DNA of 64,000 nucleotides from an uncultured Acidobacteriota bacterium (GCA_963809485.1 CAWEJX010000015.1:170732-234731); one strand, 5' to 3'. Numbered from the stretch's first letter, positions 1-64,000 are shown. Made by a program: numbers and translations. The notes: a model not told the origin generated them from the letters alone.

Positions 1-857
1 CTGTTAATTTTGAATTGGCGACAGCCGATTCTACAAATATTGAAACGCAATTGCTGCGCACCGAACTCCTCAGCGGAATCCCCTTTTTCCACCGAATGCT
101 TCTCAACGTACCCTGGATGACGAAGCTGCAGCTTTTTGTTCAGCAGGCAGCGGTTGAAACCACAGTCGGAATGCTTTTGACGATCTCCTTCCTTTGCGGG
201 TGGTTTGTTTTTCTCATTGTCTTGCTCCTTGCCGTACCGGCAGTCCTGGCCCTGATCCTTGGAATTGCCGCCTTCTGCGTGCCGTTTCTCGTAATTGCAG
301 TTAAAAGACAAAAACGCTTTTTCAGGTTTGAAGAAATATTCCCTGATGCCATCGATCTTCTGGGCCGCGCAGTTCGCGCCGGGCACGCATTTACCACAGG
401 TCTTGATCTCATCGCCAAGGAGATGCCTTCTCCGGTATCGGATGAATTCAGCCGCACATATACCGAACAGAATCTGGGCCTTCCTCTGCGGGACGCGCTT
501 GAGAACTTGATGCGACGCATGCCGCTCCCCGATGTAAGGATTTTCGTCACGGCTTTGATGATTCAGAGAGACTCCGGCGGCAATCTCGCGGAGATTCTCG
601 ACAACCTGTCTCATGTTATACGAGAGCGTTTCAAACTTATGCGACAGGTCAGGGTCTACACAGCGCAAGGCCGTCTGTCTCTTTACCTTCTGTTAGCCAT
701 TCCCCCATTTATGGGAATTGCGATGTATTTCCTAAACCGGCAATATATCACGCTGCTTTTTACAGATCCGCTTGGACTTAGGTTTCTGACAGTCGGAATC
801 ATACTTCAGGTCATCGGTTATTTTGTTCTTCGCAAGGTTATACAGCCGAAAATTTAG
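1..857 (+). CDS. tadB: Tad pilus assembly protein TadB (T2SS F family), 5'-truncated by window
   Basis: FPDAIDLLGRAVRAGH...QRDSGGNLAEILD motifs, C-terminal TM helices, directly upstream of tadC; the frame is open to the window edge. Confidence 0.9.
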   Translation, partial: VNFELATADSTNIETQLLRTELLSGIPFFHRMLLNVPWMTKLQLFVQQAAVETTVGMLLTISFLCGWFVFLIVLLLAVPAVLALILGIAAFCVPFLVIAVKRQKRFFRFEEIFPDAIDLLGRAVRAGHAFTTGLDLIAKEMPSPVSDEFSRTYTEQNLGLPLRDALENLMRRMPLPDVRIFVTALMIQRDSGGNLAEILDNLSHVIRERFKLMRQVRVYTAQGRLSLYLLLAIPPFMGIAMYFLNRQYITLLFTDPLGLRFLTVGIILQVIGYFVLRKVIQPKI

Positions 858-869
858 GGGCTTGAAATC

Positions 870-1787
870 ATGGATATCAGGTGGATTTTTGCTCTCAGCG
901 CAGTTTTTCTTTTCGCGGCGGTCTTTGTCTCGGGCTACGCCCTGCTGATGACCCGGCCCAATGTCGAAGAGCGTCTTCGTGGAACCCCGCATGTCAAAAA
1001 GCGCTTCGATTTGATGAACCTGGTAAGGCATTCGGAAAAAGTCCTGAAGCCCCTGGGGGAAATGCTGCCGAGATCACCCGAAGAGATGACGCGGCAGGAA
1101 AGGAGACTTACATCTGCCGGCATCCGAAGAAGGGATGGTCCATATATTCTATACGGCGTCAAGATAGCGCTTGTTGTGGTGCTCTTCATCCTTTTCACCG
1201 CGGCCTTGCCGATCCGGCTAAATGTAATGCTTTCGATTGCGCTGGCAATTCTTTTCGGGGCGCTTATCCCTGACCTGATTTTGTCGCGCCTCATCAAGAA
1301 TAGAAAGGACAGCCTGCAGCGAGCCCTGCCGGATGCCTTGGATCTGGCAGTCGTCTCCGTGGAAGCGGGATTAGGCCTGGACCAATCGCTGGTTAGAATC
1401 GGGCAGGAACTTAGGAACGTTTACCCATCTTTGAGCGACGAGTTGAACCTGTACAGTCTGGAAGTCAATGCCGGGAGGAAGCGAGCGGAAGCCCTGCGAA
1501 ACCTGGGGCAACGAACGGATGTGGATGACCTAAAATCATTTGTGACCGTCCTTATTCAAACGGACCGCTTCGGCACCAGTGTGGCGCAATCTCTCAGGGT
1601 TTTTGCCGACAGCATGCGTACTAAACGGAGACAACGCGCGGAAGAGCATGCTGCTAAGATGAGCATCAAGATGATTCCACCGCTGGTTTTCTTCATTTTC
1701 CCCGCCATATTCATTGTGGTGCTGGGCCCAGCGGTGATATCGATTATCCGGAATCTGCTTCCCAATCTTGGCGGCGGAGCGCCCTAA
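870..1787 (+). CDS. tadC: Tad pilus assembly protein TadC (T2SS F family)
   Basis: LPDALDLAVVSVEAGLGLDQ, QTDRFGTSVAQSLR and KMIPPLVFFIFPA motifs. Confidence 0.9.
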   Translation: MDIRWIFALSAVFLFAAVFVSGYALLMTRPNVEERLRGTPHVKKRFDLMNLVRHSEKVLKPLGEMLPRSPEEMTRQERRLTSAGIRRRDGPYILYGVKIALVVVLFILFTAALPIRLNVMLSIALAILFGALIPDLILSRLIKNRKDSLQRALPDALDLAVVSVEAGLGLDQSLVRIGQELRNVYPSLSDELNLYSLEVNAGRKRAEALRNLGQRTDVDDLKSFVTVLIQTDRFGTSVAQSLRVFADSMRTKRRQRAEEHAAKMSIKMIPPLVFFIFPAIFIVVLGPAVISIIRNLLPNLGGGAP

Positions 1788-1803
1788 CCAAAGGAGTGTG
1801 TTC

Positions 1804-1896
1804 ATGAATACAGTTCAGATTATTTCGGCAATCCTTGCGGTCATCGTTCTGGTGATTCTCATTCAACGCCTTCGCTCGCGGCGCACAAAACCTTAA
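1804..1896 (+). CDS. Small 30-aa single-TM peptide MNTVQIISAILAVIVLVILIQRLRSRRTKP
   Basis: Translated by hand; AAGGAG RBS upstream of the ATG; fills the tadC-DUF192 gap; hydrophobic helix followed by a basic tail. Confidence 0.7.
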   Translation: MNTVQIISAILAVIVLVILIQRLRSRRTKP

Positions 1897-1903
1897 ATCA
1901 AGC

Positions 1904-2293
1904 GTGCAGCGAGAATATTACTCGGTTCTGAACAAGACTAAGGGGAGTCGGATAGCTTCAAAGACCGAAGCGGCAGATTCCGCATTTGGGCGCATAAAGG
2001 GCCTTATCGGCCGGTTGCCTGAACAGTTTCCCCAGGGCAGGGGAATTTGGATTTTGCCCTGCAACGGGATCCATACGTTCGGAATGCGGTTTCCTATAGA
2101 CGTGGCCTATTTGGACTCCCGGAAACGTGTGGTACTCATTTATCACGCGCTGGTTCCCTATCGAATTGCCCGCCTGATGTTTAAGGCAAAAAGCGTTCTT
2201 GAGCTTCCGGCAGGAACCCTCGAATCCACGCATACTCAGCTAGGGGATGAGCTGGAATTCCGCTTGGTGCCAAGTGAAGAAAGTACAATGTAA
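1904..2293 (+). CDS. DUF192 family protein
   Basis: GL..R...G..I.PCNGIHTFGMRFPIDVAYLD...VLELPAG pattern; often found near tad loci. Confidence 0.85.
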   Translation: MQREYYSVLNKTKGSRIASKTEAADSAFGRIKGLIGRLPEQFPQGRGIWILPCNGIHTFGMRFPIDVAYLDSRKRVVLIYHALVPYRIARLMFKAKSVLELPAGTLESTHTQLGDELEFRLVPSEESTM

Positions 2294-2583
2294 TGTATAT
2301 ACATATTCAATGGATCGATCTCCTGCTAACATTAGCGGTGGCTGTCGTTTGCGGGTTCCTGGGCCTGGTAACCAGCAAGCACTACCGAGGAGCATGGTTC
2401 GTAAATATAGGCGTTGGATTTCTGGGAGCATTGGCAGGATTTGCTGTTTCCCGCTCATTTCCGGTTCCCAATGTTTATATACTGGAGATCGGCATCCACC
2501 GCTATCCCATTACCTGGGCAGTCATCGGTTCGGTTTTATTCGTAGCGGCACTGGGATTTTTTATAAAGCCTTCCCGGCATTAA
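2293..2583 (+). CDS. GlsB/YeaQ/YmgE-like (transglycosylase-associated) small membrane protein
   Basis: Three TM segments, NIGVGFLGA and AVIGSVLF motifs; TAATG coupling to the upstream gene. Confidence 0.7.
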   Translation: MYIHIQWIDLLLTLAVAVVCGFLGLVTSKHYRGAWFVNIGVGFLGALAGFAVSRSFPVPNVYILEIGIHRYPITWAVIGSVLFVAALGFFIKPSRH

Positions 2584-2649
2584 ATCAAAAGAGCGACAGG
2601 CAGATAAAAGCTTTCCTTGGCATTGGATATTTGAGAAAGAAGCCCAAAA

Positions 2650-3930
2650 ATGCAACAGCTTACGCAAAACGGCAAACAAGCGGCAGTGTTTGATGAGCAG
2701 ACTCTTTCCCCGATCATGCCGGAATTGCCGGAAGAAACCGGGCTGGATTTTGCTTTCCTCGCCGACCTTGCACTTAAGGCTGTTGCTTCCGACACGAACT
2801 GCACTTCGGAACGAATGGCGGATAAACTCAAGCTTCCGATGGGCATTTCCGAGTCCGTTCTTCAGTATTTGTATCGCGAGAAATATATCGACATCCTGGA
2901 ACGATCCGGAGTCCAAAGGAATAAATATGCCATGCTGGATCGTGGATGGGAAAAAGCTCAGCGGCTATTGAGCGTCTGCGGCTATGTCGGCGCTGCGCCT
3001 GTTAACCTCGATACCTACTCTGCCGGCGTCCGGTGGATGCATAAAAATACTGCGAAGGCCGATCCTGCAAATGTCGCGAAAGCCTACGCGGAGCTTGTCC
3101 TTTCTGATCGCGAACTGCAAACACTTGGTCTGATAGCGGATTCACGCCGAAGCTTGTTCCTGACCGGCCCTACCGGCTGCGGGAAGACGACGGCAGCCAA
3201 AGCACTCCATGCAGCGCTTGAAGGAGATATTTGGGTTCCCTATGCTATCGAAGTAGATAACCACGTGATCCGGGTATGCGATCTGCACGTTCATCATGCC
3301 GTGGATCAGCCCGATGGGCGCTATGACAGGCGGTGGGTCAAGGTAAAACGGCCACTGGTTATAGTGGGCGGTGAGATGTCTATAGAATCGATGGATTTGA
3401 TTTTCGCTGCCAACGTTAATTACTATGATGCCCCGTTCCAGGTTAAGGCAAATGGCGGCGTTTTGATCATTGATGATTTTGGCCGGCAGCGGATGGAACC
3501 TCACGATCTGCTGAACCGATGGATTGTTCCGCTCGAAAACCACGTGGATTATTTAACGTTGCATACCGGCAAAAAGATTGAAGTGCCGTTCGAGCAGTTG
3601 CTGGTTTTTGCCACAAACCTGAATCCAAAGGATCTTGTGGATGAAGCATTTTTAAGACGCATGGGTTACAGGCTGGCGTTTACGACACCCACTGCTGAAA
3701 TCTATTCGCTGATCCTTCAGCGCTACATGGCAGCGCGCGGACTTAATTACAGGCCGGACCTGCTTTTCCTGCTCCTGGCGCGCTATGAACGCGAGAGCCG
3801 GACGATGAAAGCTTGCGAACCCAGGGATCTTATCGAGAGATGCCTGGATATCTGCAGATATGAAAACCGTCCCAGAGAAATCACCCCCGAAATCCTAGGC
3901 CGCGCCTGGGACAATTACTTCGGCGTTTAA
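2650..3930 (+). CDS. AAA+ family ATPase with N-terminal HTH-like region
   Basis: Walker A GPTGCGKT, Walker B LIIDDFGRQ, sensor FATN, EAFLRR arginine finger. Confidence 0.8.
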   Translation: MQQLTQNGKQAAVFDEQTLSPIMPELPEETGLDFAFLADLALKAVASDTNCTSERMADKLKLPMGISESVLQYLYREKYIDILERSGVQRNKYAMLDRGWEKAQRLLSVCGYVGAAPVNLDTYSAGVRWMHKNTAKADPANVAKAYAELVLSDRELQTLGLIADSRRSLFLTGPTGCGKTTAAKALHAALEGDIWVPYAIEVDNHVIRVCDLHVHHAVDQPDGRYDRRWVKVKRPLVIVGGEMSIESMDLIFAANVNYYDAPFQVKANGGVLIIDDFGRQRMEPHDLLNRWIVPLENHVDYLTLHTGKKIEVPFEQLLVFATNLNPKDLVDEAFLRRMGYRLAFTTPTAEIYSLILQRYMAARGLNYRPDLLFLLLARYERESRTMKACEPRDLIERCLDICRYENRPREITPEILGRAWDNYFGV

Positions 3931-4018
3931 AAACAATTTCCACAATATAACCGCAGTTCGCAGCTTTCCTCGTGAGGGCGTCTCTCCATCACGGTCCTCA
4001 TCCGGAATCATGCTCATT

Positions 4019-4147
4019 TTATTTGCGGGTATTGGCCTCTATCTGCTCCAGAATTTTCTGGAGTCTATTGGTCTTGCGAATGTAGATTATGGGGAAGTAT
4101 ATGGAAAGGCACGCGATAATGATCACGCAGGCAAACAGAATTTGCAT
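4019..4147 (-). CDS. Small 42-aa single-TM protein
   Basis: GGAGGAGG RBS before the ATG at 4147; MQILFACVIIIACLSIYFPIIY hydrophobic segment plus basic/coiled tail. Confidence 0.55.
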   Translation of the reverse strand: MQILFACVIIIACLSIYFPIIYIRKTNRLQKILEQIEANTRK

Positions 4148-4229
4148 GGAATCCTCCTCCCAAAAAATAGATTTCGACATCATCATACACAAATACAGCC
4201 AGGAATCAATATCAGCCCAAGCCAAGTTG

Positions 4230-4330
4230 TTTAACGCTGACATACGCTGACGCTGGCTGACGAACGCTGAAAAAATACATATTTTTTGTCAGCGTATGTC
4301 AGCTTATGTCCGCGTGTGTCAGCGTTAAAA
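4230..4330. repeat. Palindromic element of 10-bp ACGCTGAC-type units (both arms present)
   Basis: TTAACGCTGAC... x4, AT-rich loop, ...GTCAGCGTTAA x4; related half-copies at 50753, 59681 and 63361. Confidence 0.8.
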
Positions 4331-4335
4331 GTGGG

Positions 4336-6447
4336 TTAGCTGGCTTCCTGGGCGAAGCTGAAGTTCAGGACGTTGCTTTCGAAGGCCATCAGCCAGGGGA
4401 GTTGGCCGGATAAGAGGACCTCAATTGCTGCGGGTTCCATCGGTTTGGCAAAGTAATACCCTTGCCCGTATTCACACTTGAGCGTCTGAAGCATGCGCAG
4501 CTGTACCAGGTTCTCGATGCCTTCGGCGATGATTTCCATCTGCATGCTCTTGCCCAGTCCCACAATCGCCTGCGTGATCTTCCAGGTCTCGTCATTCAGT
4601 CCCAGGTTGCCGACGAAGGACTTGTCGATTTTCAGGCTGTCAATCGGAAACCGGTGCAGGTAGCTCAACGACGAGTAGCCCGTGCCGAAGTCATCCATGT
4701 GCAGTTGAATATCCATCGCCTGGATCTGTGCAAGCGTCTTGGAAACGACTTCCGTGTTTTCCATCAATGCGCTTTCAATAATCTCCAGGCAAAGGCTGTT
4801 GGGCACAATTCCGGAACGCTCCAGGATTTTCTGCAGGTCCTTGACCAGCTCTTCACTCGCATAGTGCTGCGGACAAAGATTTACATTCAGCATTAGAGGA
4901 TCTTTGTACATCTGCTGCCATTTGGCCATCTGCATGCAGGCTTCAAGCAGAACCCAGCGTTCGAGCGTAATGAGAAGGCCTGTGGATTCGGCGACGTTCA
5001 GAAAATCCTTGGGATACGTCAATCCGCCCGGCCGCTGCCAGCGCAGCAGCGTTTCGACCCCCGCCATTCTCCCGGTCTTCAAATTCACAATCGGCTGATA
5101 GTGAAGCCTGAATTCCTTCTGGTCCAGCGCTTTGCGGAAATCCGTTTCCAATTTGAGCCGCGCAACCGCGCTGGCCCTCATGTTGCAATCAAAGATCTCA
5201 AACCGGCACCTGGACTCATTCTTTGCCCGGTGCAAGGCCGTATAGGCATCGCGTATCAAATCCTCCGCGCAGGCATATTCCCCATTGTTGAGCGTGATGC
5301 CGATATGAGCCGTCACATACACGGTCTGCCCTTCAAGCTGGAAGGCTTGATTCAGCGCATGCAGCAGACGGGCAACCACGATGGTGGCCTGCCTGCCGTC
5401 TGCCACATCTTCCAGGAGCAGCACAAAATCGTCGTTTCCGAAATGCGCCACGGTGTCGTTCGAGGACAGGGTTGACTGAATCTTGCGCGCAATCTGGCAC
5501 AGCAGCCGGTCCGCCGAAACGTGTCCCATGCTCGACGCAATCGCCTTCATTCCGTCGAGTTCCACTGCGGCAACGCCGAAAGCCGATCCCTTCGGCCGGG
5601 TGTGTTTCAGCGCCCGCTCCATCCGATCCAGCAGCAATACACGATTCGGCAGACCGGTCAGCGGATTGTATACTTTACGATCGGTAATGTCGGTCTGCGA
5701 TCCCGCAATCCGCGTGGCCTTGCCGTTTTCATCGCGCTGCGCAAGCCCCCGGCACAATACCCACCGGTAGGCTCCGTCGGCATCCGCGATACGGTATTCG
5801 CTCTCGAAATGGCTCGTCAGCCCCGCAATATGCTGGTTGATCCTCTTCTCCACCTGCTCCTTGTCGGCCGGGTGAATCCTGTTGAACCAATCCATGGGGG
5901 AACTGCCGATCTGGCCATCCGAATACCCGAGCATCGATTTCCATCGAGGCGAAAAATAGATCTCCTTGGCCTTCACATTCCAGTCCCAGAGCCCGTCATT
6001 GGCGCCCTGGATTGCCAGCGAATAGCGTTCTTCGCTCAAACGCAGCCTCTTTTCCATGCGGTGCTTGTAAAGTGCGATTTCTATGTGGCTGTGCAGTTCC
6101 CTTTCCTCAAACGGCTTGATCATGTAGCCGAAGGGTTCCGTAACCTTTGCACGCTCGAGCGTCTTTTCATCAGCGCACGCCGTAAGGAAAATCACCGGGA
6201 TGTCCAGGCAGGAATGTATGGCCTCAGCCGTCTGGACTCCGTCCATGTTCCCCTTCAGCATGATGTCCATCAGCACCAGGTCCGGCCGGCCAGCTTTCAC
6301 CTTTTCTATGGCATCAGCGCCTGTGGCTGCCGTGCCCACCACTTCATAGCCAAGGATTTTCAGGCTGTTCGCGAGGTCCAGCGCGACTATGGTCTCGTCC
6401 TCGACCACGAATATTCGGATTGGCGTTTTTTTCATCTGTTGGGTCAT
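4336..6447 (-). CDS. REC-PAS-GGDEF-EAL response regulator, probable c-di-GMP phosphodiesterase
   Basis: VVEDE/LVLMDI receiver; PAS (FSPRWKSMLGY); degenerate GGDEF (FGNDDF); EAL domain (ETLLRW, DDFGTGYSSL); start chosen at MTQQ. Confidence 0.88.
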   Translation of the reverse strand: MTQQMKKTPIRIFVVEDETIVALDLANSLKILGYEVVGTAATGADAIEKVKAGRPDLVLMDIMLKGNMDGVQTAEAIHSCLDIPVIFLTACADEKTLERAKVTEPFGYMIKPFEERELHSHIEIALYKHRMEKRLRLSEERYSLAIQGANDGLWDWNVKAKEIYFSPRWKSMLGYSDGQIGSSPMDWFNRIHPADKEQVEKRINQHIAGLTSHFESEYRIADADGAYRWVLCRGLAQRDENGKATRIAGSQTDITDRKVYNPLTGLPNRVLLLDRMERALKHTRPKGSAFGVAAVELDGMKAIASSMGHVSADRLLCQIARKIQSTLSSNDTVAHFGNDDFVLLLEDVADGRQATIVVARLLHALNQAFQLEGQTVYVTAHIGITLNNGEYACAEDLIRDAYTALHRAKNESRCRFEIFDCNMRASAVARLKLETDFRKALDQKEFRLHYQPIVNLKTGRMAGVETLLRWQRPGGLTYPKDFLNVAESTGLLITLERWVLLEACMQMAKWQQMYKDPLMLNVNLCPQHYASEELVKDLQKILERSGIVPNSLCLEIIESALMENTEVVSKTLAQIQAMDIQLHMDDFGTGYSSLSYLHRFPIDSLKIDKSFVGNLGLNDETWKITQAIVGLGKSMQMEIIAEGIENLVQLRMLQTLKCEYGQGYYFAKPMEPAAIEVLLSGQLPWLMAFESNVLNFSFAQEAS

Positions 6448-6455
6448 GGAAACAC

Positions 6456-9389
6456 TCAATTTTTGGCGTCCGGGATGCCGATTTCGCAAATAAAGCCGTT
6501 CTGGTTGCGGTACCGGATCGTTCCGCCCAACTGCTCGGTCAGGCTGCGAACCAGTTTTAGGCCGAGAGAATCGCTTGCTTCGGGATCCCCTCCTTCCAAA
6601 AATCCGACACCGCTGTCACGGACTACAAGTTTCAGCCCCTGACCGTCTACGGCGCCAAACTGAACCTTGATTTCCCCACCCTCTCCTTCGGGAAACGCAT
6701 ACTTAAATGCGTTGGAAACCAGTTCATTGATGATCAGTCCGCATGGGATAGCAACATCGAGGTTCATCGGTACCGGATCCACCTCCAGGTTCAGGCGAAC
6801 GGTGGCGGCATCCACCCGGTAGGAGCGCGACAGGTGGCCTGTCAGGCTGCGCACATATCCCGCAAAGTCTATCTTGGCAAGGTCGCTGGACTGGTACAGC
6901 CGCTCGTGAATCAAGGCCATCGCTTTGACCCGGTCCTGGCTTTCCCGGAATTTCTGGCTTGCCTTGGGATCTTCAATTTCCGCACTCTGAAGATTCAGAA
7001 GGCTGGAGATGATTTGCAGGTTGTTCTTGACGCGGTGGTGTATCTCCTTGAGCAGAACTTCCTTTTCCTTCAGCGAAGACTTGATCTGCTCCTCCGCCTG
7101 CCTGGAGTCGGTAATATCGCGATATTGCCACAAATGATAGTGGGTTCCTTCATCCACCGAAAGCGGAACATAGTTGCGCAGAAATATCCGATTCTGCCAT
7201 TCAATTTCCTCGCCCAACACCGGCGTTTTTGCTTTGATGATGCCCTCCATGCGCGAAGCAAACTGGGCGGTTTGGGCAAAGAGCAGGCGGGAATCGACAC
7301 CGAAAAGCGCTTGCGGGGGCACGGGAATCTTAAATGTATCGGCGAAGGGCTGGTTCACATGCGTGATCCTGCGCGCTTCATCCTCAACCAGGACACCCGA
7401 TTGCAGGTGGTTGATCAGGCTGGAGAGCATGGTCGTCGCCGTGCGCAGCCGATCCTCAGCCTGCTTTTGTTTTGTGATATCCTCCGCAATTCCCACAATT
7501 CTGTATACAGCTCCAGCTTCGTCGCGCACCGGGAAGGCCCGGTCATGGACCCATCGAATGGATCCATCGGGCCGCACCACCCTGTACTCTTCGTCGTATT
7601 CGCCCCAACCCTGTTTCACCAGGGCTTCGGAAACCCGCGTCTGATCCTCTTTGTGAATGGCGCGCAGCCACGATCCGGGATCCCGTTGCAGGCTTGTGGT
7701 GCTCGCTCCCCAGATTTCCTCATATCCCGGGCTTACATACTGCTTAGTACGCCCGTCGGGCGACGAGATCCAGAAAACGGCCTGAATATTTCCCGTGAGC
7801 TGCCGGAACTGCTGTTCCACGCGGACACTTGCGATCAGCGTTCCAAGGATCTGCCCAGCCATCTTCAGACCATCCACTTCGGAATCCAGCCAGTCCCTGT
7901 CAATGAAGCACTGTTCCAGGCCCAGGCAACCCCACCATTGATGGTCCACAAACATGGGGATGATAACGCCCGAGCGTATGCCCAGGGTTTGCAGCATTTC
8001 CTGCCGTTTGCGCGGGCATTCACCGGTCTGGAAAAGATAGGGGTGCCCTGTCGACAATCCACTGGCGCTTTCTTCTATCATCTGTCCGCGCAGCAAATTC
8101 AGCATCCGCTGATCATTCTGATCCGTCGTAAGCCCAGGATTCGTCCATTCGTATAAGCAAGCATTTCCGATCTGGCCGCCGAGCCGGTCGATGCGGTTGT
8201 CGATCAGAAATACGCGCGTCACTCCGGTGGCCTCACCCAGCTTTGCCGTTATTTCCCGGACACCGGCTTCCCAACCGGTCTTCCCGAGAAACTGCTGGGC
8301 AGCATGCCCTACTGCGTCGAGGATCGCGTCTCTGCGCTTCATCTGCCATTCGGTTCCCCTGGTCTGGGTGACACCCACCGCGATTCCATAGGCATTGAGT
8401 GAAGCGATGACAAGAATTCCCAGCAGAACTTGTGCCAAATCCAGCGCCAGATCCGCCCGGAGAAAGACGGCAATAGTGGTCCCCATTAACAGAGGCGCGG
8501 CCACCGACGCTCCTTCAATTCCGCGTCGAACAGAGGCCCAAACAAGAGGAGTGGAAAGAAGCACAAACATCAAAAGCTTTTCGGATACGAATCCTTGAAA
8601 AATGAGATAAAGAGCCAGTATGGTCAGACAGACGAAAGAAAGCGCAAAAACGGTATCCTGCCTGTTCGCACCGAGCGGCTGAAGGTTCCGGATCAGGGAC
8701 TCTTTGTCAACCCTAATTCCGAATAATGCCGTCTCAAGCCGTGGAGCCAGATGAACCACCACAAGCGGAGTGAGCATGTAAATACCGGCTGCGAAGCCGA
8801 CCGCGTGAATCCGCAACTGTTCCAGGAAGAGGCTCAGTTGGAATGGCTGGCCCATGATGGCATAGCCTGCCGAAGCCGCACCAAGCATCAGTGAGCCAAA
8901 CGATCCGATAATCATGAACTTCGCCAGATCCCAACCGTTTTTCAGCGAGATTCGATGCCCGGAAGACAGATGCCGGAGACCCGCTGCGGCGGAAATTTCC
9001 AGCAGCGCAACACCCAGGCAGCATAGCAATGCTATTGGAACCGGCAATTTTAGCGGGTGCAGCCAGAGGCCATCCGCTGCGATGGCAAGGACAACTGCAG
9101 GCGCATACCAGAGGCCATACGCCAGAAGCAACCCGAGGTTCAGGCCTGCCGTCAGGCTGAATTCGCCGAACAAACCGTATATGCCCGTAGTCCGGACGCC
9201 CCATTCCAGGGCCATATATGCAAACAGATAAAATACGCAAGGCACGAGCGGGCGCAGGCTGTATCCGAACCGCGGGACAAGGCTGAATTCGCCCCTCAGT
9301 TCTCCAGCTTCGACTTTTGTGGCTTCTTCCATAGGTATCCGAAGAAAACAGGTGTATTCCATTTTCTTATCGGTCAGTCGGCCGTTCAA
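6456..9389 (-). CDS. Membrane sensor histidine kinase (MASE1-like, GAF, PAS, HisKA_2, HATPase)
   Basis: Multi-TM N-terminus; KEIHHRVKNNLQ H-box; NELVSNAFKYAF, DSGVG and SLGLKLV boxes; exact start uncertain. Confidence 0.88.
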   Translation of the reverse strand: MNGRLTDKKMEYTCFLRIPMEEATKVEAGELRGEFSLVPRFGYSLRPLVPCVFYLFAYMALEWGVRTTGIYGLFGEFSLTAGLNLGLLLAYGLWYAPAVVLAIAADGLWLHPLKLPVPIALLCCLGVALLEISAAAGLRHLSSGHRISLKNGWDLAKFMIIGSFGSLMLGAASAGYAIMGQPFQLSLFLEQLRIHAVGFAAGIYMLTPLVVVHLAPRLETALFGIRVDKESLIRNLQPLGANRQDTVFALSFVCLTILALYLIFQGFVSEKLLMFVLLSTPLVWASVRRGIEGASVAAPLLMGTTIAVFLRADLALDLAQVLLGILVIASLNAYGIAVGVTQTRGTEWQMKRRDAILDAVGHAAQQFLGKTGWEAGVREITAKLGEATGVTRVFLIDNRIDRLGGQIGNACLYEWTNPGLTTDQNDQRMLNLLRGQMIEESASGLSTGHPYLFQTGECPRKRQEMLQTLGIRSGVIIPMFVDHQWWGCLGLEQCFIDRDWLDSEVDGLKMAGQILGTLIASVRVEQQFRQLTGNIQAVFWISSPDGRTKQYVSPGYEEIWGASTTSLQRDPGSWLRAIHKEDQTRVSEALVKQGWGEYDEEYRVVRPDGSIRWVHDRAFPVRDEAGAVYRIVGIAEDITKQKQAEDRLRTATTMLSSLINHLQSGVLVEDEARRITHVNQPFADTFKIPVPPQALFGVDSRLLFAQTAQFASRMEGIIKAKTPVLGEEIEWQNRIFLRNYVPLSVDEGTHYHLWQYRDITDSRQAEEQIKSSLKEKEVLLKEIHHRVKNNLQIISSLLNLQSAEIEDPKASQKFRESQDRVKAMALIHERLYQSSDLAKIDFAGYVRSLTGHLSRSYRVDAATVRLNLEVDPVPMNLDVAIPCGLIINELVSNAFKYAFPEGEGGEIKVQFGAVDGQGLKLVVRDSGVGFLEGGDPEASDSLGLKLVRSLTEQLGGTIRYRNQNGFICEIGIPDAKN

Positions 9390-9615
9390 CTATAGTGTTT
9401 GGAATCACAAAGCCTGCTTTTATGCTTTTATGGGGAGAGCTGACCGCCGACCAGGAAAATAGAAATATTTATTCGGGGCTTACCGCAGTCTTACTCTCAG
9501 TAAAGCCTTATGTAGCCTTTTGGCGACAATGCTGTGAACCGATTAGAGGGCAGGCATTTAAAGCGGGAATCCCCAAGCCTTTCAGCGGATGGACAATAAC
9601 ATCATGCTGTCGGCG

Positions 9616-10350
9616 CTATAAGGCGGCATTGGAGGACGAAAGGATGCGAAGAGATGTCACGGTTTCATCGATATCGTTGGCAATAATGTTTCTCTCTTGA
9701 AATTCATTGAGTACCTCCACCCTTAGATCCGCTTCCTTGGAGATCTTATCCTCAGACGGCAGAGTGGGATCCTTTTTGACATGCTCAATTTCGTTCGTGA
9801 TTCGCTGCCTGACCTCCGCCAAGTGGGCGGTTTCCGAGTTGAGTTGGACCATCTGATCGTAATATTTCCCCACCAATCGGTAAAATTCGTCCAAATATTT
9901 TTGTGCTGCGGGATCACTGAGCCTGCTTTGCTGATCCTTAAGCAACATCAGCATGTTGTACGCCAGAGCTCGATTCTTACTGAGGCCGTCGCCTTTGAAA
10001 TCGACGGCATTCCGGTCAAGTTCGGCCATGAAATCCCGGCTTAGCTCTTTAACTCCCTCTAATTCCTGGTTGGCAGGGGCACTCCGTACTATCACCTTGT
10101 TCGTTTCGTCAAGTCCGATCCCCGGGTTCGAAACGCCTTTTGAATGTCTGTAATAACTATAAATGCATAGCAGGGAGACGATCACGATAACTGGGATGGC
10201 CCAATGCAGGACCGCTCGATTGAAATTCATCGACTTGGAGTCATGGATATCTCCAGGATTACCGGAAGACAGCGGAGTGGCACACCTCCGGCAGCGGCGG
10301 GCATTTCCCCTGTTGATCAGTTTGCACTTAGGACATCTGATTACACCCAA
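9616..10350 (-). CDS. Hypothetical protein: zinc ribbon, single TM, helical domain
   Basis: CPKC...CRRC, one TM segment, coiled C-terminus. Confidence 0.65.
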   Translation of the reverse strand: MGVIRCPKCKLINRGNARRCRRCATPLSSGNPGDIHDSKSMNFNRAVLHWAIPVIVIVSLLCIYSYYRHSKGVSNPGIGLDETNKVIVRSAPANQELEGVKELSRDFMAELDRNAVDFKGDGLSKNRALAYNMLMLLKDQQSRLSDPAAQKYLDEFYRLVGKYYDQMVQLNSETAHLAEVRQRITNEIEHVKKDPTLPSEDKISKEADLRVEVLNEFQERNIIANDIDETVTSLRILSSSNAAL

Positions 10351-10457
10351 TCACTCATACCTTTCGATAAGTTCGAGTTGGCGTTCCATGCGGCGGCAGC
10401 GGCCGAATCCCGGGCTGCAATAATCACAGAACACCAGTTTCTGAACAAACAGGCGAT

Positions 10458-11936
10458 CTAGGGATCCATCCCGCTGGTGATTTCTCTGAATGATAGTTGC
10501 GTTAAAGGGATAAGGCCGCTACCCATGTTCAATAGCGAGCCGTCGTAGGATGAAATTTGGCTGTTCCCTCTGATATCAAAAACCGTGGACGTTCCGAAAG
10601 TCCACGCCCCGTCAACCTGGGTTAGATTGGCGATAATTATTCCACCGTGAATGCCGCGATTCATGCCGTGGGCCCAAAAGTCACCCCCGCCTATCACCAG
10701 AACGAGTCCATCAAACTCCACGCTGCCGCCCATGGCGCACATGCCCGTTACCACCAGCAGCCCTGCTCCCGAGATCCCGCCGGTAGCGCTCAAGTCCCCG
10801 CTAACGTAGGTAATTTTGGGATTCGAAACAGTCCCTAGATCTACACCGCCGATCGATCCGTCCGTTATTATATTATCCGCCACTCGAGGCACCTGGTTAT
10901 ACGCAAAGTCCTGCAGCCAGGCAGGATCCCGCAAGTTCGCTTTTGCGGGATCGGCCATCACACTGGCGGTGATGTCGGCAATGCAATTAGACGCATCGGC
11001 TCCTGTGCAATTTCCGGTGATATTTCCTTTACCTCCTGTGGCAGTTTTCAGGATCTGGTCGGGATAATAAGCATCCGTCAGATCCGTGTCGATGGTTGCA
11101 AGTCCCGGCCCGTCGCTGGTGCCGGTGATGTCAAAGGCGTTTCCCGAAAAATTCGCGTCCACATCGCTTCCGATTACTATCGCCGGTGAGCCCATGTTGC
11201 TAAACGGGGCACCACCCTGTATGAATCTGGATTCAAATATCGCGACCGAATTCCGGCGCCTATTGGCTCCGGCGCTGTCTGAGATTGTTCCTGCAACCCC
11301 AACGGAGCGGACGATGATAATTCCATCCCCGTCAACGAAAGGATTATCCGCCGGATCCCGGGCCAGTTCCGATGCCTCGCCGTTGTTGTCGGTAACTTTA
11401 ACGAAATATCGAGCTGTGTTCACCGTCCCCGATCCGTATGGATTTGTGGAAGTGAAAAGGACGCCGGTTCGGGGTATCAGCACTGTTCCCGAGCCCGTAG
11501 TGACAAGCCCATCATCGTTAAGGGAGCTGAGATCGCTTGCAGGATCCGGAAGGTTCAGCGATTGGAATGTGGCCCAGCCGGTCAGGTTGCGAAAGCTGGC
11601 GAAACGGGCGATGCTGAGATATTCCGTTGTGTTGGTGTAAGTTCCATCCGGCCCCTTAAGGGCATCGTTAAACGAAAGCCCGCGTAGAACCTCGCGTGCA
11701 TGCTCGAGGCCGGCGCGGGCTGCCCACCTTGCCTGCAACATGCTTTCGCTGTTGTCGCTTATTTTCACCTCCTCGACACTGCTCATGAACAGATATGCGG
11801 AAAACATGGTTAGCAGCAAAAGCGCGATCATGACAAGAACCATCGCGATCCCCTGCTCATCCTTAAGCCCTCGATGATCAGCGCTGTCGAGTTCGGAGTT
11901 CTTAGGCAGATTTGGTTGAGAGGTAATTGTCTTCAT
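10458..11936 (-). CDS. pilX: PilX-like minor pilin
   Basis: EQG/IAMVLVMIALLLL class III leader without Glu5, ARWAARAGLE PilX N-terminal motif; last gene of the minor pilin operon. Confidence 0.75.
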   Translation of the reverse strand: MKTITSQPNLPKNSELDSADHRGLKDEQGIAMVLVMIALLLLTMFSAYLFMSSVEEVKISDNSESMLQARWAARAGLEHAREVLRGLSFNDALKGPDGTYTNTTEYLSIARFASFRNLTGWATFQSLNLPDPASDLSSLNDDGLVTTGSGTVLIPRTGVLFTSTNPYGSGTVNTARYFVKVTDNNGEASELARDPADNPFVDGDGIIIVRSVGVAGTISDSAGANRRRNSVAIFESRFIQGGAPFSNMGSPAIVIGSDVDANFSGNAFDITGTSDGPGLATIDTDLTDAYYPDQILKTATGGKGNITGNCTGADASNCIADITASVMADPAKANLRDPAWLQDFAYNQVPRVADNIITDGSIGGVDLGTVSNPKITYVSGDLSATGGISGAGLLVVTGMCAMGGSVEFDGLVLVIGGGDFWAHGMNRGIHGGIIIANLTQVDGAWTFGTSTVFDIRGNSQISSYDGSLLNMGSGLIPLTQLSFREITSGMDP

Positions 11937-11961
11937 GGTTTTATCCCAATCGCTTTTGCTG

Positions 11962-12486
11962 CTAAAAGGGAGCCGGAGCTGCCTTGTAGGGAGGGGTTTG
12001 ACGGATTAGACCGCCCCTGTCTACAAGAATGTCCACGCGCAGCCCACTGGGAGAAATCAGCCTGATGCGTCCGGCAGAACCATTTCCTGAAACCGGCAGA
12101 GTCCCATCAGGCTGAAATGTCACGTAGCTGCCGGGGAAAGTAACCGCATCGACGCCATCAGCGGTATTCAGGCTGATACCTTTGGGCAAGTAATAGGGCC
12201 CCCTGAGCAGCGTGCCGTCCGACAATTCCACCTGATAGAACCTTGCATTGGAAAAGTTGACACGAAGGGGTTCATTGCCGGATACCGCCTTGAGTTTAGC
12301 CGAATGCAGATAGGTGCAGATCTCTTGAGCCGAGAAAACAGTGCTGTAACTGTTCCACATGGCTATCACTCCGGGCACGGCCATAGCGGCAATGATCCCG
12401 GCGACACATAGAACGACTGTTATTTCAACGAGCGAAAACCCGGCATTTTGGGGCCAGCCTGAGGCACGTCCATTCATTTGCATCAC
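11962..12486 (-). CDS. FimT/GspH-like minor pilin
   Basis: AG/FSLVE prepilin motif, GspH-like TFQPDG motif. Confidence 0.75.
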   Translation of the reverse strand: MMQMNGRASGWPQNAGFSLVEITVVLCVAGIIAAMAVPGVIAMWNSYSTVFSAQEICTYLHSAKLKAVSGNEPLRVNFSNARFYQVELSDGTLLRGPYYLPKGISLNTADGVDAVTFPGSYVTFQPDGTLPVSGNGSAGRIRLISPSGLRVDILVDRGGLIRQTPPYKAAPAPF

Positions 12487-13124
12487 CCTAGATTCGGCAG
12501 TGCGGCAACGCCGGCAAGAGTAAAGCCAAAGGTCTTTCCTGTACGAGGATTGGCCACGGACGAAGATCCGTTGATCGTAATCCTTATTGCTCTGACGTCG
12601 GCCCCAACCGTTGTAGCCGTCCCATTGTTGTCCAGATATTCCAGAGTTAAGCCGGATATGTAGTTTGCCAGAGTCTGAACCGTTCCGTCCGCGGCAACAA
12701 GCTCAATGCTTTGATCATCCGAATTATATTGGATTGTTATATCTTCATTCGCGTCCAGGATGTCGCCATCCGGATCACCCTGGTTGCCTCCTGCCTATCC
12801 GGTCAAATCGCTGCAGAGCCGCACTTCGGTCGCGCTTCCTGTTGACACGGGCGTTAACGAAGTTGACATCGGATTGTTGCCTGCCTGCACGATGTAACGC
12901 TCCAGAGCGCTCATGGCCACCCGGGTATTTTCCATTACGCTCAGAACCTCTGTTTGATATCCCGAGTTGCTTTGCACATCGGCCAACATCATAAAAACGC
13001 CTGAGGACAGACCCAGAATGACCGCCATGGAGACCAGGAACTCCACGAGTGAAAAACCACTCTCTTTCAATATCCCCTGATCGCAGGGCAACGGCGCAAT
13101 GAACTGCTTTCTTGTTTTTTTCAT
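12483..13124 (-). CDS. PilW-like minor pilin interrupted by an in-frame TAG at 12795-12797
   Basis: SG/FSLVE leader; the same frame continues after TAG for 103 codons (AGGNQGDPDGDILDANEDITIQY...ALPNLG) to a TGA overlapping the next start. Confidence 0.75.
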
Positions 13125-13654
13125 CAGCCCCTGTAACTGAAAATGGTTGTTACATTAATTACCTTATTTTGTCCGACCTTGTTGTTTACCGTTGTCCCGG
13201 ACCCTGTCCCGGACCTGATCGGCGTTACTGTAACGGTCACCCGGACCGCCCGTAATACCTTGCCCACCCTGGCGTCCGGCACGGCGGCGACCGTCCAAGC
13301 CACGCTATAACGGTTCATTGTATTTTCGTCGTTGGGATTGACGATTTCGACCTGGACGGGGCCATGATTTCCAACCGTTAGATTTGCATCGCCGGCATTT
13401 TCCTTGTACAAGCGCGCCAGAGTTTCCAATTGATTGTTTGCCGCGAATCCGGCAGTGTCCTTGGACCGGGCAAGCGTAGTTGATTGAATTGAGCTAAAAA
13501 TCATCGGTCCAACAAACATCAGACCGAGGGCGAGGATAAGCATGGCCATCAGAGATTCAACCAGGCTGAAGCCTTCCGAACCGGCAGGGTTATAATCCGG
13601 CATGGCTTTTCTATCGAATGTTTCGACAGCTGGAATCTCCAAGATCATTTCCAT
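13124..13654 (-). CDS. PilV-like minor pilin
   Basis: EG/FSLVESLMAMLIL leader; alternative start at 13603. Confidence 0.75.
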   Translation of the reverse strand: MEMILEIPAVETFDRKAMPDYNPAGSEGFSLVESLMAMLILALGLMFVGPMIFSSIQSTTLARSKDTAGFAANNQLETLARLYKENAGDANLTVGNHGPVQVEIVNPNDENTMNRYSVAWTVAAVPDARVGKVLRAVRVTVTVTPIRSGTGSGTTVNNKVGQNKVINVTTIFSYRG

Positions 13655-13746
13655 ATGCGCATATATCCTTGGAATGGAATCATGCCATCCCCGTCACCCC
13701 GGTATCATCCCTGTTGGGACGCACCTGTTGCATAGCATCAAGGAGA

Positions 13747-13762
13747 AGCAAGAATCGTGCCG
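13747..13762 (-). promoter_or_regulatory. Sigma54 (-24/-12) promoter of the minor pilin operon
   Basis: Minus strand reads CGGCACGATTCTTGCT, matching TGGCACN5TTGC(A/T) with correct GG-N10-GC spacing, about 90 bp upstream of pilV. Confidence 0.65.
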
Positions 13763-14622
13763 GTTTCAGGCACAACAACACACAATAACTCATTCCTGCA
13801 AATGACTAGTTCCAAGGAACTTACGACGGAGAAAATATTCCCCATAATCCGGCGGGCCTTTTTAGGCAGTGGACTATGCTGATTCACAGCGTGTCCTATG
13901 CTGAAAATCAGCCATCGTAAATTTAACATCAAAAAAAGACCGCATTTTGGCAAGAGTGTCACACTCTTCTCCCCAGATTCAGCACACTTCCTGTCCGTAT
14001 AAAACAATTATCGGCAGCAATGCCCATAAATATGAGCAATAGTTTTTAGAAGCTTACGCCAAAAATCGTATATCCGATTAGTTTAACAAAACGGAGTATC
14101 GTCATCCTGCATGGAGGAGTTCAGAAATTTAACCGATGGCGCCGTCGGCCCGGCGATGGGTATGCTCCCCTTTGATATTGGGGCAGCGCCGGACAACTGG
14201 ACGTTTGACGAATCGACGAGATGACAGGGGGCTAAAAAGACGATGATGAAACAGGAGCAATTCCATTGGTAAACCCCCGGATCTGCGGACTCATAGAGTC
14301 TGACAGCACCGTCTTTTGAAACGCTGAGATGCGCTGACAAAAGCGCTGACAAACGCCGATTTGTTCGGCGAGGGTCGGCGAGCAAAAGCCGATGAGGAGC
14401 TTCCGATGGAGTTTTCAGGGCACTGTGGCAAGCGCCGTACGGCAAGGAGATGGAGGGTATGAGAAACCGTACGTTTGCCCGCGTAAGTCAGCGTTGAAGA
14501 CCGGAGTATCTACCCCAACCGCTTTGATCGGTTCAGATCTTGCCTCCGGCTTTGCCGGAGCCACCTGACCTTATTTATGCGGCATTGCTTATATTGCCAT
14601 GTATAGAAACTGGTTAAGGTTC

Positions 14623-17055
14623 TCAGCGTATCTCAATTAACCTTATGGCATAGCCGGGCTCCTCCATAATTATTTTCAGATTCTCCCCGTTTTGCTCAAT
14701 AAATTTTGTTAATGCCCGATATTTGGTCCTTAATGTCTTTCCCCGCGTTTTGTCAATCTGGGGCGTATTGGTGTCAATGATCAGGTATTTAAAGCCGGCA
14801 TTTTTAAAACGCGCGATGGTTTTTTTATCGTCACGATCGCGAGTAAGATACATAAAAATATCAAGCTGATTATCGTCGAGCACAAGTCTGTCATTTTGAT
14901 GAATGAAGTATTTAATGAAGGTTCCCACTCTATATATTTTCGGCGGATTTTCTTTATTCGCGTCAATATCACTGTTAATTATCTTGGAGATATTCAAATA
15001 TACCGGTATCAATTTTTTCATGTACCCATTTTCATCCATGACTCCTCTGGCATAGGCAAGACCGACAGGACTAATGGAAAAGGCTGGTGATGATACTGTT
15101 CTCAGACTGATGGCACAAACAAACCAAACAATTAATGCAATGTTCGTTGCATATCGCAAAAACGTCCAATAAGGGTTTTTTAGCCGATGAATTACCGCAA
15201 CGATGAGAATAAGCAAAAAGATGAATCCCCCGTAGCCGTACCAAATCACTCCTTTCGCAATAATTGCCCACAATATCCAATACATTGATCCTGCGATTAG
15301 TATTTCTTGCCACAGCTGTCGAGAGTTTGTCTCTTCGTTTACAGATGTTCTTACATAAGTGATAAATATTAGAGGTACTATTGCGAGAAATATGTAACCA
15401 ATATCCACATATGCCCCGGAAACAACCGGATTGAAGGTAACGGTAAAGGGAAGCAAAAGATATTTCCTTATTCCATGATCAAAACCGAGATATCGGCCCT
15501 GTTCCTCATGCACGCCGGTTGATGATATATCCGGCAATTGCCCCAAATTGCCGTTGACAGGAGGATTCATCGCGATGACAGGCGCCCTGCTTTTCCCGAA
15601 TCGCAGGGATTGCATGGATATCTGTCCGGTTTCAGCAATATTCTTAATCCCGTATGGCATGAAAGGCGTCCATATACATGCCATGAAAACCAGCATCGCC
15701 AGAAAGCTTTTTCTCTCCTTTCTTTTGATCATATAAAGCAGGGCGTAGAGCCACAGGATCACTATAAAGAACAGCGCCGTGTATTTAATGGTAAATGCAA
15801 ATCCCATAAAAAGTCCGCTCAACCACAGGGATTTCAACTCAGGTTGTCCTCCTTTCCTCCATGACAGAAAAGAAATAAAGGCAAGCAGCATAAAAAACAG
15901 GGCGCCTAAATCCACCTTCATGTCACTGGATGATTGGTACATAACCGTGGGTAATGTGTAAAAAAGCGTTGCAGCAAATAAAGCGTAGGCATTTGCCTGC
16001 GATTTAGAGATATTTCGATGCTCACAACAGGATTGGACAGTCACATAAATACCTGCAAAAGCGAGGATTCCACCCAGAAAAGAGAGAAAAGAAGCTATGG
16101 TGGCGCTATGAAAAAGCACATACCCCAGACTCATGAAAAGTCCCCAGGAGTAGGCCTCTATACCGCCGAGCAATTCCCCCCGCTGAGCGAGCAAATTCGG
16201 AACATTCATATAGACTGCAGTATCATCCCATCCGATTGGAATAGGGCGGATTAATTCAAGGACATTGTGACTGAGCACAATCGAAAACAGAAAAAAGAGC
16301 AGGATGCGCACATCGGCATAAGGCCCCCGAAAATGCATTTGAGCCCTGAAAAAGGCTTTGAGCCACTGCCATAATTCTTTATGTGCCAGTGATAAAAATA
16401 AAATTACTATTAGCCAGACGGGGGCGCCTCGCAACCAGCCGAACAAGCCCAAAACAAAAAGTGTGAAAGTAATGAGAACCGCTCCAATGCCGAAAGATAA
16501 AAGGAATAACTTGAGACTATAGGGTTCGTCGCGTTTCAGGCGGCTGAAGGCATATTTCCCTATGGAAGCACAAATCAAAAGAATGAAGCCAAGGGCGGCA
16601 AGTATGAAGCCATAATGAGAAAATATGCCCGGGTAGGGCGTTATGAAAGCACCTGCGTAAATTTGATAGAATCCGAACCATATGAAAGCAATAAGAAAAA
16701 ATATAAAGGAAAAAATGATCATCAGTATGAAGGGCGAAAACTTTATATCAATGTTTCTCTCCTTGGCATACAAACGCCTCCATAAACAAAACAGGAAGTA
16801 GTCGCCACTGATAACCACGACCATAGACAATAGGGGATAGATTTCCAAGCTTCGCCCAAGGATGGAATGGAAGATGTGAATGTAATATTGGTGACTAGTT
16901 CTCCAGACTATCTGTCCATCCGCAACGCTGACAAAATAGGAGACCGCAACGCAGATAACCCATAGCGCCCCGATTATGTGCATGAAGATGCCAGCTTGAT
17001 ATTTCACAAAGAAGCCTTTTTTAACTATCCCGGCTCGCGGGATACGGGCCGCCAT
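14623..17055 (-). CDS. Polytopic GT-C superfamily (PMT/ArnT-like) glycosyltransferase
   Basis: Many TM helices; PIGWDD acidic loop motif; KVDL and GFAFTIKYT motifs; adjacent to DUF2304 and a polyprenol-P GT2. Confidence 0.65.
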   Translation of the reverse strand: MAARIPRAGIVKKGFFVKYQAGIFMHIIGALWVICVAVSYFVSVADGQIVWRTSHQYYIHIFHSILGRSLEIYPLLSMVVVISGDYFLFCLWRRLYAKERNIDIKFSPFILMIIFSFIFFLIAFIWFGFYQIYAGAFITPYPGIFSHYGFILAALGFILLICASIGKYAFSRLKRDEPYSLKLFLLSFGIGAVLITFTLFVLGLFGWLRGAPVWLIVILFLSLAHKELWQWLKAFFRAQMHFRGPYADVRILLFFLFSIVLSHNVLELIRPIPIGWDDTAVYMNVPNLLAQRGELLGGIEAYSWGLFMSLGYVLFHSATIASFLSFLGGILAFAGIYVTVQSCCEHRNISKSQANAYALFAATLFYTLPTVMYQSSSDMKVDLGALFFMLLAFISFLSWRKGGQPELKSLWLSGLFMGFAFTIKYTALFFIVILWLYALLYMIKRKERKSFLAMLVFMACIWTPFMPYGIKNIAETGQISMQSLRFGKSRAPVIAMNPPVNGNLGQLPDISSTGVHEEQGRYLGFDHGIRKYLLLPFTVTFNPVVSGAYVDIGYIFLAIVPLIFITYVRTSVNEETNSRQLWQEILIAGSMYWILWAIIAKGVIWYGYGGFIFLLILIVAVIHRLKNPYWTFLRYATNIALIVWFVCAISLRTVSSPAFSISPVGLAYARGVMDENGYMKKLIPVYLNISKIINSDIDANKENPPKIYRVGTFIKYFIHQNDRLVLDDNQLDIFMYLTRDRDDKKTIARFKNAGFKYLIIDTNTPQIDKTRGKTLRTKYRALTKFIEQNGENLKIIMEEPGYAIRLIEIR

Positions 17056-17080
17056 TTAAGGACAGGATCATTCGTCCATC

Positions 17081-17430
17081 TCAGCGGGATAGCTTGTCTA
17101 TTTGCGCCTTGAGAATACTGTTATTCTGCGCCAGGTTTTTTACCTGGTCGCTTAACCGCGATATTTTGATTGAAAAATGCAGCGAAATCAAAACCAGAAA
17201 AACTATGCCGAAAATAAACAGGGTGGTGGTAGGCGCCACGGCCCCGAGCAAGGCCTTGTCAGTTTGACGAGCAGGTCGTACCAGACGACCAGAAGAGTTA
17301 AAGCAAAACCGGTCAGCAGCCACAACCATGAATATTCTTCATGCAATTTTCTGTTTCGCACGAGGCAGATGATTACAGCAAAAATCGATAGACTGATAAA
17401 GACGGCAGCAATCTTCTGATGGAGCGTCAT
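17081..17430 (-). CDS. DUF2304 family membrane protein (frameshift near 17255)
   Basis: LVRNRKLHEEYSWLW in one frame joins LGAVAPTTTLF...ISRLSDQVKNLAQ in another. Confidence 0.8.
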
Positions 17431-17443
17431 CAAGGTACGCCTC

Positions 17444-18187
17444 CTATATGCTTGATTTCTTTCTTAACAGAGTCATCAAGATGGCCAGAAAAACGTTGAA
17501 GAAATAATGACTGATCCTGATAATACCCCGATGCATGCTCCTGCCTTCGGGGTTCGGCTGCATCCTTACAGGTAGTTCCCGCAGCTTGAAGCCCTTGCGA
17601 TGCAGGTCGATAATAGTATTGGCATCGGGGTAATGGTAAGGGAAGCCGTCTTCTGTAAAATATCGAAATACTGCACGATTCATGCACCGATAGCCGGACG
17701 TCGGATCTGTAATGGTTTCGGCCACCAGCAACTTGATAATCTTTCGGAATAAACTGATTGCCATCGACTTAAACAGGCCCGTCGTCTGCTTGTCGTTTTT
17801 CAGAAAGCGGGAGCCAATTGCCATATCACACCGGCGATCTTCAATCATGGCGAACAAATCCGGGATATGGGAGGGATGATGCTGGCCGTCGCCATCGATC
17901 TGCAGAAGAGTCTCATAGTTGTTCATCAGCGCATATTTATATCCCGTCTGCACGGCCACGCCGGCGCCCATATTGAAGGGGTGGCGGAGCAGAAGGGCGC
18001 CCGCTGAGGCGGCGCGCTCTGCGGTCCGGTCTTCGGAACCGTCATCGATGACCACGATATCCGCCTGGCTGTACTGCCTGACGCCTTCGATGACGGCGGC
18101 AATCTGCTTCTCTTCGTTGTAAGCGGGAATGATGATCAATCTTTTTGTTTGCAATGATTGGCCCCGGTTTTTGTTCCTAGGATCCAT
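17444..18187 (-). CDS. GT2 polyprenyl-phosphate sugar transferase (DPM synthase/GacI-like)
   Basis: IIIPAYNEE, DDGSED, QIDGDGQH, GSRF and DPTSGYR motifs. Confidence 0.85.
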   Translation of the reverse strand: MDPRNKNRGQSLQTKRLIIIPAYNEEKQIAAVIEGVRQYSQADIVVIDDGSEDRTAERAASAGALLLRHPFNMGAGVAVQTGYKYALMNNYETLLQIDGDGQHHPSHIPDLFAMIEDRRCDMAIGSRFLKNDKQTTGLFKSMAISLFRKIIKLLVAETITDPTSGYRCMNRAVFRYFTEDGFPYHYPDANTIIDLHRKGFKLRELPVRMQPNPEGRSMHRGIIRISHYFFNVFLAILMTLLRKKSSI

Positions 18188-19254
18188 TTTATAAAATGCC
18201 AGTACTTGTTCATTGAATAATTCACCAGTGCAAGCTTCCAGTCGCCGATCTCTTCATACCATACCCGACCGCTGAACATTCCCACAATATCCCGATCCTT
18301 CACCCTGCGCAATGACTGTGAATTGCGCCGCGCCGCCAGGAGGTAATTCCAGCTTTCGAAGCTCAGGAAGTATTTATAAACCCTTAATTTTTCTCTGAAC
18401 CATCCCCTCTGCACGGAGAACAGCAACAATCCGAACTCCATAATGACAAAAGGCAATGAAACTAAAAATAGGGTGGACAACTGGTAATTTTTGATTATTG
18501 CCAGCAGGCGATTTCGATCAAGCCAGTAATATTTCCGGGCGTCCTCGGCAAACGAATGCTTGTGATAGACGACTGCCTGCGGAGCTAAAACGCAACGCCG
18601 GCCGGCAAGCCGGATCCGCCAGCCCAAATCGTGGTCCTCATTATACAACTGGAATTCTTCGTCAAAGAGGCCCGTTGTCTCCAGAACCTCTTTTTTATAA
18701 AGGACAGCCGCACCCGAGGGGCAGCAGATTTCCTTAACGGGTTGGGAACGAGTTCCAGCATACTCTTCACCGTATCCCTCGCAATACCCAAATCCCAGAA
18801 AGTGGATAACGTTCCCCAGGCTGTTGACCTTCCGTCTATCGGGCCAAAACATGATTCTCGCCTGCACCGCCCCTATGGCGGCATCACTTTCCGCCGTTTC
18901 CACCAAACGGCTCACACAGCCCGCCTCGATGATCGTGTCCATATTGAACAGTACGATGAAATCAAAACCCTCCCGCAAAGCCTGCCGCATGGCATCGTTG
19001 TTTCCCTTGGCAAAGCCGTCGTTGTTTGCATTCCGGATTATCTCCGCTTCCGGCGCCGTTTCCTTCAGGAAGGCAAAGCTTGCCTCAGTAGACTGATTGT
19101 CCGTGATGAAGAGTTTTGTTTCACCGCCCCAGTCCTGTCTCCTCAGGCTTTCAATACAATCAGCCAAATATTCCCGGCCGTGATCGCCAAAATTGGGGCT
19201 GATGACGATGGCTGCTTTTTTCCCCCGCCTTAAGGGCATAATGTAAACTTCCAA
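18136..19254 (-). CDS. GT2 glycosyltransferase (WbbL/rhamnosyltransferase-like)
   Basis: DNQSTE, NDGFAKGNN, FDEEFQLYNEDHDLGWR motifs. Confidence 0.82.
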   Translation of the reverse strand: MEVYIMPLRRGKKAAIVISPNFGDHGREYLADCIESLRRQDWGGETKLFITDNQSTEASFAFLKETAPEAEIIRNANNDGFAKGNNDAMRQALREGFDFIVLFNMDTIIEAGCVSRLVETAESDAAIGAVQARIMFWPDRRKVNSLGNVIHFLGFGYCEGYGEEYAGTRSQPVKEICCPSGAAVLYKKEVLETTGLFDEEFQLYNEDHDLGWRIRLAGRRCVLAPQAVVYHKHSFAEDARKYYWLDRNRLLAIIKNYQLSTLFLVSLPFVIMEFGLLLFSVQRGWFREKLRVYKYFLSFESWNYLLAARRNSQSLRRVKDRDIVGMFSGRVWYEEIGDWKLALVNYSMNKYWHFIKWILGTKTGANHCKQKD

Positions 19255-19396
19255 TATTTTATGGCGATTTAGACTCTATATTATTACTGATAGATTTTAT
19301 CGCGCCATTTTGTTAAAAATAACTTCAAATGGCTTGAGCTGAATATAAATGATTGAAAAACCTTTAGTTATGCAGGTTTCACAGTGAAGGAAAATC

Positions 19397-20437
19397 ATGA
19401 TTGATCGGCCGAAAGTCTCCGTCATTATCCCATGCTTCAACATGGGCCAATACATCGACGAGGCGGTTGACAGCGTGTTCGCACAAACAATGCAGGATTT
19501 CGAGATTGTCATCGTTGACGACGGTTCGACGGATCATGCAACCATTCAACTGCTGTCAACCTATTGCCGTCCGAACACGCGAGTCGTGGTCACTAAGAAT
19601 CAGGGAGTGGCTGCCGCGCGAAATCATGCCATCGAGCATGCAAACGGAAAATATCTATGTGCGCTGGATTCTGACGACAAGCTGCATCCCACCTACCTCG
19701 AGGGCGCAACTTCGCTGCTGGATAGCGATCCTGCCCTGACATTTGTTTCCTCCTGGGTTCAGATGTTCGGCGCATCGGATGCCCTATGGAGGCAGGATTC
19801 CTGCGACCTCCCGGCATTGCTCTCGGAGTGCACGGTTATGACAGCCGCGCTGGTGCGCGCCGACGCCGTGCGCTCTGTTGGCGGATACGACACTCGGATG
19901 CCGGACCAGGGCGACGAGGATTGGGATTTGTGGATCAGCCTGGTCGAGCGCGGTTATCGCGGAACAATCATTCCGGAGGTTCTCTTTTACTATCGACGCC
20001 GGCCGGGATCCATGTGCGAAGTGTGCACCACGGGAGAAACCCATCTCCGCCTGGTGCGACACATCATGGAGAAACATCGGGAAAGCTATCAGAAGCACCT
20101 TACAGCCGTCCTCAATCGCAAACAAGCCGATATCGGCGGACTGCTGCATGAAAATTACGTGCTTGAGCGACACCTTAACGATCTTTTGCAGCCGATTGTG
20201 GAGTCGCGCAGAAAGGAAGTTGAGCGTTTACAGGCGAAGCTTGACCGGTTTGAGAAACGGCCAAAGACTGAGGCGCATGAATCTCTTGAAACAGTAAAGC
20301 GCCAGCTCGAAGAAAAAAAGGCAGAACTGCTATCGAAACAAGCGGAGGTACACGCATTGCGAGCCTCAGGAAGCTGGCGTATCACCGCGCCAATACGCGC
20401 CGCCTACGATGTATGGCTAAAGATAAAGAGCTTATAG
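19397..20437 (+). CDS. GT2 glycosyltransferase with C-terminal coiled coil
   Basis: VIIPCFN, DDGSTD, LDSDD, EDWDLW; coiled coil ending SGSWRITAPIR. Confidence 0.85.
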   Translation: MIDRPKVSVIIPCFNMGQYIDEAVDSVFAQTMQDFEIVIVDDGSTDHATIQLLSTYCRPNTRVVVTKNQGVAAARNHAIEHANGKYLCALDSDDKLHPTYLEGATSLLDSDPALTFVSSWVQMFGASDALWRQDSCDLPALLSECTVMTAALVRADAVRSVGGYDTRMPDQGDEDWDLWISLVERGYRGTIIPEVLFYYRRRPGSMCEVCTTGETHLRLVRHIMEKHRESYQKHLTAVLNRKQADIGGLLHENYVLERHLNDLLQPIVESRRKEVERLQAKLDRFEKRPKTEAHESLETVKRQLEEKKAELLSKQAEVHALRASGSWRITAPIRAAYDVWLKIKSL

Positions 20438-20451
20438 GTTATGGAGAACGG

Positions 20452-22917
20452 ATGACAGAAATTGCAGTCATTGTTTCATGCTATAACCAAGGCAGGACCA
20501 TCGAGGAGGCGGTCGACAGTGCCCTATCCCAAACGCGTATTCCCGCGGAAGTTATACTCATTGACGACGGCTCTACCGACATCCTGACAATACAGAAAAT
20601 CGCTGCTCTCCCGCGTCCGGGTCTGAGAGTAGTCCGTATTGAAAATCGGGGCACCGCAGGCGCCCGCAATTATGGGGCACGCTTGACGTCCTCCGACTAT
20701 CTGGTTTTCTTAGACGGAGACGATATCCTCGAGAGGACATACTTTGAAAAGGCAGGGGCTCTGCTTGATGCCCGGCCGGAGTTGGGAGTGATTGCATGTA
20801 CTCTCCAGGCTTTTGAAGGCGCGGACTATATTTGGACGCCTCCCCCCTTCAATTTTGTTGATGGTTTTGCCAGGGGAACTCCGCCCGTCACCTCTATGAT
20901 TCGTCGCACCGTCTTCGATAGCGTCGGCGGCTTTGACGAAAGTTTCGGTTTATTTGAGACGCTCGACTTCTGGCTCTCGGTCCTTGAACAGGGACACAAG
21001 GCAGAGATCATTGCCGAGCCGATGCTGAAATATCGGGTTCGAACATTCTCCAATTACCACAAAATTATACAGCCCGAAACATGGATTGAGCGAAGAAACG
21101 TCCTTCTGGCCAAACACCGCAAGGCAGTGGAGCAGCACGGCCTGGACATACTTTATGCGGCCGAGACATTCATTTTGGAGCAACGAGGGCATCATCGGTC
21201 TCTCGAAGAAAAGAAAGCATCCCTGGAGCGGGAGATTGAGGATCTGAATTCACGGATCAAACAGCTTTCCCAATCCCTCATGAAGATTGGAGAGCCTGTC
21301 CTGGATTGGGGAGACTTCGATCAACCGATGCCGCTCAGCCCGTTTTGGGGGATAGAGCGGGGCACGCCTGTCGACCGCCACTATATCAACCAATTCCTGG
21401 ATAAGAATCGTCTGGACATACACGGGCATGTACTCGAGATCAAGGATAGGGCCTACACTTCCCGGTTCGGCGACAATCGGGTAGAGACTTGCGATGTGCT
21501 TGACATCGATCCCGAAAACAAATCAGCGACGATTACCGCAGACCTCAGCAGGGCCAACAGCATTCCATCGAACATGTTCGATTGTTTCATCCTCACCCAG
21601 ACGATCCACATCATTTATGACGTGAAAGGCGCGCTTGCCCACGCATACCGCATTTTAAAGCCGGGCGGCGTCCTTTTGTGTACCCTTCCCTCAACCTGTC
21701 GTGTCAACTGCGAAAATGGCGGACTGGATGCAGGAGACTATTGGAGATTCACCGAAGCGTCCGTATGCCGTCTGTTTGCAGAGACCTTCCCGCCCGAAGC
21801 GTTCGAGGTATCCGTGCATGGAAACGTAAAGGCATGTGTGGCCTTCCTGGAGGGCCTGGCCGCAGAAGAGGTTGCGCCGGAGGTGCTCGATCACACCGAT
21901 CCATGGCATCCCCTGCTGTTTTGCGTGCGCGGAGTTAAACCCCATCCTATGAACGGGTCAGAGACGGCAAGCCCACGCCCACTTCCGATTCAATCTAAAA
22001 GGCCGGGCGGGGCGATCCTTTTCTATCACCGGATTGCTGCGCTGGCGCCCGATCCTCATGCTCTGTGTATTGCGCCGGATCTTTTCCGCGCTCATATGTG
22101 CCATTTGCGCGATCACTACAGACTGCTGTCCCTCAATGACCTGGTGGCCGGCATGAAAAATGGAGAACTGCCGGAGCGCGCCCTGGCGGTGACATTGGAT
22201 GACGGGTATCTTGATGCGCTCGATAACGCAGCACCCATTCTGGTAGAACTCGGCGTTCCGGCGACTTTTTTTGTTTCCACGGATCGGCTGCACGAGCAAC
22301 ATGAGACCTGGCTGGACACCCTGGTCCACATATTGTTTTCAGATGAATTGCTTCCTCATTCTTTGACCATTTCATACAAGGGCAGGACGCTGGTTCTCCC
22401 GACTACCGCCATTAGCGAGCGAACAAAAGCCTTTGAGGAAATCAACAAGCTCTGCTGGAATCTCTCGTTCGAGGACCGGACCGAAATAATTGCCGGCGTT
22501 TACAGTTGGAGCGGCCTTGATTTGCACGCTCGAAACACGCATCAGCTCATGACCGCCGATGAAATTCTTCGGCTGTCAGAAAAGCCAGGCCTGTCGATAG
22601 GTTGCCATGGGATCCATCACCTCTGCCTCCCGGCTCAACCGCTGCCCATCCAGCAACGAGAGACGGTGGAAAGCAAATATGTTCTTGAATCGCTGCTGAA
22701 AAAATCAGTCAATGCGTTTGCCTACCCCTATGGCGTATATGACCACAGGACCGAAGCGGTCGTTCGCTCGGCCGGCTTTGATTCTGCATTCACAACACGC
22801 GAAGGGATCATATATCCGGGCGATAATCTTTGGCGTCTGGCACGTAATGAGGCCGGCGCTTGGCCTCTGTCCAGATTTTCCGATTGGCTTCACAAGATAT
22901 TTTCCGATGAACACTAA
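20452..22917 (+). CDS. GT2 + coiled coil + SAM methyltransferase-like + polysaccharide deacetylase fusion
   Basis: DDGSTD/LDGDD; RGTPVDRHYI...LKPGGVLL methyltransferase-like segment; ILFYHRI, TLDDGY, GCHGIHH, FAYPYG (NodB-type). Confidence 0.8.
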   Translation: MTEIAVIVSCYNQGRTIEEAVDSALSQTRIPAEVILIDDGSTDILTIQKIAALPRPGLRVVRIENRGTAGARNYGARLTSSDYLVFLDGDDILERTYFEKAGALLDARPELGVIACTLQAFEGADYIWTPPPFNFVDGFARGTPPVTSMIRRTVFDSVGGFDESFGLFETLDFWLSVLEQGHKAEIIAEPMLKYRVRTFSNYHKIIQPETWIERRNVLLAKHRKAVEQHGLDILYAAETFILEQRGHHRSLEEKKASLEREIEDLNSRIKQLSQSLMKIGEPVLDWGDFDQPMPLSPFWGIERGTPVDRHYINQFLDKNRLDIHGHVLEIKDRAYTSRFGDNRVETCDVLDIDPENKSATITADLSRANSIPSNMFDCFILTQTIHIIYDVKGALAHAYRILKPGGVLLCTLPSTCRVNCENGGLDAGDYWRFTEASVCRLFAETFPPEAFEVSVHGNVKACVAFLEGLAAEEVAPEVLDHTDPWHPLLFCVRGVKPHPMNGSETASPRPLPIQSKRPGGAILFYHRIAALAPDPHALCIAPDLFRAHMCHLRDHYRLLSLNDLVAGMKNGELPERALAVTLDDGYLDALDNAAPILVELGVPATFFVSTDRLHEQHETWLDTLVHILFSDELLPHSLTISYKGRTLVLPTTAISERTKAFEEINKLCWNLSFEDRTEIIAGVYSWSGLDLHARNTHQLMTADEILRLSEKPGLSIGCHGIHHLCLPAQPLPIQQRETVESKYVLESLLKKSVNAFAYPYGVYDHRTEAVVRSAGFDSAFTTREGIIYPGDNLWRLARNEAGAWPLSRFSDWLHKIFSDEH

Positions 22918-25900
22918 AACGCTTTATGAGATATGCGACGGCAAGATTCAATCGCCTGTGCTCGAAGTGACGGTTGTCGAGCACTGCAACCTCACATGCC
23001 GTGCATGCAGTCACCTTTCACCTATCCTGCCAAAATTCCTGGCTAACCCGGCTGCAGTCCAGCAGGACCTGAAAGCACTGGCAAAAGTCTACCATGCCGG
23101 GAGCGTCAGACTGCTAGGGGGAGAGCCGCTTCTTCATCCGCATGTCAACAAGCTGCTTATAATATTGCGTGAGTCGGATGTTGCGGACACGGTTGGCATC
23201 GAAACCAACGGTCTTCTGTTGGGCAGGATGACGGAAGAGTTCTGGAGGCTCATCGATCAGATTCTTGTGACGACCTATCCGGGAAGGGAGTTGGCGGCGG
23301 ATCTGGTTGAGCATTGCCGCACGCTTGCCAAAAGACACGCTGTTGATTTTCAGATGACCTTATCGTCTATCTTTCGTGAGTCATACGCGGCATTGGGCAC
23401 ATCCCGCCACGAACTGGTTCAGAGGATATACAATACATGCTCGATCGTTCACGAATGGCGCTGCCACACACTCGCCGACGGCTTTTTTTACAAATGTCCC
23501 CTTGGTTATTACATTCCCAAAGGCCTTGGCTCCGATGAGGATCGCGCTTCAACGGCTGATGGAATCAAGCTGAGTGATTCAGTTGACTTACGGGATCGTT
23601 TGCTGTCTTATCTGCAGTCCGCAATACCGCTTCTGTCCTGCCGACGTTGTCTGGGCACTGTTGGAAAAAATTTTCCCTTTGAGGAGCTTCCGCGGAAGTC
23701 ATGGGCGCAGGCGCAACACCATACGGTCGAACAGTTGATGGACCCCGAGCTTTTGAGAAAGGCCGAGGATCGCCGGGCAAAGTCCCGCGCTGAAGGAATA
23801 ATTCACCTAAAAGAGCTTCAAGCAAGGGAAACAAACTTGTCGCTGACAGTCACGGCAATCATTGCTACATACAATGAAGCGGACATTATTTCCTGCGTCC
23901 TGGAGGATCTTGTGTCGCAAGGAATACGTGTGTACCTCATCGACACCGGTTCCAGCGATGCAACGGTAACTGAGGCCCGGCGCTTCCTGGGACGCGGCCT
24001 CCTCCACATTGAAGAACTGGCTATGGATGAGTTTCGGCTCAGCCGGTTGATGAAGCGCAAGCAGGCTCTTGCTTTTGAACTTGACTCCGATTGGTTGATC
24101 AATGCCGATGCCGATGAATTTCGTGAAAGCCCCTGGACAGGCGTGAGCTTCCTGGATGGAATTCGCCGCGTCGATGCCCTGGGCTACAATGCGATTGACT
24201 TCGCCGTCCTCGATTTTGTCCCGACGCACGACAACCTGAGTCCGGGAGACGACCCGCGGGAGGCATTCCCTTATTTTGAGCCAGGCGGTTCTTACAACAA
24301 GCTGCAGATCCGTTGCTGGAAAAAACCCGATTGCCCGGTGGACCTTGTGCCCTCAGGCGGCCATGAAGCGGTTTTCCCGGGGCGCAAGGTTTTCCCGATT
24401 CGTTTCCTGCTTCGGCACTACCCATTCAGGGGACAAGCGCATGCTGAACGGAAACTCTTTCAGGAACGCCGTCCGAGATATCCGGAAGAGGAGAAAAAAC
24501 TCTCTTGGCATATCCAATACGATGACATCTTCGAAGGATACTGTTTTATTCGAAAAGCCGATGGCCTTGAGCGTTTCGATCCGGACCGTATACGAATCGC
24601 TCTTCAGATCAGCAACCGCGAGCTTGAAGCACTAAAGGCCGATCATGAGGCGGAAAATTCGCAGTTGGCAAAAGAAAAACTACAGATCGATGCGGAAAAT
24701 TCCCGGTTGTTAAAAGAAAAGCTGCGGCTCGAGGATGCGAACTCTCAGTTGTCAAAGGAAAAGCTTCGACTCGAGGCAGAAAACTCCCAGGTGATTCAAG
24801 AAAAATTGCTGCTCGAGCAAAAAGCTCGACAGTTGAGCATAGCCAACCTGAAGATTGCTCAACACGAAAATCACTTAAAGCTGATGTACGATTCCTTGAG
24901 CTGGCGGGTGACGGCGCCTCTGCGATGGTTGGGCTATCAATTTCCGTTTTTATTAAAGTCTATTCAGCGGCTTTGGGGAGTACAAAGCAACGTACCGATT
25001 CCAGCAGCCAAAACAATCATCCAAGCTCAGTCACTGGACCAGATCGCGGAAGCCGCAACTGTAAGAGGGAGCATCGGGATTCATCTGCACCTTTTCTATA
25101 TGGAACTGCTGGATGAAATAGCCGGGTACTTACAGAATATCCCATTTGACTATGACCTTTATGTTTCGGTACCGAACGACTGCCAGGTCGATCTTGTCCG
25201 AAAGGCGCTGGAGCCGCTGCGGTCCATACGGTCCTGCACTATAAAAGCGGTACCGAACCGGGGACGTGATGTTGCGCCACTTATCCTGACGTTTGCCGAC
25301 AAACTGCTGAGGCATGATTTTATCTGCCATATACACAGCAAGAAATCACTCCATTCAGGGAATGAACAGACACTCTGGAGAAAGCACTTGTTTGACAACC
25401 TGCTTGGAAGTCCCTGGATCGTTCGGAAAATATTCGGCGTTTTTGACGCTTATAAAGATGTAGGCATCGTCTATCCTGAGACTCACCATTTAATGTGGTA
25501 CTGGGCGCACACATGGCTTCAGAATGAATCGATTGGACGGCAGCTTAGCTCCAAATATCAGGTGAATTGCGATTGGTCCGGCTACTTGGACTACCCTTTG
25601 GGAACAATGTTCTGGGCCAGGACCGACGCCTTGCGTCCGATTCTATCATCCGGCTTCACAATTGATGACTTCCCGGAAGAATCAGGCCAACTGGACGGCA
25701 CCCTTGCCCATGCCCTCGAGAGAATGCTCGTCCCTGTTGCCTTAAGAGAGGGTTATACCTTCAGTGAGATCAACGCGGACAGAAAAGATTTTTCGGTTGC
25801 GTTCGGCTCCAGGAATCTTTCCCAGTATTGGGAAAAAAATCTGGATGCGCTCAAGAGCGCTATCCGGGAGCACGAGCTGATTACGTTTGATATTTTTGAT

Positions 25901-27652
25901 ACTCTCCTGACCCGTCCTCTGCTGAGTCCTGATTCTGTGTTTGATCTGCTCAGCATTGAAGTTGAGAGAGAATCAGGGATCAGGAATTTCGCGGAGATCC
26001 GGAAAGGCGCTGAGGCCGAACTCAGGATGGAAAGAAGCTATGACTCCGATGTGCGCATTGAAGAGATATACGCGCGGATCGGCAAACGATTGAAACTGGA
26101 GAGGAATGTCACTGATCGATGGTGTTCAACCGAGCGTGATATTGAGCTTCGCATCAATTTCCCTCGACGCGAGGTTGTGGAGGCCTATCACTTCGCCAAA
26201 GAAAATGGCAAACGCATTGTACTCATGTCCGATATGTATCTGGATGAGGCTACAATTCAAGCACTTTTAAAACGGAATGGAATTGAAGGATATGAGGATC
26301 TCCTGCTTTCTTCGTCCACGGGCGTGCGGAAAGACAATGGGGGCATGTGGTTGAGACTGCTCGAGCGCTATCCGGACGCTGCAATCCTTCACATCGGCGA
26401 CAATGAGCGTTCCGATGCACAGATTCCCTCCGATATGGGAATCCCTTGTTACCATGTGATGTCGCCCAAAAACATTTTCAATAACACCCTGATAGGGAGA
26501 GAATTCCCAATAAACGCAGCTGCCGGAAATGTTGCCGATTCAGCGCTGTCAGGCCTGTCGGTCAGCCATCTTTTCAATGACCCTTTTGCTATGCATGATT
26601 GCCGAGGGGAATATGCCTTTGCCGATAAATTCCGGTTCGGCTACTCAGTTTTGGGGCCCATAATTTTCGCCTATCTCTTATGGCTTCTTAAGTCCTCGAT
26701 TGCAGATAACATTTCCATGCTGCTGTTCCTGGCACGAGAAGGGTACCTGCTGAAGCAAATCTTCGACTTGATTCTTGCCCAAACAGAAGTTGCAAAGCGC
26801 ATAAATCCCGGGATCGGGTCGGCATATCTTCTCGCATCTCGAAGAGCTGCAACCGTTCCCGCGATTCAAAATATCGAGGACGCTTTGGTGTTGCTGAAAA
26901 AAAACTACCATGGGCATCTATATAATCTTTTGGAAGCCCGCTTTGGCCTGGATTCCGGTTACCTTGCGGCAAATAGGGTAATCGATCAGTACGTAGAACT
27001 CCCCACGGACCTGGAGAAAGTCTCTGAAGTCGTCAGGCAGCATTTTAATGCGATAGCCGCAAATGCCCGGAAGGAAAAGAAGTGCTATTTAAGATATCTC
27101 GAAAGCCTGGGCCTTAAGGGTTTTCAGGGAGGCATCGCGGTTGCAGATCTGGGCTATAGCGGCAGTATTCAGAAGGCTTTGTCGGTGCTTCTGGAAGCTT
27201 CTTTGAGAGGATATTATTTTGCTACATTCGTAGACATTCAGGAAAACAGCAAATTCGATAACAAATTTTATGCATTTTTTGCCGAGAAGGACCATCCATT
27301 GAGCACGCAAAGCGCTGTCTACCGGCACAGTCTTGTACTCGAGAGCGTGCTCACTTCGCCGGACGGGCAGCTGGCTTTCTTCAAGGAGACCGACGGCAAG
27401 GTATTGCCTGTTTTTGGAAAGCAAAATGAACATTATGGGGATCTGTCTCGGATTCACGAAGGCATCAAGGTCTATTGCAATGATATGCTCAAATATTTTG
27501 GCCCATATATCATGGATTTTGAGCCCAGCCGAATGGCAGTGGAGTATTTTTTGGGCAAAGTGATGTCGGAAAACAGGGTTGATCAGGAAATTCTTTTGCA
27601 GCTCAAGGTGGAAGACAAATATTGCAGCGATGGGGATATATTGTCGGTTTAG
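22907..27652 (+). CDS. Multidomain protein: radical SAM + GT2-like + coiled coil + RgpF (rhamnan synthesis F) + HAD hydrolase
   Basis: CNLTCRAC; NEADII/DADEF; IHLHLFY...NRGRDVAP...HSKKS...GTMFWAR...DGTLAHALER; FDIFDTLL, HIGDN; start at ATG 22907. Confidence 0.8.
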   Translation: MNTKTLYEICDGKIQSPVLEVTVVEHCNLTCRACSHLSPILPKFLANPAAVQQDLKALAKVYHAGSVRLLGGEPLLHPHVNKLLIILRESDVADTVGIETNGLLLGRMTEEFWRLIDQILVTTYPGRELAADLVEHCRTLAKRHAVDFQMTLSSIFRESYAALGTSRHELVQRIYNTCSIVHEWRCHTLADGFFYKCPLGYYIPKGLGSDEDRASTADGIKLSDSVDLRDRLLSYLQSAIPLLSCRRCLGTVGKNFPFEELPRKSWAQAQHHTVEQLMDPELLRKAEDRRAKSRAEGIIHLKELQARETNLSLTVTAIIATYNEADIISCVLEDLVSQGIRVYLIDTGSSDATVTEARRFLGRGLLHIEELAMDEFRLSRLMKRKQALAFELDSDWLINADADEFRESPWTGVSFLDGIRRVDALGYNAIDFAVLDFVPTHDNLSPGDDPREAFPYFEPGGSYNKLQIRCWKKPDCPVDLVPSGGHEAVFPGRKVFPIRFLLRHYPFRGQAHAERKLFQERRPRYPEEEKKLSWHIQYDDIFEGYCFIRKADGLERFDPDRIRIALQISNRELEALKADHEAENSQLAKEKLQIDAENSRLLKEKLRLEDANSQLSKEKLRLEAENSQVIQEKLLLEQKARQLSIANLKIAQHENHLKLMYDSLSWRVTAPLRWLGYQFPFLLKSIQRLWGVQSNVPIPAAKTIIQAQSLDQIAEAATVRGSIGIHLHLFYMELLDEIAGYLQNIPFDYDLYVSVPNDCQVDLVRKALEPLRSIRSCTIKAVPNRGRDVAPLILTFADKLLRHDFICHIHSKKSLHSGNEQTLWRKHLFDNLLGSPWIVRKIFGVFDAYKDVGIVYPETHHLMWYWAHTWLQNESIGRQLSSKYQVNCDWSGYLDYPLGTMFWARTDALRPILSSGFTIDDFPEESGQLDGTLAHALERMLVPVALREGYTFSEINADRKDFSVAFGSRNLSQYWEKNLDALKSAIREHELITFDIFDTLLTRPLLSPDSVFDLLSIEVERESGIRNFAEIRKGAEAELRMERSYDSDVRIEEIYARIGKRLKLERNVTDRWCSTERDIELRINFPRREVVEAYHFAKENGKRIVLMSDMYLDEATIQALLKRNGIEGYEDLLLSSSTGVRKDNGGMWLRLLERYPDAAILHIGDNERSDAQIPSDMGIPCYHVMSPKNIFNNTLIGREFPINAAAGNVADSALSGLSVSHLFNDPFAMHDCRGEYAFADKFRFGYSVLGPIIFAYLLWLLKSSIADNISMLLFLAREGYLLKQIFDLILAQTEVAKRINPGIGSAYLLASRRAATVPAIQNIEDALVLLKKNYHGHLYNLLEARFGLDSGYLAANRVIDQYVELPTDLEKVSEVVRQHFNAIAANARKEKKCYLRYLESLGLKGFQGGIAVADLGYSGSIQKALSVLLEASLRGYYFATFVDIQENSKFDNKFYAFFAEKDHPLSTQSAVYRHSLVLESVLTSPDGQLAFFKETDGKVLPVFGKQNEHYGDLSRIHEGIKVYCNDMLKYFGPYIMDFEPSRMAVEYFLGKVMSENRVDQEILLQLKVEDKYCSDGDILSV
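24650..24817 (+). repeat. Four tandem 42-bp (14-aa, two-heptad) intragenic repeats
   Basis: AENSQLAKEKLQID / AENSRLLKEKLRLE / DANSQLSKEKLRLE / AENSQVIQEKLLLE. Confidence 0.85.
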
Positions 27653-27691
27653 ACGGGTTTCAAAACAGAGATATAACACTACGGGAAAGAT

Positions 27692-28481
27692 TTGAACAAA
27701 CCGCATATTTTAACCAGCAATAGCGGCGCCTATCTGCCGGATTTGATCTGGACGCTGGTCCGCACGGATTTTAAAACACGCTATCACGGGACGATGGGAG
27801 GTTACTGCTGGGCCCTGGTAAAGCCGCTCACAATGTTTGCGATTCTTTGTGCCGTGTTTTCTGCCGTCTTTAAAATGGATCCCAACTATAATCTGAACCT
27901 GATTGTCGGATTGTTTCTCTGGGATTTCTTCTCCGATGCCACTAAAACGGGATTCATATCTCTTCAGACAAAAAGCTTTTTGCTGACAAAAACCAAGGTT
28001 TCACCATGGATTGTCGTTTTGACGTTCTGCTTCCAACGCACTGATCACCGTGACAATTTTCGGCATCGGCGTATGCGTCTATATTTCCATGTTCATCCGC
28101 AGTTTAAGCCTGCTTGAAATTGCCTGCTTCGGGCTTTATATATTTCTTTGTCTGATCATCATCCTGGGCATCTCCCTTGCGGGCAGCGTCCTTTTTCTCC
28201 GATACCGGGATATCAACCAGATATGGGAATTGCTCATACAGGCGGGCTTTTTTTTCACCCCTATCATTTACCCGCTTGATATAGTGCCGCATCAATATCA
28301 TTTTTGTTTTTACGTGTGGCTGCCTACGGCAGTGATCCAGTTTTCCAGGTCTGTTCTGGTAAAGGGGACGATTCCAAGCCTGACAGCACATCTCATGCTG
28401 CTGGGTGGAGCAATGGTGGTGTTGCTTGCGGGCTGCGCACTATATTGCCGGCTGTCTCCTCGTGCGCTAGAAAGGTTGTAG
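27692..28481 (+). CDS. wzm: ABC-2 polysaccharide export permease Wzm (frameshift near 28030)
   Basis: DFKTRYHGTMGGYCWALVKPL and RDINQIWE...FFFTPIIYP lie in two frames. Confidence 0.8.
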
Positions 28482-28485
28482 CGCT

Positions 28486-29261
28486 ATGATTGCCCTGGAT
28501 ATTCAAGGGATTCAAAAGAGCTTTTCCATTCCGATCGTGAGATTGGATACCATTCGGGAACAGGATTCTCAACATTTTTAAGCTGCGGAAGCCATTTAAG
28601 GAACCGCCGGGAACTCCGAGTATTGAACGGCGTGAGTTTTTCCGTAAAAGCTGGCGAGACCGTAGGCATCATGGGAAGAAATGGGTGCGGTAAAAGCACG
28701 TTGCTAAAAATCATCACGGGAATTTATCAGCCGGACCGGGGGACAGTTCAGGTGCAACCTTCCGATCACACCGATTCTGGACCTGGGTGTGGGATGGAAC
28801 CGGAATTGGATGCGATTGATAACATTTATTTGTTGGGCACCGTGATGGGGCTGACGCTGCGCGAGCTAAGAGCATCAACGGATGAAATCCTGGAATTTGC
28901 CGGGTTGCGGGAATTTTCGAAGCTGGAGCTTAAACATTACTCGGCGGGAATGGCCATGCGCCTTGCCTATTCCGTGGCCTTTCGGGCGGTCCGCGGCCTG
29001 CTCATTCTCGATGAAGTGTTTGCCGTGGGGGACATGGAATTCAGAGAGAAATGCTACAAGAGATATGAGGAGATTCATAAGGCAGGCCATACCGTCCTGA
29101 TGGTCAGTCACAATCCTGGGGATATCGAACGATTTTGCGGCCGCGCCATTCTGCTCGAAGGAGGAAAGGTTGCTCAGGAAGGAAGCGGGCAGGAGATCGC
29201 CCATGCCTATGTTCAGTCATTGACTTGTGAAACGGGCCTTGGCAATAGAAGCCTTCAATGA
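28486..29261 (+). CDS. wzt: ABC polysaccharide export ATPase Wzt (several indels)
   Basis: GRNGCGKST, YSAGMAMRLAYS, ILDEVFAVGD; N-terminus from ATG 28486 is out of frame; no C-terminal carbohydrate-binding extension. Confidence 0.82.
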
Positions 29262-29316
29262 ACGAAAACAGGCTTGTTGCAGAATGTAGTCGAGTGGCCG
29301 GGTCGGTGCGCCAAAA

Positions 29317-30324
29317 ATGTCGACAACCGTAATTATCGTTAATTGGAACGGCGGCGAGTTGCTGTCCGAATGCCTGAGACGTCTGCAGCTTCAGACTTAT
29401 AAGCCGGCGCGTGTGCTGGTGGTTGATAACGCCAGCACTGACGGCTCGATAGCCGCCACCGGAATGCCGGCCGGCAGCATCGAATTGCTGCAAATGGATG
29501 TTAATCTTGGGTTTGCTGCCGCCAACAACCGTGCGCTGGCCCTCTGCGACACGGAGTTTGTGGCTCTGCTCAATCCGGATGCTTTTCCGGAACCGGACTG
29601 GCTGGAGCGCCTGGTTGCGGCAGCCCATGCCAATCCGGAAGTTGCCGCTTTCGGTTCCCGTCAGTTATGCCATGACAATCCTGAAATTCTGGACGGTGCC
29701 GGCGACACCTACCACATAAGCGGATTGGCCTGGCGTGAGCGCTATGGCATGCGGCAACAGTCGCAGGACCTCATCTCGAGAGAGATATTTTCACCCAGCG
29801 CGGCGGCGGCTCTTTACCGGCGCCAGGCATTGCTGGATGCAGGCGGCTTTGATGAGGATTTCTTTTGCTATTTGGAGGATGTTGACCTGGGCTTCCGCCT
29901 GCGTTTGTCGGGATACAGGGCCTTGTATGTGCCGGTTGCGGTGGTACAGCACGTGGGATCCGCCTCCACAGGCGGTGAATGGAGCGATTTCGCCGTTTAT
30001 CACGGGTTTAGAAATTCAGCATGGGTGTTTATCAAGAACATGCCCGGCATGCTGTTCTGGCCTTTGCTGCCCCTGCATGCAGCCCTCAATCTGGCGTCAA
30101 TTTTGCTGTTTTCAATACGGGGCCAGGCAAAGCTGATCCTCAGGTCCAAGAAGGATGCGTTTCTCGGCATTCCCCGTATGTGGCGGAAGCGGCGTGAAAT
30201 CCAGAAGAACAGTGTCGTCTCCGCCGGCATAATCTGGAAAGCTCTGGACAAGCGGATTTTTATTCCCTTCAACCCGCATGCTCGACGAAACGCGACTAAA
30301 AACAGGCGCCTGTTCGGCGAGTAG
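29317..30324 (+). CDS. GT2 glycosyltransferase
   Basis: IVNWNG, DNASTDGS, NLGFAAANN, FDEDFFCYLEDVDLGFR motifs. Confidence 0.85.
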   Translation: MSTTVIIVNWNGGELLSECLRRLQLQTYKPARVLVVDNASTDGSIAATGMPAGSIELLQMDVNLGFAAANNRALALCDTEFVALLNPDAFPEPDWLERLVAAAHANPEVAAFGSRQLCHDNPEILDGAGDTYHISGLAWRERYGMRQQSQDLISREIFSPSAAAALYRRQALLDAGGFDEDFFCYLEDVDLGFRLRLSGYRALYVPVAVVQHVGSASTGGEWSDFAVYHGFRNSAWVFIKNMPGMLFWPLLPLHAALNLASILLFSIRGQAKLILRSKKDAFLGIPRMWRKRREIQKNSVVSAGIIWKALDKRIFIPFNPHARRNATKNRRLFGE

Positions 30325-30593
30325 GAATAGCCCCAGCCATCGGTAGGAATAACCTTTTCTGCGTCCGCCGGGACCGGCTGCATGTCCGATTAGCTACGTT
30401 TGGCCTGTATGTGGATCATGGGCGCTACTGTGGCAGCTAATCTGCTCTATCTCAATTTCCACACGGTGAATGGCAGCTTTAGCCTGGTGCAGCAGAGATC
30501 CGATTTCTGCCAGTTTTAGGATATTGCAAATGAATGCATTCTGACTTAAGTGAAATAGAACAGACTTCATCCCGCCTTGCCATTAGTTAGTTT

Positions 30594-30853
30594 CTGTCGC
30601 GAAACGTAACAATGACCGATTGGCCCAAAGCCCCGAAGGGGTGAAAGAGAATAGCCGGGGGCGCAAGCCCCCGGATAGGACATTGCATTAAAGTGAGCCC
30701 CGTAAGGGGCGAAAGGTTTTATATGGCAATGCTTTCTGTTGCCCCTTCAGGGCTATTTTCTTGCCGATTCTTGCCGGGGGTTCGCTTAGCTCATCCCTGG
30801 CTATTCTCTGATCGCCCCTTGCGGGGCTTGGTTAAAAAACCTGTTTCGCGACA
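30594..30853. mobile_element. Non-coding MITE/REPIN-like element with terminal inverted repeats
   Basis: CTGTCGCGAAAC ... GTTTCGCGACAG ends enclose GCCCC-loop-GGGGC hairpins in a mirrored layout. Confidence 0.6.
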
Positions 30854-30967
30854 GTCCACCATGCGCCGAGGCGCACCCAAGCGCATGAAAATCGGATTCG
30901 CCGACGCGCAATTTGGTGAATGAAGGGCGTAACTGATTCATCAGCTTCGCTATTTTCGAAGCAGAAA

Positions 30968-32212
30968 CTAGTTAACTAAAACTGGAATCCTAGCTAGAAT
31001 TCCGTAATTTTGCCCTCCTGTAACGCCCACAGGAACGTGGGGAGAGCAATCGGGCATAATATACAAGGACTTGTGCGCAAAACCGACGGGGGAGCCATCA
31101 AAATTCTGTATGTTGAAATAGGAAACAAAAGAAGCCCAGCACTCTGAGTCAGAATCACTTGGAGGGCAGGTCCAATCGCCCATTTTCCTTGGTACAGGGC
31201 CTGCGCCGCCCCACTCTGTTATCCACAGGATATTTAGTTCGACGGCACCAACAAGCGTAGAGCAAGGCCCTATGCTGCCTCCAGGGCAGTCGATTACCGG
31301 CAGCATAAGCGGCCACGGCTGGTCAGGTATACCATCAGTATTGGTGTCCAAGGATAAATTATTGAGCCAGCAATCACGTAGCGGTTTGTAAACACTATTA
31401 ACTTGGCCGTTGGTTGTTCCCATGGATTCACCAAGCGTAAGCTCATACATATTTGCCCCAGACCCTGTACAAACGAGGGGGCTTATTGAAGAAGCGCTTG
31501 CTGTTTGGCAAGGCTGGGTTAAATTGGTCCACGCTGCAGAATCTATGGTAGCAGGCATCATTCGACCCGTAGAACAATTGAACCTATTGCCGGCGTCTAA
31601 AATGGCCTGTTTGCAAATGGCGATGGGTTGGGAAACTTCCAGCGGCTCAAGTTTTCCCGCAAATCCGATATATGCTACAGCCTCAGCCGAAACATTAAAT
31701 CCCGTCCAGCCCATGATTCTGGCGAAAAAGGACTCCGCCTGGGTACCTTGCCTTCTCGCTGTAACTTTGACTGCATTGATAAAATTAGGATTTGCATCTA
31801 GTTCCGCTGACGTTACATTCCAGAGATCCACCACATTGGTTGATGAATTTGCCGTGAAAGTCCTGGTGGCAAAACTCCAGTGCCCCCTCTGGACATCATC
31901 TGAGTTCGTATATGGGTTCAGGACTTCCACGCTGACCTTCTCGCTTTTGTTGGCTATTGCGGCATTATAGGCATAATCATTGGCGCTAACGTTAATTGCC
32001 GTTCCGTCGCTGTTGTATAGCTGTCGCGCTCCCGCTAGAGCTCCAGCATCGGCAGCGTTGTGAAGCTCATTTCTAACAACATAAAGGTGCGCAATGTCCA
32101 CGGCCATAGCGGTAAATGCCACAAACACGATCGCCAATAAGGCCACCATAACAAGAGTCACACCGTCTTCATCCCGCAGCCTGATGCATTTTAGCTTTTT
32201 GAAATTGCTCAT
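30968..32212 (-). CDS. TadG-like pseudopilin/tip protein with Cys-rich C-terminus
   Basis: DG/VTLVMVAL...AMAVDIAH...LHNAADAGALAGA Tad N-terminal motif. Confidence 0.8.
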   Translation of the reverse strand: MSNFKKLKCIRLRDEDGVTLVMVALLAIVFVAFTAMAVDIAHLYVVRNELHNAADAGALAGARQLYNSDGTAINVSANDYAYNAAIANKSEKVSVEVLNPYTNSDDVQRGHWSFATRTFTANSSTNVVDLWNVTSAELDANPNFINAVKVTARRQGTQAESFFARIMGWTGFNVSAEAVAYIGFAGKLEPLEVSQPIAICKQAILDAGNRFNCSTGRMMPATIDSAAWTNLTQPCQTASASSISPLVCTGSGANMYELTLGESMGTTNGQVNSVYKPLRDCWLNNLSLDTNTDGIPDQPWPLMLPVIDCPGGSIGPCSTLVGAVELNILWITEWGGAGPVPRKMGDWTCPPSDSDSECWASFVSYFNIQNFDGSPVGFAHKSLYIMPDCSPHVPVGVTGGQNYGILARIPVLVN

Positions 32213-32213
32213 T

Positions 32214-32657
32214 TTATTCCAGCCTCATGATTGTCTGCGAACTTAGATCAATCGTATTGCCTAAACCTAAGAACCTTGGAAGCGCCAGAAATGAATGCGT
32301 ATAGGTGACTGTAACATCAATGGATCCGCTACCGCCGTTTTTGGGACTCGTTCCGGTTGTAGGTGCCGCAACCGTAGCAAATGTCGCACCCGCGAAATTT
32401 ATCAGCTTGTTTTGCAGATAGTTGTCGACCACTGTCTGTATCTCGGCCACCGTATGTGGCACAAAGTTGCCGCTGGTATCAGCCTGAAATACAATGCCGG
32501 CTCTTGCACCTTCACGGCTGGCATTTGTTATCATCGCGTGGTTGTAAAAAAGAACGCCGCAATCAATAAGGCCCAGAACTAGAATAAGTATTAATGGAAG
32601 CACGCAAGCAAGTTCTATGATGGCCTGCCCGTTGCTCGATTTTAACATTTTTGCCAT
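32214..32657 (-). CDS. TadE-like pseudopilin
   Basis: NG/QAIIELA...ASREGARAG motif. Confidence 0.85.
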   Translation of the reverse strand: MAKMLKSSNGQAIIELACVLPLILILVLGLIDCGVLFYNHAMITNASREGARAGIVFQADTSGNFVPHTVAEIQTVVDNYLQNKLINFAGATFATVAAPTTGTSPKNGGSGSIDVTVTYTHSFLALPRFLGLGNTIDLSSQTIMRLE

Positions 32658-32686
32658 GATTTTGCTCTTTCTGCTACATGGTTTCC

Positions 32687-33187
32687 CTATTCCATCCTCA
32701 TAATCGTCCTTGCGGCCAGGTTTAGCGTTCCGCCTCCAATTATTGCAAGCCTTGGCAATACCAGAAAGGTGTATGTGAATGCCACATCCACCCTGAGCCG
32801 TTCACCATTTCCGTGTGATGACGGAAGCGTCGTGGCCCACGTAGCTCCTCCATCGGTTGACCACATTGCGGTCACACCTGTTGCCGCATTAAATGGTGTG
32901 CCGAAAGTCAACAGGCCGGGCTGCAGATAATTGCTGACGACAGTTCGTATTTCAGCCTCTGTTAAAGGCGAATAATTAAAAGCGCTCGAATCCGCGCGAA
33001 ATACAGCGCCTGCCCGTGCCCCTTCCCGGCTGGCTCTGGTTATCATGGCTTTGTCATACATAATAATGCTGAATTCGACAATGCCGAGAATCAATACAAG
33101 CAATAGGGTTATTATGAAGGCAAATTCGATTAGGGTTTGTCCGCGGCTTGATTTGAATTTACTTATCATGGCTCTCTGCTCTTTCAT
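32687..33187 (-). CDS. TadE-like pseudopilin
   Basis: RG/QTLIEFA...ASREGARAG motif; alternative start at 33169. Confidence 0.85.
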   Translation of the reverse strand: MKEQRAMISKFKSSRGQTLIEFAFIITLLLVLILGIVEFSIIMYDKAMITRASREGARAGAVFRADSSAFNYSPLTEAEIRTVVSNYLQPGLLTFGTPFNAATGVTAMWSTDGGATWATTLPSSHGNGERLRVDVAFTYTFLVLPRLAIIGGGTLNLAARTIMRME

Positions 33188-34312
33188 CGCAACGCATCCT
33201 CACCATCAAATGCTCGAACAGATCCGTTGCTACATCAAAAAAGTCCCAATCAAAATCTTTATCGTGCAAATACGCAAATTTTAGTAGCATTATATAAAAT
33301 ATAGTCCAACCACACAACGGATTGAGGATTGTGTGCAACAATTCTGCGTCTCAAAAAGCTGATAATCATAAGGCTTGAACCGGATTTTGTGGCGATACAG
33401 ATTCTGGCTCGCAACAAAGCTTTTTCGCGGGAACAGCTGTCCCCCCTTTCCAATTTCCATGCCGCGATCTGCCGAAAAGCAGGCAAAATCCGCACCACAA
33501 CACCTAATCTTGCACTTAATCACGGCAAGCGCCAAATGCCATATGTAATTAAGACGATTATGATTCCCACTTTCAGGATTGACAGACACATAAAAGTGTA
33601 AAAAAGTCCGACAACTGCCAGACAACATTCCCGAAATAATTGCGGATGTTATTGGGTTAGAAAGGCTTATGGTTACAGGCAGGTTTGTAAAGAACAGCGA
33701 CACTTGTTGCAGGATTTCCGACCGGCCACCTGCCATATCGCAGCGTTGGATTTCTTCGCTGCAGCGAGCACTTCCGACCGGATGCTTGATTTTTCAAAGC
33801 CTGAAGCTGCAGTCATCGATTTCGCGGGCGGCCTTCCAGCCCTTACAAAATCCTCAAAATGCTGTTGGGGTGGAATCGGGCGGGTCTGGAGACCCTTCCT
33901 CACTGCTCTGATGATTAATGTCTAAAATCAATATTTAGAGCGTGGCGTCCCAGGAGCGCTTTCGCTCTGCGATCATGATGCTTTCGATTTGGCGCGGGAT
34001 TAAGCTGGCGAGGTTGCAGCTGGGCGGGTGGAAACGGAGGAAGAGTTTTTTATAATTGTTCAAAAAGTATTGACAATCCGATCCTTTCGATTTGGTAACG
34101 TTAGATCACCCCTGTAGTTTATCCGAATCCAGCCGGGAAACAGAAATGCGCAAAGTATGTGTAAACTACATACGCATAATGGCCGATCTGTAAGGAATAA
34201 GCAGGATAGTTATAGGTATTTTCATGCGCTGGGGATGAAAGCCTTCGAGTATCGTTGAAGCCTGGATTTCACTGAAGCAGCAGCTTTGCGCACTAATGTG
34301 GAGTTCATCGCT

Positions 34313-34819
34313 ATGTTTAGGATAAACAGCAAATCAGGTCGTTGGTCCGTTGCGGAAAAGCGATGTCATTCGGAAAAAGGTCAGGGTGTGGTCGAGCTTG
34401 CAGTAGTGCTGCCGATCCTCCTTTTATTCATCTTCGCCATCGCCGATTTCAGCATCCTGTTTTATGAGTACCAGTCCATGGAACACGGAATCAGTGAAGC
34501 CACACGCTATGGCATCACGGGACAGCAGATGCCTGATCCCGATAATCCTGGAGATTATCTCTCCCGGGAGGATTCCATGAAAAGGGTCATGCGCAACAAT
34601 AATCTCAGTATTGTCCTCGATAACAGCTCCTTTACCTTCGAACATCTGAATGGAGCAGTCTGGACTGCAGGGTCCGGAGGGCCAGGGGATGTTTTCAAGA
34701 TGACCGTGAACTACAACTGGAAGCCGATTACGCCCTTGATCAGCGTTTTCCTCACAGGCGGGCAGATGCCGCTCCGAGTATCCTCGACCGTGAAAAGTGA
34801 AGGCTATCCTACATCCTAG
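34313..34819 (+). CDS. TadE-like pseudopilin (copy 1)
   Basis: KG/QGVVELA...EATRYG; GGAG RBS before ATG 34313. Confidence 0.85.
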   Translation: MFRINSKSGRWSVAEKRCHSEKGQGVVELAVVLPILLLFIFAIADFSILFYEYQSMEHGISEATRYGITGQQMPDPDNPGDYLSREDSMKRVMRNNNLSIVLDNSSFTFEHLNGAVWTAGSGGPGDVFKMTVNYNWKPITPLISVFLTGGQMPLRVSSTVKSEGYPTS

Positions 34820-34841
34820 AAACCGGCTTGAAAGGTCTTTT

Positions 34842-35492
34842 ATGGAAGACGCGCCTTTTGAAACACCGAATAGCTCGGCAAAAACTATTTATGGGACAAA
34901 TCCGATGCCGGCATCGAAATTCCGTTCCTCGCGCGGCCAGGTGCTCCTGGAATTCGCCATTGTTTTGCCTCTGCTTCTTGTGACTGTTCTGGGAGTTATC
35001 GATGTGTCCTACTTCCTGTACGATCAGCATATCATCACCCGGTTGACACGAGAGGGCTCCAACCTCATTTCCCGAGATGTCACCATATCGGATGCGGCCA
35101 CAGCCATGACGAGCATGGTAAATCCGCCGGTTAACCTGAGCAGCGGCAACTCCAGGCTGATATTCACCGTCCTCACCAAATGCAGCAGCGGAGTCAATTA
35201 TGACTATGTGATTGTGTATCAAAGATACCAGGTCGGCAGTTTGGCAGCCTCGAGCGCCTTCACCACCCAGGGGCCGATATCCTCAGCATTCGGCCCCGCA
35301 CCGGACTACATCGCGCTAAATCCGAGCAGCAATACCAATCTCCGCGTTACAAATGTTCCTTCCAGCCTGAGCATAAGCCAAGGCCAATTTGTATATGTCA
35401 CGGAGATCTATTCCCGGCACGGCCTGATCACTCCCTTTAGCAATTTCGGAATCAGCCTGCCTTCAACCCTTTATTCCATTGCCTATTTCTGA
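34842..35492 (+). CDS. TadE/TadF-like pseudopilin (copy 1)
   Basis: RG/QVLLEFA...LTREG; start uncertain. Confidence 0.82.
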   Translation: MEDAPFETPNSSAKTIYGTNPMPASKFRSSRGQVLLEFAIVLPLLLVTVLGVIDVSYFLYDQHIITRLTREGSNLISRDVTISDAATAMTSMVNPPVNLSSGNSRLIFTVLTKCSSGVNYDYVIVYQRYQVGSLAASSAFTTQGPISSAFGPAPDYIALNPSSNTNLRVTNVPSSLSISQGQFVYVTEIYSRHGLITPFSNFGISLPSTLYSIAYF

Positions 35493-35505
35493 TCCAGGAG
35501 GAGAA

Positions 35506-36999
35506 ATGCAGATTTCGACCCGCAAATCACGAGCCCGTGCCGGTGAAGAAGGAGCAGCCCTCATCCTGGTGACCGCTTTTCTGATCGTTTTGCTGTTGTT
35601 TACAGGTCTTGCGATCGACCTGGGCCGGGCCTATATATTGAAGGCCCAGCTGACCAAAGCCGTCGACGGAGCTGCGTTGGCGGCGGCGAGAGCGCTCAGC
35701 ACAACAACTACGCCGGAGAGGGACGAGGCTATCCGAATCTTTCGGGCCAACTTCCCAAGCGGTTATATGGGCACCAGCTCTGTCACGGATCCCACCGCCG
35801 ACCCTGATTTTTTTAACAAAACCTACGACCGGGAATCGGGCGCCAATATTATCACCGTCCGGGCTCAGGCCATGCTGCCGGTTACCTTTATGCGATTGGC
35901 AGGATTTGATCAGGTCACCGTCGGCGGCATGGGTGAAGCCAGGCGGCGATTGGTCGATCTGTCCCTGGTGATTGACACCTCCGCATCAATCGGATCCAAG
36001 TGGGGTGACGTCCGGGATGCTGCACGAACATTTATCAATTCCTTCGATTCATCGTACGACCGGATTTCCGTGACACTTTTCAGCAATGGAGCACACGTAA
36101 GTTATCAAATGCCGTCGACGCTCGGCTTTAACAAAACATCCGCAGTGAACGCTGTTCCGAGCAGCCTCCCAGGCGGCTCTACGGCGATGGTCGAGGGCCT
36201 CTATCGCGGCTGGGATGAACTGAGATCCGTGCCGTCCGGCTCTCAATCAGGTTTGAGAGTTATTGTGCTTTTTACGGATGGATGCTCAAACAATGTCCCC
36301 GGCTACTATACCTATAAAGGTACGCTAAGGAGTACAGTCACGGGCTATCGCACCTACGATTTTCCATATTACCCGCCCGATCCGGATGGCATGACGCACA
36401 ACGACCCTAATCTGGAGGGGTTGTTCTATACGGATTGCACCTCGGGTGCGCCCAATTGCGGCAGGGCATTTGGTTCCAGCATTTCCCAAACGGTTAATCC
36501 CTGGAGCAGCACTTACGTCCACCCGGATGTACCTTGGTTACCTGCGACAAGTTCCCACGCTAACCACCGAAGCTCGGGCATACCGACAACTTTCCCCTTG
36601 CAGACCAGCATGATCATTGTTGATGGGGCTCCTCAGAGCTCAGCCCGCGGGCTGAGGAATTTGTCCGCCGGCAAATACCCTGCGGATATCTGGAACACCA
36701 ACAATGCGGCCAGAAACTTGCTGGAGATTATTGCATACACGGCGCGCAGCGAATACCCAACGGTCGGCGACTATCCAATCAGGATTTACACCATTGGAAT
36801 GGGCGAACTGCTCAGGTATTACTTGGGAACCCGCCCGGAACAGCCGGAAGCCATTCTAAAGCGGATTGCCAACGACAAGACTTCGCCCGATTACAATTCT
36901 GGCCAGGTCGCCGGCAAATATTACTTTGCAGAGACTTCAAGCGATGTAAATCCGGCGTTCCAGGCCCTCCGCAACGAAATTGTTCGCCTCAGCAAATAG
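35506..36999 (+). CDS. TadG-like protein with vWA domain (copy 1)
   Basis: AIDLGRA...AVDGAALAAA; MIDAS DTSAS, GGST, VLFTDG, IYTIGMG; GGAGGAG RBS. Confidence 0.85.
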   Translation: MQISTRKSRARAGEEGAALILVTAFLIVLLLFTGLAIDLGRAYILKAQLTKAVDGAALAAARALSTTTTPERDEAIRIFRANFPSGYMGTSSVTDPTADPDFFNKTYDRESGANIITVRAQAMLPVTFMRLAGFDQVTVGGMGEARRRLVDLSLVIDTSASIGSKWGDVRDAARTFINSFDSSYDRISVTLFSNGAHVSYQMPSTLGFNKTSAVNAVPSSLPGGSTAMVEGLYRGWDELRSVPSGSQSGLRVIVLFTDGCSNNVPGYYTYKGTLRSTVTGYRTYDFPYYPPDPDGMTHNDPNLEGLFYTDCTSGAPNCGRAFGSSISQTVNPWSSTYVHPDVPWLPATSSHANHRSSGIPTTFPLQTSMIIVDGAPQSSARGLRNLSAGKYPADIWNTNNAARNLLEIIAYTARSEYPTVGDYPIRIYTIGMGELLRYYLGTRPEQPEAILKRIANDKTSPDYNSGQVAGKYYFAETSSDVNPAFQALRNEIVRLSK

Positions 37000-37420
37000 C
37001 TCGACGGTAGTGCGGCCGCTCAGTCAGGCATGTTCTCAACCGAAGGCTACAGGCCCCAGGTTACAGGGTTACAGGTTACAGCATGAAAATTTGAAACTGC
37101 AACCTGTAACCAGAACGGGCATGCCCGGATGCGCGTCTCATCACGGAATCCCGTGAGAAATTCAGGCTAACAGTTGAGGCGCCAATCACCTACCGGATAA
37201 CTCGTCTTCTCCTGAATCAGCCGCAACCTGCAGAGCGGATGGTATGAGGAGACCCCCAAGATGGAAGCAGCGCTACAACGGGGCGAAATACCAGGGCGAC
37301 CTCGCTTTTCGCGGTCAATCCTGGACTCTGGGACTCAGCCCCTATGATTGTGCAGCGGTTTTGAGACAGTCTCTGGCGCCCCGTCCTCACTGGTCTGATG
37401 ATTAATGTCTAAATCAATAT

Positions 37421-37750
37421 TTAGAGCGTGGCGTCCCAGGAGCGCTTTCGCTCTACGACCATGGCGCTTTCGATTTGGCGCGGGGTTAAGCCGGCGAGGA
37501 GCTTGCCGGTTCTGGCATATCGGTACATCCCCACCGTGAAAATCCCCTTAATTGCCGTGGAGATGGCCGCAAGTATCAGTATCTAGCAGACTACAAGGAT
37601 GATTGTCCGAGCGCGATCGATGCAGAACGGCATCCACACTGACCCAAACTTCCCGGCATTTGACCTATCACGAGCTTTTTGCACTTTCCCCCTATCACAT
37701 CCAGGATGCCGATAGCCTGGTATTTTCCATTGTCTGAAGGCCGCCGTCGA
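37421..37750 (-). pseudogene. Degraded 3' fragment of the DUF6159 gene
   Basis: Aligns by eye to 42414 onward (CTTTCGCTCTACG..., GCCGCAAGTATCAG, GGATGAT); shorter fragment at 33935-34013. Confidence 0.7.
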
Positions 37751-38050
37751 AGCTGCAGCTGCGCTGGTGGAAACGGAGGAAGAGTTTTTACAATTGTTTA
37801 GAATGGATTGACAATCGGATCCTTTTGATTTGCTAACCTTGGATCACCCTTCCCGATAATCAAAACCCAGCCGAGAAACAGGAATGCGCAAAGTATGTGT
37901 AAACGCCATACGCCTGATGGCCGATCCGTAAGGAATAAGCAGGATAGTTATAGGTATTTTCATGCGCTGGGGATGAAAGCCTTCGAGTATCGTTGAAGCC
38001 TGGATTTCACCGAAGCAGCAGCTTCGCGCACTAATGTGGAGTTCATCGCT

Positions 38051-38557
38051 ATGTTTAGGATAAACAGCAAATCAAGTCGTTGGTCCGTTCCGGAAAAGCG
38101 ATGTCATTCGGAAAAAGGTCAGGGTGTGATCGAGCTTGCAGTCGTGCTGCCGATCCTCCTTTTGCTCATCTTCGCCATCGCCGATTTCAGCATCCTGTTT
38201 TATGAGTACCAGTCCATGGAACACGGAATCAGTGAAGCCACACGCTATGGCATCACGGGACAGCAGATGCCTGATCCCGATAACCCTGGAGATTATCTCT
38301 CCCGGGAGGATTCCATGAAAAGGGTCATGCGCAACAATAATCTCAGTATTGTCCTCGACAACAGCTCCTTTACCTTCGAACATCTGAATGGAACAGTCTG
38401 GACTGCGGGGTCCGGAGGGCCAGGGGATGTTTTCAAGATGACCGTGAACTACAACTGGAAGCCGATTACGCCCTTGATCAGCGTTTTCCTCACAGGCGGG
38501 CAGATGCCGCTCCGAGTGTCCTCGACGGTGAAAAGTGAAGGCTATCCTACATCCTAA
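38051..38557 (+). CDS. TadE-like pseudopilin (copy 2)
   Basis: Differs from copy 1 by only a few residues. Confidence 0.85.
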   Translation: MFRINSKSSRWSVPEKRCHSEKGQGVIELAVVLPILLLLIFAIADFSILFYEYQSMEHGISEATRYGITGQQMPDPDNPGDYLSREDSMKRVMRNNNLSIVLDNSSFTFEHLNGTVWTAGSGGPGDVFKMTVNYNWKPITPLISVFLTGGQMPLRVSSTVKSEGYPTS

Positions 38558-38579
38558 AAACCGGCTTGAAAGGTCTTTT

Positions 38580-39230
38580 ATGGAAGACGCAACTTTTGAA
38601 ACACCGAATAGCTCAGCAAAAACTATTTATAGGACAAATCCGATGCCGGCATCGAAATTCCGTTCCTCGCGCGGCCAGGTGCTCCTGGAATTCGCCATTG
38701 TTTTGCCTCTGCTTCTTGTGACTGTTCTGGGAGTTATCGATGTGTCCTACTTCCTGTACGATCAGCATATCATCACCCGGTTGACACGAGAGGGCTCCAA
38801 CCTCATTTCCCGAGATGTCACCATATCGGATGCGGCCACAGCCATGACGAGCATGGTAAATCCGCCGGTTAACCTGAGCAGCGGCAACTCCAGGCTGATA
38901 TTCACCGTCCTCACCAAATGCGGCAGCGGAGCCAATTATGACTATGTGATTGTGTATCAAAGATACCAGGTCGGCAGTTTGGCAGCCTCGAGCGCCTTCA
39001 CCACCCAGGGGCCGATATCCTCAGCATTCGGCCCCGCACCGGACTACATCGCGCTAAATCCGAGCAGCAATACCAATCTCCGCGTTACAAATGTTCCTTC
39101 CAGCCTGAGCATCAACCAGGGCCAATTTGTATATGTCACGGAGATCTATTCCCGGCACGGCCTGATCACTCCCTTTAGCAATTTCGGGATCAGTTTGCCT
39201 TCAACCCTTTATTCCATTGCCTATTTCTGA
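38580..39230 (+). CDS. TadE/TadF-like pseudopilin (copy 2)
   Basis: Differs from copy 1 by only a few residues. Confidence 0.82.
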   Translation: MEDATFETPNSSAKTIYRTNPMPASKFRSSRGQVLLEFAIVLPLLLVTVLGVIDVSYFLYDQHIITRLTREGSNLISRDVTISDAATAMTSMVNPPVNLSSGNSRLIFTVLTKCGSGANYDYVIVYQRYQVGSLAASSAFTTQGPISSAFGPAPDYIALNPSSNTNLRVTNVPSSLSINQGQFVYVTEIYSRHGLITPFSNFGISLPSTLYSIAYF

Positions 39231-39243
39231 TCCAGGAGGAGAA

Positions 39244-40740
39244 ATGCAGACCCCGACCCGCAAATCAGCAGCCTGTGCCGGTGAAGAAGGAGCAGCCCTC
39301 ATCCTGGTGACCGCTTTTCTGATCGTTTTGCTGTTGTTTACAGGTCTTGCGATCGACCTGGGCCGGGCCTATATATTGAAGGCCCAGTTGACCAAAGCTG
39401 TCGACGGAGCTGCATTGGCAGCGGCGCGGGCGCTCAGCACAACAACCACGCCGGAAAGGGACGAAGCTATCCGAATCTTTCGGGCCAACTTCCCAAGCGG
39501 TTATATGGGCACCAGCTCTGTCACGGATCCCACGGCCGACCCTGATTTTTTTAACAAAACCTACGACCGGGAATCGGGGGCCAACATTATTACCGTCCGG
39601 GCTCAGGCCATGCTGCCGGTTACCTTTATGCGATTGGCAGGCTTTGATCAGGTCACCGTCAGCAGCATGGGTGAAGCCAGGCGCCGGCTGGTCGATCTGT
39701 CCCTGGCGATTGACTGTTCCGGCTCGATTGGAAGCGACTGGAGCACTGTTCGCGACGCAGCCAGACGGTTCATAAACTCTTTTGACTCAAGCTACGATCG
39801 TATGGCGGTAACACTTTTCAGTGATGGGGCGCATGTCAACTACGCCATGCCTTCAAGTTTGGGATTTAACAAGTCATCCGCAATGAACGCAATTCCCACC
39901 AGCCTGCCTGGCGGCAGCACATCCATGGCAGATGGATTCTATCGCGCCTGGGATGAACTGAGATCCGTGCCATCCGGCTCACAATCAGGCTTGAGAGTCA
40001 TTGTGCTCTTTACGGACGGCACTCCAAACGGCGCTCCCGGAAATTATCAGTTCAGCGGAGGATCCTATTACGTCAGAGAACTGAACTCGAACGACTTTCC
40101 CTACGTTGGGAGCTCTCTTACAACCAATACTCCCTCTTTATTCGGGCTCGCGTACACGGATTGCAGCTCAGGCCCCCCTCCTCATTGTTCCTATAGTCCA
40201 TCACTCGGCTCAGGCGGCTACTGGACGTCTCCTAACTGGAACAGCACCAATACCTCCCCCCAGGTGCCTTGGTTGCCGACAGGGGCAACCAGTACGCATC
40301 CCAATCATCGCAGCACGGGCATTCCAGCTTCCTTCCCATTGATGAGCTCTTCCCTCCGAGTCAATGGAGTGGTTCAAAGCACCGCACGGGATTTGAGGAA
40401 TCTCACGGCCGGCAAATACCCGGCGGATATCCATAATGTCAATAACGCAGCCAGAAACCTGCTGGAAATTATCGCAAATGCAGCCCGTAGTGAGTATCCA
40501 ACTGCAGGAGACTATCCGATTCGTGTCTATACCATCGGAATGGGGGACTTTGTAAACTATATGCTGGGTACGATACCCGAAAGATCGTCCGATATCCTCA
40601 AGCGAATCTCCAACGACAAAACTTCGACGGACTACAATTCCGCCCAGGTCGCCGGCAAATATTATTTTGCAGCGACCGCAAGCGACGTCGACCCGGCGTT
40701 CCAGGCCCTTCGCAACGAAATTATTCGCCTTAGCAAATAG
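39244..40740 (+). CDS. TadG-like protein with vWA domain (copy 2)
   Basis: Near-identical Tad N-terminus; MIDAS DCSGS; diverged vWA domain and insert. Confidence 0.85.
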   Translation: MQTPTRKSAACAGEEGAALILVTAFLIVLLLFTGLAIDLGRAYILKAQLTKAVDGAALAAARALSTTTTPERDEAIRIFRANFPSGYMGTSSVTDPTADPDFFNKTYDRESGANIITVRAQAMLPVTFMRLAGFDQVTVSSMGEARRRLVDLSLAIDCSGSIGSDWSTVRDAARRFINSFDSSYDRMAVTLFSDGAHVNYAMPSSLGFNKSSAMNAIPTSLPGGSTSMADGFYRAWDELRSVPSGSQSGLRVIVLFTDGTPNGAPGNYQFSGGSYYVRELNSNDFPYVGSSLTTNTPSLFGLAYTDCSSGPPPHCSYSPSLGSGGYWTSPNWNSTNTSPQVPWLPTGATSTHPNHRSTGIPASFPLMSSSLRVNGVVQSTARDLRNLTAGKYPADIHNVNNAARNLLEIIANAARSEYPTAGDYPIRVYTIGMGDFVNYMLGTIPERSSDILKRISNDKTSTDYNSAQVAGKYYFAATASDVDPAFQALRNEIIRLSK

Positions 40741-40869
40741 CCCGACGCTTTGTTCAGCCGCCTGGGTCAGGCGATGCATTAGGGCATCGATGCAATTTGC
40801 AGTACTCCATCCAGAGCTTTGTGTGTTGGACCGCCAGATCTCTCGGCATTTGGCTGCAAAGGATGACAA

Positions 40870-41128
40870 CCACTACCGGCTAAAGCCGGTGGCCACTAGT
40901 TGCGACTTAAAGTCGCCTGAAAATTAAATGCCCTCGCATTCAGCACCGAAGGTGCGTTCCATACCAGCCTGGGGCAACGCCCAAGCATTGGAGTGAAGCA
41001 CGAAGGATCAAGGGCTGAAGGCCCGCTCCATAATTCATGGGCCGGGCTTTCAACCCTTCGTAGCCTGTTGTGATCAAATCCTGGGGCTTGAGACCCAGGC
41101 TTGATATCGATCGGGCCTTTCGCCCTTC
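40870..41128. repeat. IS200/IS605-end-like hairpins plus a REPIN-like palindromic element
   Basis: ACCGGCTAAAGCCGGT and GCGACTTAAAGTCGC hairpins; AGGGCTGAAGGCCCG ... CGGGCCTTTCGCCCT mirrored arms. Confidence 0.5.
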
Positions 41129-41169
41129 TGTTCAAAGCTTACAGCCTGAAAGAAAGGAAGAGACAGGAC

Positions 41170-42182
41170 GTGAGCACCGAGCACGAAGAGAATTTGTCAG
41201 GGACCTGGTTGTCGGAACCACCGGATTGGCTGTAGCAGGATTCATGGAGTTCCTGGGCGGCCGCAAAAACAAGGTACGAGCATTGCATCCACAGATTAAT
41301 TTACAGGCAAGGAAAAGGCGGGCCGGGATGCGCCGATTATATTGTCCGGATGAACGAAAAAGGACCTGAACGGGAGGAACACGAATTTTGCTTTTGGCTA
41401 CTACAGCAAATTGGGGGCTTGGGAAAATGGCAGAGCCGAAGCGCATATGCACCCCTATGATACATGCCTCGTTTTTGCGGGCCTTGAACCTGAGAGGATC
41501 CGGAATCTCTCGGGAGCGGAGATAGAGTTATCGCTCGGAAGGAAATATGAAAAGCACGTGATCGATATTCCTTCGATCGTATGCATTGCGCCAAAGACTT
41601 CCCGTACGGCCCGATCGAGACCCAAAAAGTCGAGAAGCCCTTTATACATTATTCCATCAGGGCTTGCTCGAAGATGCGCATCGACCGAATGTCCCCGTAA
41701 TCCCGGCGACGCCTCATCCAGCAACGAATACGCTCATCTGATCAAGAGATGTCCGCCAACTGGAATGCCGGAGCAGACAAAAATCAGCCCGGGAAATGCC
41801 GACTGGCTCTCATGCGCCGAAGAACAAGGATCTGGAAGGATTCATAGTCAACTTCACATGGGGATTCTACAGCGGGCTGGGCAACTGGCATAACATTCCG
41901 GGATTTGACCCGCACGTGCATGAAGGGGATGAATTTTTGGTTTATGTCGGTCTGGATGCCCGGAACCCGAACCGGCTGGGAGCAGTAGTCGAGCAGCATA
42001 TGGGCAAGGAGGAGGAAACTCATGTGGTCGATGCTCCCCTTGTCATCGTCTGTCCGGCGATGTTCACTCACGCCCCAATCATCACCAGGAAAGTGGATAG
42101 ACCGTATGGATTCTTTTTGATCCGCAGAGACACAGGAGAGTACTACAGCCCCAAAGAAAAAGCGCCACCAATACCCACCTAA
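41170..42182 (+). pseudogene. Fragmented gene for a Tat-signal, two-domain cupin-like protein
   Basis: RREFVRDLVVGTTGLAVAG twin-Arg signal; two similar modules (HPYDTCLVFAG..LSGAEIELSLG / PHVHEGDEFLVYVG..LGAVVEQHMG) in different frames. Confidence 0.5.
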
Positions 42183-42413
42183 CCTGACCTTTTCAAGGTT
42201 TCCGGGTTAAGCGCGTATCTAAATATGCCCGTTCAGGTTCCAGTTGCAGGTTTCAAGCATTTATACTGTAACCTACAACCGGAATCCGAAACCCTCAATG
42301 GAGGGCTGCAGGGGCTGCCTGCCGGCCGCCCCTGCAAAAGCCGGAAAATCCTTTTGAAGCTTTTTACCGGACGGGTCTGGAGACCCGTCCTCACCAGGTT
42401 TTAGGGATTCGGT

Positions 42414-43259
42414 TCACAGGCCGGTGCCCCAGGAAGGCTTTCGCTCTACGCCAAGGGCGCTGTCGATCTGGCGCGGGTTGAAGCCGGTCGGGAGGTCGCC
42501 GGTGCTGGCATAGCGGTACAACACCACGGTGAAGACACCCTTTACCGCCGTGGTGATCGCCGCAAGTATCAGCACATACCAGACCACCAGGATGATGGCC
42601 AGGGCGCGGTCGACTTTGAAAAGCAGTAGCCCCAACATAATCGCCGGTATGGTCAAGATTAAATTCAGCAGGCCGAAACCGAAATCCCCTACAATCTGTT
42701 CGCCCCAGCGCTTCCGGAACAGTTCCCCCGAACGCTGTATCGAATCATAGGTCGTCCGGTCTTCGAGTATGATCACCGGCACGATAAGGTACGTCATAAG
42801 AGTCCACCCAACCGCAAGCCCGCCGGCCAACAGTTTGCCGGCTATCCCTTTGCTCTTTTCCCTAATGGCTCCAAGAATCATGCCGACGGTCGCCGAGACG
42901 AAAGCCCAGGCGATTATTTTATCGATGTTATCGAAGGCGATGCGAAGACCGTCGCGCACCTTCGGATCGCCCCCCGAAAGCCTCATGTTCGCGCAGCCTA
43001 CCAGGGCGCTGTTGAAGAAAATGACGACGAAGAAATTCAGGAAATACCAGATGAACATTAGGGCATATATCTCCCAGCTGATGTTCTTCGGGTCCATGCC
43101 TTCGAAAATGCCGCTTTTGAAGAGCGGGAAGAAAAAGCCGATGGCTACCAGGATCGCGGAGATGGCGCTTATGACCGGGAACAACACTATTTCCGCGTCG
43201 GCGCAGAGGATGGTGAAGCTGGCTTTGTAGAGAGACCAGGTTTTGTCTAGGGTGCCCAT
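42414..43259 (-). CDS. DUF6159-like membrane protein
   Basis: Multi-TM; FFNSALVGCA, WTLMTYLIVPVII.E, SGELFRKRWGE, LYRYA motifs. Confidence 0.75.
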   Translation of the reverse strand: MGTLDKTWSLYKASFTILCADAEIVLFPVISAISAILVAIGFFFPLFKSGIFEGMDPKNISWEIYALMFIWYFLNFFVVIFFNSALVGCANMRLSGGDPKVRDGLRIAFDNIDKIIAWAFVSATVGMILGAIREKSKGIAGKLLAGGLAVGWTLMTYLIVPVIILEDRTTYDSIQRSGELFRKRWGEQIVGDFGFGLLNLILTIPAIMLGLLLFKVDRALAIILVVWYVLILAAITTAVKGVFTVVLYRYASTGDLPTGFNPRQIDSALGVERKPSWGTGL

Positions 43260-43895
43260 CTTGTTTTGGCCTCGGATCAGATGTTGAACGTTTCACGTTG
43301 AACGTTGAACGTTGAACGCGAAACATGGAATTCGATAAATGCAGGTGGTTGCGTTATTGATGATTTGCTCATGCATTAATCGGGATTCCGATCATAATTA
43401 TATCAAGGATCTTATCGGAATAATTGGGAAACCAATGACTGGAGTTTGCGGTAACTCACTGGATGGCGGGAGTAGTGAAACTGCCTAACAACAGCGGGTC
43501 ATTAGCACGGTCAATTAACCCAACCCTTTGGAAACGAGATGCCTTCGGCGTAGATAGCTGCGCAATGAAGCCGCCTACCTGAGCTTTGGGTCGCAACGCC
43601 TTCGGCGCTGAAATCTGCGCGTGGGAGATCGGATTGTTTTTAAACGACGCTTCATACTAAGCGGATATTTGGATATCCTATATGGGATATGTTTTCTGTT
43701 AAGCGTCCACAGAGGAATCGCAGCCCTTCAAAACCTGGCATCAATAAGAGTTAGGTCTTCCGTTGCCGTGCGAGGTTGACATCTAGGTGTCACTATTCGA
43801 CGCGCTTTTCCCTATATCCATGGCTCCCGGCATTAAAAAGACCGGGTTAAAATCATAGTGTCTCTACGCGGCGCAATTCTGTTTCGCGACAGATC

Positions 43896-44026
43896 TAGCA
43901 ATCGACTCAGGGCACCAGCAGAGCGTATTGCCTCCATCAAGGAAGATCGGGGATTAACTTGACGTATGGAGCGTACCCGCGAAGCCAGGCAATTATCACA
44001 TCAGAATCCAGCAGAATCGCCGCCAA
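43896..44026 (-). pseudogene. Truncated VapC/PIN toxin fragment
   Basis: MAAILLDSDVIIAWLRG PIN N-terminus overlapping the antitoxin 3' end; frameshifted, then ends at a CTGTCGCGAAAC element end. Confidence 0.65.
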
Positions 44027-44279
44027 TCCCAAACCTCCTCAACCGTTTCCCTTTGCGCAACTTGCGGATGATTGAATCGATGTCTTTAACGTCCTTCCTT
44101 TTGCCCCAAATCCCGCCGATCTGTCTGGCAAGCGATCCCTTATCCACCTCCTTGCCGGACATATATCTTTCCTGAACGCTCTCTCTAACCAGATCAGAAA
44201 CAGTTCTGCCTGTTTGTCGGCTTAAGGCTGAGAGCGTTCTGGCCATCTCGTCATCCAAATAAAGCTGTGTCCTTTTCAT
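44001..44279 (-). CDS. Ribbon-helix-helix (CopG/VapB-like) antitoxin
   Basis: MKRTQLYLDD...TVSDLVRESV RHH pattern; GIWGKRKD motif. Confidence 0.8.
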   Translation of the reverse strand: MKRTQLYLDDEMARTLSALSRQTGRTVSDLVRESVQERYMSGKEVDKGSLARQIGGIWGKRKDVKDIDSIIRKLRKGKRLRRFGIGGDSAGF

Positions 44280-44301
44280 ATGATGTATATTATACATCAT
44301 A
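44279..44301. promoter_or_regulatory. Perfect palindrome TATGATGTATA-T-TATACATCATA overlapping a -10 TATAAT; probable autoregulatory operator
   Basis: 11-bp arms; on the minus strand TATAAT lies 9 nt before the ATG. Confidence 0.7.
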
Positions 44302-44322
44302 AAAGTCTCAGATTGGTAGATT

Positions 44323-47300
44323 TCATTGAACCTGTTTTTTCCTCAGCCTGCGCGTAAGGTCGTCCAGTAATGTGTACATGACCGGGACGGCGATCAGGGT
44401 CAGCAGCGTTGACGTGATCAGGCCGCCGATGACGACGCGGGCCATGGGCGCCCTTATCTCCGATCCGGCCCCTATCTCAAAGGCCAGCGGCAGCATGCCG
44501 AAAATCATCGCCATCGTCGTCATCACAATCGGCCGGAACCTCGTTCGGCCCGCCTCGATCAACGCCGCGTTTCTCTCCTTTCCCTCGTGCCGCAGCCTCT
44601 TGGTATAATCGATCAGAAGAATCGCATTCTTCACCACCAGGCCCATCAGAAGTATCAGCCCGATCATCGACATCATGTTCAGCGTGTCGCGCGTCAGCAG
44701 CATCATGCCCGCCACCCCGATCAGCGAAAGAGGCAGCGAAAGCATGATCGCCAGCGGATGCGTGAAGCTGCCGAACTGCGAAGCCAGGATCAGGTAAATG
44801 AACACCACCGCCAGGATCAGCGCGTCGTAGATGTAGTCGAAACTCTCCGACATGTCCTCCGATTCGCCCGTGAATCGTATGCTGTATCCTGCGGGCACCG
44901 TCATGGCTTCCACCTTCTCCTTGAGCTCGTCCTCGACGTCGCCCATCGGCCGGCCGGCCGTGTTGGCAAAAATGCGCACTTCACGCGCCAAATCAAGGTG
45001 CCGTATCTGAGCCGAACTCGAGCCTCTCTGAAACCGCGCCACCTGGCCCATCGGGAATCAACATGTCCTTCCCCCCCGCATCCTTTTTCGTGCTCAGCAG
45101 GTCGATGTCCTCCAGCGTATCCACCGACTGGCGCTGACGGCTCGCCAGGCGCACCCGCACGTCATAGGCGTCGCCGTCCTCATCCTCGAACTGCGTCGCC
45201 ACCTCCCCGTTCAGCAGCGCCCGCATCGCCATGGCCAGCGACTCGAGATTGATGCCCAGGTCCGACGCCAGCTTGCGGTCGATGTGCACCAGTATCTCAG
45301 GCTTGTCCCTGTCCAGGCTGCGGTCGACATCCACGATGCCCGGGACTCCCCGCACCATCTCCATCACCTGGATCGAAATGCGGTCGATCTCCGCCATGTC
45401 CGGCCCCTGCACACTGATCTGAAGCGGCCGGGCATCCCCCATGTCCGGCACGTCCTCGATGCTGACGTTGGCGCGCCCATACGACGCCAGCTCGCTCCGC
45501 AGCCGGCTGCGCATCTCGTCGTCCGACATCTGCCGCTCCGCCTTGGGCTTGAGCTTTACATAAATGGCGCCCTCATTGAGCGCCGCCGTGGAGCCCGCGC
45601 CAATGGTGGTGAAGGTGTACTTCACATCCGGCCTGGCCGAAATCAGGCGCACGATGTCGTTGGATATAGTCTCGGTCTGCTCGATCGAGCTCCCCGGATT
45701 GGTCTTGAAGCTGACCTGGAATTCGCCCCGGTCGTAGGATGGGAAGAAATCCTGCCCCAGACTGTTGAACAGCCAAAGGCTTGCCCCGAAAAGCGCCAGG
45801 GAGAAGGCCATTACCAAAGCACGGTGGCGCAGCGCATACGCGATCGCCTTTTCATACAGGTCGCGCAGATCCAGGAAACGGTTATCAAAAGTTTCCAGCA
45901 CGCGAGCCAATCCGCGCCTTCGCATGTGGGTTTCGACGGCCGGATCATACCAGCGCGACGAAAGCATCGGGTCCAGCGTGAATGAAACAAACAGCGAAAC
46001 CAGGACCGCAAAGGCTACCGTGATGCCGAATTCAAAAAAGAAGCGCCCGACGATTCCCTTCATGAAGGCGATGGGCACAAATACCGCCATGATCGAAAAA
46101 GTCGTCGCCATCACCGCCAGCCCGATCTCCGACGTGCCGAAGCGCGCCGCCTCCATGTGGCTTTTGCCGAACTGCATGTGCCGGACGATGTTCTCCCGCA
46201 CCACAATCGCGTCGTCGATCAGCAGGCCGACCGAAAGCGACAGCCCCATGAGCGTCAGGATGTTCAGCGAAAAGCCCATGATCTTCATGATGATGAAGGC
46301 CGAAATGATCGATACCGGCAGCGTCAGTCCCGTGATCACCGTGCTGCGCCAGCTGTTGAGAAACAGGAAAACGATGAATACCGTGAAGAGCGCGCCCAGC
46401 ACCAGCGTTACCTGAACATCCTCGACCGAGTCGCGGATGAACTCCGAGGAATCCCGGACGACATCCAGGCGCGCCTGGCCCGGCAGTTCCCGGTTCAGGA
46501 CCGGCAGCTGGGCCTTGACGGCTTCTGCCACGTCGACCGTGTTGCTGCCCGACTGCTTGCGCACCTCCAGCGCCAGGCTTCTCTGCCCGTTGATCAGCGC
46601 CAGCGTGCGCTGTTCTTCGTATCCGTCCGCCACCCTCGCGACCTCGCTCAGGTAGACGGGAACGCCGCGAATTGTTTTTACGATGAGATTCTGAAACAGG
46701 TTCGGGTCGTCAACCTTCCCTTCCACGCGCACCAGTTCCTCGACGGCGCCGCTCTGGACCTTGCCGGCCGGGACCTCGATGTTTTCGCGCCGGAGAGCCA
46801 TGACCACATCGGTAACCGTAAGCCCGTAGGCCTTCATGCGCTCAGGATTCAAAAAGATCTGAATTTCGCGCCGCTGCCCGCCGACGATCTTGAGCGAGCC
46901 GACACCTTCGATGTTCTCGAGGCGCTTTTTGATGACCTTCTCAGACAGCGTAGTGAGGTCCTTCGGAGAGAGCTTCGGGGAAGATACCGAAAGCGAAACG
47001 ATGGGCATGTCGGCCGGATCCATGCGCTCGATGACGGGCTCCTCGACGCCGGTGGGGAAATCCCGCCGAAGGGCGCTGACTTTGCTCCGCACGTCCTGCG
47101 CGGCCGTGTGCACGTCGACTTCCGAGCTCGAACTCGGCGACCACCATCGACATGCCCTCGGTGCTGACCGAGGTAATGGTTTTGACGCCCTCGATGGGAT
47201 TGATCGCCTCCTCGATGCGCTTGGTGACTTCCGTCTCCACCGTCTCCGGAGCGACGCCGGGATAGACGGTCTGGACCGTCACCACCGGGAAATCGATGTC

Positions 47301-47414
47301 CGGGAAGAGATCGATGGAAAGCTCCTTGTAGGAGAAGATCCCAAGCACCACCAGCGCGACCATCATCATGGCCGCGAACACCGGCTGCTTGACCGACAGA
47401 TCCGATAAAATCAT
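44323..47414 (-). CDS. RND efflux permease (AcrB/SwrC-like), frameshifts near 47115 and 45052
   Basis: IDLFPDIDFPVVTV, GLLIDDAIVVREN, KNAILLID and RFRPIVMT motifs across three frames. Confidence 0.88.
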
Positions 47415-47432
47415 GCTTTTGCTCTCTTCTTA

Positions 47433-47523
47433 TTTTCGTGAGGACGGCTCTCCAGAGCGTCCGATGGGCGAATGGCTGGTTTGCGCTCAGTCGGACCGGT
47501 CTGGAGACCGGTCCTCACGAAAT
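47433..47523. repeat. REP-like doublet (GGACNGGTCTGGAGACCNGTCCTCAC family)
   Basis: Inverted pair; single copies near 33881, 37372 and 42369, degenerate copy near 3972. Confidence 0.65.
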
Positions 47524-47595
47524 TAACAAAATACTCGAAAATAGCCTGCTTTGTTTTCTGCAATTCGTGTATTTCGTGTTTTTCGTGGTTGAGCT

Positions 47596-48750
47596 TTATT
47601 TTGATGCCTGGACGGAAGTGCCCTCTTTCAGGGACGGGCCGATTTCCGTTATTACGATGTCGCCCTCGGCGAGGCCCTTCCGGACCCAAACGCGCTGCTG
47701 CTGGCTGCCGCCAATCTCGATATCCGCGCGCTGAGCCTTCCCTTCCTTCACGATAAACACGCCGGCCTGCGCAGACCCCTCTTCCTCCGGGATCAGAGCA
47801 TCCCTCGGTATCACGAGCGCCCCATTCTCGCGCCCTGTGACAATCTCCCCGCGCGCGTACATCCCGCTGCGCAGCTCCCCGCCGGGATTGGAAATCCTCA
47901 GCTTGAACCGCGCCGACCTGTTGTCGGACTCAATCGCCGGATTGATCGCCGAAACCGTTCCTTCAAACCGCCGCTCCCCCCAGGTCGGCGTCGTGAACGT
48001 CGCACGCTGCCCGATGCGTATCGGCGCCAGCTGATACGAGGGAATGTCGCATTCCAGCTCCAGGCGGCTGTTGTCCACCAGCATACAGATGGAGACGCCG
48101 GGAACCAGCAGCGATCCTTTGTCGAAAAACTTTTTCTGAACGTGCCCCTGGGCCGGAGCATAAATCTTGCAGTCCTTCATCGCTTTTTCGGCAACCGCGA
48201 GAGCCGCCCTGGCCTGCACACATTGCGCTTCGGCCAGGCGGACCTGCGAATCGGCCTCCTTCACGCCCGTCGTGGCAGCGTCGTGGTCCTTTTGCGTAAT
48301 TCCGCCGGTGCGCAGCAGGTTGTCCGCCCTCTCCTTTTCCGTCTTCACATGCTCGGCCGACACCTTGGCCCGGTCGAGCCCCGCTTCCGCAACCTTCAAC
48401 GCCGCGTCAGCCTGGTCGTAAGCCAGGCGATAATTGACCGGATCAATCTCGGCCATGAGCTGGTCCTTACGTACCAGGTCGCCTTCCTCGAAATAGACCG
48501 CGATCAGCCGGCCGCCCACTTCCGGCTTCACATCGACCGTCGACAGCGTGCGCAGGCTCCCGGATATCGTTACCGTCGCGATCCATTCCTGGCGCTCCAC
48601 GGGCACGGTTTTGACCACAAGAACCGCGGCAGCACCACCGGCCGACGAACCGGCCTCCTCGGCCTTGTTGCTTGCGCCGCAGCGCCACTGGCTGCCTGCA
48701 ACCAACACAAGCGCCAGGGGCAGGAGAATTTTGAGGAATTTGCCGTTCAC
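47596..48750 (-). CDS. RND membrane fusion (periplasmic adaptor) protein
   Basis: VKPEVGGRL..V.FEEGD.V, IYAPAQG, LRSGMYA motifs. Confidence 0.9.
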   Translation of the reverse strand: MNGKFLKILLPLALVLVAGSQWRCGASNKAEEAGSSAGGAAAVLVVKTVPVERQEWIATVTISGSLRTLSTVDVKPEVGGRLIAVYFEEGDLVRKDQLMAEIDPVNYRLAYDQADAALKVAEAGLDRAKVSAEHVKTEKERADNLLRTGGITQKDHDAATTGVKEADSQVRLAEAQCVQARAALAVAEKAMKDCKIYAPAQGHVQKKFFDKGSLLVPGVSICMLVDNSRLELECDIPSYQLAPIRIGQRATFTTPTWGERRFEGTVSAINPAIESDNRSARFKLRISNPGGELRSGMYARGEIVTGRENGALVIPRDALIPEEEGSAQAGVFIVKEGKAQRADIEIGGSQQQRVWVRKGLAEGDIVITEIGPSLKEGTSVQASK

Positions 48751-50093
48751 TAATTCACCTCCCTGTCCAGGATCGGACTGCCCGACGCCAGGCGCAAACG
48801 GGCTTTCGCTATCTCATAATCATAGGTAGCGCTGACCTGCGAGCTCCTCGCTATTGTCAGCGCCGTCTGCGAATCGGTCACGTCCAGGGTCGTCGCGGCG
48901 CCGTACTGGTAATTCGCCTGCATCATTTCGAGCACCTTCTCGGCCTGGGTCACGCTCAGTTTCGCGGCCGCAATCGCTTTGGCCGCGGATTGCATGTCGT
49001 CGTAAGCCTGCTTGACGTCCAGCCGGACGTTCATTTCCAGCAGCTTCAATCTCTGCTGCGCAGCCCGCAATCGCGCCGCCGCCTGGGCCACTTGCCCCTT
49101 TTTCCGGCCACTGTCTATGAACGGAAGCTTAAAGTTAAACGTTAAGTTCCAGCGGGAATAATCGCTGTCAAAAAAGTTTTTCGGTTCCCGCACGTTATAC
49201 CCATAGAACGCGTCCAGGTCCACGCTCAGCTTTTTCTCGGCGTTGGCCAGCGACAGCATCAGACGCGCCTGGCTCACCAGCATGCGGGCCGCCTGAATTT
49301 CCGCCCGCTGATCCAGCGTTCTTTTCTGAATCTCTTCCAGGCTGTCCATCGGCGAGGGCCTATACTCCAGTGTGCCGACGATCTCGGTGGGGGCTTCCAG
49401 ATCCTCGACGATCAGGTTGTTGAGCGCCGCCCGAGCCAGGCGTATGCGGTTTTCGGCACGGATCAGTACAGGTTCCAGGTTCGCCACATCCACTTCCGAT
49501 CTCAGGACGTCGATCTGTGTGGCTACCCCGCTGTCGAAGCGGGCGCGCGCCTGTTCCAGGTGTTTGACGCGCTGCTGCTGATTTTCGAGCACAACTTCCT
49601 TGTTGGCTTGCGCCAAAAGGATGTCGTTGAAGGCCTGGAGGACCCGGAAAATAACCTGCTGCCGGACCTCTTCCCTGGAAGCTTCTTTCTCCGAGAGGCT
49701 TTCTTCGGCCAGCCGGATAGCGGTGCGGACCTTGCCGGCCGTATACACGGGCTGCTTGAGGTTCACACCGATTTCAAACAGGTTGCTGGGGCTCGGCACC
49801 AGGGCATTGCGGAATTCCTCCGGCACTTTGTCAAAACTCGAACTGTTGAGGATCATGGGATCGCGCGACCTCAATCCGTAGCCCTGGAATGCAACCTGCG
49901 GGTACGCGCTCGAGCGCACTTCGGTTATTTTTCCCTTGAGCTCGTCCAGCTCGTCCTGGGAGACCAGGATTGAGGGATTGCGCTGAAGCGCCAGACGGAC
50001 GGCGTCTTCCAATGTCAAAGGCGCTTTCTGAGCCCAGCCGGCGGTGGAGCTCAGGGCAGCGGCCAAAAGTAAAATCAGGATTCGTTGCATCAT
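48750..50093 (-). CDS. TolC family outer-membrane efflux protein
   Basis: Signal peptide, LTLEDAVRLALQRNP, ARFDSGVATQIDV, YQYGAATTLDV motifs. Confidence 0.9.
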   Translation of the reverse strand: MMQRILILLLAAALSSTAGWAQKAPLTLEDAVRLALQRNPSILVSQDELDELKGKITEVRSSAYPQVAFQGYGLRSRDPMILNSSSFDKVPEEFRNALVPSPSNLFEIGVNLKQPVYTAGKVRTAIRLAEESLSEKEASREEVRQQVIFRVLQAFNDILLAQANKEVVLENQQQRVKHLEQARARFDSGVATQIDVLRSEVDVANLEPVLIRAENRIRLARAALNNLIVEDLEAPTEIVGTLEYRPSPMDSLEEIQKRTLDQRAEIQAARMLVSQARLMLSLANAEKKLSVDLDAFYGYNVREPKNFFDSDYSRWNLTFNFKLPFIDSGRKKGQVAQAAARLRAAQQRLKLLEMNVRLDVKQAYDDMQSAAKAIAAAKLSVTQAEKVLEMMQANYQYGAATTLDVTDSQTALTIARSSQVSATYDYEIAKARLRLASGSPILDREVN

Positions 50094-50704
50094 TTTCGGC
50101 CTCCCCGGGCTATACCGGCCGGTATAGCATTTTCAGCCATCCGCGGAGCCGGCAAAAGCAGGTCGACAAGTTTTTCGGCGCTTCGGCGTGTCAGCGTACG
50201 GCGCCCTGTAAAGAGGTACTCCAGGATCTGGATGAGCATCATCCCCATCATGGCCGATGCGCTCATTTCCGGATCTTTGGCGCGCCGGCTTTTCCCCGAA
50301 TCCTCCGCGATCAGGCCCGCGATGGTCTTTCGCTCGAGCTTGAACTCCTCGATAAAGTTGAAATAGGGATATTCCCCCTCGGGCGAAAACATCATCCGGA
50401 ACAGAAACCGCACGCTGCTGGGATCCTTGCGGCTGTTGGCGTATTCCCTGAATATGTAGGAGACCAGGCGCTGCCTCAGGGAACCGCGCGAATTCGACAG
50501 GCGCAGCAGGTTCTTCCTCGACTGGTTGAAAAGATCGATCATCAGTTCGTGGTACAGGTGCTCCTTGCTGCGGAAGTGGTAATAAAGCACCGGCTTGGTT
50601 ACGCCGGCCGCCTCGCAGATCTCGCGGATGGAGCAGGCCGCGTAGCCCTTCCGGGCGAAAAGCTCGATAGCTACGTCCAATATTTTGTTTCGTGCACGTT
50701 TCAT
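50090..50704 (-). CDS. TetR/AcrR family regulator
   Basis: ILDVAIELFARKGY...AAGVTKPVLYYHFRSKE HTH. Confidence 0.92.
   Translation of the reverse strand: MKRARNKILDVAIELFARKGYAACSIREICEAAGVTKPVLYYHFRSKEHLYHELMIDLFNQSRKNLLRLSNSRGSLRQRLVSYIFREYANSRKDPSSVRFLFRMMFSPEGEYPYFNFIEEFKLERKTIAGLIAEDSGKSRRAKDPEMSASAMMGMMLIQILEYLFTGRRTLTRRSAEKLVDLLLPAPRMAENAIPAGIARGGRK
50109..50128. promoter_or_regulatory. Palindrome GCTATACCGGCCGGTATAGC, candidate second TetR operator
   Basis: Perfect 20-bp palindrome with the same arms as 50717-50734, just upstream of the tolC RBS. Confidence 0.6.
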
Positions 50705-50716
50705 GATCCGGAAATA

Positions 50717-50734
50717 CTATACCGATCGGTATAG
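50717..50734. promoter_or_regulatory. Palindrome CTATACCGATCGGTATAG, candidate TetR operator
   Basis: Perfect 18-bp palindrome 12 bp upstream of the tetR ATG. Confidence 0.72.
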
Positions 50735-50850
50735 ATATTCAAGATTCGATAATTTTAACGCTGACGTACGCCGATAAACGCTGACGTACGCTGAAAAATT
50801 ATAAATAAATATTATTTTCGTAGCATTTTATGTTGATTGGGTGAGGACGG

Positions 50851-51849
50851 TTATTCATCTTTCAGCGAGCGGTCCATGAGTTGGCGGATGGCTTCCTGCG
50901 GCGAGACGCGGCCGTCCAGAATGCGCTGGACCTGATGAGTGATGGGTATTTCAACGCCTTTCTGCCGGGCGAGCTCCACCGTGGCGCCCGTAGTCCTTAC
51001 TCCCTCTGCTACGGTCTTCGTCGATCCAAGGATGTCCTCGAGCTTGCGTCCCTTACCCAATTCGAATCCCACACTGCGGTTGCGGCTCAGGTGCCCGGTG
51101 CAGGTGAGAACAAGGTCTCCCATCCCGGCCAATCCGGCGAGCGTCTCGCCCCGCGCGCCGCAGGCGCAGGCCAGCCGCGTCATCTCGGCCAGACCGCGGG
51201 TGATCAGCGCGGCCTTGGGATTATGGCCCAAGCCCAATCCCTCGATGACGCCGGCGGCGATCGCGATGACGTTTTTGACCGCGCCACCCATCTCCACGCC
51301 AATTACATCCGCAGAGGTATACAGGCGCAATGCGGACGACGAAAATTCCTGCTGCACGCTGCGGGCGGCATCAGCATCCGCGGAAGCCACCACTACGGCA
51401 GCCGGATCTCCGCGCGCCACTTCCTGCGCAAAGCTCGGCCCCGAAAGCACGGCGAGGCGCGGGGCAAACCGCGGCGCCACGACGCTCCCTATCACTTCGC
51501 TCATGCGCATCAGCCGCTCGGCGTCGAGCCCTTTGGTAGCGCTCACCAGAATCATTTCCGGCTTCAAAAAAGGCAGCATCTGCTCGTACAACTGCCTGCA
51601 GGCATGCGACGGCATCACGGACAGGACAAAACGGGCCTGATCGAGCACTTGTTCCAAATCGTTTGTGGGAATTATGCCTTCGGGCAGACTGACCCCGGGA
51701 AGAAACAGCCTGTTTTCGCGGTGCTTCTCGATGCTTTCGACAACTTCCGCCTCGTAGGCCCACAGCCGGACGGCGTGGCCCAGGCGGGAAAGCGTCAGGG
51801 CAAGGGCCGTCCCCCAGCTCCCTGCCCCGATGATGGCAATATTGGACAT
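50851..51849 (-). CDS. gpsA: NAD(P)H-dependent glycerol-3-phosphate dehydrogenase
   Basis: GAGSWGTALA, SGPSFA, GGAVKNVIAIAAG, GLAGMGDLVLTCTG.LSRNR motifs. Confidence 0.96.
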   Translation of the reverse strand: MSNIAIIGAGSWGTALALTLSRLGHAVRLWAYEAEVVESIEKHRENRLFLPGVSLPEGIIPTNDLEQVLDQARFVLSVMPSHACRQLYEQMLPFLKPEMILVSATKGLDAERLMRMSEVIGSVVAPRFAPRLAVLSGPSFAQEVARGDPAAVVVASADADAARSVQQEFSSSALRLYTSADVIGVEMGGAVKNVIAIAAGVIEGLGLGHNPKAALITRGLAEMTRLACACGARGETLAGLAGMGDLVLTCTGHLSRNRSVGFELGKGRKLEDILGSTKTVAEGVRTTGATVELARQKGVEIPITHQVQRILDGRVSPQEAIRQLMDRSLKDE

Positions 51850-51894
51850 GTTTGGAAATGGGCTGCGGGCGGCCTTCCGGCCGCCCCTGCAGCT

Positions 51895-53605
51895 CTACTT
51901 CTGTTCCGGTGGATAGACGCTGATCTCCACCCGCCGGTTCAACGCCTGGTTGTTGGCATTGGCCGGATCGGCCGGGACATCCCATCCCTTCCCCTCGATG
52001 CTGAACTTGTTGGGATCAAACTTGAACTTCTCCACCAGAGCCCGCTTGATCGCCTCCGCGCGAGCCAGGCTCAACTCCTTCACCGCCTGGACCGGGACAC
52101 GCCCCCTCATGCTCGAATCGGTGTGCCCCTCGATCATGATCACCGCCCTGGCAAACTGCCCCGACAGCTGCGCCACCCGCTCCAGAGTCGCACTGACGTT
52201 GGGATCGTACAGCTTCCCGGAAATGGTGCTGCCCGTCTCATCCCGCGCGGGCTCGTAGGGATTGGCCGAGTTGGGATAAAAGTTGATGCGGATGGTCTGC
52301 GTCAATATCGGCGATTCGGCCGTCACTTTGCGGAAACTGGACGGTGTGAACGCCGCGATGCTCTCATCCTTCTGGTGCGCGAACGTCCCCTTCTGCTGCA
52401 GCTTCTGGATGATCGAGAAGTCCATCACCTGGTCGAACGGGATCGGCGCGCTGATGCGGCCCAGTTCCCTGTAAACGTAGCTTGCGTTGCCCCAGGTGCG
52501 CTCGAAATTGGTCGGGTTGGACGAGTTCATGAAGAACTGCACGTTTTCCGCAAAATTGGTCGGATGCGCGTCGTTGCGCATGGAAAGGATCTCGTCGGGC
52601 TTCATGCCGAAGGCGTCCGCCATCCACTTGGCCGGCTGCTCCGGGCTCTGCTTGACCATGTCCATTCCTTCGAAGATCCCCGAGATCAGACCTTCGACAA
52701 TCTCCGGATGGTCGCGCGCAAAGTCGGCGCGTACGGCATAAACGTCGGCGATCAGCTTGTTCGCGTCGCTCGTGCTCGAGAGCACACGGGTGCCGGCGAC
52801 ACGCTCCGGGATGTTATAGATGTCGGGCGCCCAGGAAACGCAGGCATCCACCTTTTTGTCCACGACGAAAGCCGCCGCCGCCTCAAACGCCGTCGCGGTA
52901 TATTTAACCTTTACATCCGCCGGGCGAAGTCCGGCCGACATCAAGAAGCGACGTCAGGTAGTATTCGCTGGGCGAGTTCTGGGCCAGCGTCACGGTTTTG
53001 CCGCGCAGGTCCGCGACAGACTTGATCGAACTGCGGACGACGATGCCGTCTCCGCCGCTGGACCAGTCGATCTGCTGGGGAATGCGCGGGGCCGTGCGCG
53101 AGTCCTTGATCAGTTCCGGCGCAAGCAGAACCATCATGTCCGCGGTGCCCCACAGCGTGTGGACCTCGCCGGCCGCAAAGGCGTCGCGCGCGGCCACCGG
53201 ATCGTCCATCAGGACCATCTCGACTTGGAAGCCGTATTTGCGGGAAAAAATGCTGTCCGCATTCGGCTTGGTGCCGTGATTCGCCGCGATCACCGGAAGC
53301 CATCCTGCCCAGACGTTGTAGCTGAAACGCAGGATCTTCTCCTTGGCATCCCAGCGGTACTGGCTGACCCCCTTGACCGCGGGCAGCTTGTCGGCAGGAA
53401 CGTATTTGTATTCCTTGACCGTCGTGACGTCCGAGGTGTCGGCGGCTTCGGTCTCGATCGATTGATCGCTGCCGCCTCCCGGCCCCAGCTTTATGCCGGT
53501 ACCTCTTTTCATCACGATGTAAAGTCCGAACCCGATCAAAGCGACAATCAACAGCACGGAGAGAATTTTTCCCAACGGCGTTAGCCGTGCAGGCTGCTCA
53601 GCCAT
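51895..53605 (-). CDS. Membrane-anchored NMT1/SsuA-like solute-binding protein fused to an OmpA-like peptidoglycan-binding domain (frameshift near 52944)
   Basis: N-terminal TM; WAGWLP, DWSSGGDGIV, DLRGKTV, DACVSWAP; C-terminal IEGHTDS..LSLARA..NRRVEI. Confidence 0.8.
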
Positions 53606-53771
53606 ATGCACCCCCTTTGAGAAGTACGAATTACGAATGACGAATTACGAATTAAATCAACATGCCAATTCGGCAATTCTCGTGCCGCAAGGACTGTTTT
53701 TCCTGTTGAATGCAGAATCGCCTTTTTACTATTCCGTATGCTTCAATTCGTCATTCGTAATTCGTAATTCG

Positions 53772-54509
53772 TCATTCCTTCGGTCCTATTTCCTTCGAGG
53801 CGGCGGGAGGTTCGGTTGAGGCCGGGGCCTGGATGCCCTGGCTCGCCAAAAAATCCGCCAATGCCGCCTGTTCCAGCGCCTTGCGCTCGCCTTCCTTCTC
53901 ATTGATGTAATCCATATCCACCATGTCCTTGGCGACTCGCGCCTTCCCCGCCGACACTTCATACCGTTTGTTCAGGATTTCCTCGACCGTCTTCATGGTG
54001 TCGCCCAGGTCGCCCACTTTGAAGGCAGCGTTGCCCAGCGCCGCCGCAGCCTCAGCCTGAGCTTCTTTGATCTGAACCTGGGAGAGCTGGCTCTCCAGCT
54101 TGCGCACCTTATCCTCGAATTCCTTTTGCACAAGCTTCGCCTGGCGCAGGTTGCCCTGATAGGCCTCCTCCGTTTCCGACAATTCCTGCGTGTCTGTCGT
54201 CAGGTCCGCCTTCAGTTCCTGCAGTTCACGCGCCAGGCTGCCGGCCAGTTCGAGATTTCCGGCCTGGTGATTGGCCAGAATGCGCCGCTCCAGTTCCTTC
54301 GCGCGAACCGTCTTTGCCTTGACCTGGCTTTTGAGGCGTTCGGCAATGCCGGCCATGCGCGCGAGAGCCATGTTGTACTGAGCCATTTTGTCCCGGAAAT
54401 CCTGGCGGGCGGCTTCCATAAGCGCCTCGGGATTAGCCTCCTCGATTCCGCTGATGAAAAGCCCCAGAAATCCCCGGAAAAGCCTCCCAATTCGAGCAAA
54501 TACCGCCAT
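53772..54509 (-). CDS. PspA/IM30 (Vipp1, ESCRT-III superfamily) protein
   Basis: Amphipathic N-terminus MAVFARIGRLFRGFLG, NPEALMEAA, AGNLELA, long coiled coils. Confidence 0.8.
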   Translation of the reverse strand: MAVFARIGRLFRGFLGLFISGIEEANPEALMEAARQDFRDKMAQYNMALARMAGIAERLKSQVKAKTVRAKELERRILANHQAGNLELAGSLARELQELKADLTTDTQELSETEEAYQGNLRQAKLVQKEFEDKVRKLESQLSQVQIKEAQAEAAAALGNAAFKVGDLGDTMKTVEEILNKRYEVSAGKARVAKDMVDMDYINEKEGERKALEQAALADFLASQGIQAPASTEPPAASKEIGPKE

Positions 54510-54533
54510 TGTGCCCTCCCTTTTGGTTGTCCG

Positions 54534-54799
54534 TTCAACCGTCGCTACGCGACGGGATCCTTATGCATGCCTCAATCCGGGCCTTAAAAGGCCCGGCTAA
54601 ATTCATTCCGCCGCTCCGCGGCGGCCTTCCCTTTGGCAATTTTCCAGATCACTCTCCGATACAGATCTTGATCATTTGATCCCTGTAACACAAAGGTTGG
54701 TGAAAACCGGCCGCATAGCGGCCGGATGATTTTAGCCCGGCCTTTTAAGGCCGGGGTACGCGATGCACATCAAATCCCGTCGCGTCAGCGACGGTTGAA
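54534..54799. repeat. Inverted pair of ~90-bp three-hairpin REP-like units
   Basis: Units at 54534-54624 (+) and 54709-54799 (-). Confidence 0.85.
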
Positions 54800-55252
54800 T
54801 TATCCCCATAAATACCGCTCATCGTAAGTAATCCCGTGCCTTTTAAGCAACTCCAGATACTCCTCCTGAAAACTCTTTTTCCGATGATGTTCTTTTTGAC
54901 CCTGAATATAGCGTATCACGTCAGGCAATCGCGATTTGCTTACGCTGAATGCGCCGTATCCGTCCTGCCACTCAAATTTTCGCAGGCCTGTGAATTCTTC
55001 ATGAATCCACTTGGAGGAATCTCCTTTGAGGTATTGCGCGATCTTGCTGGGTGCCAGGCTCGCCGGAGCCAACACCAAGGCGTGAATATGATCGGGGGCT
55101 CCGCCGATTTGAAGAGCTGACATTTTGTGCATTCGGGCAATGCCGCCCAGATATTCCCACAATCGCTGTTCCACATCCGCATTGATGAACCGCATACGGT
55201 TCTTGGTGCTGAAGATGAAATGGTAATGAAGCGACGTATAGGTATTAGCCAT
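54800..55252 (-). mobile_element. tnpA: IS200/IS605-family Y1 (HUH) transposase, probably REP-associated (RAYT-like)
   Basis: YHFIFSTKNR, DHIH (HUH), WQDGYGAFSVS, YIQGQ; no tnpB; flanked by repeated hairpin units. Confidence 0.88.
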
Positions 55253-55271
55253 AGAAAGCTTTTAGGTTCAA

Positions 55272-56263
55272 TTCAACCGTCGCTCACGCGACGGGATTCT
55301 ATTCGATTCCCTCTTCCCGGCCTTGAAAGGCCGGGCTAAAATCATCGGGCCGCTACGCGGCCTTTTTAACCTGACTATCGCCCTGTTCTCCCTCTGTGTG
55401 ATACCGAACCCAATTCAACCGTCGCTCACGCGACGGGATCCTCTTCCCTCATTCTGATCCCGGCCTTGAAAGGCCGGGCTAAAATCATCCGGCCGCTACG
55501 CGGCCTTTTTAACCTGGTTATCGCCCAATCCTGCCCTCTATACAGGTCTCGCCCGTTTTCAACCGTCGCTCACGCGACGGGATTCTATTCGATTCCCTCT
55601 CCCCGGCCTTGAAAGGCCGGGCTAAAATCATCCGGCCGCTACGCGGCCTTTTTAACCTGACTATCGCCCTGTTCTCCCTCTGTGTGATACCGAACCCAAT
55701 TCAGCCGTCGCTCACGCGACGGAATCCTCTTCCCTCATTCTGATCCCGGCCTTGAAAGGCCGGGCTAAAATCATCCGGCCGCTACGCGGCCTTTTTAACC
55801 TGACTATCGCCCTGTTCTCCCTCTGTGTGATACCGAACCCAATTCAACCGTCGCTCACGCGACGAAATCCTCTTCCCTTATTCTGATCCCGGCCTTAAAA
55901 GGCCGGGCTAAAATCATCCGGCCGCTACGCGGCCTTTTTTATCCTGATTATCGCGCCATCCCGCCGCCCAGCGATGGCTTCGCCTCTGATAATGCTCCGC
56001 CGAGCTTCGATGTCTCCTTCCCAGCACTGCTTCCCTGAAATCTCACAGGATGCTCGCCGAAGCCATAAGCCACGATGTAGCCAAGCGGCGTCCCTGCCTT
56101 TGACAGCTTCGGGCCAATCCCCGATATCGCTTTTCCTACCCTGATGCCCTGAATTCAGCGCATTTTAGAGGCGGCCGCGTAGCGGCCCTATGATTTTAGC
56201 CCGGCCTTTTAAGGCCGGGGTACGCGATGCACATCAAATCCCGTCGCGTCAGCGACGGCTGAA
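55272..56263. repeat. Five tandem ~143-bp REP-like units plus one inverted unit
   Basis: Starts at 55272, 55414, 55558, 55700 and 55843 (+), and 56173-56263 (-). Confidence 0.92.
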
Positions 56264-56322
56264 TCAAATGCAATTCCATTTAAATAGATCCGCCGCCCAA
56301 GAAGAAATCGGGACTTTGCCCC

Positions 56323-56961
56323 TTAATCATCGGTGGTGATGATTGGGCGGTCGACGAGGCAGGCGACGACGGATGCAATGTCCTTCTCCCACGCTTTTTT
56401 CTGCTGCCTCCACTCGCTCCACTTCTGCTCGTCCGCTTTTAATTTTTCCTTCAACCCGTCGCACTCCTGCTGAAGCTTCCCTATCTCGGCCTCAATTTCC
56501 ACAATCCTCTTCTGGCAGATGGCCTGCCGGTCCTTTATCCTTTTGGCCGCAACCGTTTCATAGGCATCCAGGGCCCTGTCGCGCGCCACCGCATCCTTCA
56601 CCAATTCCTCGGCCTTGATTCCTTCCGCGCCCAGTTTCTCCAGCACCGACTTCTGCACTTCGTCCTTCGGCTTATTCCTGAGATTCCCGCTCTGGACGAA
56701 CTGCTTTAATTTGTCCACCGTCCAGCTGCCCGGCCCGGCTTCAATCCCCGCTGTTTCAAAAATCTTATCCAATGGGATGGCAAGCTCGGCCGGCGCTTCC
56801 GCCAGCGCCTTCACTTCCACCGACTTTATTTCGACTGTCAGCTCGCGCAGGGTCACCGTGCGCGTGCGTATCCTCACGGCGGGTGCGCGCCCGGACGTCG
56901 AAACCGTTTCCAGGATCCCGATTTTATCCCCGATCCCCTTCAGGCGTTTCAGCAGGTTCAT
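56323..56961 (-). CDS. Hypothetical helical protein with C-terminal coiled coil
   Basis: Starts 2 bp after the AAA ATPase stop; LVKDAVARDRALDAYE followed by a coiled coil. Confidence 0.75.
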   Translation of the reverse strand: MNLLKRLKGIGDKIGILETVSTSGRAPAVRIRTRTVTLRELTVEIKSVEVKALAEAPAELAIPLDKIFETAGIEAGPGSWTVDKLKQFVQSGNLRNKPKDEVQKSVLEKLGAEGIKAEELVKDAVARDRALDAYETVAAKRIKDRQAICQKRIVEIEAEIGKLQQECDGLKEKLKADEQKWSEWRQQKKAWEKDIASVVACLVDRPIITTDD

Positions 56962-56963
56962 GG

Positions 56964-58701
56964 CTACACAAATCTCCGCAACTCGTCGATTCTCTTTTCC
57001 AGCTCATCGGGCGGCATATCACGGAAACGCTCCGGCAGAAAGCGCGCATCGGTGCACTCCCTGACGGCAACCAGGTCCATGTACTCCAGCTTGAGGCGGT
57101 GCGCGCTCGGCCGCACTTCCTTCAACACTTCCGCCAGAATATCGCGCAGCGGCCGCTTCTCGGAAGCCAGGACATGAGTCGCTAACGCGCGCACCAGGAT
57201 GCCCTCGATTTCGTTGCCGCCCAGCACCAGATCCTTGGAGATCTCGGGGATGTCCGATTCCGCCAGCGCGACTTTCAGTTTGCGCGCAATCGCAAAGAAC
57301 AGGCTGTGCATTTCTTCCGGGGTTTCCGGCGGGAAACAGCGGGATGTGCACGTCCAGCCGCCCCTGCCGCTTCAAGTCCACTTCCAGCAGGTCCGGGCGC
57401 GATGTGGCAAAAACCCAGATGATGCGTCCGCGGTTGCGCGTGTCGGACATCTCCTTGGCCAGCATCGCGTAGACGCGCCCCGACAGCCCGCCGTCGGAGT
57501 CTCCGCCTTCCCTCTTGCCGGCCGCCTGGTCGGCTTCGTCCACGAACACCACGACCTGGCCGAGCGCCCGCAGAATCGAAAAGATCTTCTCCAGGTTGGA
57601 TTCGGTGGCGCCCACCCATTTGTCGCGGAAATTCTTGAACACGACGCAGGGGATCCCCAGTTCTCCGGCCCAGCACTGCACCAGGAAAGTCTTGCCCGTC
57701 CCGATGCGGCCCGGCAATCAGGTAGCCCATGGGCAGCGCATACAGCACTCCCCGCCTCATCGAGTTCGGCGTCTTCCCGCAGCCAGGCCTTGACGGCTTC
57801 GGACCCCGACAGGTTATCCAGCGTGAACGGGGATTCGAGGAATTCCAGCAGGCCCTGGCATTCCTTCTCGATTCTCTCCTTCTTCATGCGCGTCAGCCAG
57901 GCCGAGGTGATCTTCTGCTCATTCTTGAGCGCTCGCGTCAAGAACGGTGTGCGCCCCGACGCGGCTCAGCCCGGTCAGGCGCCGGCCCAGCACTTCCACG
58001 GGCACTTCGCATTTTGCGGCGAGATCCGGCAAAGAACTGCGCGGCCAGCATCTTGACGTATTCCGACATCTCCGCTTCGCCCGGCAGCGGGATATTCAGC
58101 GCCGCGGCGTGCGGATTTTCCACGACCAGGCTGTTCAGGTCGTGCAGCCCTTCGGCGATCAGCACCGTGACGATGTCGGACCGCAGGATGGCCGGATCGT
58201 TGGCCCAGCCCAGCACCTTGACCACGTTGGAGCTGAATGCGCCGCCCAGTTGCAGAGGATCGCCGCGCGGGACCACGAATTCCGCGAACTCGATAATGAC
58301 CGCGATTTTCCGTACGCCGGCTTCCGCGCCTCGGAGGGACTGAAGGTTGAGCGTACGCAGCAGATACCGGTCGATCAGCTCCATGGCCGCGCCGGGCTCG
58401 CGCAGCTGGCACGATGCTGGAAGCCTGGTCCCCGAGCGCCAGCCTCAGCCACTCCCCCCAATCCTCCGCCGCCGCGCGTCGCCCGGATTCCCTTGCCGCG
58501 GTCGTAGTGCAGGATCACGTCGTATTTCTCGAACATCACCTCGTCGAGAAAGGCGCTCAGGGAGAGCATGCCGCGGCTCCCCGGACGATCCGGGAGCAGC
58601 GACGGTATCGAACACGTTGCCGTGCAGCAGAAACTGCGAAACAGATCCCGATTTGAAGAGATCCCGCATCTCCTCAGCCCAGCCGGCAGTCCCAAACCCA
58701 T
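56964..58701 (-). CDS. AAA+ ATPase with degenerate N-terminal AAA-like domain (multiple indels)
   Basis: Fragments join: SQFLLHGNVFD..., KKERIEKECQGLLEF, GRIGTGKT (Walker A), VVFVDEAD (Walker B), ATSRPDLLEVDLKRQGRLD (SRH). Confidence 0.8.
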
Positions 58702-58763
58702 AGTATTCTCCCAGTCCTGATAATTACGAATTACGAATGACGAATGACGAATTCATGGCTTCG

Positions 58764-59624
58764 TCATTCGTCATTCGTCATTCGTAATTTGCAATCTGGC
58801 GGCGGTTCGGACATCAGATCTTCGACCGCGCCGTAGATCTTCTGCTGATCGCTGATCCACTGCGTCGTGCCGCCCAGCGTGGCCGTGACTTGATCGATTC
58901 GCTTCGAAAGCGTTTCCGGATCCGCCGATACAGCACCGCCTGCTCGCGCACAAGCTCCACCTGCTCCTGGATGCGGGTAAGCTCGGCATCCAGGAAGGCC
59001 AGCTTTTCTTTCGCCTCGCGCCGCCTTTCCAGCCGCTGCTGCAGTATTTCGATTTGTCCCGTGAGGCTTTTGCGCAGGTCCTCCGACAGCGGCTCCTTGA
59101 GCCGGGCCTGCAGATTGGCAATCCGCTCTTCCAGGCCGGCGGATTCGCTCGGAGCGCCGGCGGACCCGCGAAGAATCCGGTTGATCGCCTGACGCGTAGG
59201 CAGCAAGGCGCAGATACACCCACAGCAGCCGGCCCAAGCCCTCGCCCTGAGCCTGCAGGCCCTGCGCCTGGGGTCTGAATCTGCATGCTGCTGCTCCAGC
59301 AGCGTCCGGCAGCGCTCCTCCAGAGCACGGTATCGCTGCTGATCTTCGCGCTCAGCTGCCGGATGAGCGGCATCGACCTTCGCCTGCCATTGCTCCCGCG
59401 TCTGCAGCTGCTGCGAAGCGTCCACCAATCTCTGGAAGCGCTTGGTTGTGCCGAGGATCCACAGGTAGCCCAGTTCGAGCCCCAGGCCGACGATCCAGAA
59501 ACCGGGATTCAGCAACGCCCAGCAGGGCGAACGCACCCAGGCCTATCCAATTGGGAGGCACAAACATCCCGATCGGTTTCGCGCTAAATGCCTTGCGAAT
59601 ATAATCCCAAGCGCTGGGATTCAC
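58764..59624 (-). CDS. Hypothetical membrane-anchored coiled-coil protein (multiple indels)
   Basis: N-terminal TM hairpin (VPPNWIGLGAFALLG..NPGFWIVGLGLELGYL), then coiled coils (AELTRIQEQVELVREQA); GAGGG RBS before GTG. Confidence 0.7.
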
Positions 59625-59727
59625 TTCCCCCTCCCTCAACCCATCAACATTAAATACTGAGAAAAAAATATTTGTTTATATTTTTTCAGCGTACGTCAGC
59701 GTTTATCGGCGTTCGTCAGCGTTAAAA

Positions 59728-60531
59728 TTAATGGACAGGCACATTGTCCGATACGCGCCGAAAGGCTTCCGTCACCACATAGACTGCATTCTTGAAATCG
59801 GGCCGCTCCTGCGCAACCAGCGGCGGGATCCCAACCGAAGGCGGGATCGTATCACTGATATCATAGGCGATTTGGCCGGGCGCGTGAGTAAAAATCCACA
59901 CCCTTTCCCCCAGATACACCGCTTCGGTCACGTTGTGGGTGACGCAGAGGATCGTCGGCTGAATGCGATGCCAGAGCTGCACGATCAGCTCCTGCATCTC
60001 CAGCCGGGTCGGCTCGTCGAGCGCCGAAAACGGCTCATCCATCAGCAGGATCTGCGGCTCCATGACCAGCGATCGCGCAATCGCCACACGCTGCTGCTGC
60101 CCGCCCGAAAGCTGATGGGGATATTTGTGCCTGTGATCGATCAGCTCGACCTGCTCGAGAGCTTTTTCCGCCTTGCTGCGCCGCGTTGCGCGGTCCATCC
60201 CCTGCTTGTTGATCTCCAGCCCGAACATCACGTTCTGCAACACCGTCAGGTGCGGGAACGAGCTGTATTGCTGGAAAATCATGCCGCGGTCGCGCCCCGG
60301 CCCCTGCACCGGCTGCCCCCTGACGAGCACTTCGCCTTCCGTGGGATTGAGAAAACCGGCAATCAGATTCAGCAGCGTGCTCTTGCCGCATCCCGAGGGG
60401 CCTATGATCGTGATGAATTCCCCGCGCTCCGGATTATCGTGGATGCGGAAGGAAATGTCGTGCAGGGCCGTGAAGGCGCCAAAACGCACGCTGACCTTGC
60501 GGAACTCCACGATCGGGTCCGTTTTCGATAT
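59728..60531 (-). CDS. ABC transporter ATP-binding protein (NitT/TauB/SsuB family)
   Basis: [32 protein letters not shown]; exact start uncertain. Confidence 0.9.
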
Positions 60532-60541
60532 GTCTGTGGCG

Positions 60542-61378
60542 TCAAGCTCGGCTCCGGCGATAGGGGAAAAGGACTGCGCCCAGGCGCGTCCAGAGCAGAT
60601 CTGCAATCCAGGCGATGATGGTGATGATGACGATGACGAGGTAGACTCTGCCCGACATGGCGCGCCGCCGGGCGGTGTCGATCAAATCTCCCAGTCCGCC
60701 CGACTTCACGACCACTTCCGCCAGGACCAGGTAGGACCAGCCGACTCCGAAGGCCAGCCGCATCGAGTGCCAGATGTCCGGAAGCGCCACCGGCACAAGA
60801 ACCCGCCGTATGATATGCCAGCGCGTCGCGCCCAGGGTGTAGGCCGTGCGCAGGTACACATCCGGCACCGCATCGATCGCTCGAACGACCATCGGCAGAA
60901 GGAAGATGCCGAACGCCATCGCCAGGAACACCACCTTCTGCTTTTCGTCCAGTCCGAACCAGGACATGGTCAGGGGAACCAGCGTGGCGATCGGAATGTA
61001 GCCGCTGGCCGTGGTGATCAGCGCCATGGTGGCGCGCGCGCTGCCGAACGAACCCATGAGAATGCCGATCGGCAGCACAATGGCCAGCCCGAGGAGAAAT
61101 CCGAGCGCGACGCGCCTCAGGCTCAGTCCGATATGGTCGATCAGGCTGCGATCGTCCTGATCGCTCGAGCCCACGAGGTCCCCGAGACTCTGGACAACCT
61201 CCGCAGGGCTCGGCAGGATGGTCGGGCCGAGCATGCGCTCCTCCGGAATGCCCCGCGTAAGCATCCACCAGCCGAGTATCAGTACGGCAAGCGGAATAAG
61301 CCCCAGAAGCGCCGACACCCCGGATGGCACCCGACCGCGAATTTCTGAAAACCATTTAGGGATCATGGGATAAAACAT
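60542..61378 (-). CDS. ABC transporter permease (NitT/TauC/SsuC family)
   Basis: ILPSPAEV, SLRRVALGF, TAYTLGAT EAA-like loop, WSYLVLAE. Confidence 0.9.
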   Translation of the reverse strand: MFYPMIPKWFSEIRGRVPSGVSALLGLIPLAVLILGWWMLTRGIPEERMLGPTILPSPAEVVQSLGDLVGSSDQDDRSLIDHIGLSLRRVALGFLLGLAIVLPIGILMGSFGSARATMALITTASGYIPIATLVPLTMSWFGLDEKQKVVFLAMAFGIFLLPMVVRAIDAVPDVYLRTAYTLGATRWHIIRRVLVPVALPDIWHSMRLAFGVGWSYLVLAEVVVKSGGLGDLIDTARRRAMSGRVYLVIVIITIIAWIADLLWTRLGAVLFPYRRSRA

Positions 61379-61599
61379 TAAGGAAATACAGGGGGGTGTG
61401 TCAACTGGTTGTACGTGAACGTTTGAACGTTGAACGTTTGCACGTTGAACGTGGAATGTGGAACCTCGACAAACGTGCTAACGTTCGAACGTGTTAACGT
61501 GCCAACCTTTTAACGTTCTAACGTTTAAACGTTCAAGGTTCATTTCCATCCGGGTGGCTTTGAGCTTACAATATACGGCAGCCTTATTGGAGAATTCTC

Positions 61600-62244
61600 A
61601 TGAAAAGCACCCGTCTTAAGTTTGCCGCAACGTCATTCTTTATGTGCCTCGGCGCATCCTGCGTGTTGGCTCAAGATGTCATCAAGCTTCCTGCGCCAAA
61701 AACCGAGGGGGGCATGCCGCTGATGCAGGCGCTCAAGGAGCGCAAATCGAGCCGCGAGTTCAGCTCTCAAAAGCTCTCGATGGAAACTCTTTCGAATCTG
61801 CTCTGGGCTGCGTGGGGCGTGAACCGTCCCGACGGCCACCACACGGCTCCGTCCGCCAGGAATTTCCAGGAGATCGACGTATATGTCGCGACGGCCGACG
61901 GTCTATTCCTCTATGAACCAAAGCCGCATCAGCTGAAAAAAATCCTTGCTGAAGATGTGCGGGCTGCCACGGGGACGCAGGACTACGTCAAAGAGGCGGC
62001 TGTGAATCTCATTTATGTGGCCGACCTCGCAAGGGCCGATATCAAGGGAACCGAGGCCATCGAATTCTATACCGGCGCCGACACCGCCTTCCTGGCGCAG
62101 AATGTCTACCTGTTCTGCGCCTCGGAAAAACTTGCCGCAGTTGTGCGCGGCAGCGTCGAAAGGCAGGCGCTGGCAAAAATCATGAAACTCCGCCCGGATC
62201 AGAAGATCACCCTGGCCCAGTCCGTCGGCTATCCTAAGAATTGA
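61600..62244 (+). CDS. Nitroreductase family (SagB/ThcOx-like) protein with signal peptide
   Basis: LMQALKERKSSREF, TAPSARN, AQNVYL motifs. Confidence 0.85.
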   Translation: MKSTRLKFAATSFFMCLGASCVLAQDVIKLPAPKTEGGMPLMQALKERKSSREFSSQKLSMETLSNLLWAAWGVNRPDGHHTAPSARNFQEIDVYVATADGLFLYEPKPHQLKKILAEDVRAATGTQDYVKEAAVNLIYVADLARADIKGTEAIEFYTGADTAFLAQNVYLFCASEKLAAVVRGSVERQALAKIMKLRPDQKITLAQSVGYPKN

Positions 62245-62313
62245 CGATTTGCGATTGACGATTGACGATAAGAACACCGCGGCATATTGTGCCTTTCGAC
62301 AGAGAGAAATTGC

Positions 62314-63336
62314 TTGGATAAATGGAGAGAAAGGGCCAAAAGCCTGTTTTGGCTTTTGCTGAAATTCGGGATAGCGGGCGGCCTGCTCTGGTGGATGATC
62401 GACGCGGGGAAGATCGATTTCCGGCAGCTCCGGATTTATGTCGTGCAGCCCAGGGTGCTGGCGCTTTATGCCGCCATCTGGTTCATCAATGTGATTCTGC
62501 TTCAGTCGGCGCGCTGGAAATCGCTGCTGTGGGGACTCGGCATCAACGTGCCCTGGCTTCGCGTGCTGGAGCTTCAATACGTCGGGATCTTCTTTAACAC
62601 GGCCATTCCGGGAGCGGTGGGCGGCGACGTCGTTAAGGCGGTTTACATCGTCCGGGATCAGCAACTCGAACACCGGACGCCCGCGGCGATGTCCATCCTG
62701 ATGGACCGGATTACGGGCCTCTTCGGCCTTTTCACCATCGGCGCCGTGGCCGTGACCTTTCACTTCCAGCAGCTTTGGCAAAGCCCGCTCATGCGGCCGA
62801 TGCTGATTGCCACTTATGCCCTGGTTGCGGGGATGCTGCTTTTCTTTATCCTGGTCTTCGTGCGCATTGAAGACAAACGTGATCCTTTTCTGCGCCTGCT
62901 GAGCCGCAGAGCGCCCGGCTTCGGTTTTGTCAAAAAAGTGTATGTGAGCCTTCGCAGCTACCGGCACCGTCCTGCAGCCATCATTTTTGCCTGGGCCGTC
63001 TCGATCGTGGTGCAGTGCCTGTTTTTTTATGTTTTCCTGGTTTTGACACGCCACTTGACAAAGCAGCCGTACAACATCGCCGTCATGGCGGCGGTCTATG
63101 CCCTCGGGGCTCTGACGACGGCTCTGCCCATCGCACCGGGCGGACTGGGAGTGGGGCACGCCGTGTTCGATAAGCTTTTTGAGCTTGCCGGGCTCACCGG
63201 GGGTGCGAATGTCTTTAACGTGTTCTGCCTGACGATGCTGGCGTTCAGCCTGTCCGGGGCGATTCCCTACCTTTTCGTCAAATCGAAAATGCCTTCGAAA
63301 GACGAGGCGCAGGAGTTTGCCAAAGCGCTGGATTGA
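62314..63336 (+). CDS. Lysylphosphatidylglycerol synthase TM (UPF0104/flippase-like) protein
   Basis: RWKSLL, FFNTAIPGAVGGDVVK, MDRITG, PIAPGGLGV motifs; start uncertain. Confidence 0.82.
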   Translation: MDKWRERAKSLFWLLLKFGIAGGLLWWMIDAGKIDFRQLRIYVVQPRVLALYAAIWFINVILLQSARWKSLLWGLGINVPWLRVLELQYVGIFFNTAIPGAVGGDVVKAVYIVRDQQLEHRTPAAMSILMDRITGLFGLFTIGAVAVTFHFQQLWQSPLMRPMLIATYALVAGMLLFFILVFVRIEDKRDPFLRLLSRRAPGFGFVKKVYVSLRSYRHRPAAIIFAWAVSIVVQCLFFYVFLVLTRHLTKQPYNIAVMAAVYALGALTTALPIAPGGLGVGHAVFDKLFELAGLTGGANVFNVFCLTMLAFSLSGAIPYLFVKSKMPSKDEAQEFAKALD

Positions 63337-63449
63337 CGAGGGGCGTTGAGTGCCGGCACCTTAACGCCGACATACGCCGAGTAAAGCGCTGACGCACGCG
63401 GATCACAAACAGGGTTTTCATTTCAGCAGGTCCAGGACATAATAGCAAA

Positions 63450-64000
63450 ATGTTTAGAAGGCAAAAAACAGGGTCGGTGCTCTGCCCGTCCTGCGGCAAA
63501 CTCGTGGGAGTGCATGATGCGGAGTGCTACAACTGCGGGCGGCGGAATCCCGGCATGTGGGGATTTGCTTCCGTCCTGCGCGGGCTGGGCAACAATTTCG
63601 GCTTCGACACAATCGTCATCTGGAGTTGCGCGGCTCTGTACATCCTGACCCTGCTGTTCGATCCGCAGGGGATACGGATGAGCGGCATGTCGCTCCTTTC
63701 GCCCGGCACGCGCAGCCTTTTCACCTTCGGCGCCAGCGGCGCCATACCCGTCTTCGGCTATGGCCGGTGGTGGACCGTTCTGAGCGCCGCGTGGCTGCAT
63801 GGCAGCCTGCTGCACATAATCTTCAACATGATGTGGGTCCGGCAGCTCGGACCTGCGGCCGTGGAGCTTTACGGGGCCTCCCGCACGGTGATCATTTACA
63901 CCGTCTCCTCCATCTTCGGATTCTTTCTGAGCAGCCTGGCGGGCTGGGTGTTCGGCGCGACGCCCCTGGCTTTCCTCAGAGGCGCGATGCTCACGGTGGG
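63450..64000 (+). CDS. Rhomboid intramembrane protease with N-terminal zinc ribbon, 3'-truncated by window
   Basis: Translated by hand: MFRRQKTGSVLCPSCG...CYNCG...WWTVLSAAWLHGSLLHIIFNMMW; absent from the ORF track because no stop lies in the window. Confidence 0.85.
   Translation, partial: MFRRQKTGSVLCPSCGKLVGVHDAECYNCGRRNPGMWGFASVLRGLGNNFGFDTIVIWSCAALYILTLLFDPQGIRMSGMSLLSPGTRSLFTFGASGAIPVFGYGRWWTVLSAAWLHGSLLHIIFNMMWVRQLGPAAVELYGASRTVIIYTVSSIFGFFLSSLAGWVFGATPLAFLRGAMLTV

Follow-up and report, generated by a model that had tools for sequence, protein, structure and literature searches.

The closest described counterpart of the locus analysed here is an operon reported by Ravi et al. (2024; mSystems, PMC11237479, section 18), which unites PspA/TM-Snf7, a double-AAA+ protein, an ABC ATPase, a permease and a PBPB-OmpA protein. 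These authors proposed that membranes are remodelled in an ATP-dependent manner and that this is linked to the transport of solutes, the OmpA domain binding peptidoglycan and the N-terminal AAA copy being inactive; our literature searches found no experimental work on the operon. In the ESCRT-III/Vps4 and CdvB–CdvC systems, as at our locus, the gene of an ESCRT-III-superfamily polymer adjoins that of a classical AAA ATPase with a substrate-threading pore loop. According to passages in Makarova et al. 2024 (PMC10936438) and in a 2025 review, bacteria lack such ATPase–ESCRT-III systems; the review presents PspF as a sigma-54 activator, not an unfoldase. The archaeal 'Meth_adaptin' ESCRT loci, as described in passages of Makarova et al. 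2024 (PMC10936438), likewise combine ESCRT-III and AAA genes with an ABC solute-binding protein; there, however, it is ProX, of another family and with no OmpA domain, the ATPase is a true Vps4 and the hosts are archaea.

The window, that is, the whole 64-kb stretch of DNA that was analysed, contains the following features.

50851-51849, minus strand: gpsA, directly after the module
51895..53611, minus strand: SBP-OmpA, a membrane-anchored SsuA/TauA-like domain joined to an OmpA/MotB-like peptidoglycan-binding domain, in two frames (intact orthologues 569-588 aa)
53772..54509, minus strand: PspA/Vipp1-family protein (bacterial ESCRT-III superfamily), PF04012
54800..55252, minus strand: IS200-like Y1 transposase of the REP-associated type (Y1_Tnp E 2.3e-30)
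55253..56320, no strand: REP array between hel and pspA, 5-6 copies spaced 143 nt apart and a further copy in inverted orientation
56323..56961, minus strand: 'hel', an accessory protein of 212 aa from an unnamed family, helical by AlphaFold2
56964..58701 (approx.), minus strand: probable two-tier AAA+ ATPase, PF00004 (intact orthologues 573-600 aa)
58722..58790, no strand: palindromic short repeat that spans the stop of TMcc and the start of the AAA gene
58764..59630 (approx.), minus strand: TMcc, two predicted TM segments and a cytoplasmic coiled coil, split over frames (intact orthologues 281 aa)
59728..60606 (orthologue alignment from ~60546), minus strand: ABC ATPase, accessory (ABC_tran E 7.8e-36)
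60542..61378, minus strand: ABC permease of the NitT/TauT type, accessory (BPD_transp_1 E 2.3e-16)

The initial annotation had described seven co-directional genes between 51895 and 61378, and all of them, the permease, ABC ATPase, TMcc, AAA, hel, pspA and SBP-OmpA genes, were located on the minus strand; the repeats and single transposase that it named as the only interruption are the REP array and the REP-associated transposase between the hel gene and pspA. Five genomes of the same genus have the identical gene order with intact frames. Across the phylum, all seven genes occur together in 6 of the 16 loci found by means of hel, in two gene orders; relatives carry the same seven genes together, intact and in at least two arrangements. 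At least 590 AAA stretches were found in the genome collection and 80 of them were kept; the family occurs in at least nine phyla, and the 80 include members from Acidobacteriota, Gemmatimonadota, Planctomycetota, Binatia, Proteobacteria, Eisenbacteria, Armatimonadota, Eremiobacterota and Bacteroidota. In the 43 AAA loci flanked by 6 kb or more on each side, TMcc was present in 40, PspA in 40 and SBP-OmpA in 39, and the complete set of TMcc, AAA, PspA and SBP-OmpA in 39, while hel was found in 11, the permease with its ATPase in 12 and all seven genes in 10; these counts are inflated by kinship, many of the loci being from related Acidobacteriota MAGs. Within the phylum, the AAA N-domain was detected in 64 of 401 sampled genomes and in 51 of 227 genera, and hel in 23 of the 401 genomes.

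It is clear from the identical order within the genus and the 39 loci from many phyla that the grouping of these genes is well above chance, and that the locus is one copy of a real, conserved bacterial envelope module present in several phyla. Its core consists of four genes, TMcc, the AAA ATPase, PspA and the SBP-OmpA fusion, and the copy in the window is an extended form with the NitT/TauT-type ABC permease and ATPase and the 212-aa hel protein in addition. The comparisons establish the gene content, the domain identities and a linkage conserved across phyla and rearrangements. Because co-occurrence is retained across phyla and across different gene orders, a functional linkage of the genes, as had been suggested, is strongly supported. 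The downstream gpsA was placed correctly but does not belong to the set: it follows the module in only 2 of the 5 same-genus loci and is therefore a neighbour. The earlier description of a poorly described, possibly novel system did not stand, as the same gene set and the same interpretation are already in Ravi et al. 2024 (PMC11237479). The main text of that paper does not mention the helical protein, and it is silent on the occurrence of SBP-OmpA in a four-gene core that is mostly without the permease and ATPase.

The gene at 53772-54509 is the sole PspA_IM30 match in the genome. It scored 41.4 bits with PF04012 (cut-off 33.9, E 1.6e-10) and its orthologue in locus L016 68.6 bits; a profile of 14 sequences was colinear over positions 1-232 with Vipp1 sll0617 (E 1.2e-20) and also matched the solved chains of PspA, 7abk (E 2.3e-11), and E. 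coli PspA, 4whe (E 1.3e-3), which bears out the proposed PspA identity. The polymer protein of the module is thus of the PspA/Vipp1 type, unlike the Snf7-type polymer of ESCRT-III. With TMcc as a putative small integral membrane partner of PspA, the module resembles the proteobacterial PspFABC and mycobacterial ClgR-PspA-PspM-PspN systems. The reported absence of pspB, pspC and pspF is true of the locus; in contrast to PspFABC, PspB was not found anywhere in the genome (95.7% complete), whereas a PspC-domain gene is present on another contig.

The PF00004 match of the AAA protein (E 6.7e-22) covers residues 350-476 of a 600-aa orthologue. The motifs GxxGTGKT, KNFRxxWVGATE and (V/I)DE and two arginines, which we take to be the Walker A motif, the pore loop, the Walker B motif and the arginine fingers, were invariant in 11 AAA sequences. 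Judged by these motifs, the protein is a classical AAA ATPase (PF00004) with a nucleotide-binding site, an aromatic pore loop and arginine fingers. The profile of its N-terminal half matched AAA ATPase chains only, and weakly (E>=0.011; all 60 PDB matches shown), and carries 'HGNVxD' at the expected position of the P-loop; when the two halves were aligned with hhalign they were colinear, but with a probability of only 1.3%. This half resembles a degenerate AAA tier.

The initial annotation had invoked Vps4-type AAA+ ATPases, but the protein is not of this type. With NCBIfam models the orthologue scored 62.8 bits for CDC48, 55.9 for FtsH and 27.3 for CdvC (CdvC cut-off 650); the 60 best solved chains were VAT, Cdc48, p97, AFG2, NSF, NVL and Rix7, with no Vps4 among them; and no MIT family was listed by Pfam at E<=1 for the 600-aa orthologue. 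By its sequence, the active C-terminal tier is Cdc48/VAT-like. Because of this affinity and the lack of an MIT domain we rejected orthology with Vps4/CdvC, from which the probable two tiers also set the protein apart.

Such affinities also bear on a different role of the ATPase. It might not act on PspA at all, being instead a Cdc48- or FtsH-like extractor or unfoldase that acts on damaged membrane proteins. In that case TMcc would be the adaptor that links it to the membrane, PspA would do no more than seal the membrane meanwhile, and SBP-OmpA would position the complex under the wall. The active tier indeed scored best with Cdc48/VAT, FtsH and PAN, the pore loop is aromatic, and in most of the 80 AAA-selected loci the gene directly upstream of AAA is TMcc; in L094, L112 and L122 it follows the AAA gene, and in L044 a 141-aa ORF separates the two. 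PspA, however, is kept beside the AAA gene in 40 of the 43 loci, which argues for a direct functional tie, and no protease or other degradation partner was found in the few neighbouring ORFs that were scanned. We consider this role improbable.

TMcc belongs to no Pfam family; in the L011 orthologue a hydrophobic hairpin was scored at residues 20-49. Aligned with the PspA profile by hhalign, it gave a probability of 11.9% over 18 columns; the 25 Pfam families shown for 22 of its members included neither Snf7 nor PspA; Foldseek returned no match at E<=1e-3, and the best Z score with VIA, 9.6, was to designed helical bundles. A relation of TMcc to PspA or Snf7 was therefore not detectable by profile, Pfam or fold comparison. 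Ravi et al. 2024 describe a 'Snf7 homolog with a TM segment', which is a candidate counterpart of TMcc, but the likeness to Snf7 could not be detected here. The nearest named cluster in a protein atlas was Rv2743c/PspM (feature score 0.87), which we regard as a lead only; PF25587 (Rv2743c) was not listed by Pfam at E<=1, and in this lack of a listed match TMcc differs from the ClgR-PspA-PspM-PspN system. The short repeat at the junction of the TMcc and AAA genes is a common dispersed one, since the summed contig depth reached 3705 in its bin compared with about 10 in the neighbouring bins.

The orthologues of SBP-OmpA contain NMT1, Phosphonate-bd and OmpA domains; in the window, the OmpA domain (PF00691) was found with E 6.5e-12 and 46.1 bits (cut-off 27.2). 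The nearest solved chains were SsuA and TauA for the binding domain and Omp38, PomB and MotB for the OmpA domain, and in the L011 orthologue an N-terminal TM anchor was predicted at residues 6-36. The protein shares the N-terminal anchor and C-terminal OmpA-like domain with the MotB, PomB and Pal tethers, and differs from them in having a complete SsuA/TauA-like domain between the two.

The locus contains all the parts of a NitT/TauT importer: a binding-protein-dependent permease, its ABC ATPase and, as the class-II binding protein, one that is SsuA/TauA-like. The permease, with an intact frame, is 84% identical to the L011 orthologue, whose best NCBIfam matches were SaoP and TauC, below the equivalog cut-offs; the ATPase, also with an intact frame, is TauB-like (206 bits, cut-off 357), and the equivalog-level models TauB, TauC, SsuA and urea-type all remained below their cut-offs for the ABC set. 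Since all three components fall within the NitT/TauT family, one could think of an ordinary sulfonate- or taurine-type importer lying by chance beside an unrelated psp cluster. This is contradicted by the neighbourhood counts, as SBP-OmpA stands beside PspA and AAA in 39 of the 43 loci, and in 26 of those 39 both strands are free of a permease of this type out to 9 kb; in addition, we know of no OmpA fusion or TM anchor in an ordinary SsuA or TauA. We give chance proximity hardly any credence. The wall-tethered ABC module of the initial annotation is supported only in part: the binding protein is a member of the core, whereas the permease and ATPase are an accessory set present in 12 of the 43 loci. 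That SBP-OmpA lacks a cognate permease in 26 of the 43 loci points to a role as sensor or anchor rather than in plain transport.

The accessory hel protein had no Pfam family over the cut-off and no NCBIfam family, yet 812 cluster representatives were found at E<=1e-3. Its AlphaFold2 model (pLDDT 89.4) comprises an N-terminal helix, a small helical domain and an 83-residue helix, and fold comparison gave no match. The gap between hel and pspA is only about 90-290 nt in relatives. REP hairpins lie on both sides of the Y1_Tnp gene, the arrangement of a REP-associated tyrosine transposase.

Three of the seven genes are broken in the window. The AAA gene, in at least five frame pieces, has about nine breaks (58684, 58579, 58471, 58410, 58040, 57938, 57762, 57709 and 57333), TMcc about eight (59513, 59370, 59349, 59286, 59269, 59204, 58930 and 58795) and SBP-OmpA a single one, an extra base at 52942. 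We think it probable that these are consensus errors near the contig end rather than decay. The window forms the final 64 kb of its contig, in whose last 35 kb long-ORF cover falls to 0.54 and 0.63 compared with 0.73-0.88 elsewhere, and a neighbouring gene of 1037 aa has two frame breaks as well. Added bases account for 15 of the roughly 18 events, whereas pseudogenes in bacteria typically lose bases more often than they gain them. With the extra bases left out of account, amino-acid divergence is not in excess: read in the register of the orthologues, the AAA protein is 77.6-85.5% identical to five orthologues (their mutual range is 73.6-85.9%), TMcc 69.6-82.9% (63.4-74.9%) and SBP 82.4-85.8% (79.8-89.6%). 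The ATPase motifs are all intact in the frame piece 57019-57717. Short-read contigs without the extra bases were not decisive because they come from strains that are 5-7% different.

The opposite reading, to which we assign a minor but real share of the probability, is that the module is real but decaying here, AAA and TMcc, perhaps with SBP-OmpA, being true pseudogenes and the REP/transposase insertion severing pspA and sbp from the upstream genes. The breaks are indeed uneven, with about 17 in the 2.6 kb of the adjacent AAA and TMcc genes compared with one in the remaining module genes plus gpsA, about 5.7 kb in all, and none in the permease, ABC ATPase, hel, PspA or gpsA; real, gene-specific decay would fit this distribution too. 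The rpoB gene, on another contig, is a single open frame of 1454 aa. Of the 64 genomes in which the AAA N-domain was detected, no other has three frame pieces at one locus (G343 has two adjacent pieces, and the two matches in G395 are on different contigs), and the REP array is rich in hairpin-plus-T sites on the coding strand.

The patchy distribution of the AAA family (64 of 401 genomes, 51 of 227 genera) over many phyla and in rearranged orders would also fit an anti-phage or other conflict system with a PspA-like effector and an AAA switch, and the AAA core matched the IetA models of PADLOC (E 2.9e-11). The match is, however, limited to the generic AAA core, the other four proteins tested had no PADLOC match, and the gpsA flank, a housekeeping gene, recurs in two relatives. 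Such a system seems to us very unlikely.

The explanation that we prefer overall, by a modest balance, is a conserved envelope module in which PspA is recycled by the AAA ATPase and the breaks are artefacts. We infer both the physical interactions and the substrate of the ATPase in this scheme, in which AAA-driven remodelling of PspA would be coupled to a wall-tethered periplasmic binding protein. PspA would form a polymer on the cytoplasmic face of the inner membrane, TMcc may serve as its anchor or nucleator, and the AAA hexamer would thread subunits of PspA (or TMcc), so that the polymer is disassembled and recycled; this activity would make the ATPase a functional analogue of Vps4, not an orthologue. 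The logic shared with ESCRT-III/Vps4, by analogy, is likely to be polymerisation followed by disassembly with ATP. The wall-tethered binding protein could report a periplasmic solute or the membrane-to-wall geometry, and the solute might also be imported in the extended form.

A bolder version, which we put forward tentatively and hold to be somewhat doubtful, is that bacteria of many phyla possess a true working counterpart of ESCRT-III/Vps4, in which a Cdc48-like two-tier AAA ATPase disassembles TMcc-nucleated PspA polymers and the machine is positioned and switched by a peptidoglycan-tethered SBP acting as a periplasmic sensor. If this were true, ATP-driven recycling of ESCRT-III would not be an archaeal invention, and there would be a coupling between PspA activity and the condition of the cell wall.

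The genes of the module all lie on the minus strand, and the open reading frames of the window together with Pfam matches bear out the seven-gene layout described in the initial annotation:

60542-61378, minus strand: binding-protein-dependent permease (Pfam)
59728-60606, minus strand: ABC ATPase (Pfam)
about 58764-59630, minus strand: open reading frames of a protein with two transmembrane segments and a cytoplasmic coiled coil (TMcc), without a Pfam family
about 56964-58701, minus strand: gene of an AAA+ ATPase, probably two-tier (AAA), found only in overlapping pieces spread over three frames
56323-56961, minus strand: helical protein of 212 aa (hel), nothing above the Pfam cut-off
55253-56320, between the hel gene and the transposase: REP array, 5-6 palindromic copies at 143-nt spacing and one inverted copy
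54800-55252, minus strand: IS200-like Y1 transposase (Pfam)
53772-54509, minus strand: PspA
52904-53611, minus strand: N-terminal part (binding protein) of a membrane-anchored solute-binding protein fused to an OmpA-like domain (SBP-OmpA), weak Phosphonate-bd match
51895-52944, minus strand: C-terminal part of SBP-OmpA, OmpA domain
50851-51849, minus strand: gpsA (Pfam)

The window is the final 64 kb of contig C15, in a genome of 6.0 Mb and 21 contigs. The annotation sources offered only the names 'AAA+ superfamily predicted ATPase', 'phage shock protein A', 'NitT/TauT ... substrate-binding protein' and 'hypothetical'. A promoter scan was uninformative (2 sites found, 3.7 expected), and no RNA run was listed among the sequencing runs with matching contigs, in which the shares were all at most 0.13 and the strains differed by 5-7%.

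Several repeats were seen in and around the locus. REP hairpins stand on both sides of the Y1 transposase, at 54600-54800 and 55253-56320. Distinct from this REP family is a near-perfect palindrome of 'ACGAATG' repeat units at 58722-58790, which overlaps the TMcc stop codon just before the start of AAA; metagenome contigs were stacked on it to a summed depth of 3705, against about 10 beside it, and it is thus a short, dispersed repeat that is very common in these communities. DNA matches also suggest that other short repeats, from 30630-30830 and 40942-41128, occur in many copies in two related genomes, G015 and G012.

The neighbourhood was then compared among relatives; in a protein atlas, the nearest clusters of the family were found in Acidobacteriota. 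Five loci of the same genus (L011-L015) share the order permease, ABC ATPase, TMcc, AAA, hel, PspA, SBP-OmpA, all in single open frames (274, 282, 281, 573-600, about 215, 245-248 and 569-588 aa, respectively), and a sixth (L016) carries the set in a rearranged order. Intact copies are present in complete or near-complete genomes, those of the L011 and L012 relatives among them. Within the genus, hel was detected in 9 of the 24 other genomes, but none of 16 genomes from other families of the class had it; across the phylum, its profile matched 23 of 401 genomes (20 of 227 genera), and the AAA N-terminal domain alone matched 64 of the 401 (51 of the 227 genera).

Sixteen of the loci found with the hel profile were fetched and scored with custom HMMs of the module genes. 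Six contained all seven genes, one in the gene order of the window (L043) and five in the order hel-PspA-SBP-permease-ATPase-TMcc-AAA (L052, L054, L055, L056, L058). Another (L044) has hel-PspA-TMcc-AAA and no transporter; three (L048, L050, L051) have SBP, permease, ATPase, TMcc and hel, with PspA and AAA unseen by the custom HMMs; hel stands alone in five, and L057 runs out at a contig end. Some of these loci hold further genes. In L044 (genome G112) a gene of the '23S rRNA-intervening sequence protein' family (4199-4624, E 2e-19) lies between TMcc and AAA, and the variant clusters of L050 (G135) and L051 (G087) include additional small open reading frames of 128-201 aa without a Pfam family. 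A stand-alone hel homologue in L049 (G311; 10480-11583) lies directly upstream of a gene of the actin-like Volactin family (E 5.1e-79), in a context without PspA, AAA or transporter.

When a genome collection was scanned with the AAA alignment, at least 599 stretches were obtained, of which at least 590 were confirmed. The 80 loci kept span Acidobacteriota, Gemmatimonadota, Planctomycetota, Binatia, Gamma-, Delta- and Betaproteobacteria, Eisenbacteria, Armatimonadota, Eremiobacterota/Xenobia and Bacteroidota. For 43 loci the sequence reached at least 6 kb beyond AAA on both sides, and in these the nearby genes on the same strand were counted: TMcc and PspA each lie near AAA in 40 of the 43 and SBP-OmpA in 39. 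Because the loci share kinship, the counts describe a pattern rather than independent trials. The SBP-OmpA match covers both the binding and the OmpA part in 37 of the 39; the partial ones are L117 (first 52 model positions only) and L138 (positions 7-340 only). All seven genes occur in 10 of the 43 loci and the AAA gene is alone in three, while 26 have the bare TMcc-AAA-PspA-SBP/OmpA set; the 9-kb flanks of these, read on both strands, contain no TauC-type permease. The permease and ABC ATPase were found in 12 loci and hel in 11: together in 10, the pair without hel in two and hel without the pair in one. The core therefore consists of four genes, TMcc, AAA, PspA and SBP-OmpA, and the permease, the ABC ATPase and hel are an accessory set travelling together. 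The counts also contradict the view that a transporter and a psp cluster came to be adjacent by chance.

The PspA assignment at 53772 was upheld. The protein matches PspA_IM30 above the gathering score, the only such match in the genome, and a profile of 14 sequences gave nearly full-length matches to solved chains of Vipp1 and PspA (E 1.2e-20 to 1.3e-3). A PspC domain was matched only once in the genome, on contig C20 (344068-344250), far from the single pspA gene. In SBP-OmpA, one N-terminal hydrophobic anchor is followed by a binding domain of the NMT1/SsuA/TauA kind and by an OmpA/MotB-like domain; substrate-level models all scored under their cut-offs.

In a 600-aa orthologue of AAA, PF00004 covers residues 350-476. 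Eleven AAA sequences share invariant GxxGTGKT, KNFRxxWVGATE and (V/I)DE motifs and two arginines, which we take to be Walker A, pore loop 1, Walker B and the arginine fingers. The ATPase is not of the Vps4 type. The top partial NCBIfam scores were those of CDC48 (62.8 bits), FtsH (55.9) and PAN (47.4), against only 27.3 for CdvC; the closest solved chains were VAT, Cdc48 and p97, with Vps4 absent from the best 60 listed; and Pfam found neither a family nor an MIT domain in the N-terminal 265 residues of the orthologue. In this N-terminal half 'HGNVxD' occupies the place of a would-be P-loop. Its profile matched only classical AAA ATPases among solved chains, weakly (E at least 0.011), hhalign placed it colinear with the active half at a low probability of 1.3%, and a single-sequence query against the PDB gave no matches at E up to 10. 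These data fit, without proving, the published description of an inactive N-terminal copy (Ravi et al., 2024). Two other roles may be considered: the ATPase might extract membrane proteins, or the module might be a defence system, although for the latter the PADLOC matches concern the generic AAA core only.

TMcc has a hydrophobic hairpin at residues 20-49 and is otherwise all-helical in its AlphaFold2 model (pLDDT 74.5). With this model Foldseek found nothing in the PDB at E up to 1e-3, and a VIA wide search reached a top Z of 9.6 for designed helical bundles, with no ESCRT-III chain among the 50 matches listed. No relation to PspA, Snf7 or PspM was found by profile and fold comparisons and Pfam; hhalign gave 11.9% for TMcc and 0.5% for hel against PspA. 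The sole named match of TMcc in the protein atlas, Rv2743c (score 0.87), is only a lead. The hel family comprises 812 cluster representatives at E up to 1e-3; its confident model (pLDDT 89.4) shows a helix at the N-terminus, then a linker and a small helical domain, and a long helix of 83 residues. Foldseek gave no match at E up to 1e-3 for it, and VIA wide only single long helices or zippers (top Z 5.8). Prediction of a PspA-hel complex scored 0.00 in two runs with different alignments and no controls, which is uninformative either way. An acidic C-terminal tail common to TMcc and hel was considered as an ATPase-recognition tag and rejected, since it is limited to the window's own clade and its codons in TMcc belong to an arm of the palindromic repeat.

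The initial annotation was also right that indels needed correction here. Scored against five orthologues, AAA has about nine frame disruptions (seven +1, one +4, one -1), TMcc about eight (five +1, two +2, one -1) and SBP-OmpA one (+1). We consider it likely that these are assembly artefacts: insertions dominate, and in the orthologues' register the window's proteins are as similar to the orthologues as they are to each other. The locus lies within the last 35 kb of the contig (long-open-frame cover 0.54 and 0.63, against 0.73-0.88), and a neighbouring 1037-aa gene (44332-47414, minus strand) that is whole in the complete relative G012 falls into three frames here, with breaks near 47117 and 45070, further evidence for a poor consensus in that part. 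Three observations point to true decay in this strain instead: the events cluster in two genes, rpoB is free of breaks, and among the 64 genomes with an AAA N-domain match only this one has the match divided into three pieces at a single locus. Contigs from short-read metagenomes (four runs of at least three studies, run X3 naming no study) lack the extra base at 57940, 58041, 58407, 58466, 58568, 58928/58930, 59516 and 59627, among others, but they differ from the window by 5-7% and, being other strains, do not discriminate between error and mutation. The window copy is probably poorly assembled.

The idea of a poorly described system has been anticipated. Ravi et al. (mSystems 2024, PMC11237479, section 18) reported the co-occurrence of PspA with a double-AAA+ protein whose N-terminal domain is inactive, noted that longer operons may also include a PBPB-OmpA protein together with a permease and an ABC ATPase, and took the arrangement to suggest ATP-dependent membrane remodelling tied to solute transport. 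Our literature searches found no experimental follow-up of that operon, and nothing pairing 'Ycf46' with 'Vipp1'. The module is real and interesting, its idea is already published as a genomic inference, and the window copy is one more member of the published kind. We would keep the proposed function with two changes. The ATPase would be a Cdc48-like analogue of Vps4 and not Vps4 itself; and the wall-tethered SBP-OmpA belongs to the core, where it more probably acts as a sensor or anchor, with the transporter an optional extra.

The window itself thus adds one further copy, probably marred by assembly errors, and the survey of loci adds the division into core and accessory gene sets and the unnamed helical partner family hel. 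Passages in Makarova et al. (2024, PMC10936438) and in a 2025 review describe bacteria as having no ATPase that recycles ESCRT-III-type polymers, and call the reversal of PspA assembly open. With its compact four-gene core, the module is an obvious place to test ATP-driven reversal of PspA or ESCRT-III-type assembly. The fusion of a binding protein to OmpA would, in addition, tie PspA biology to the cell wall, a link described in the literature consulted only by Ravi et al. (2024).
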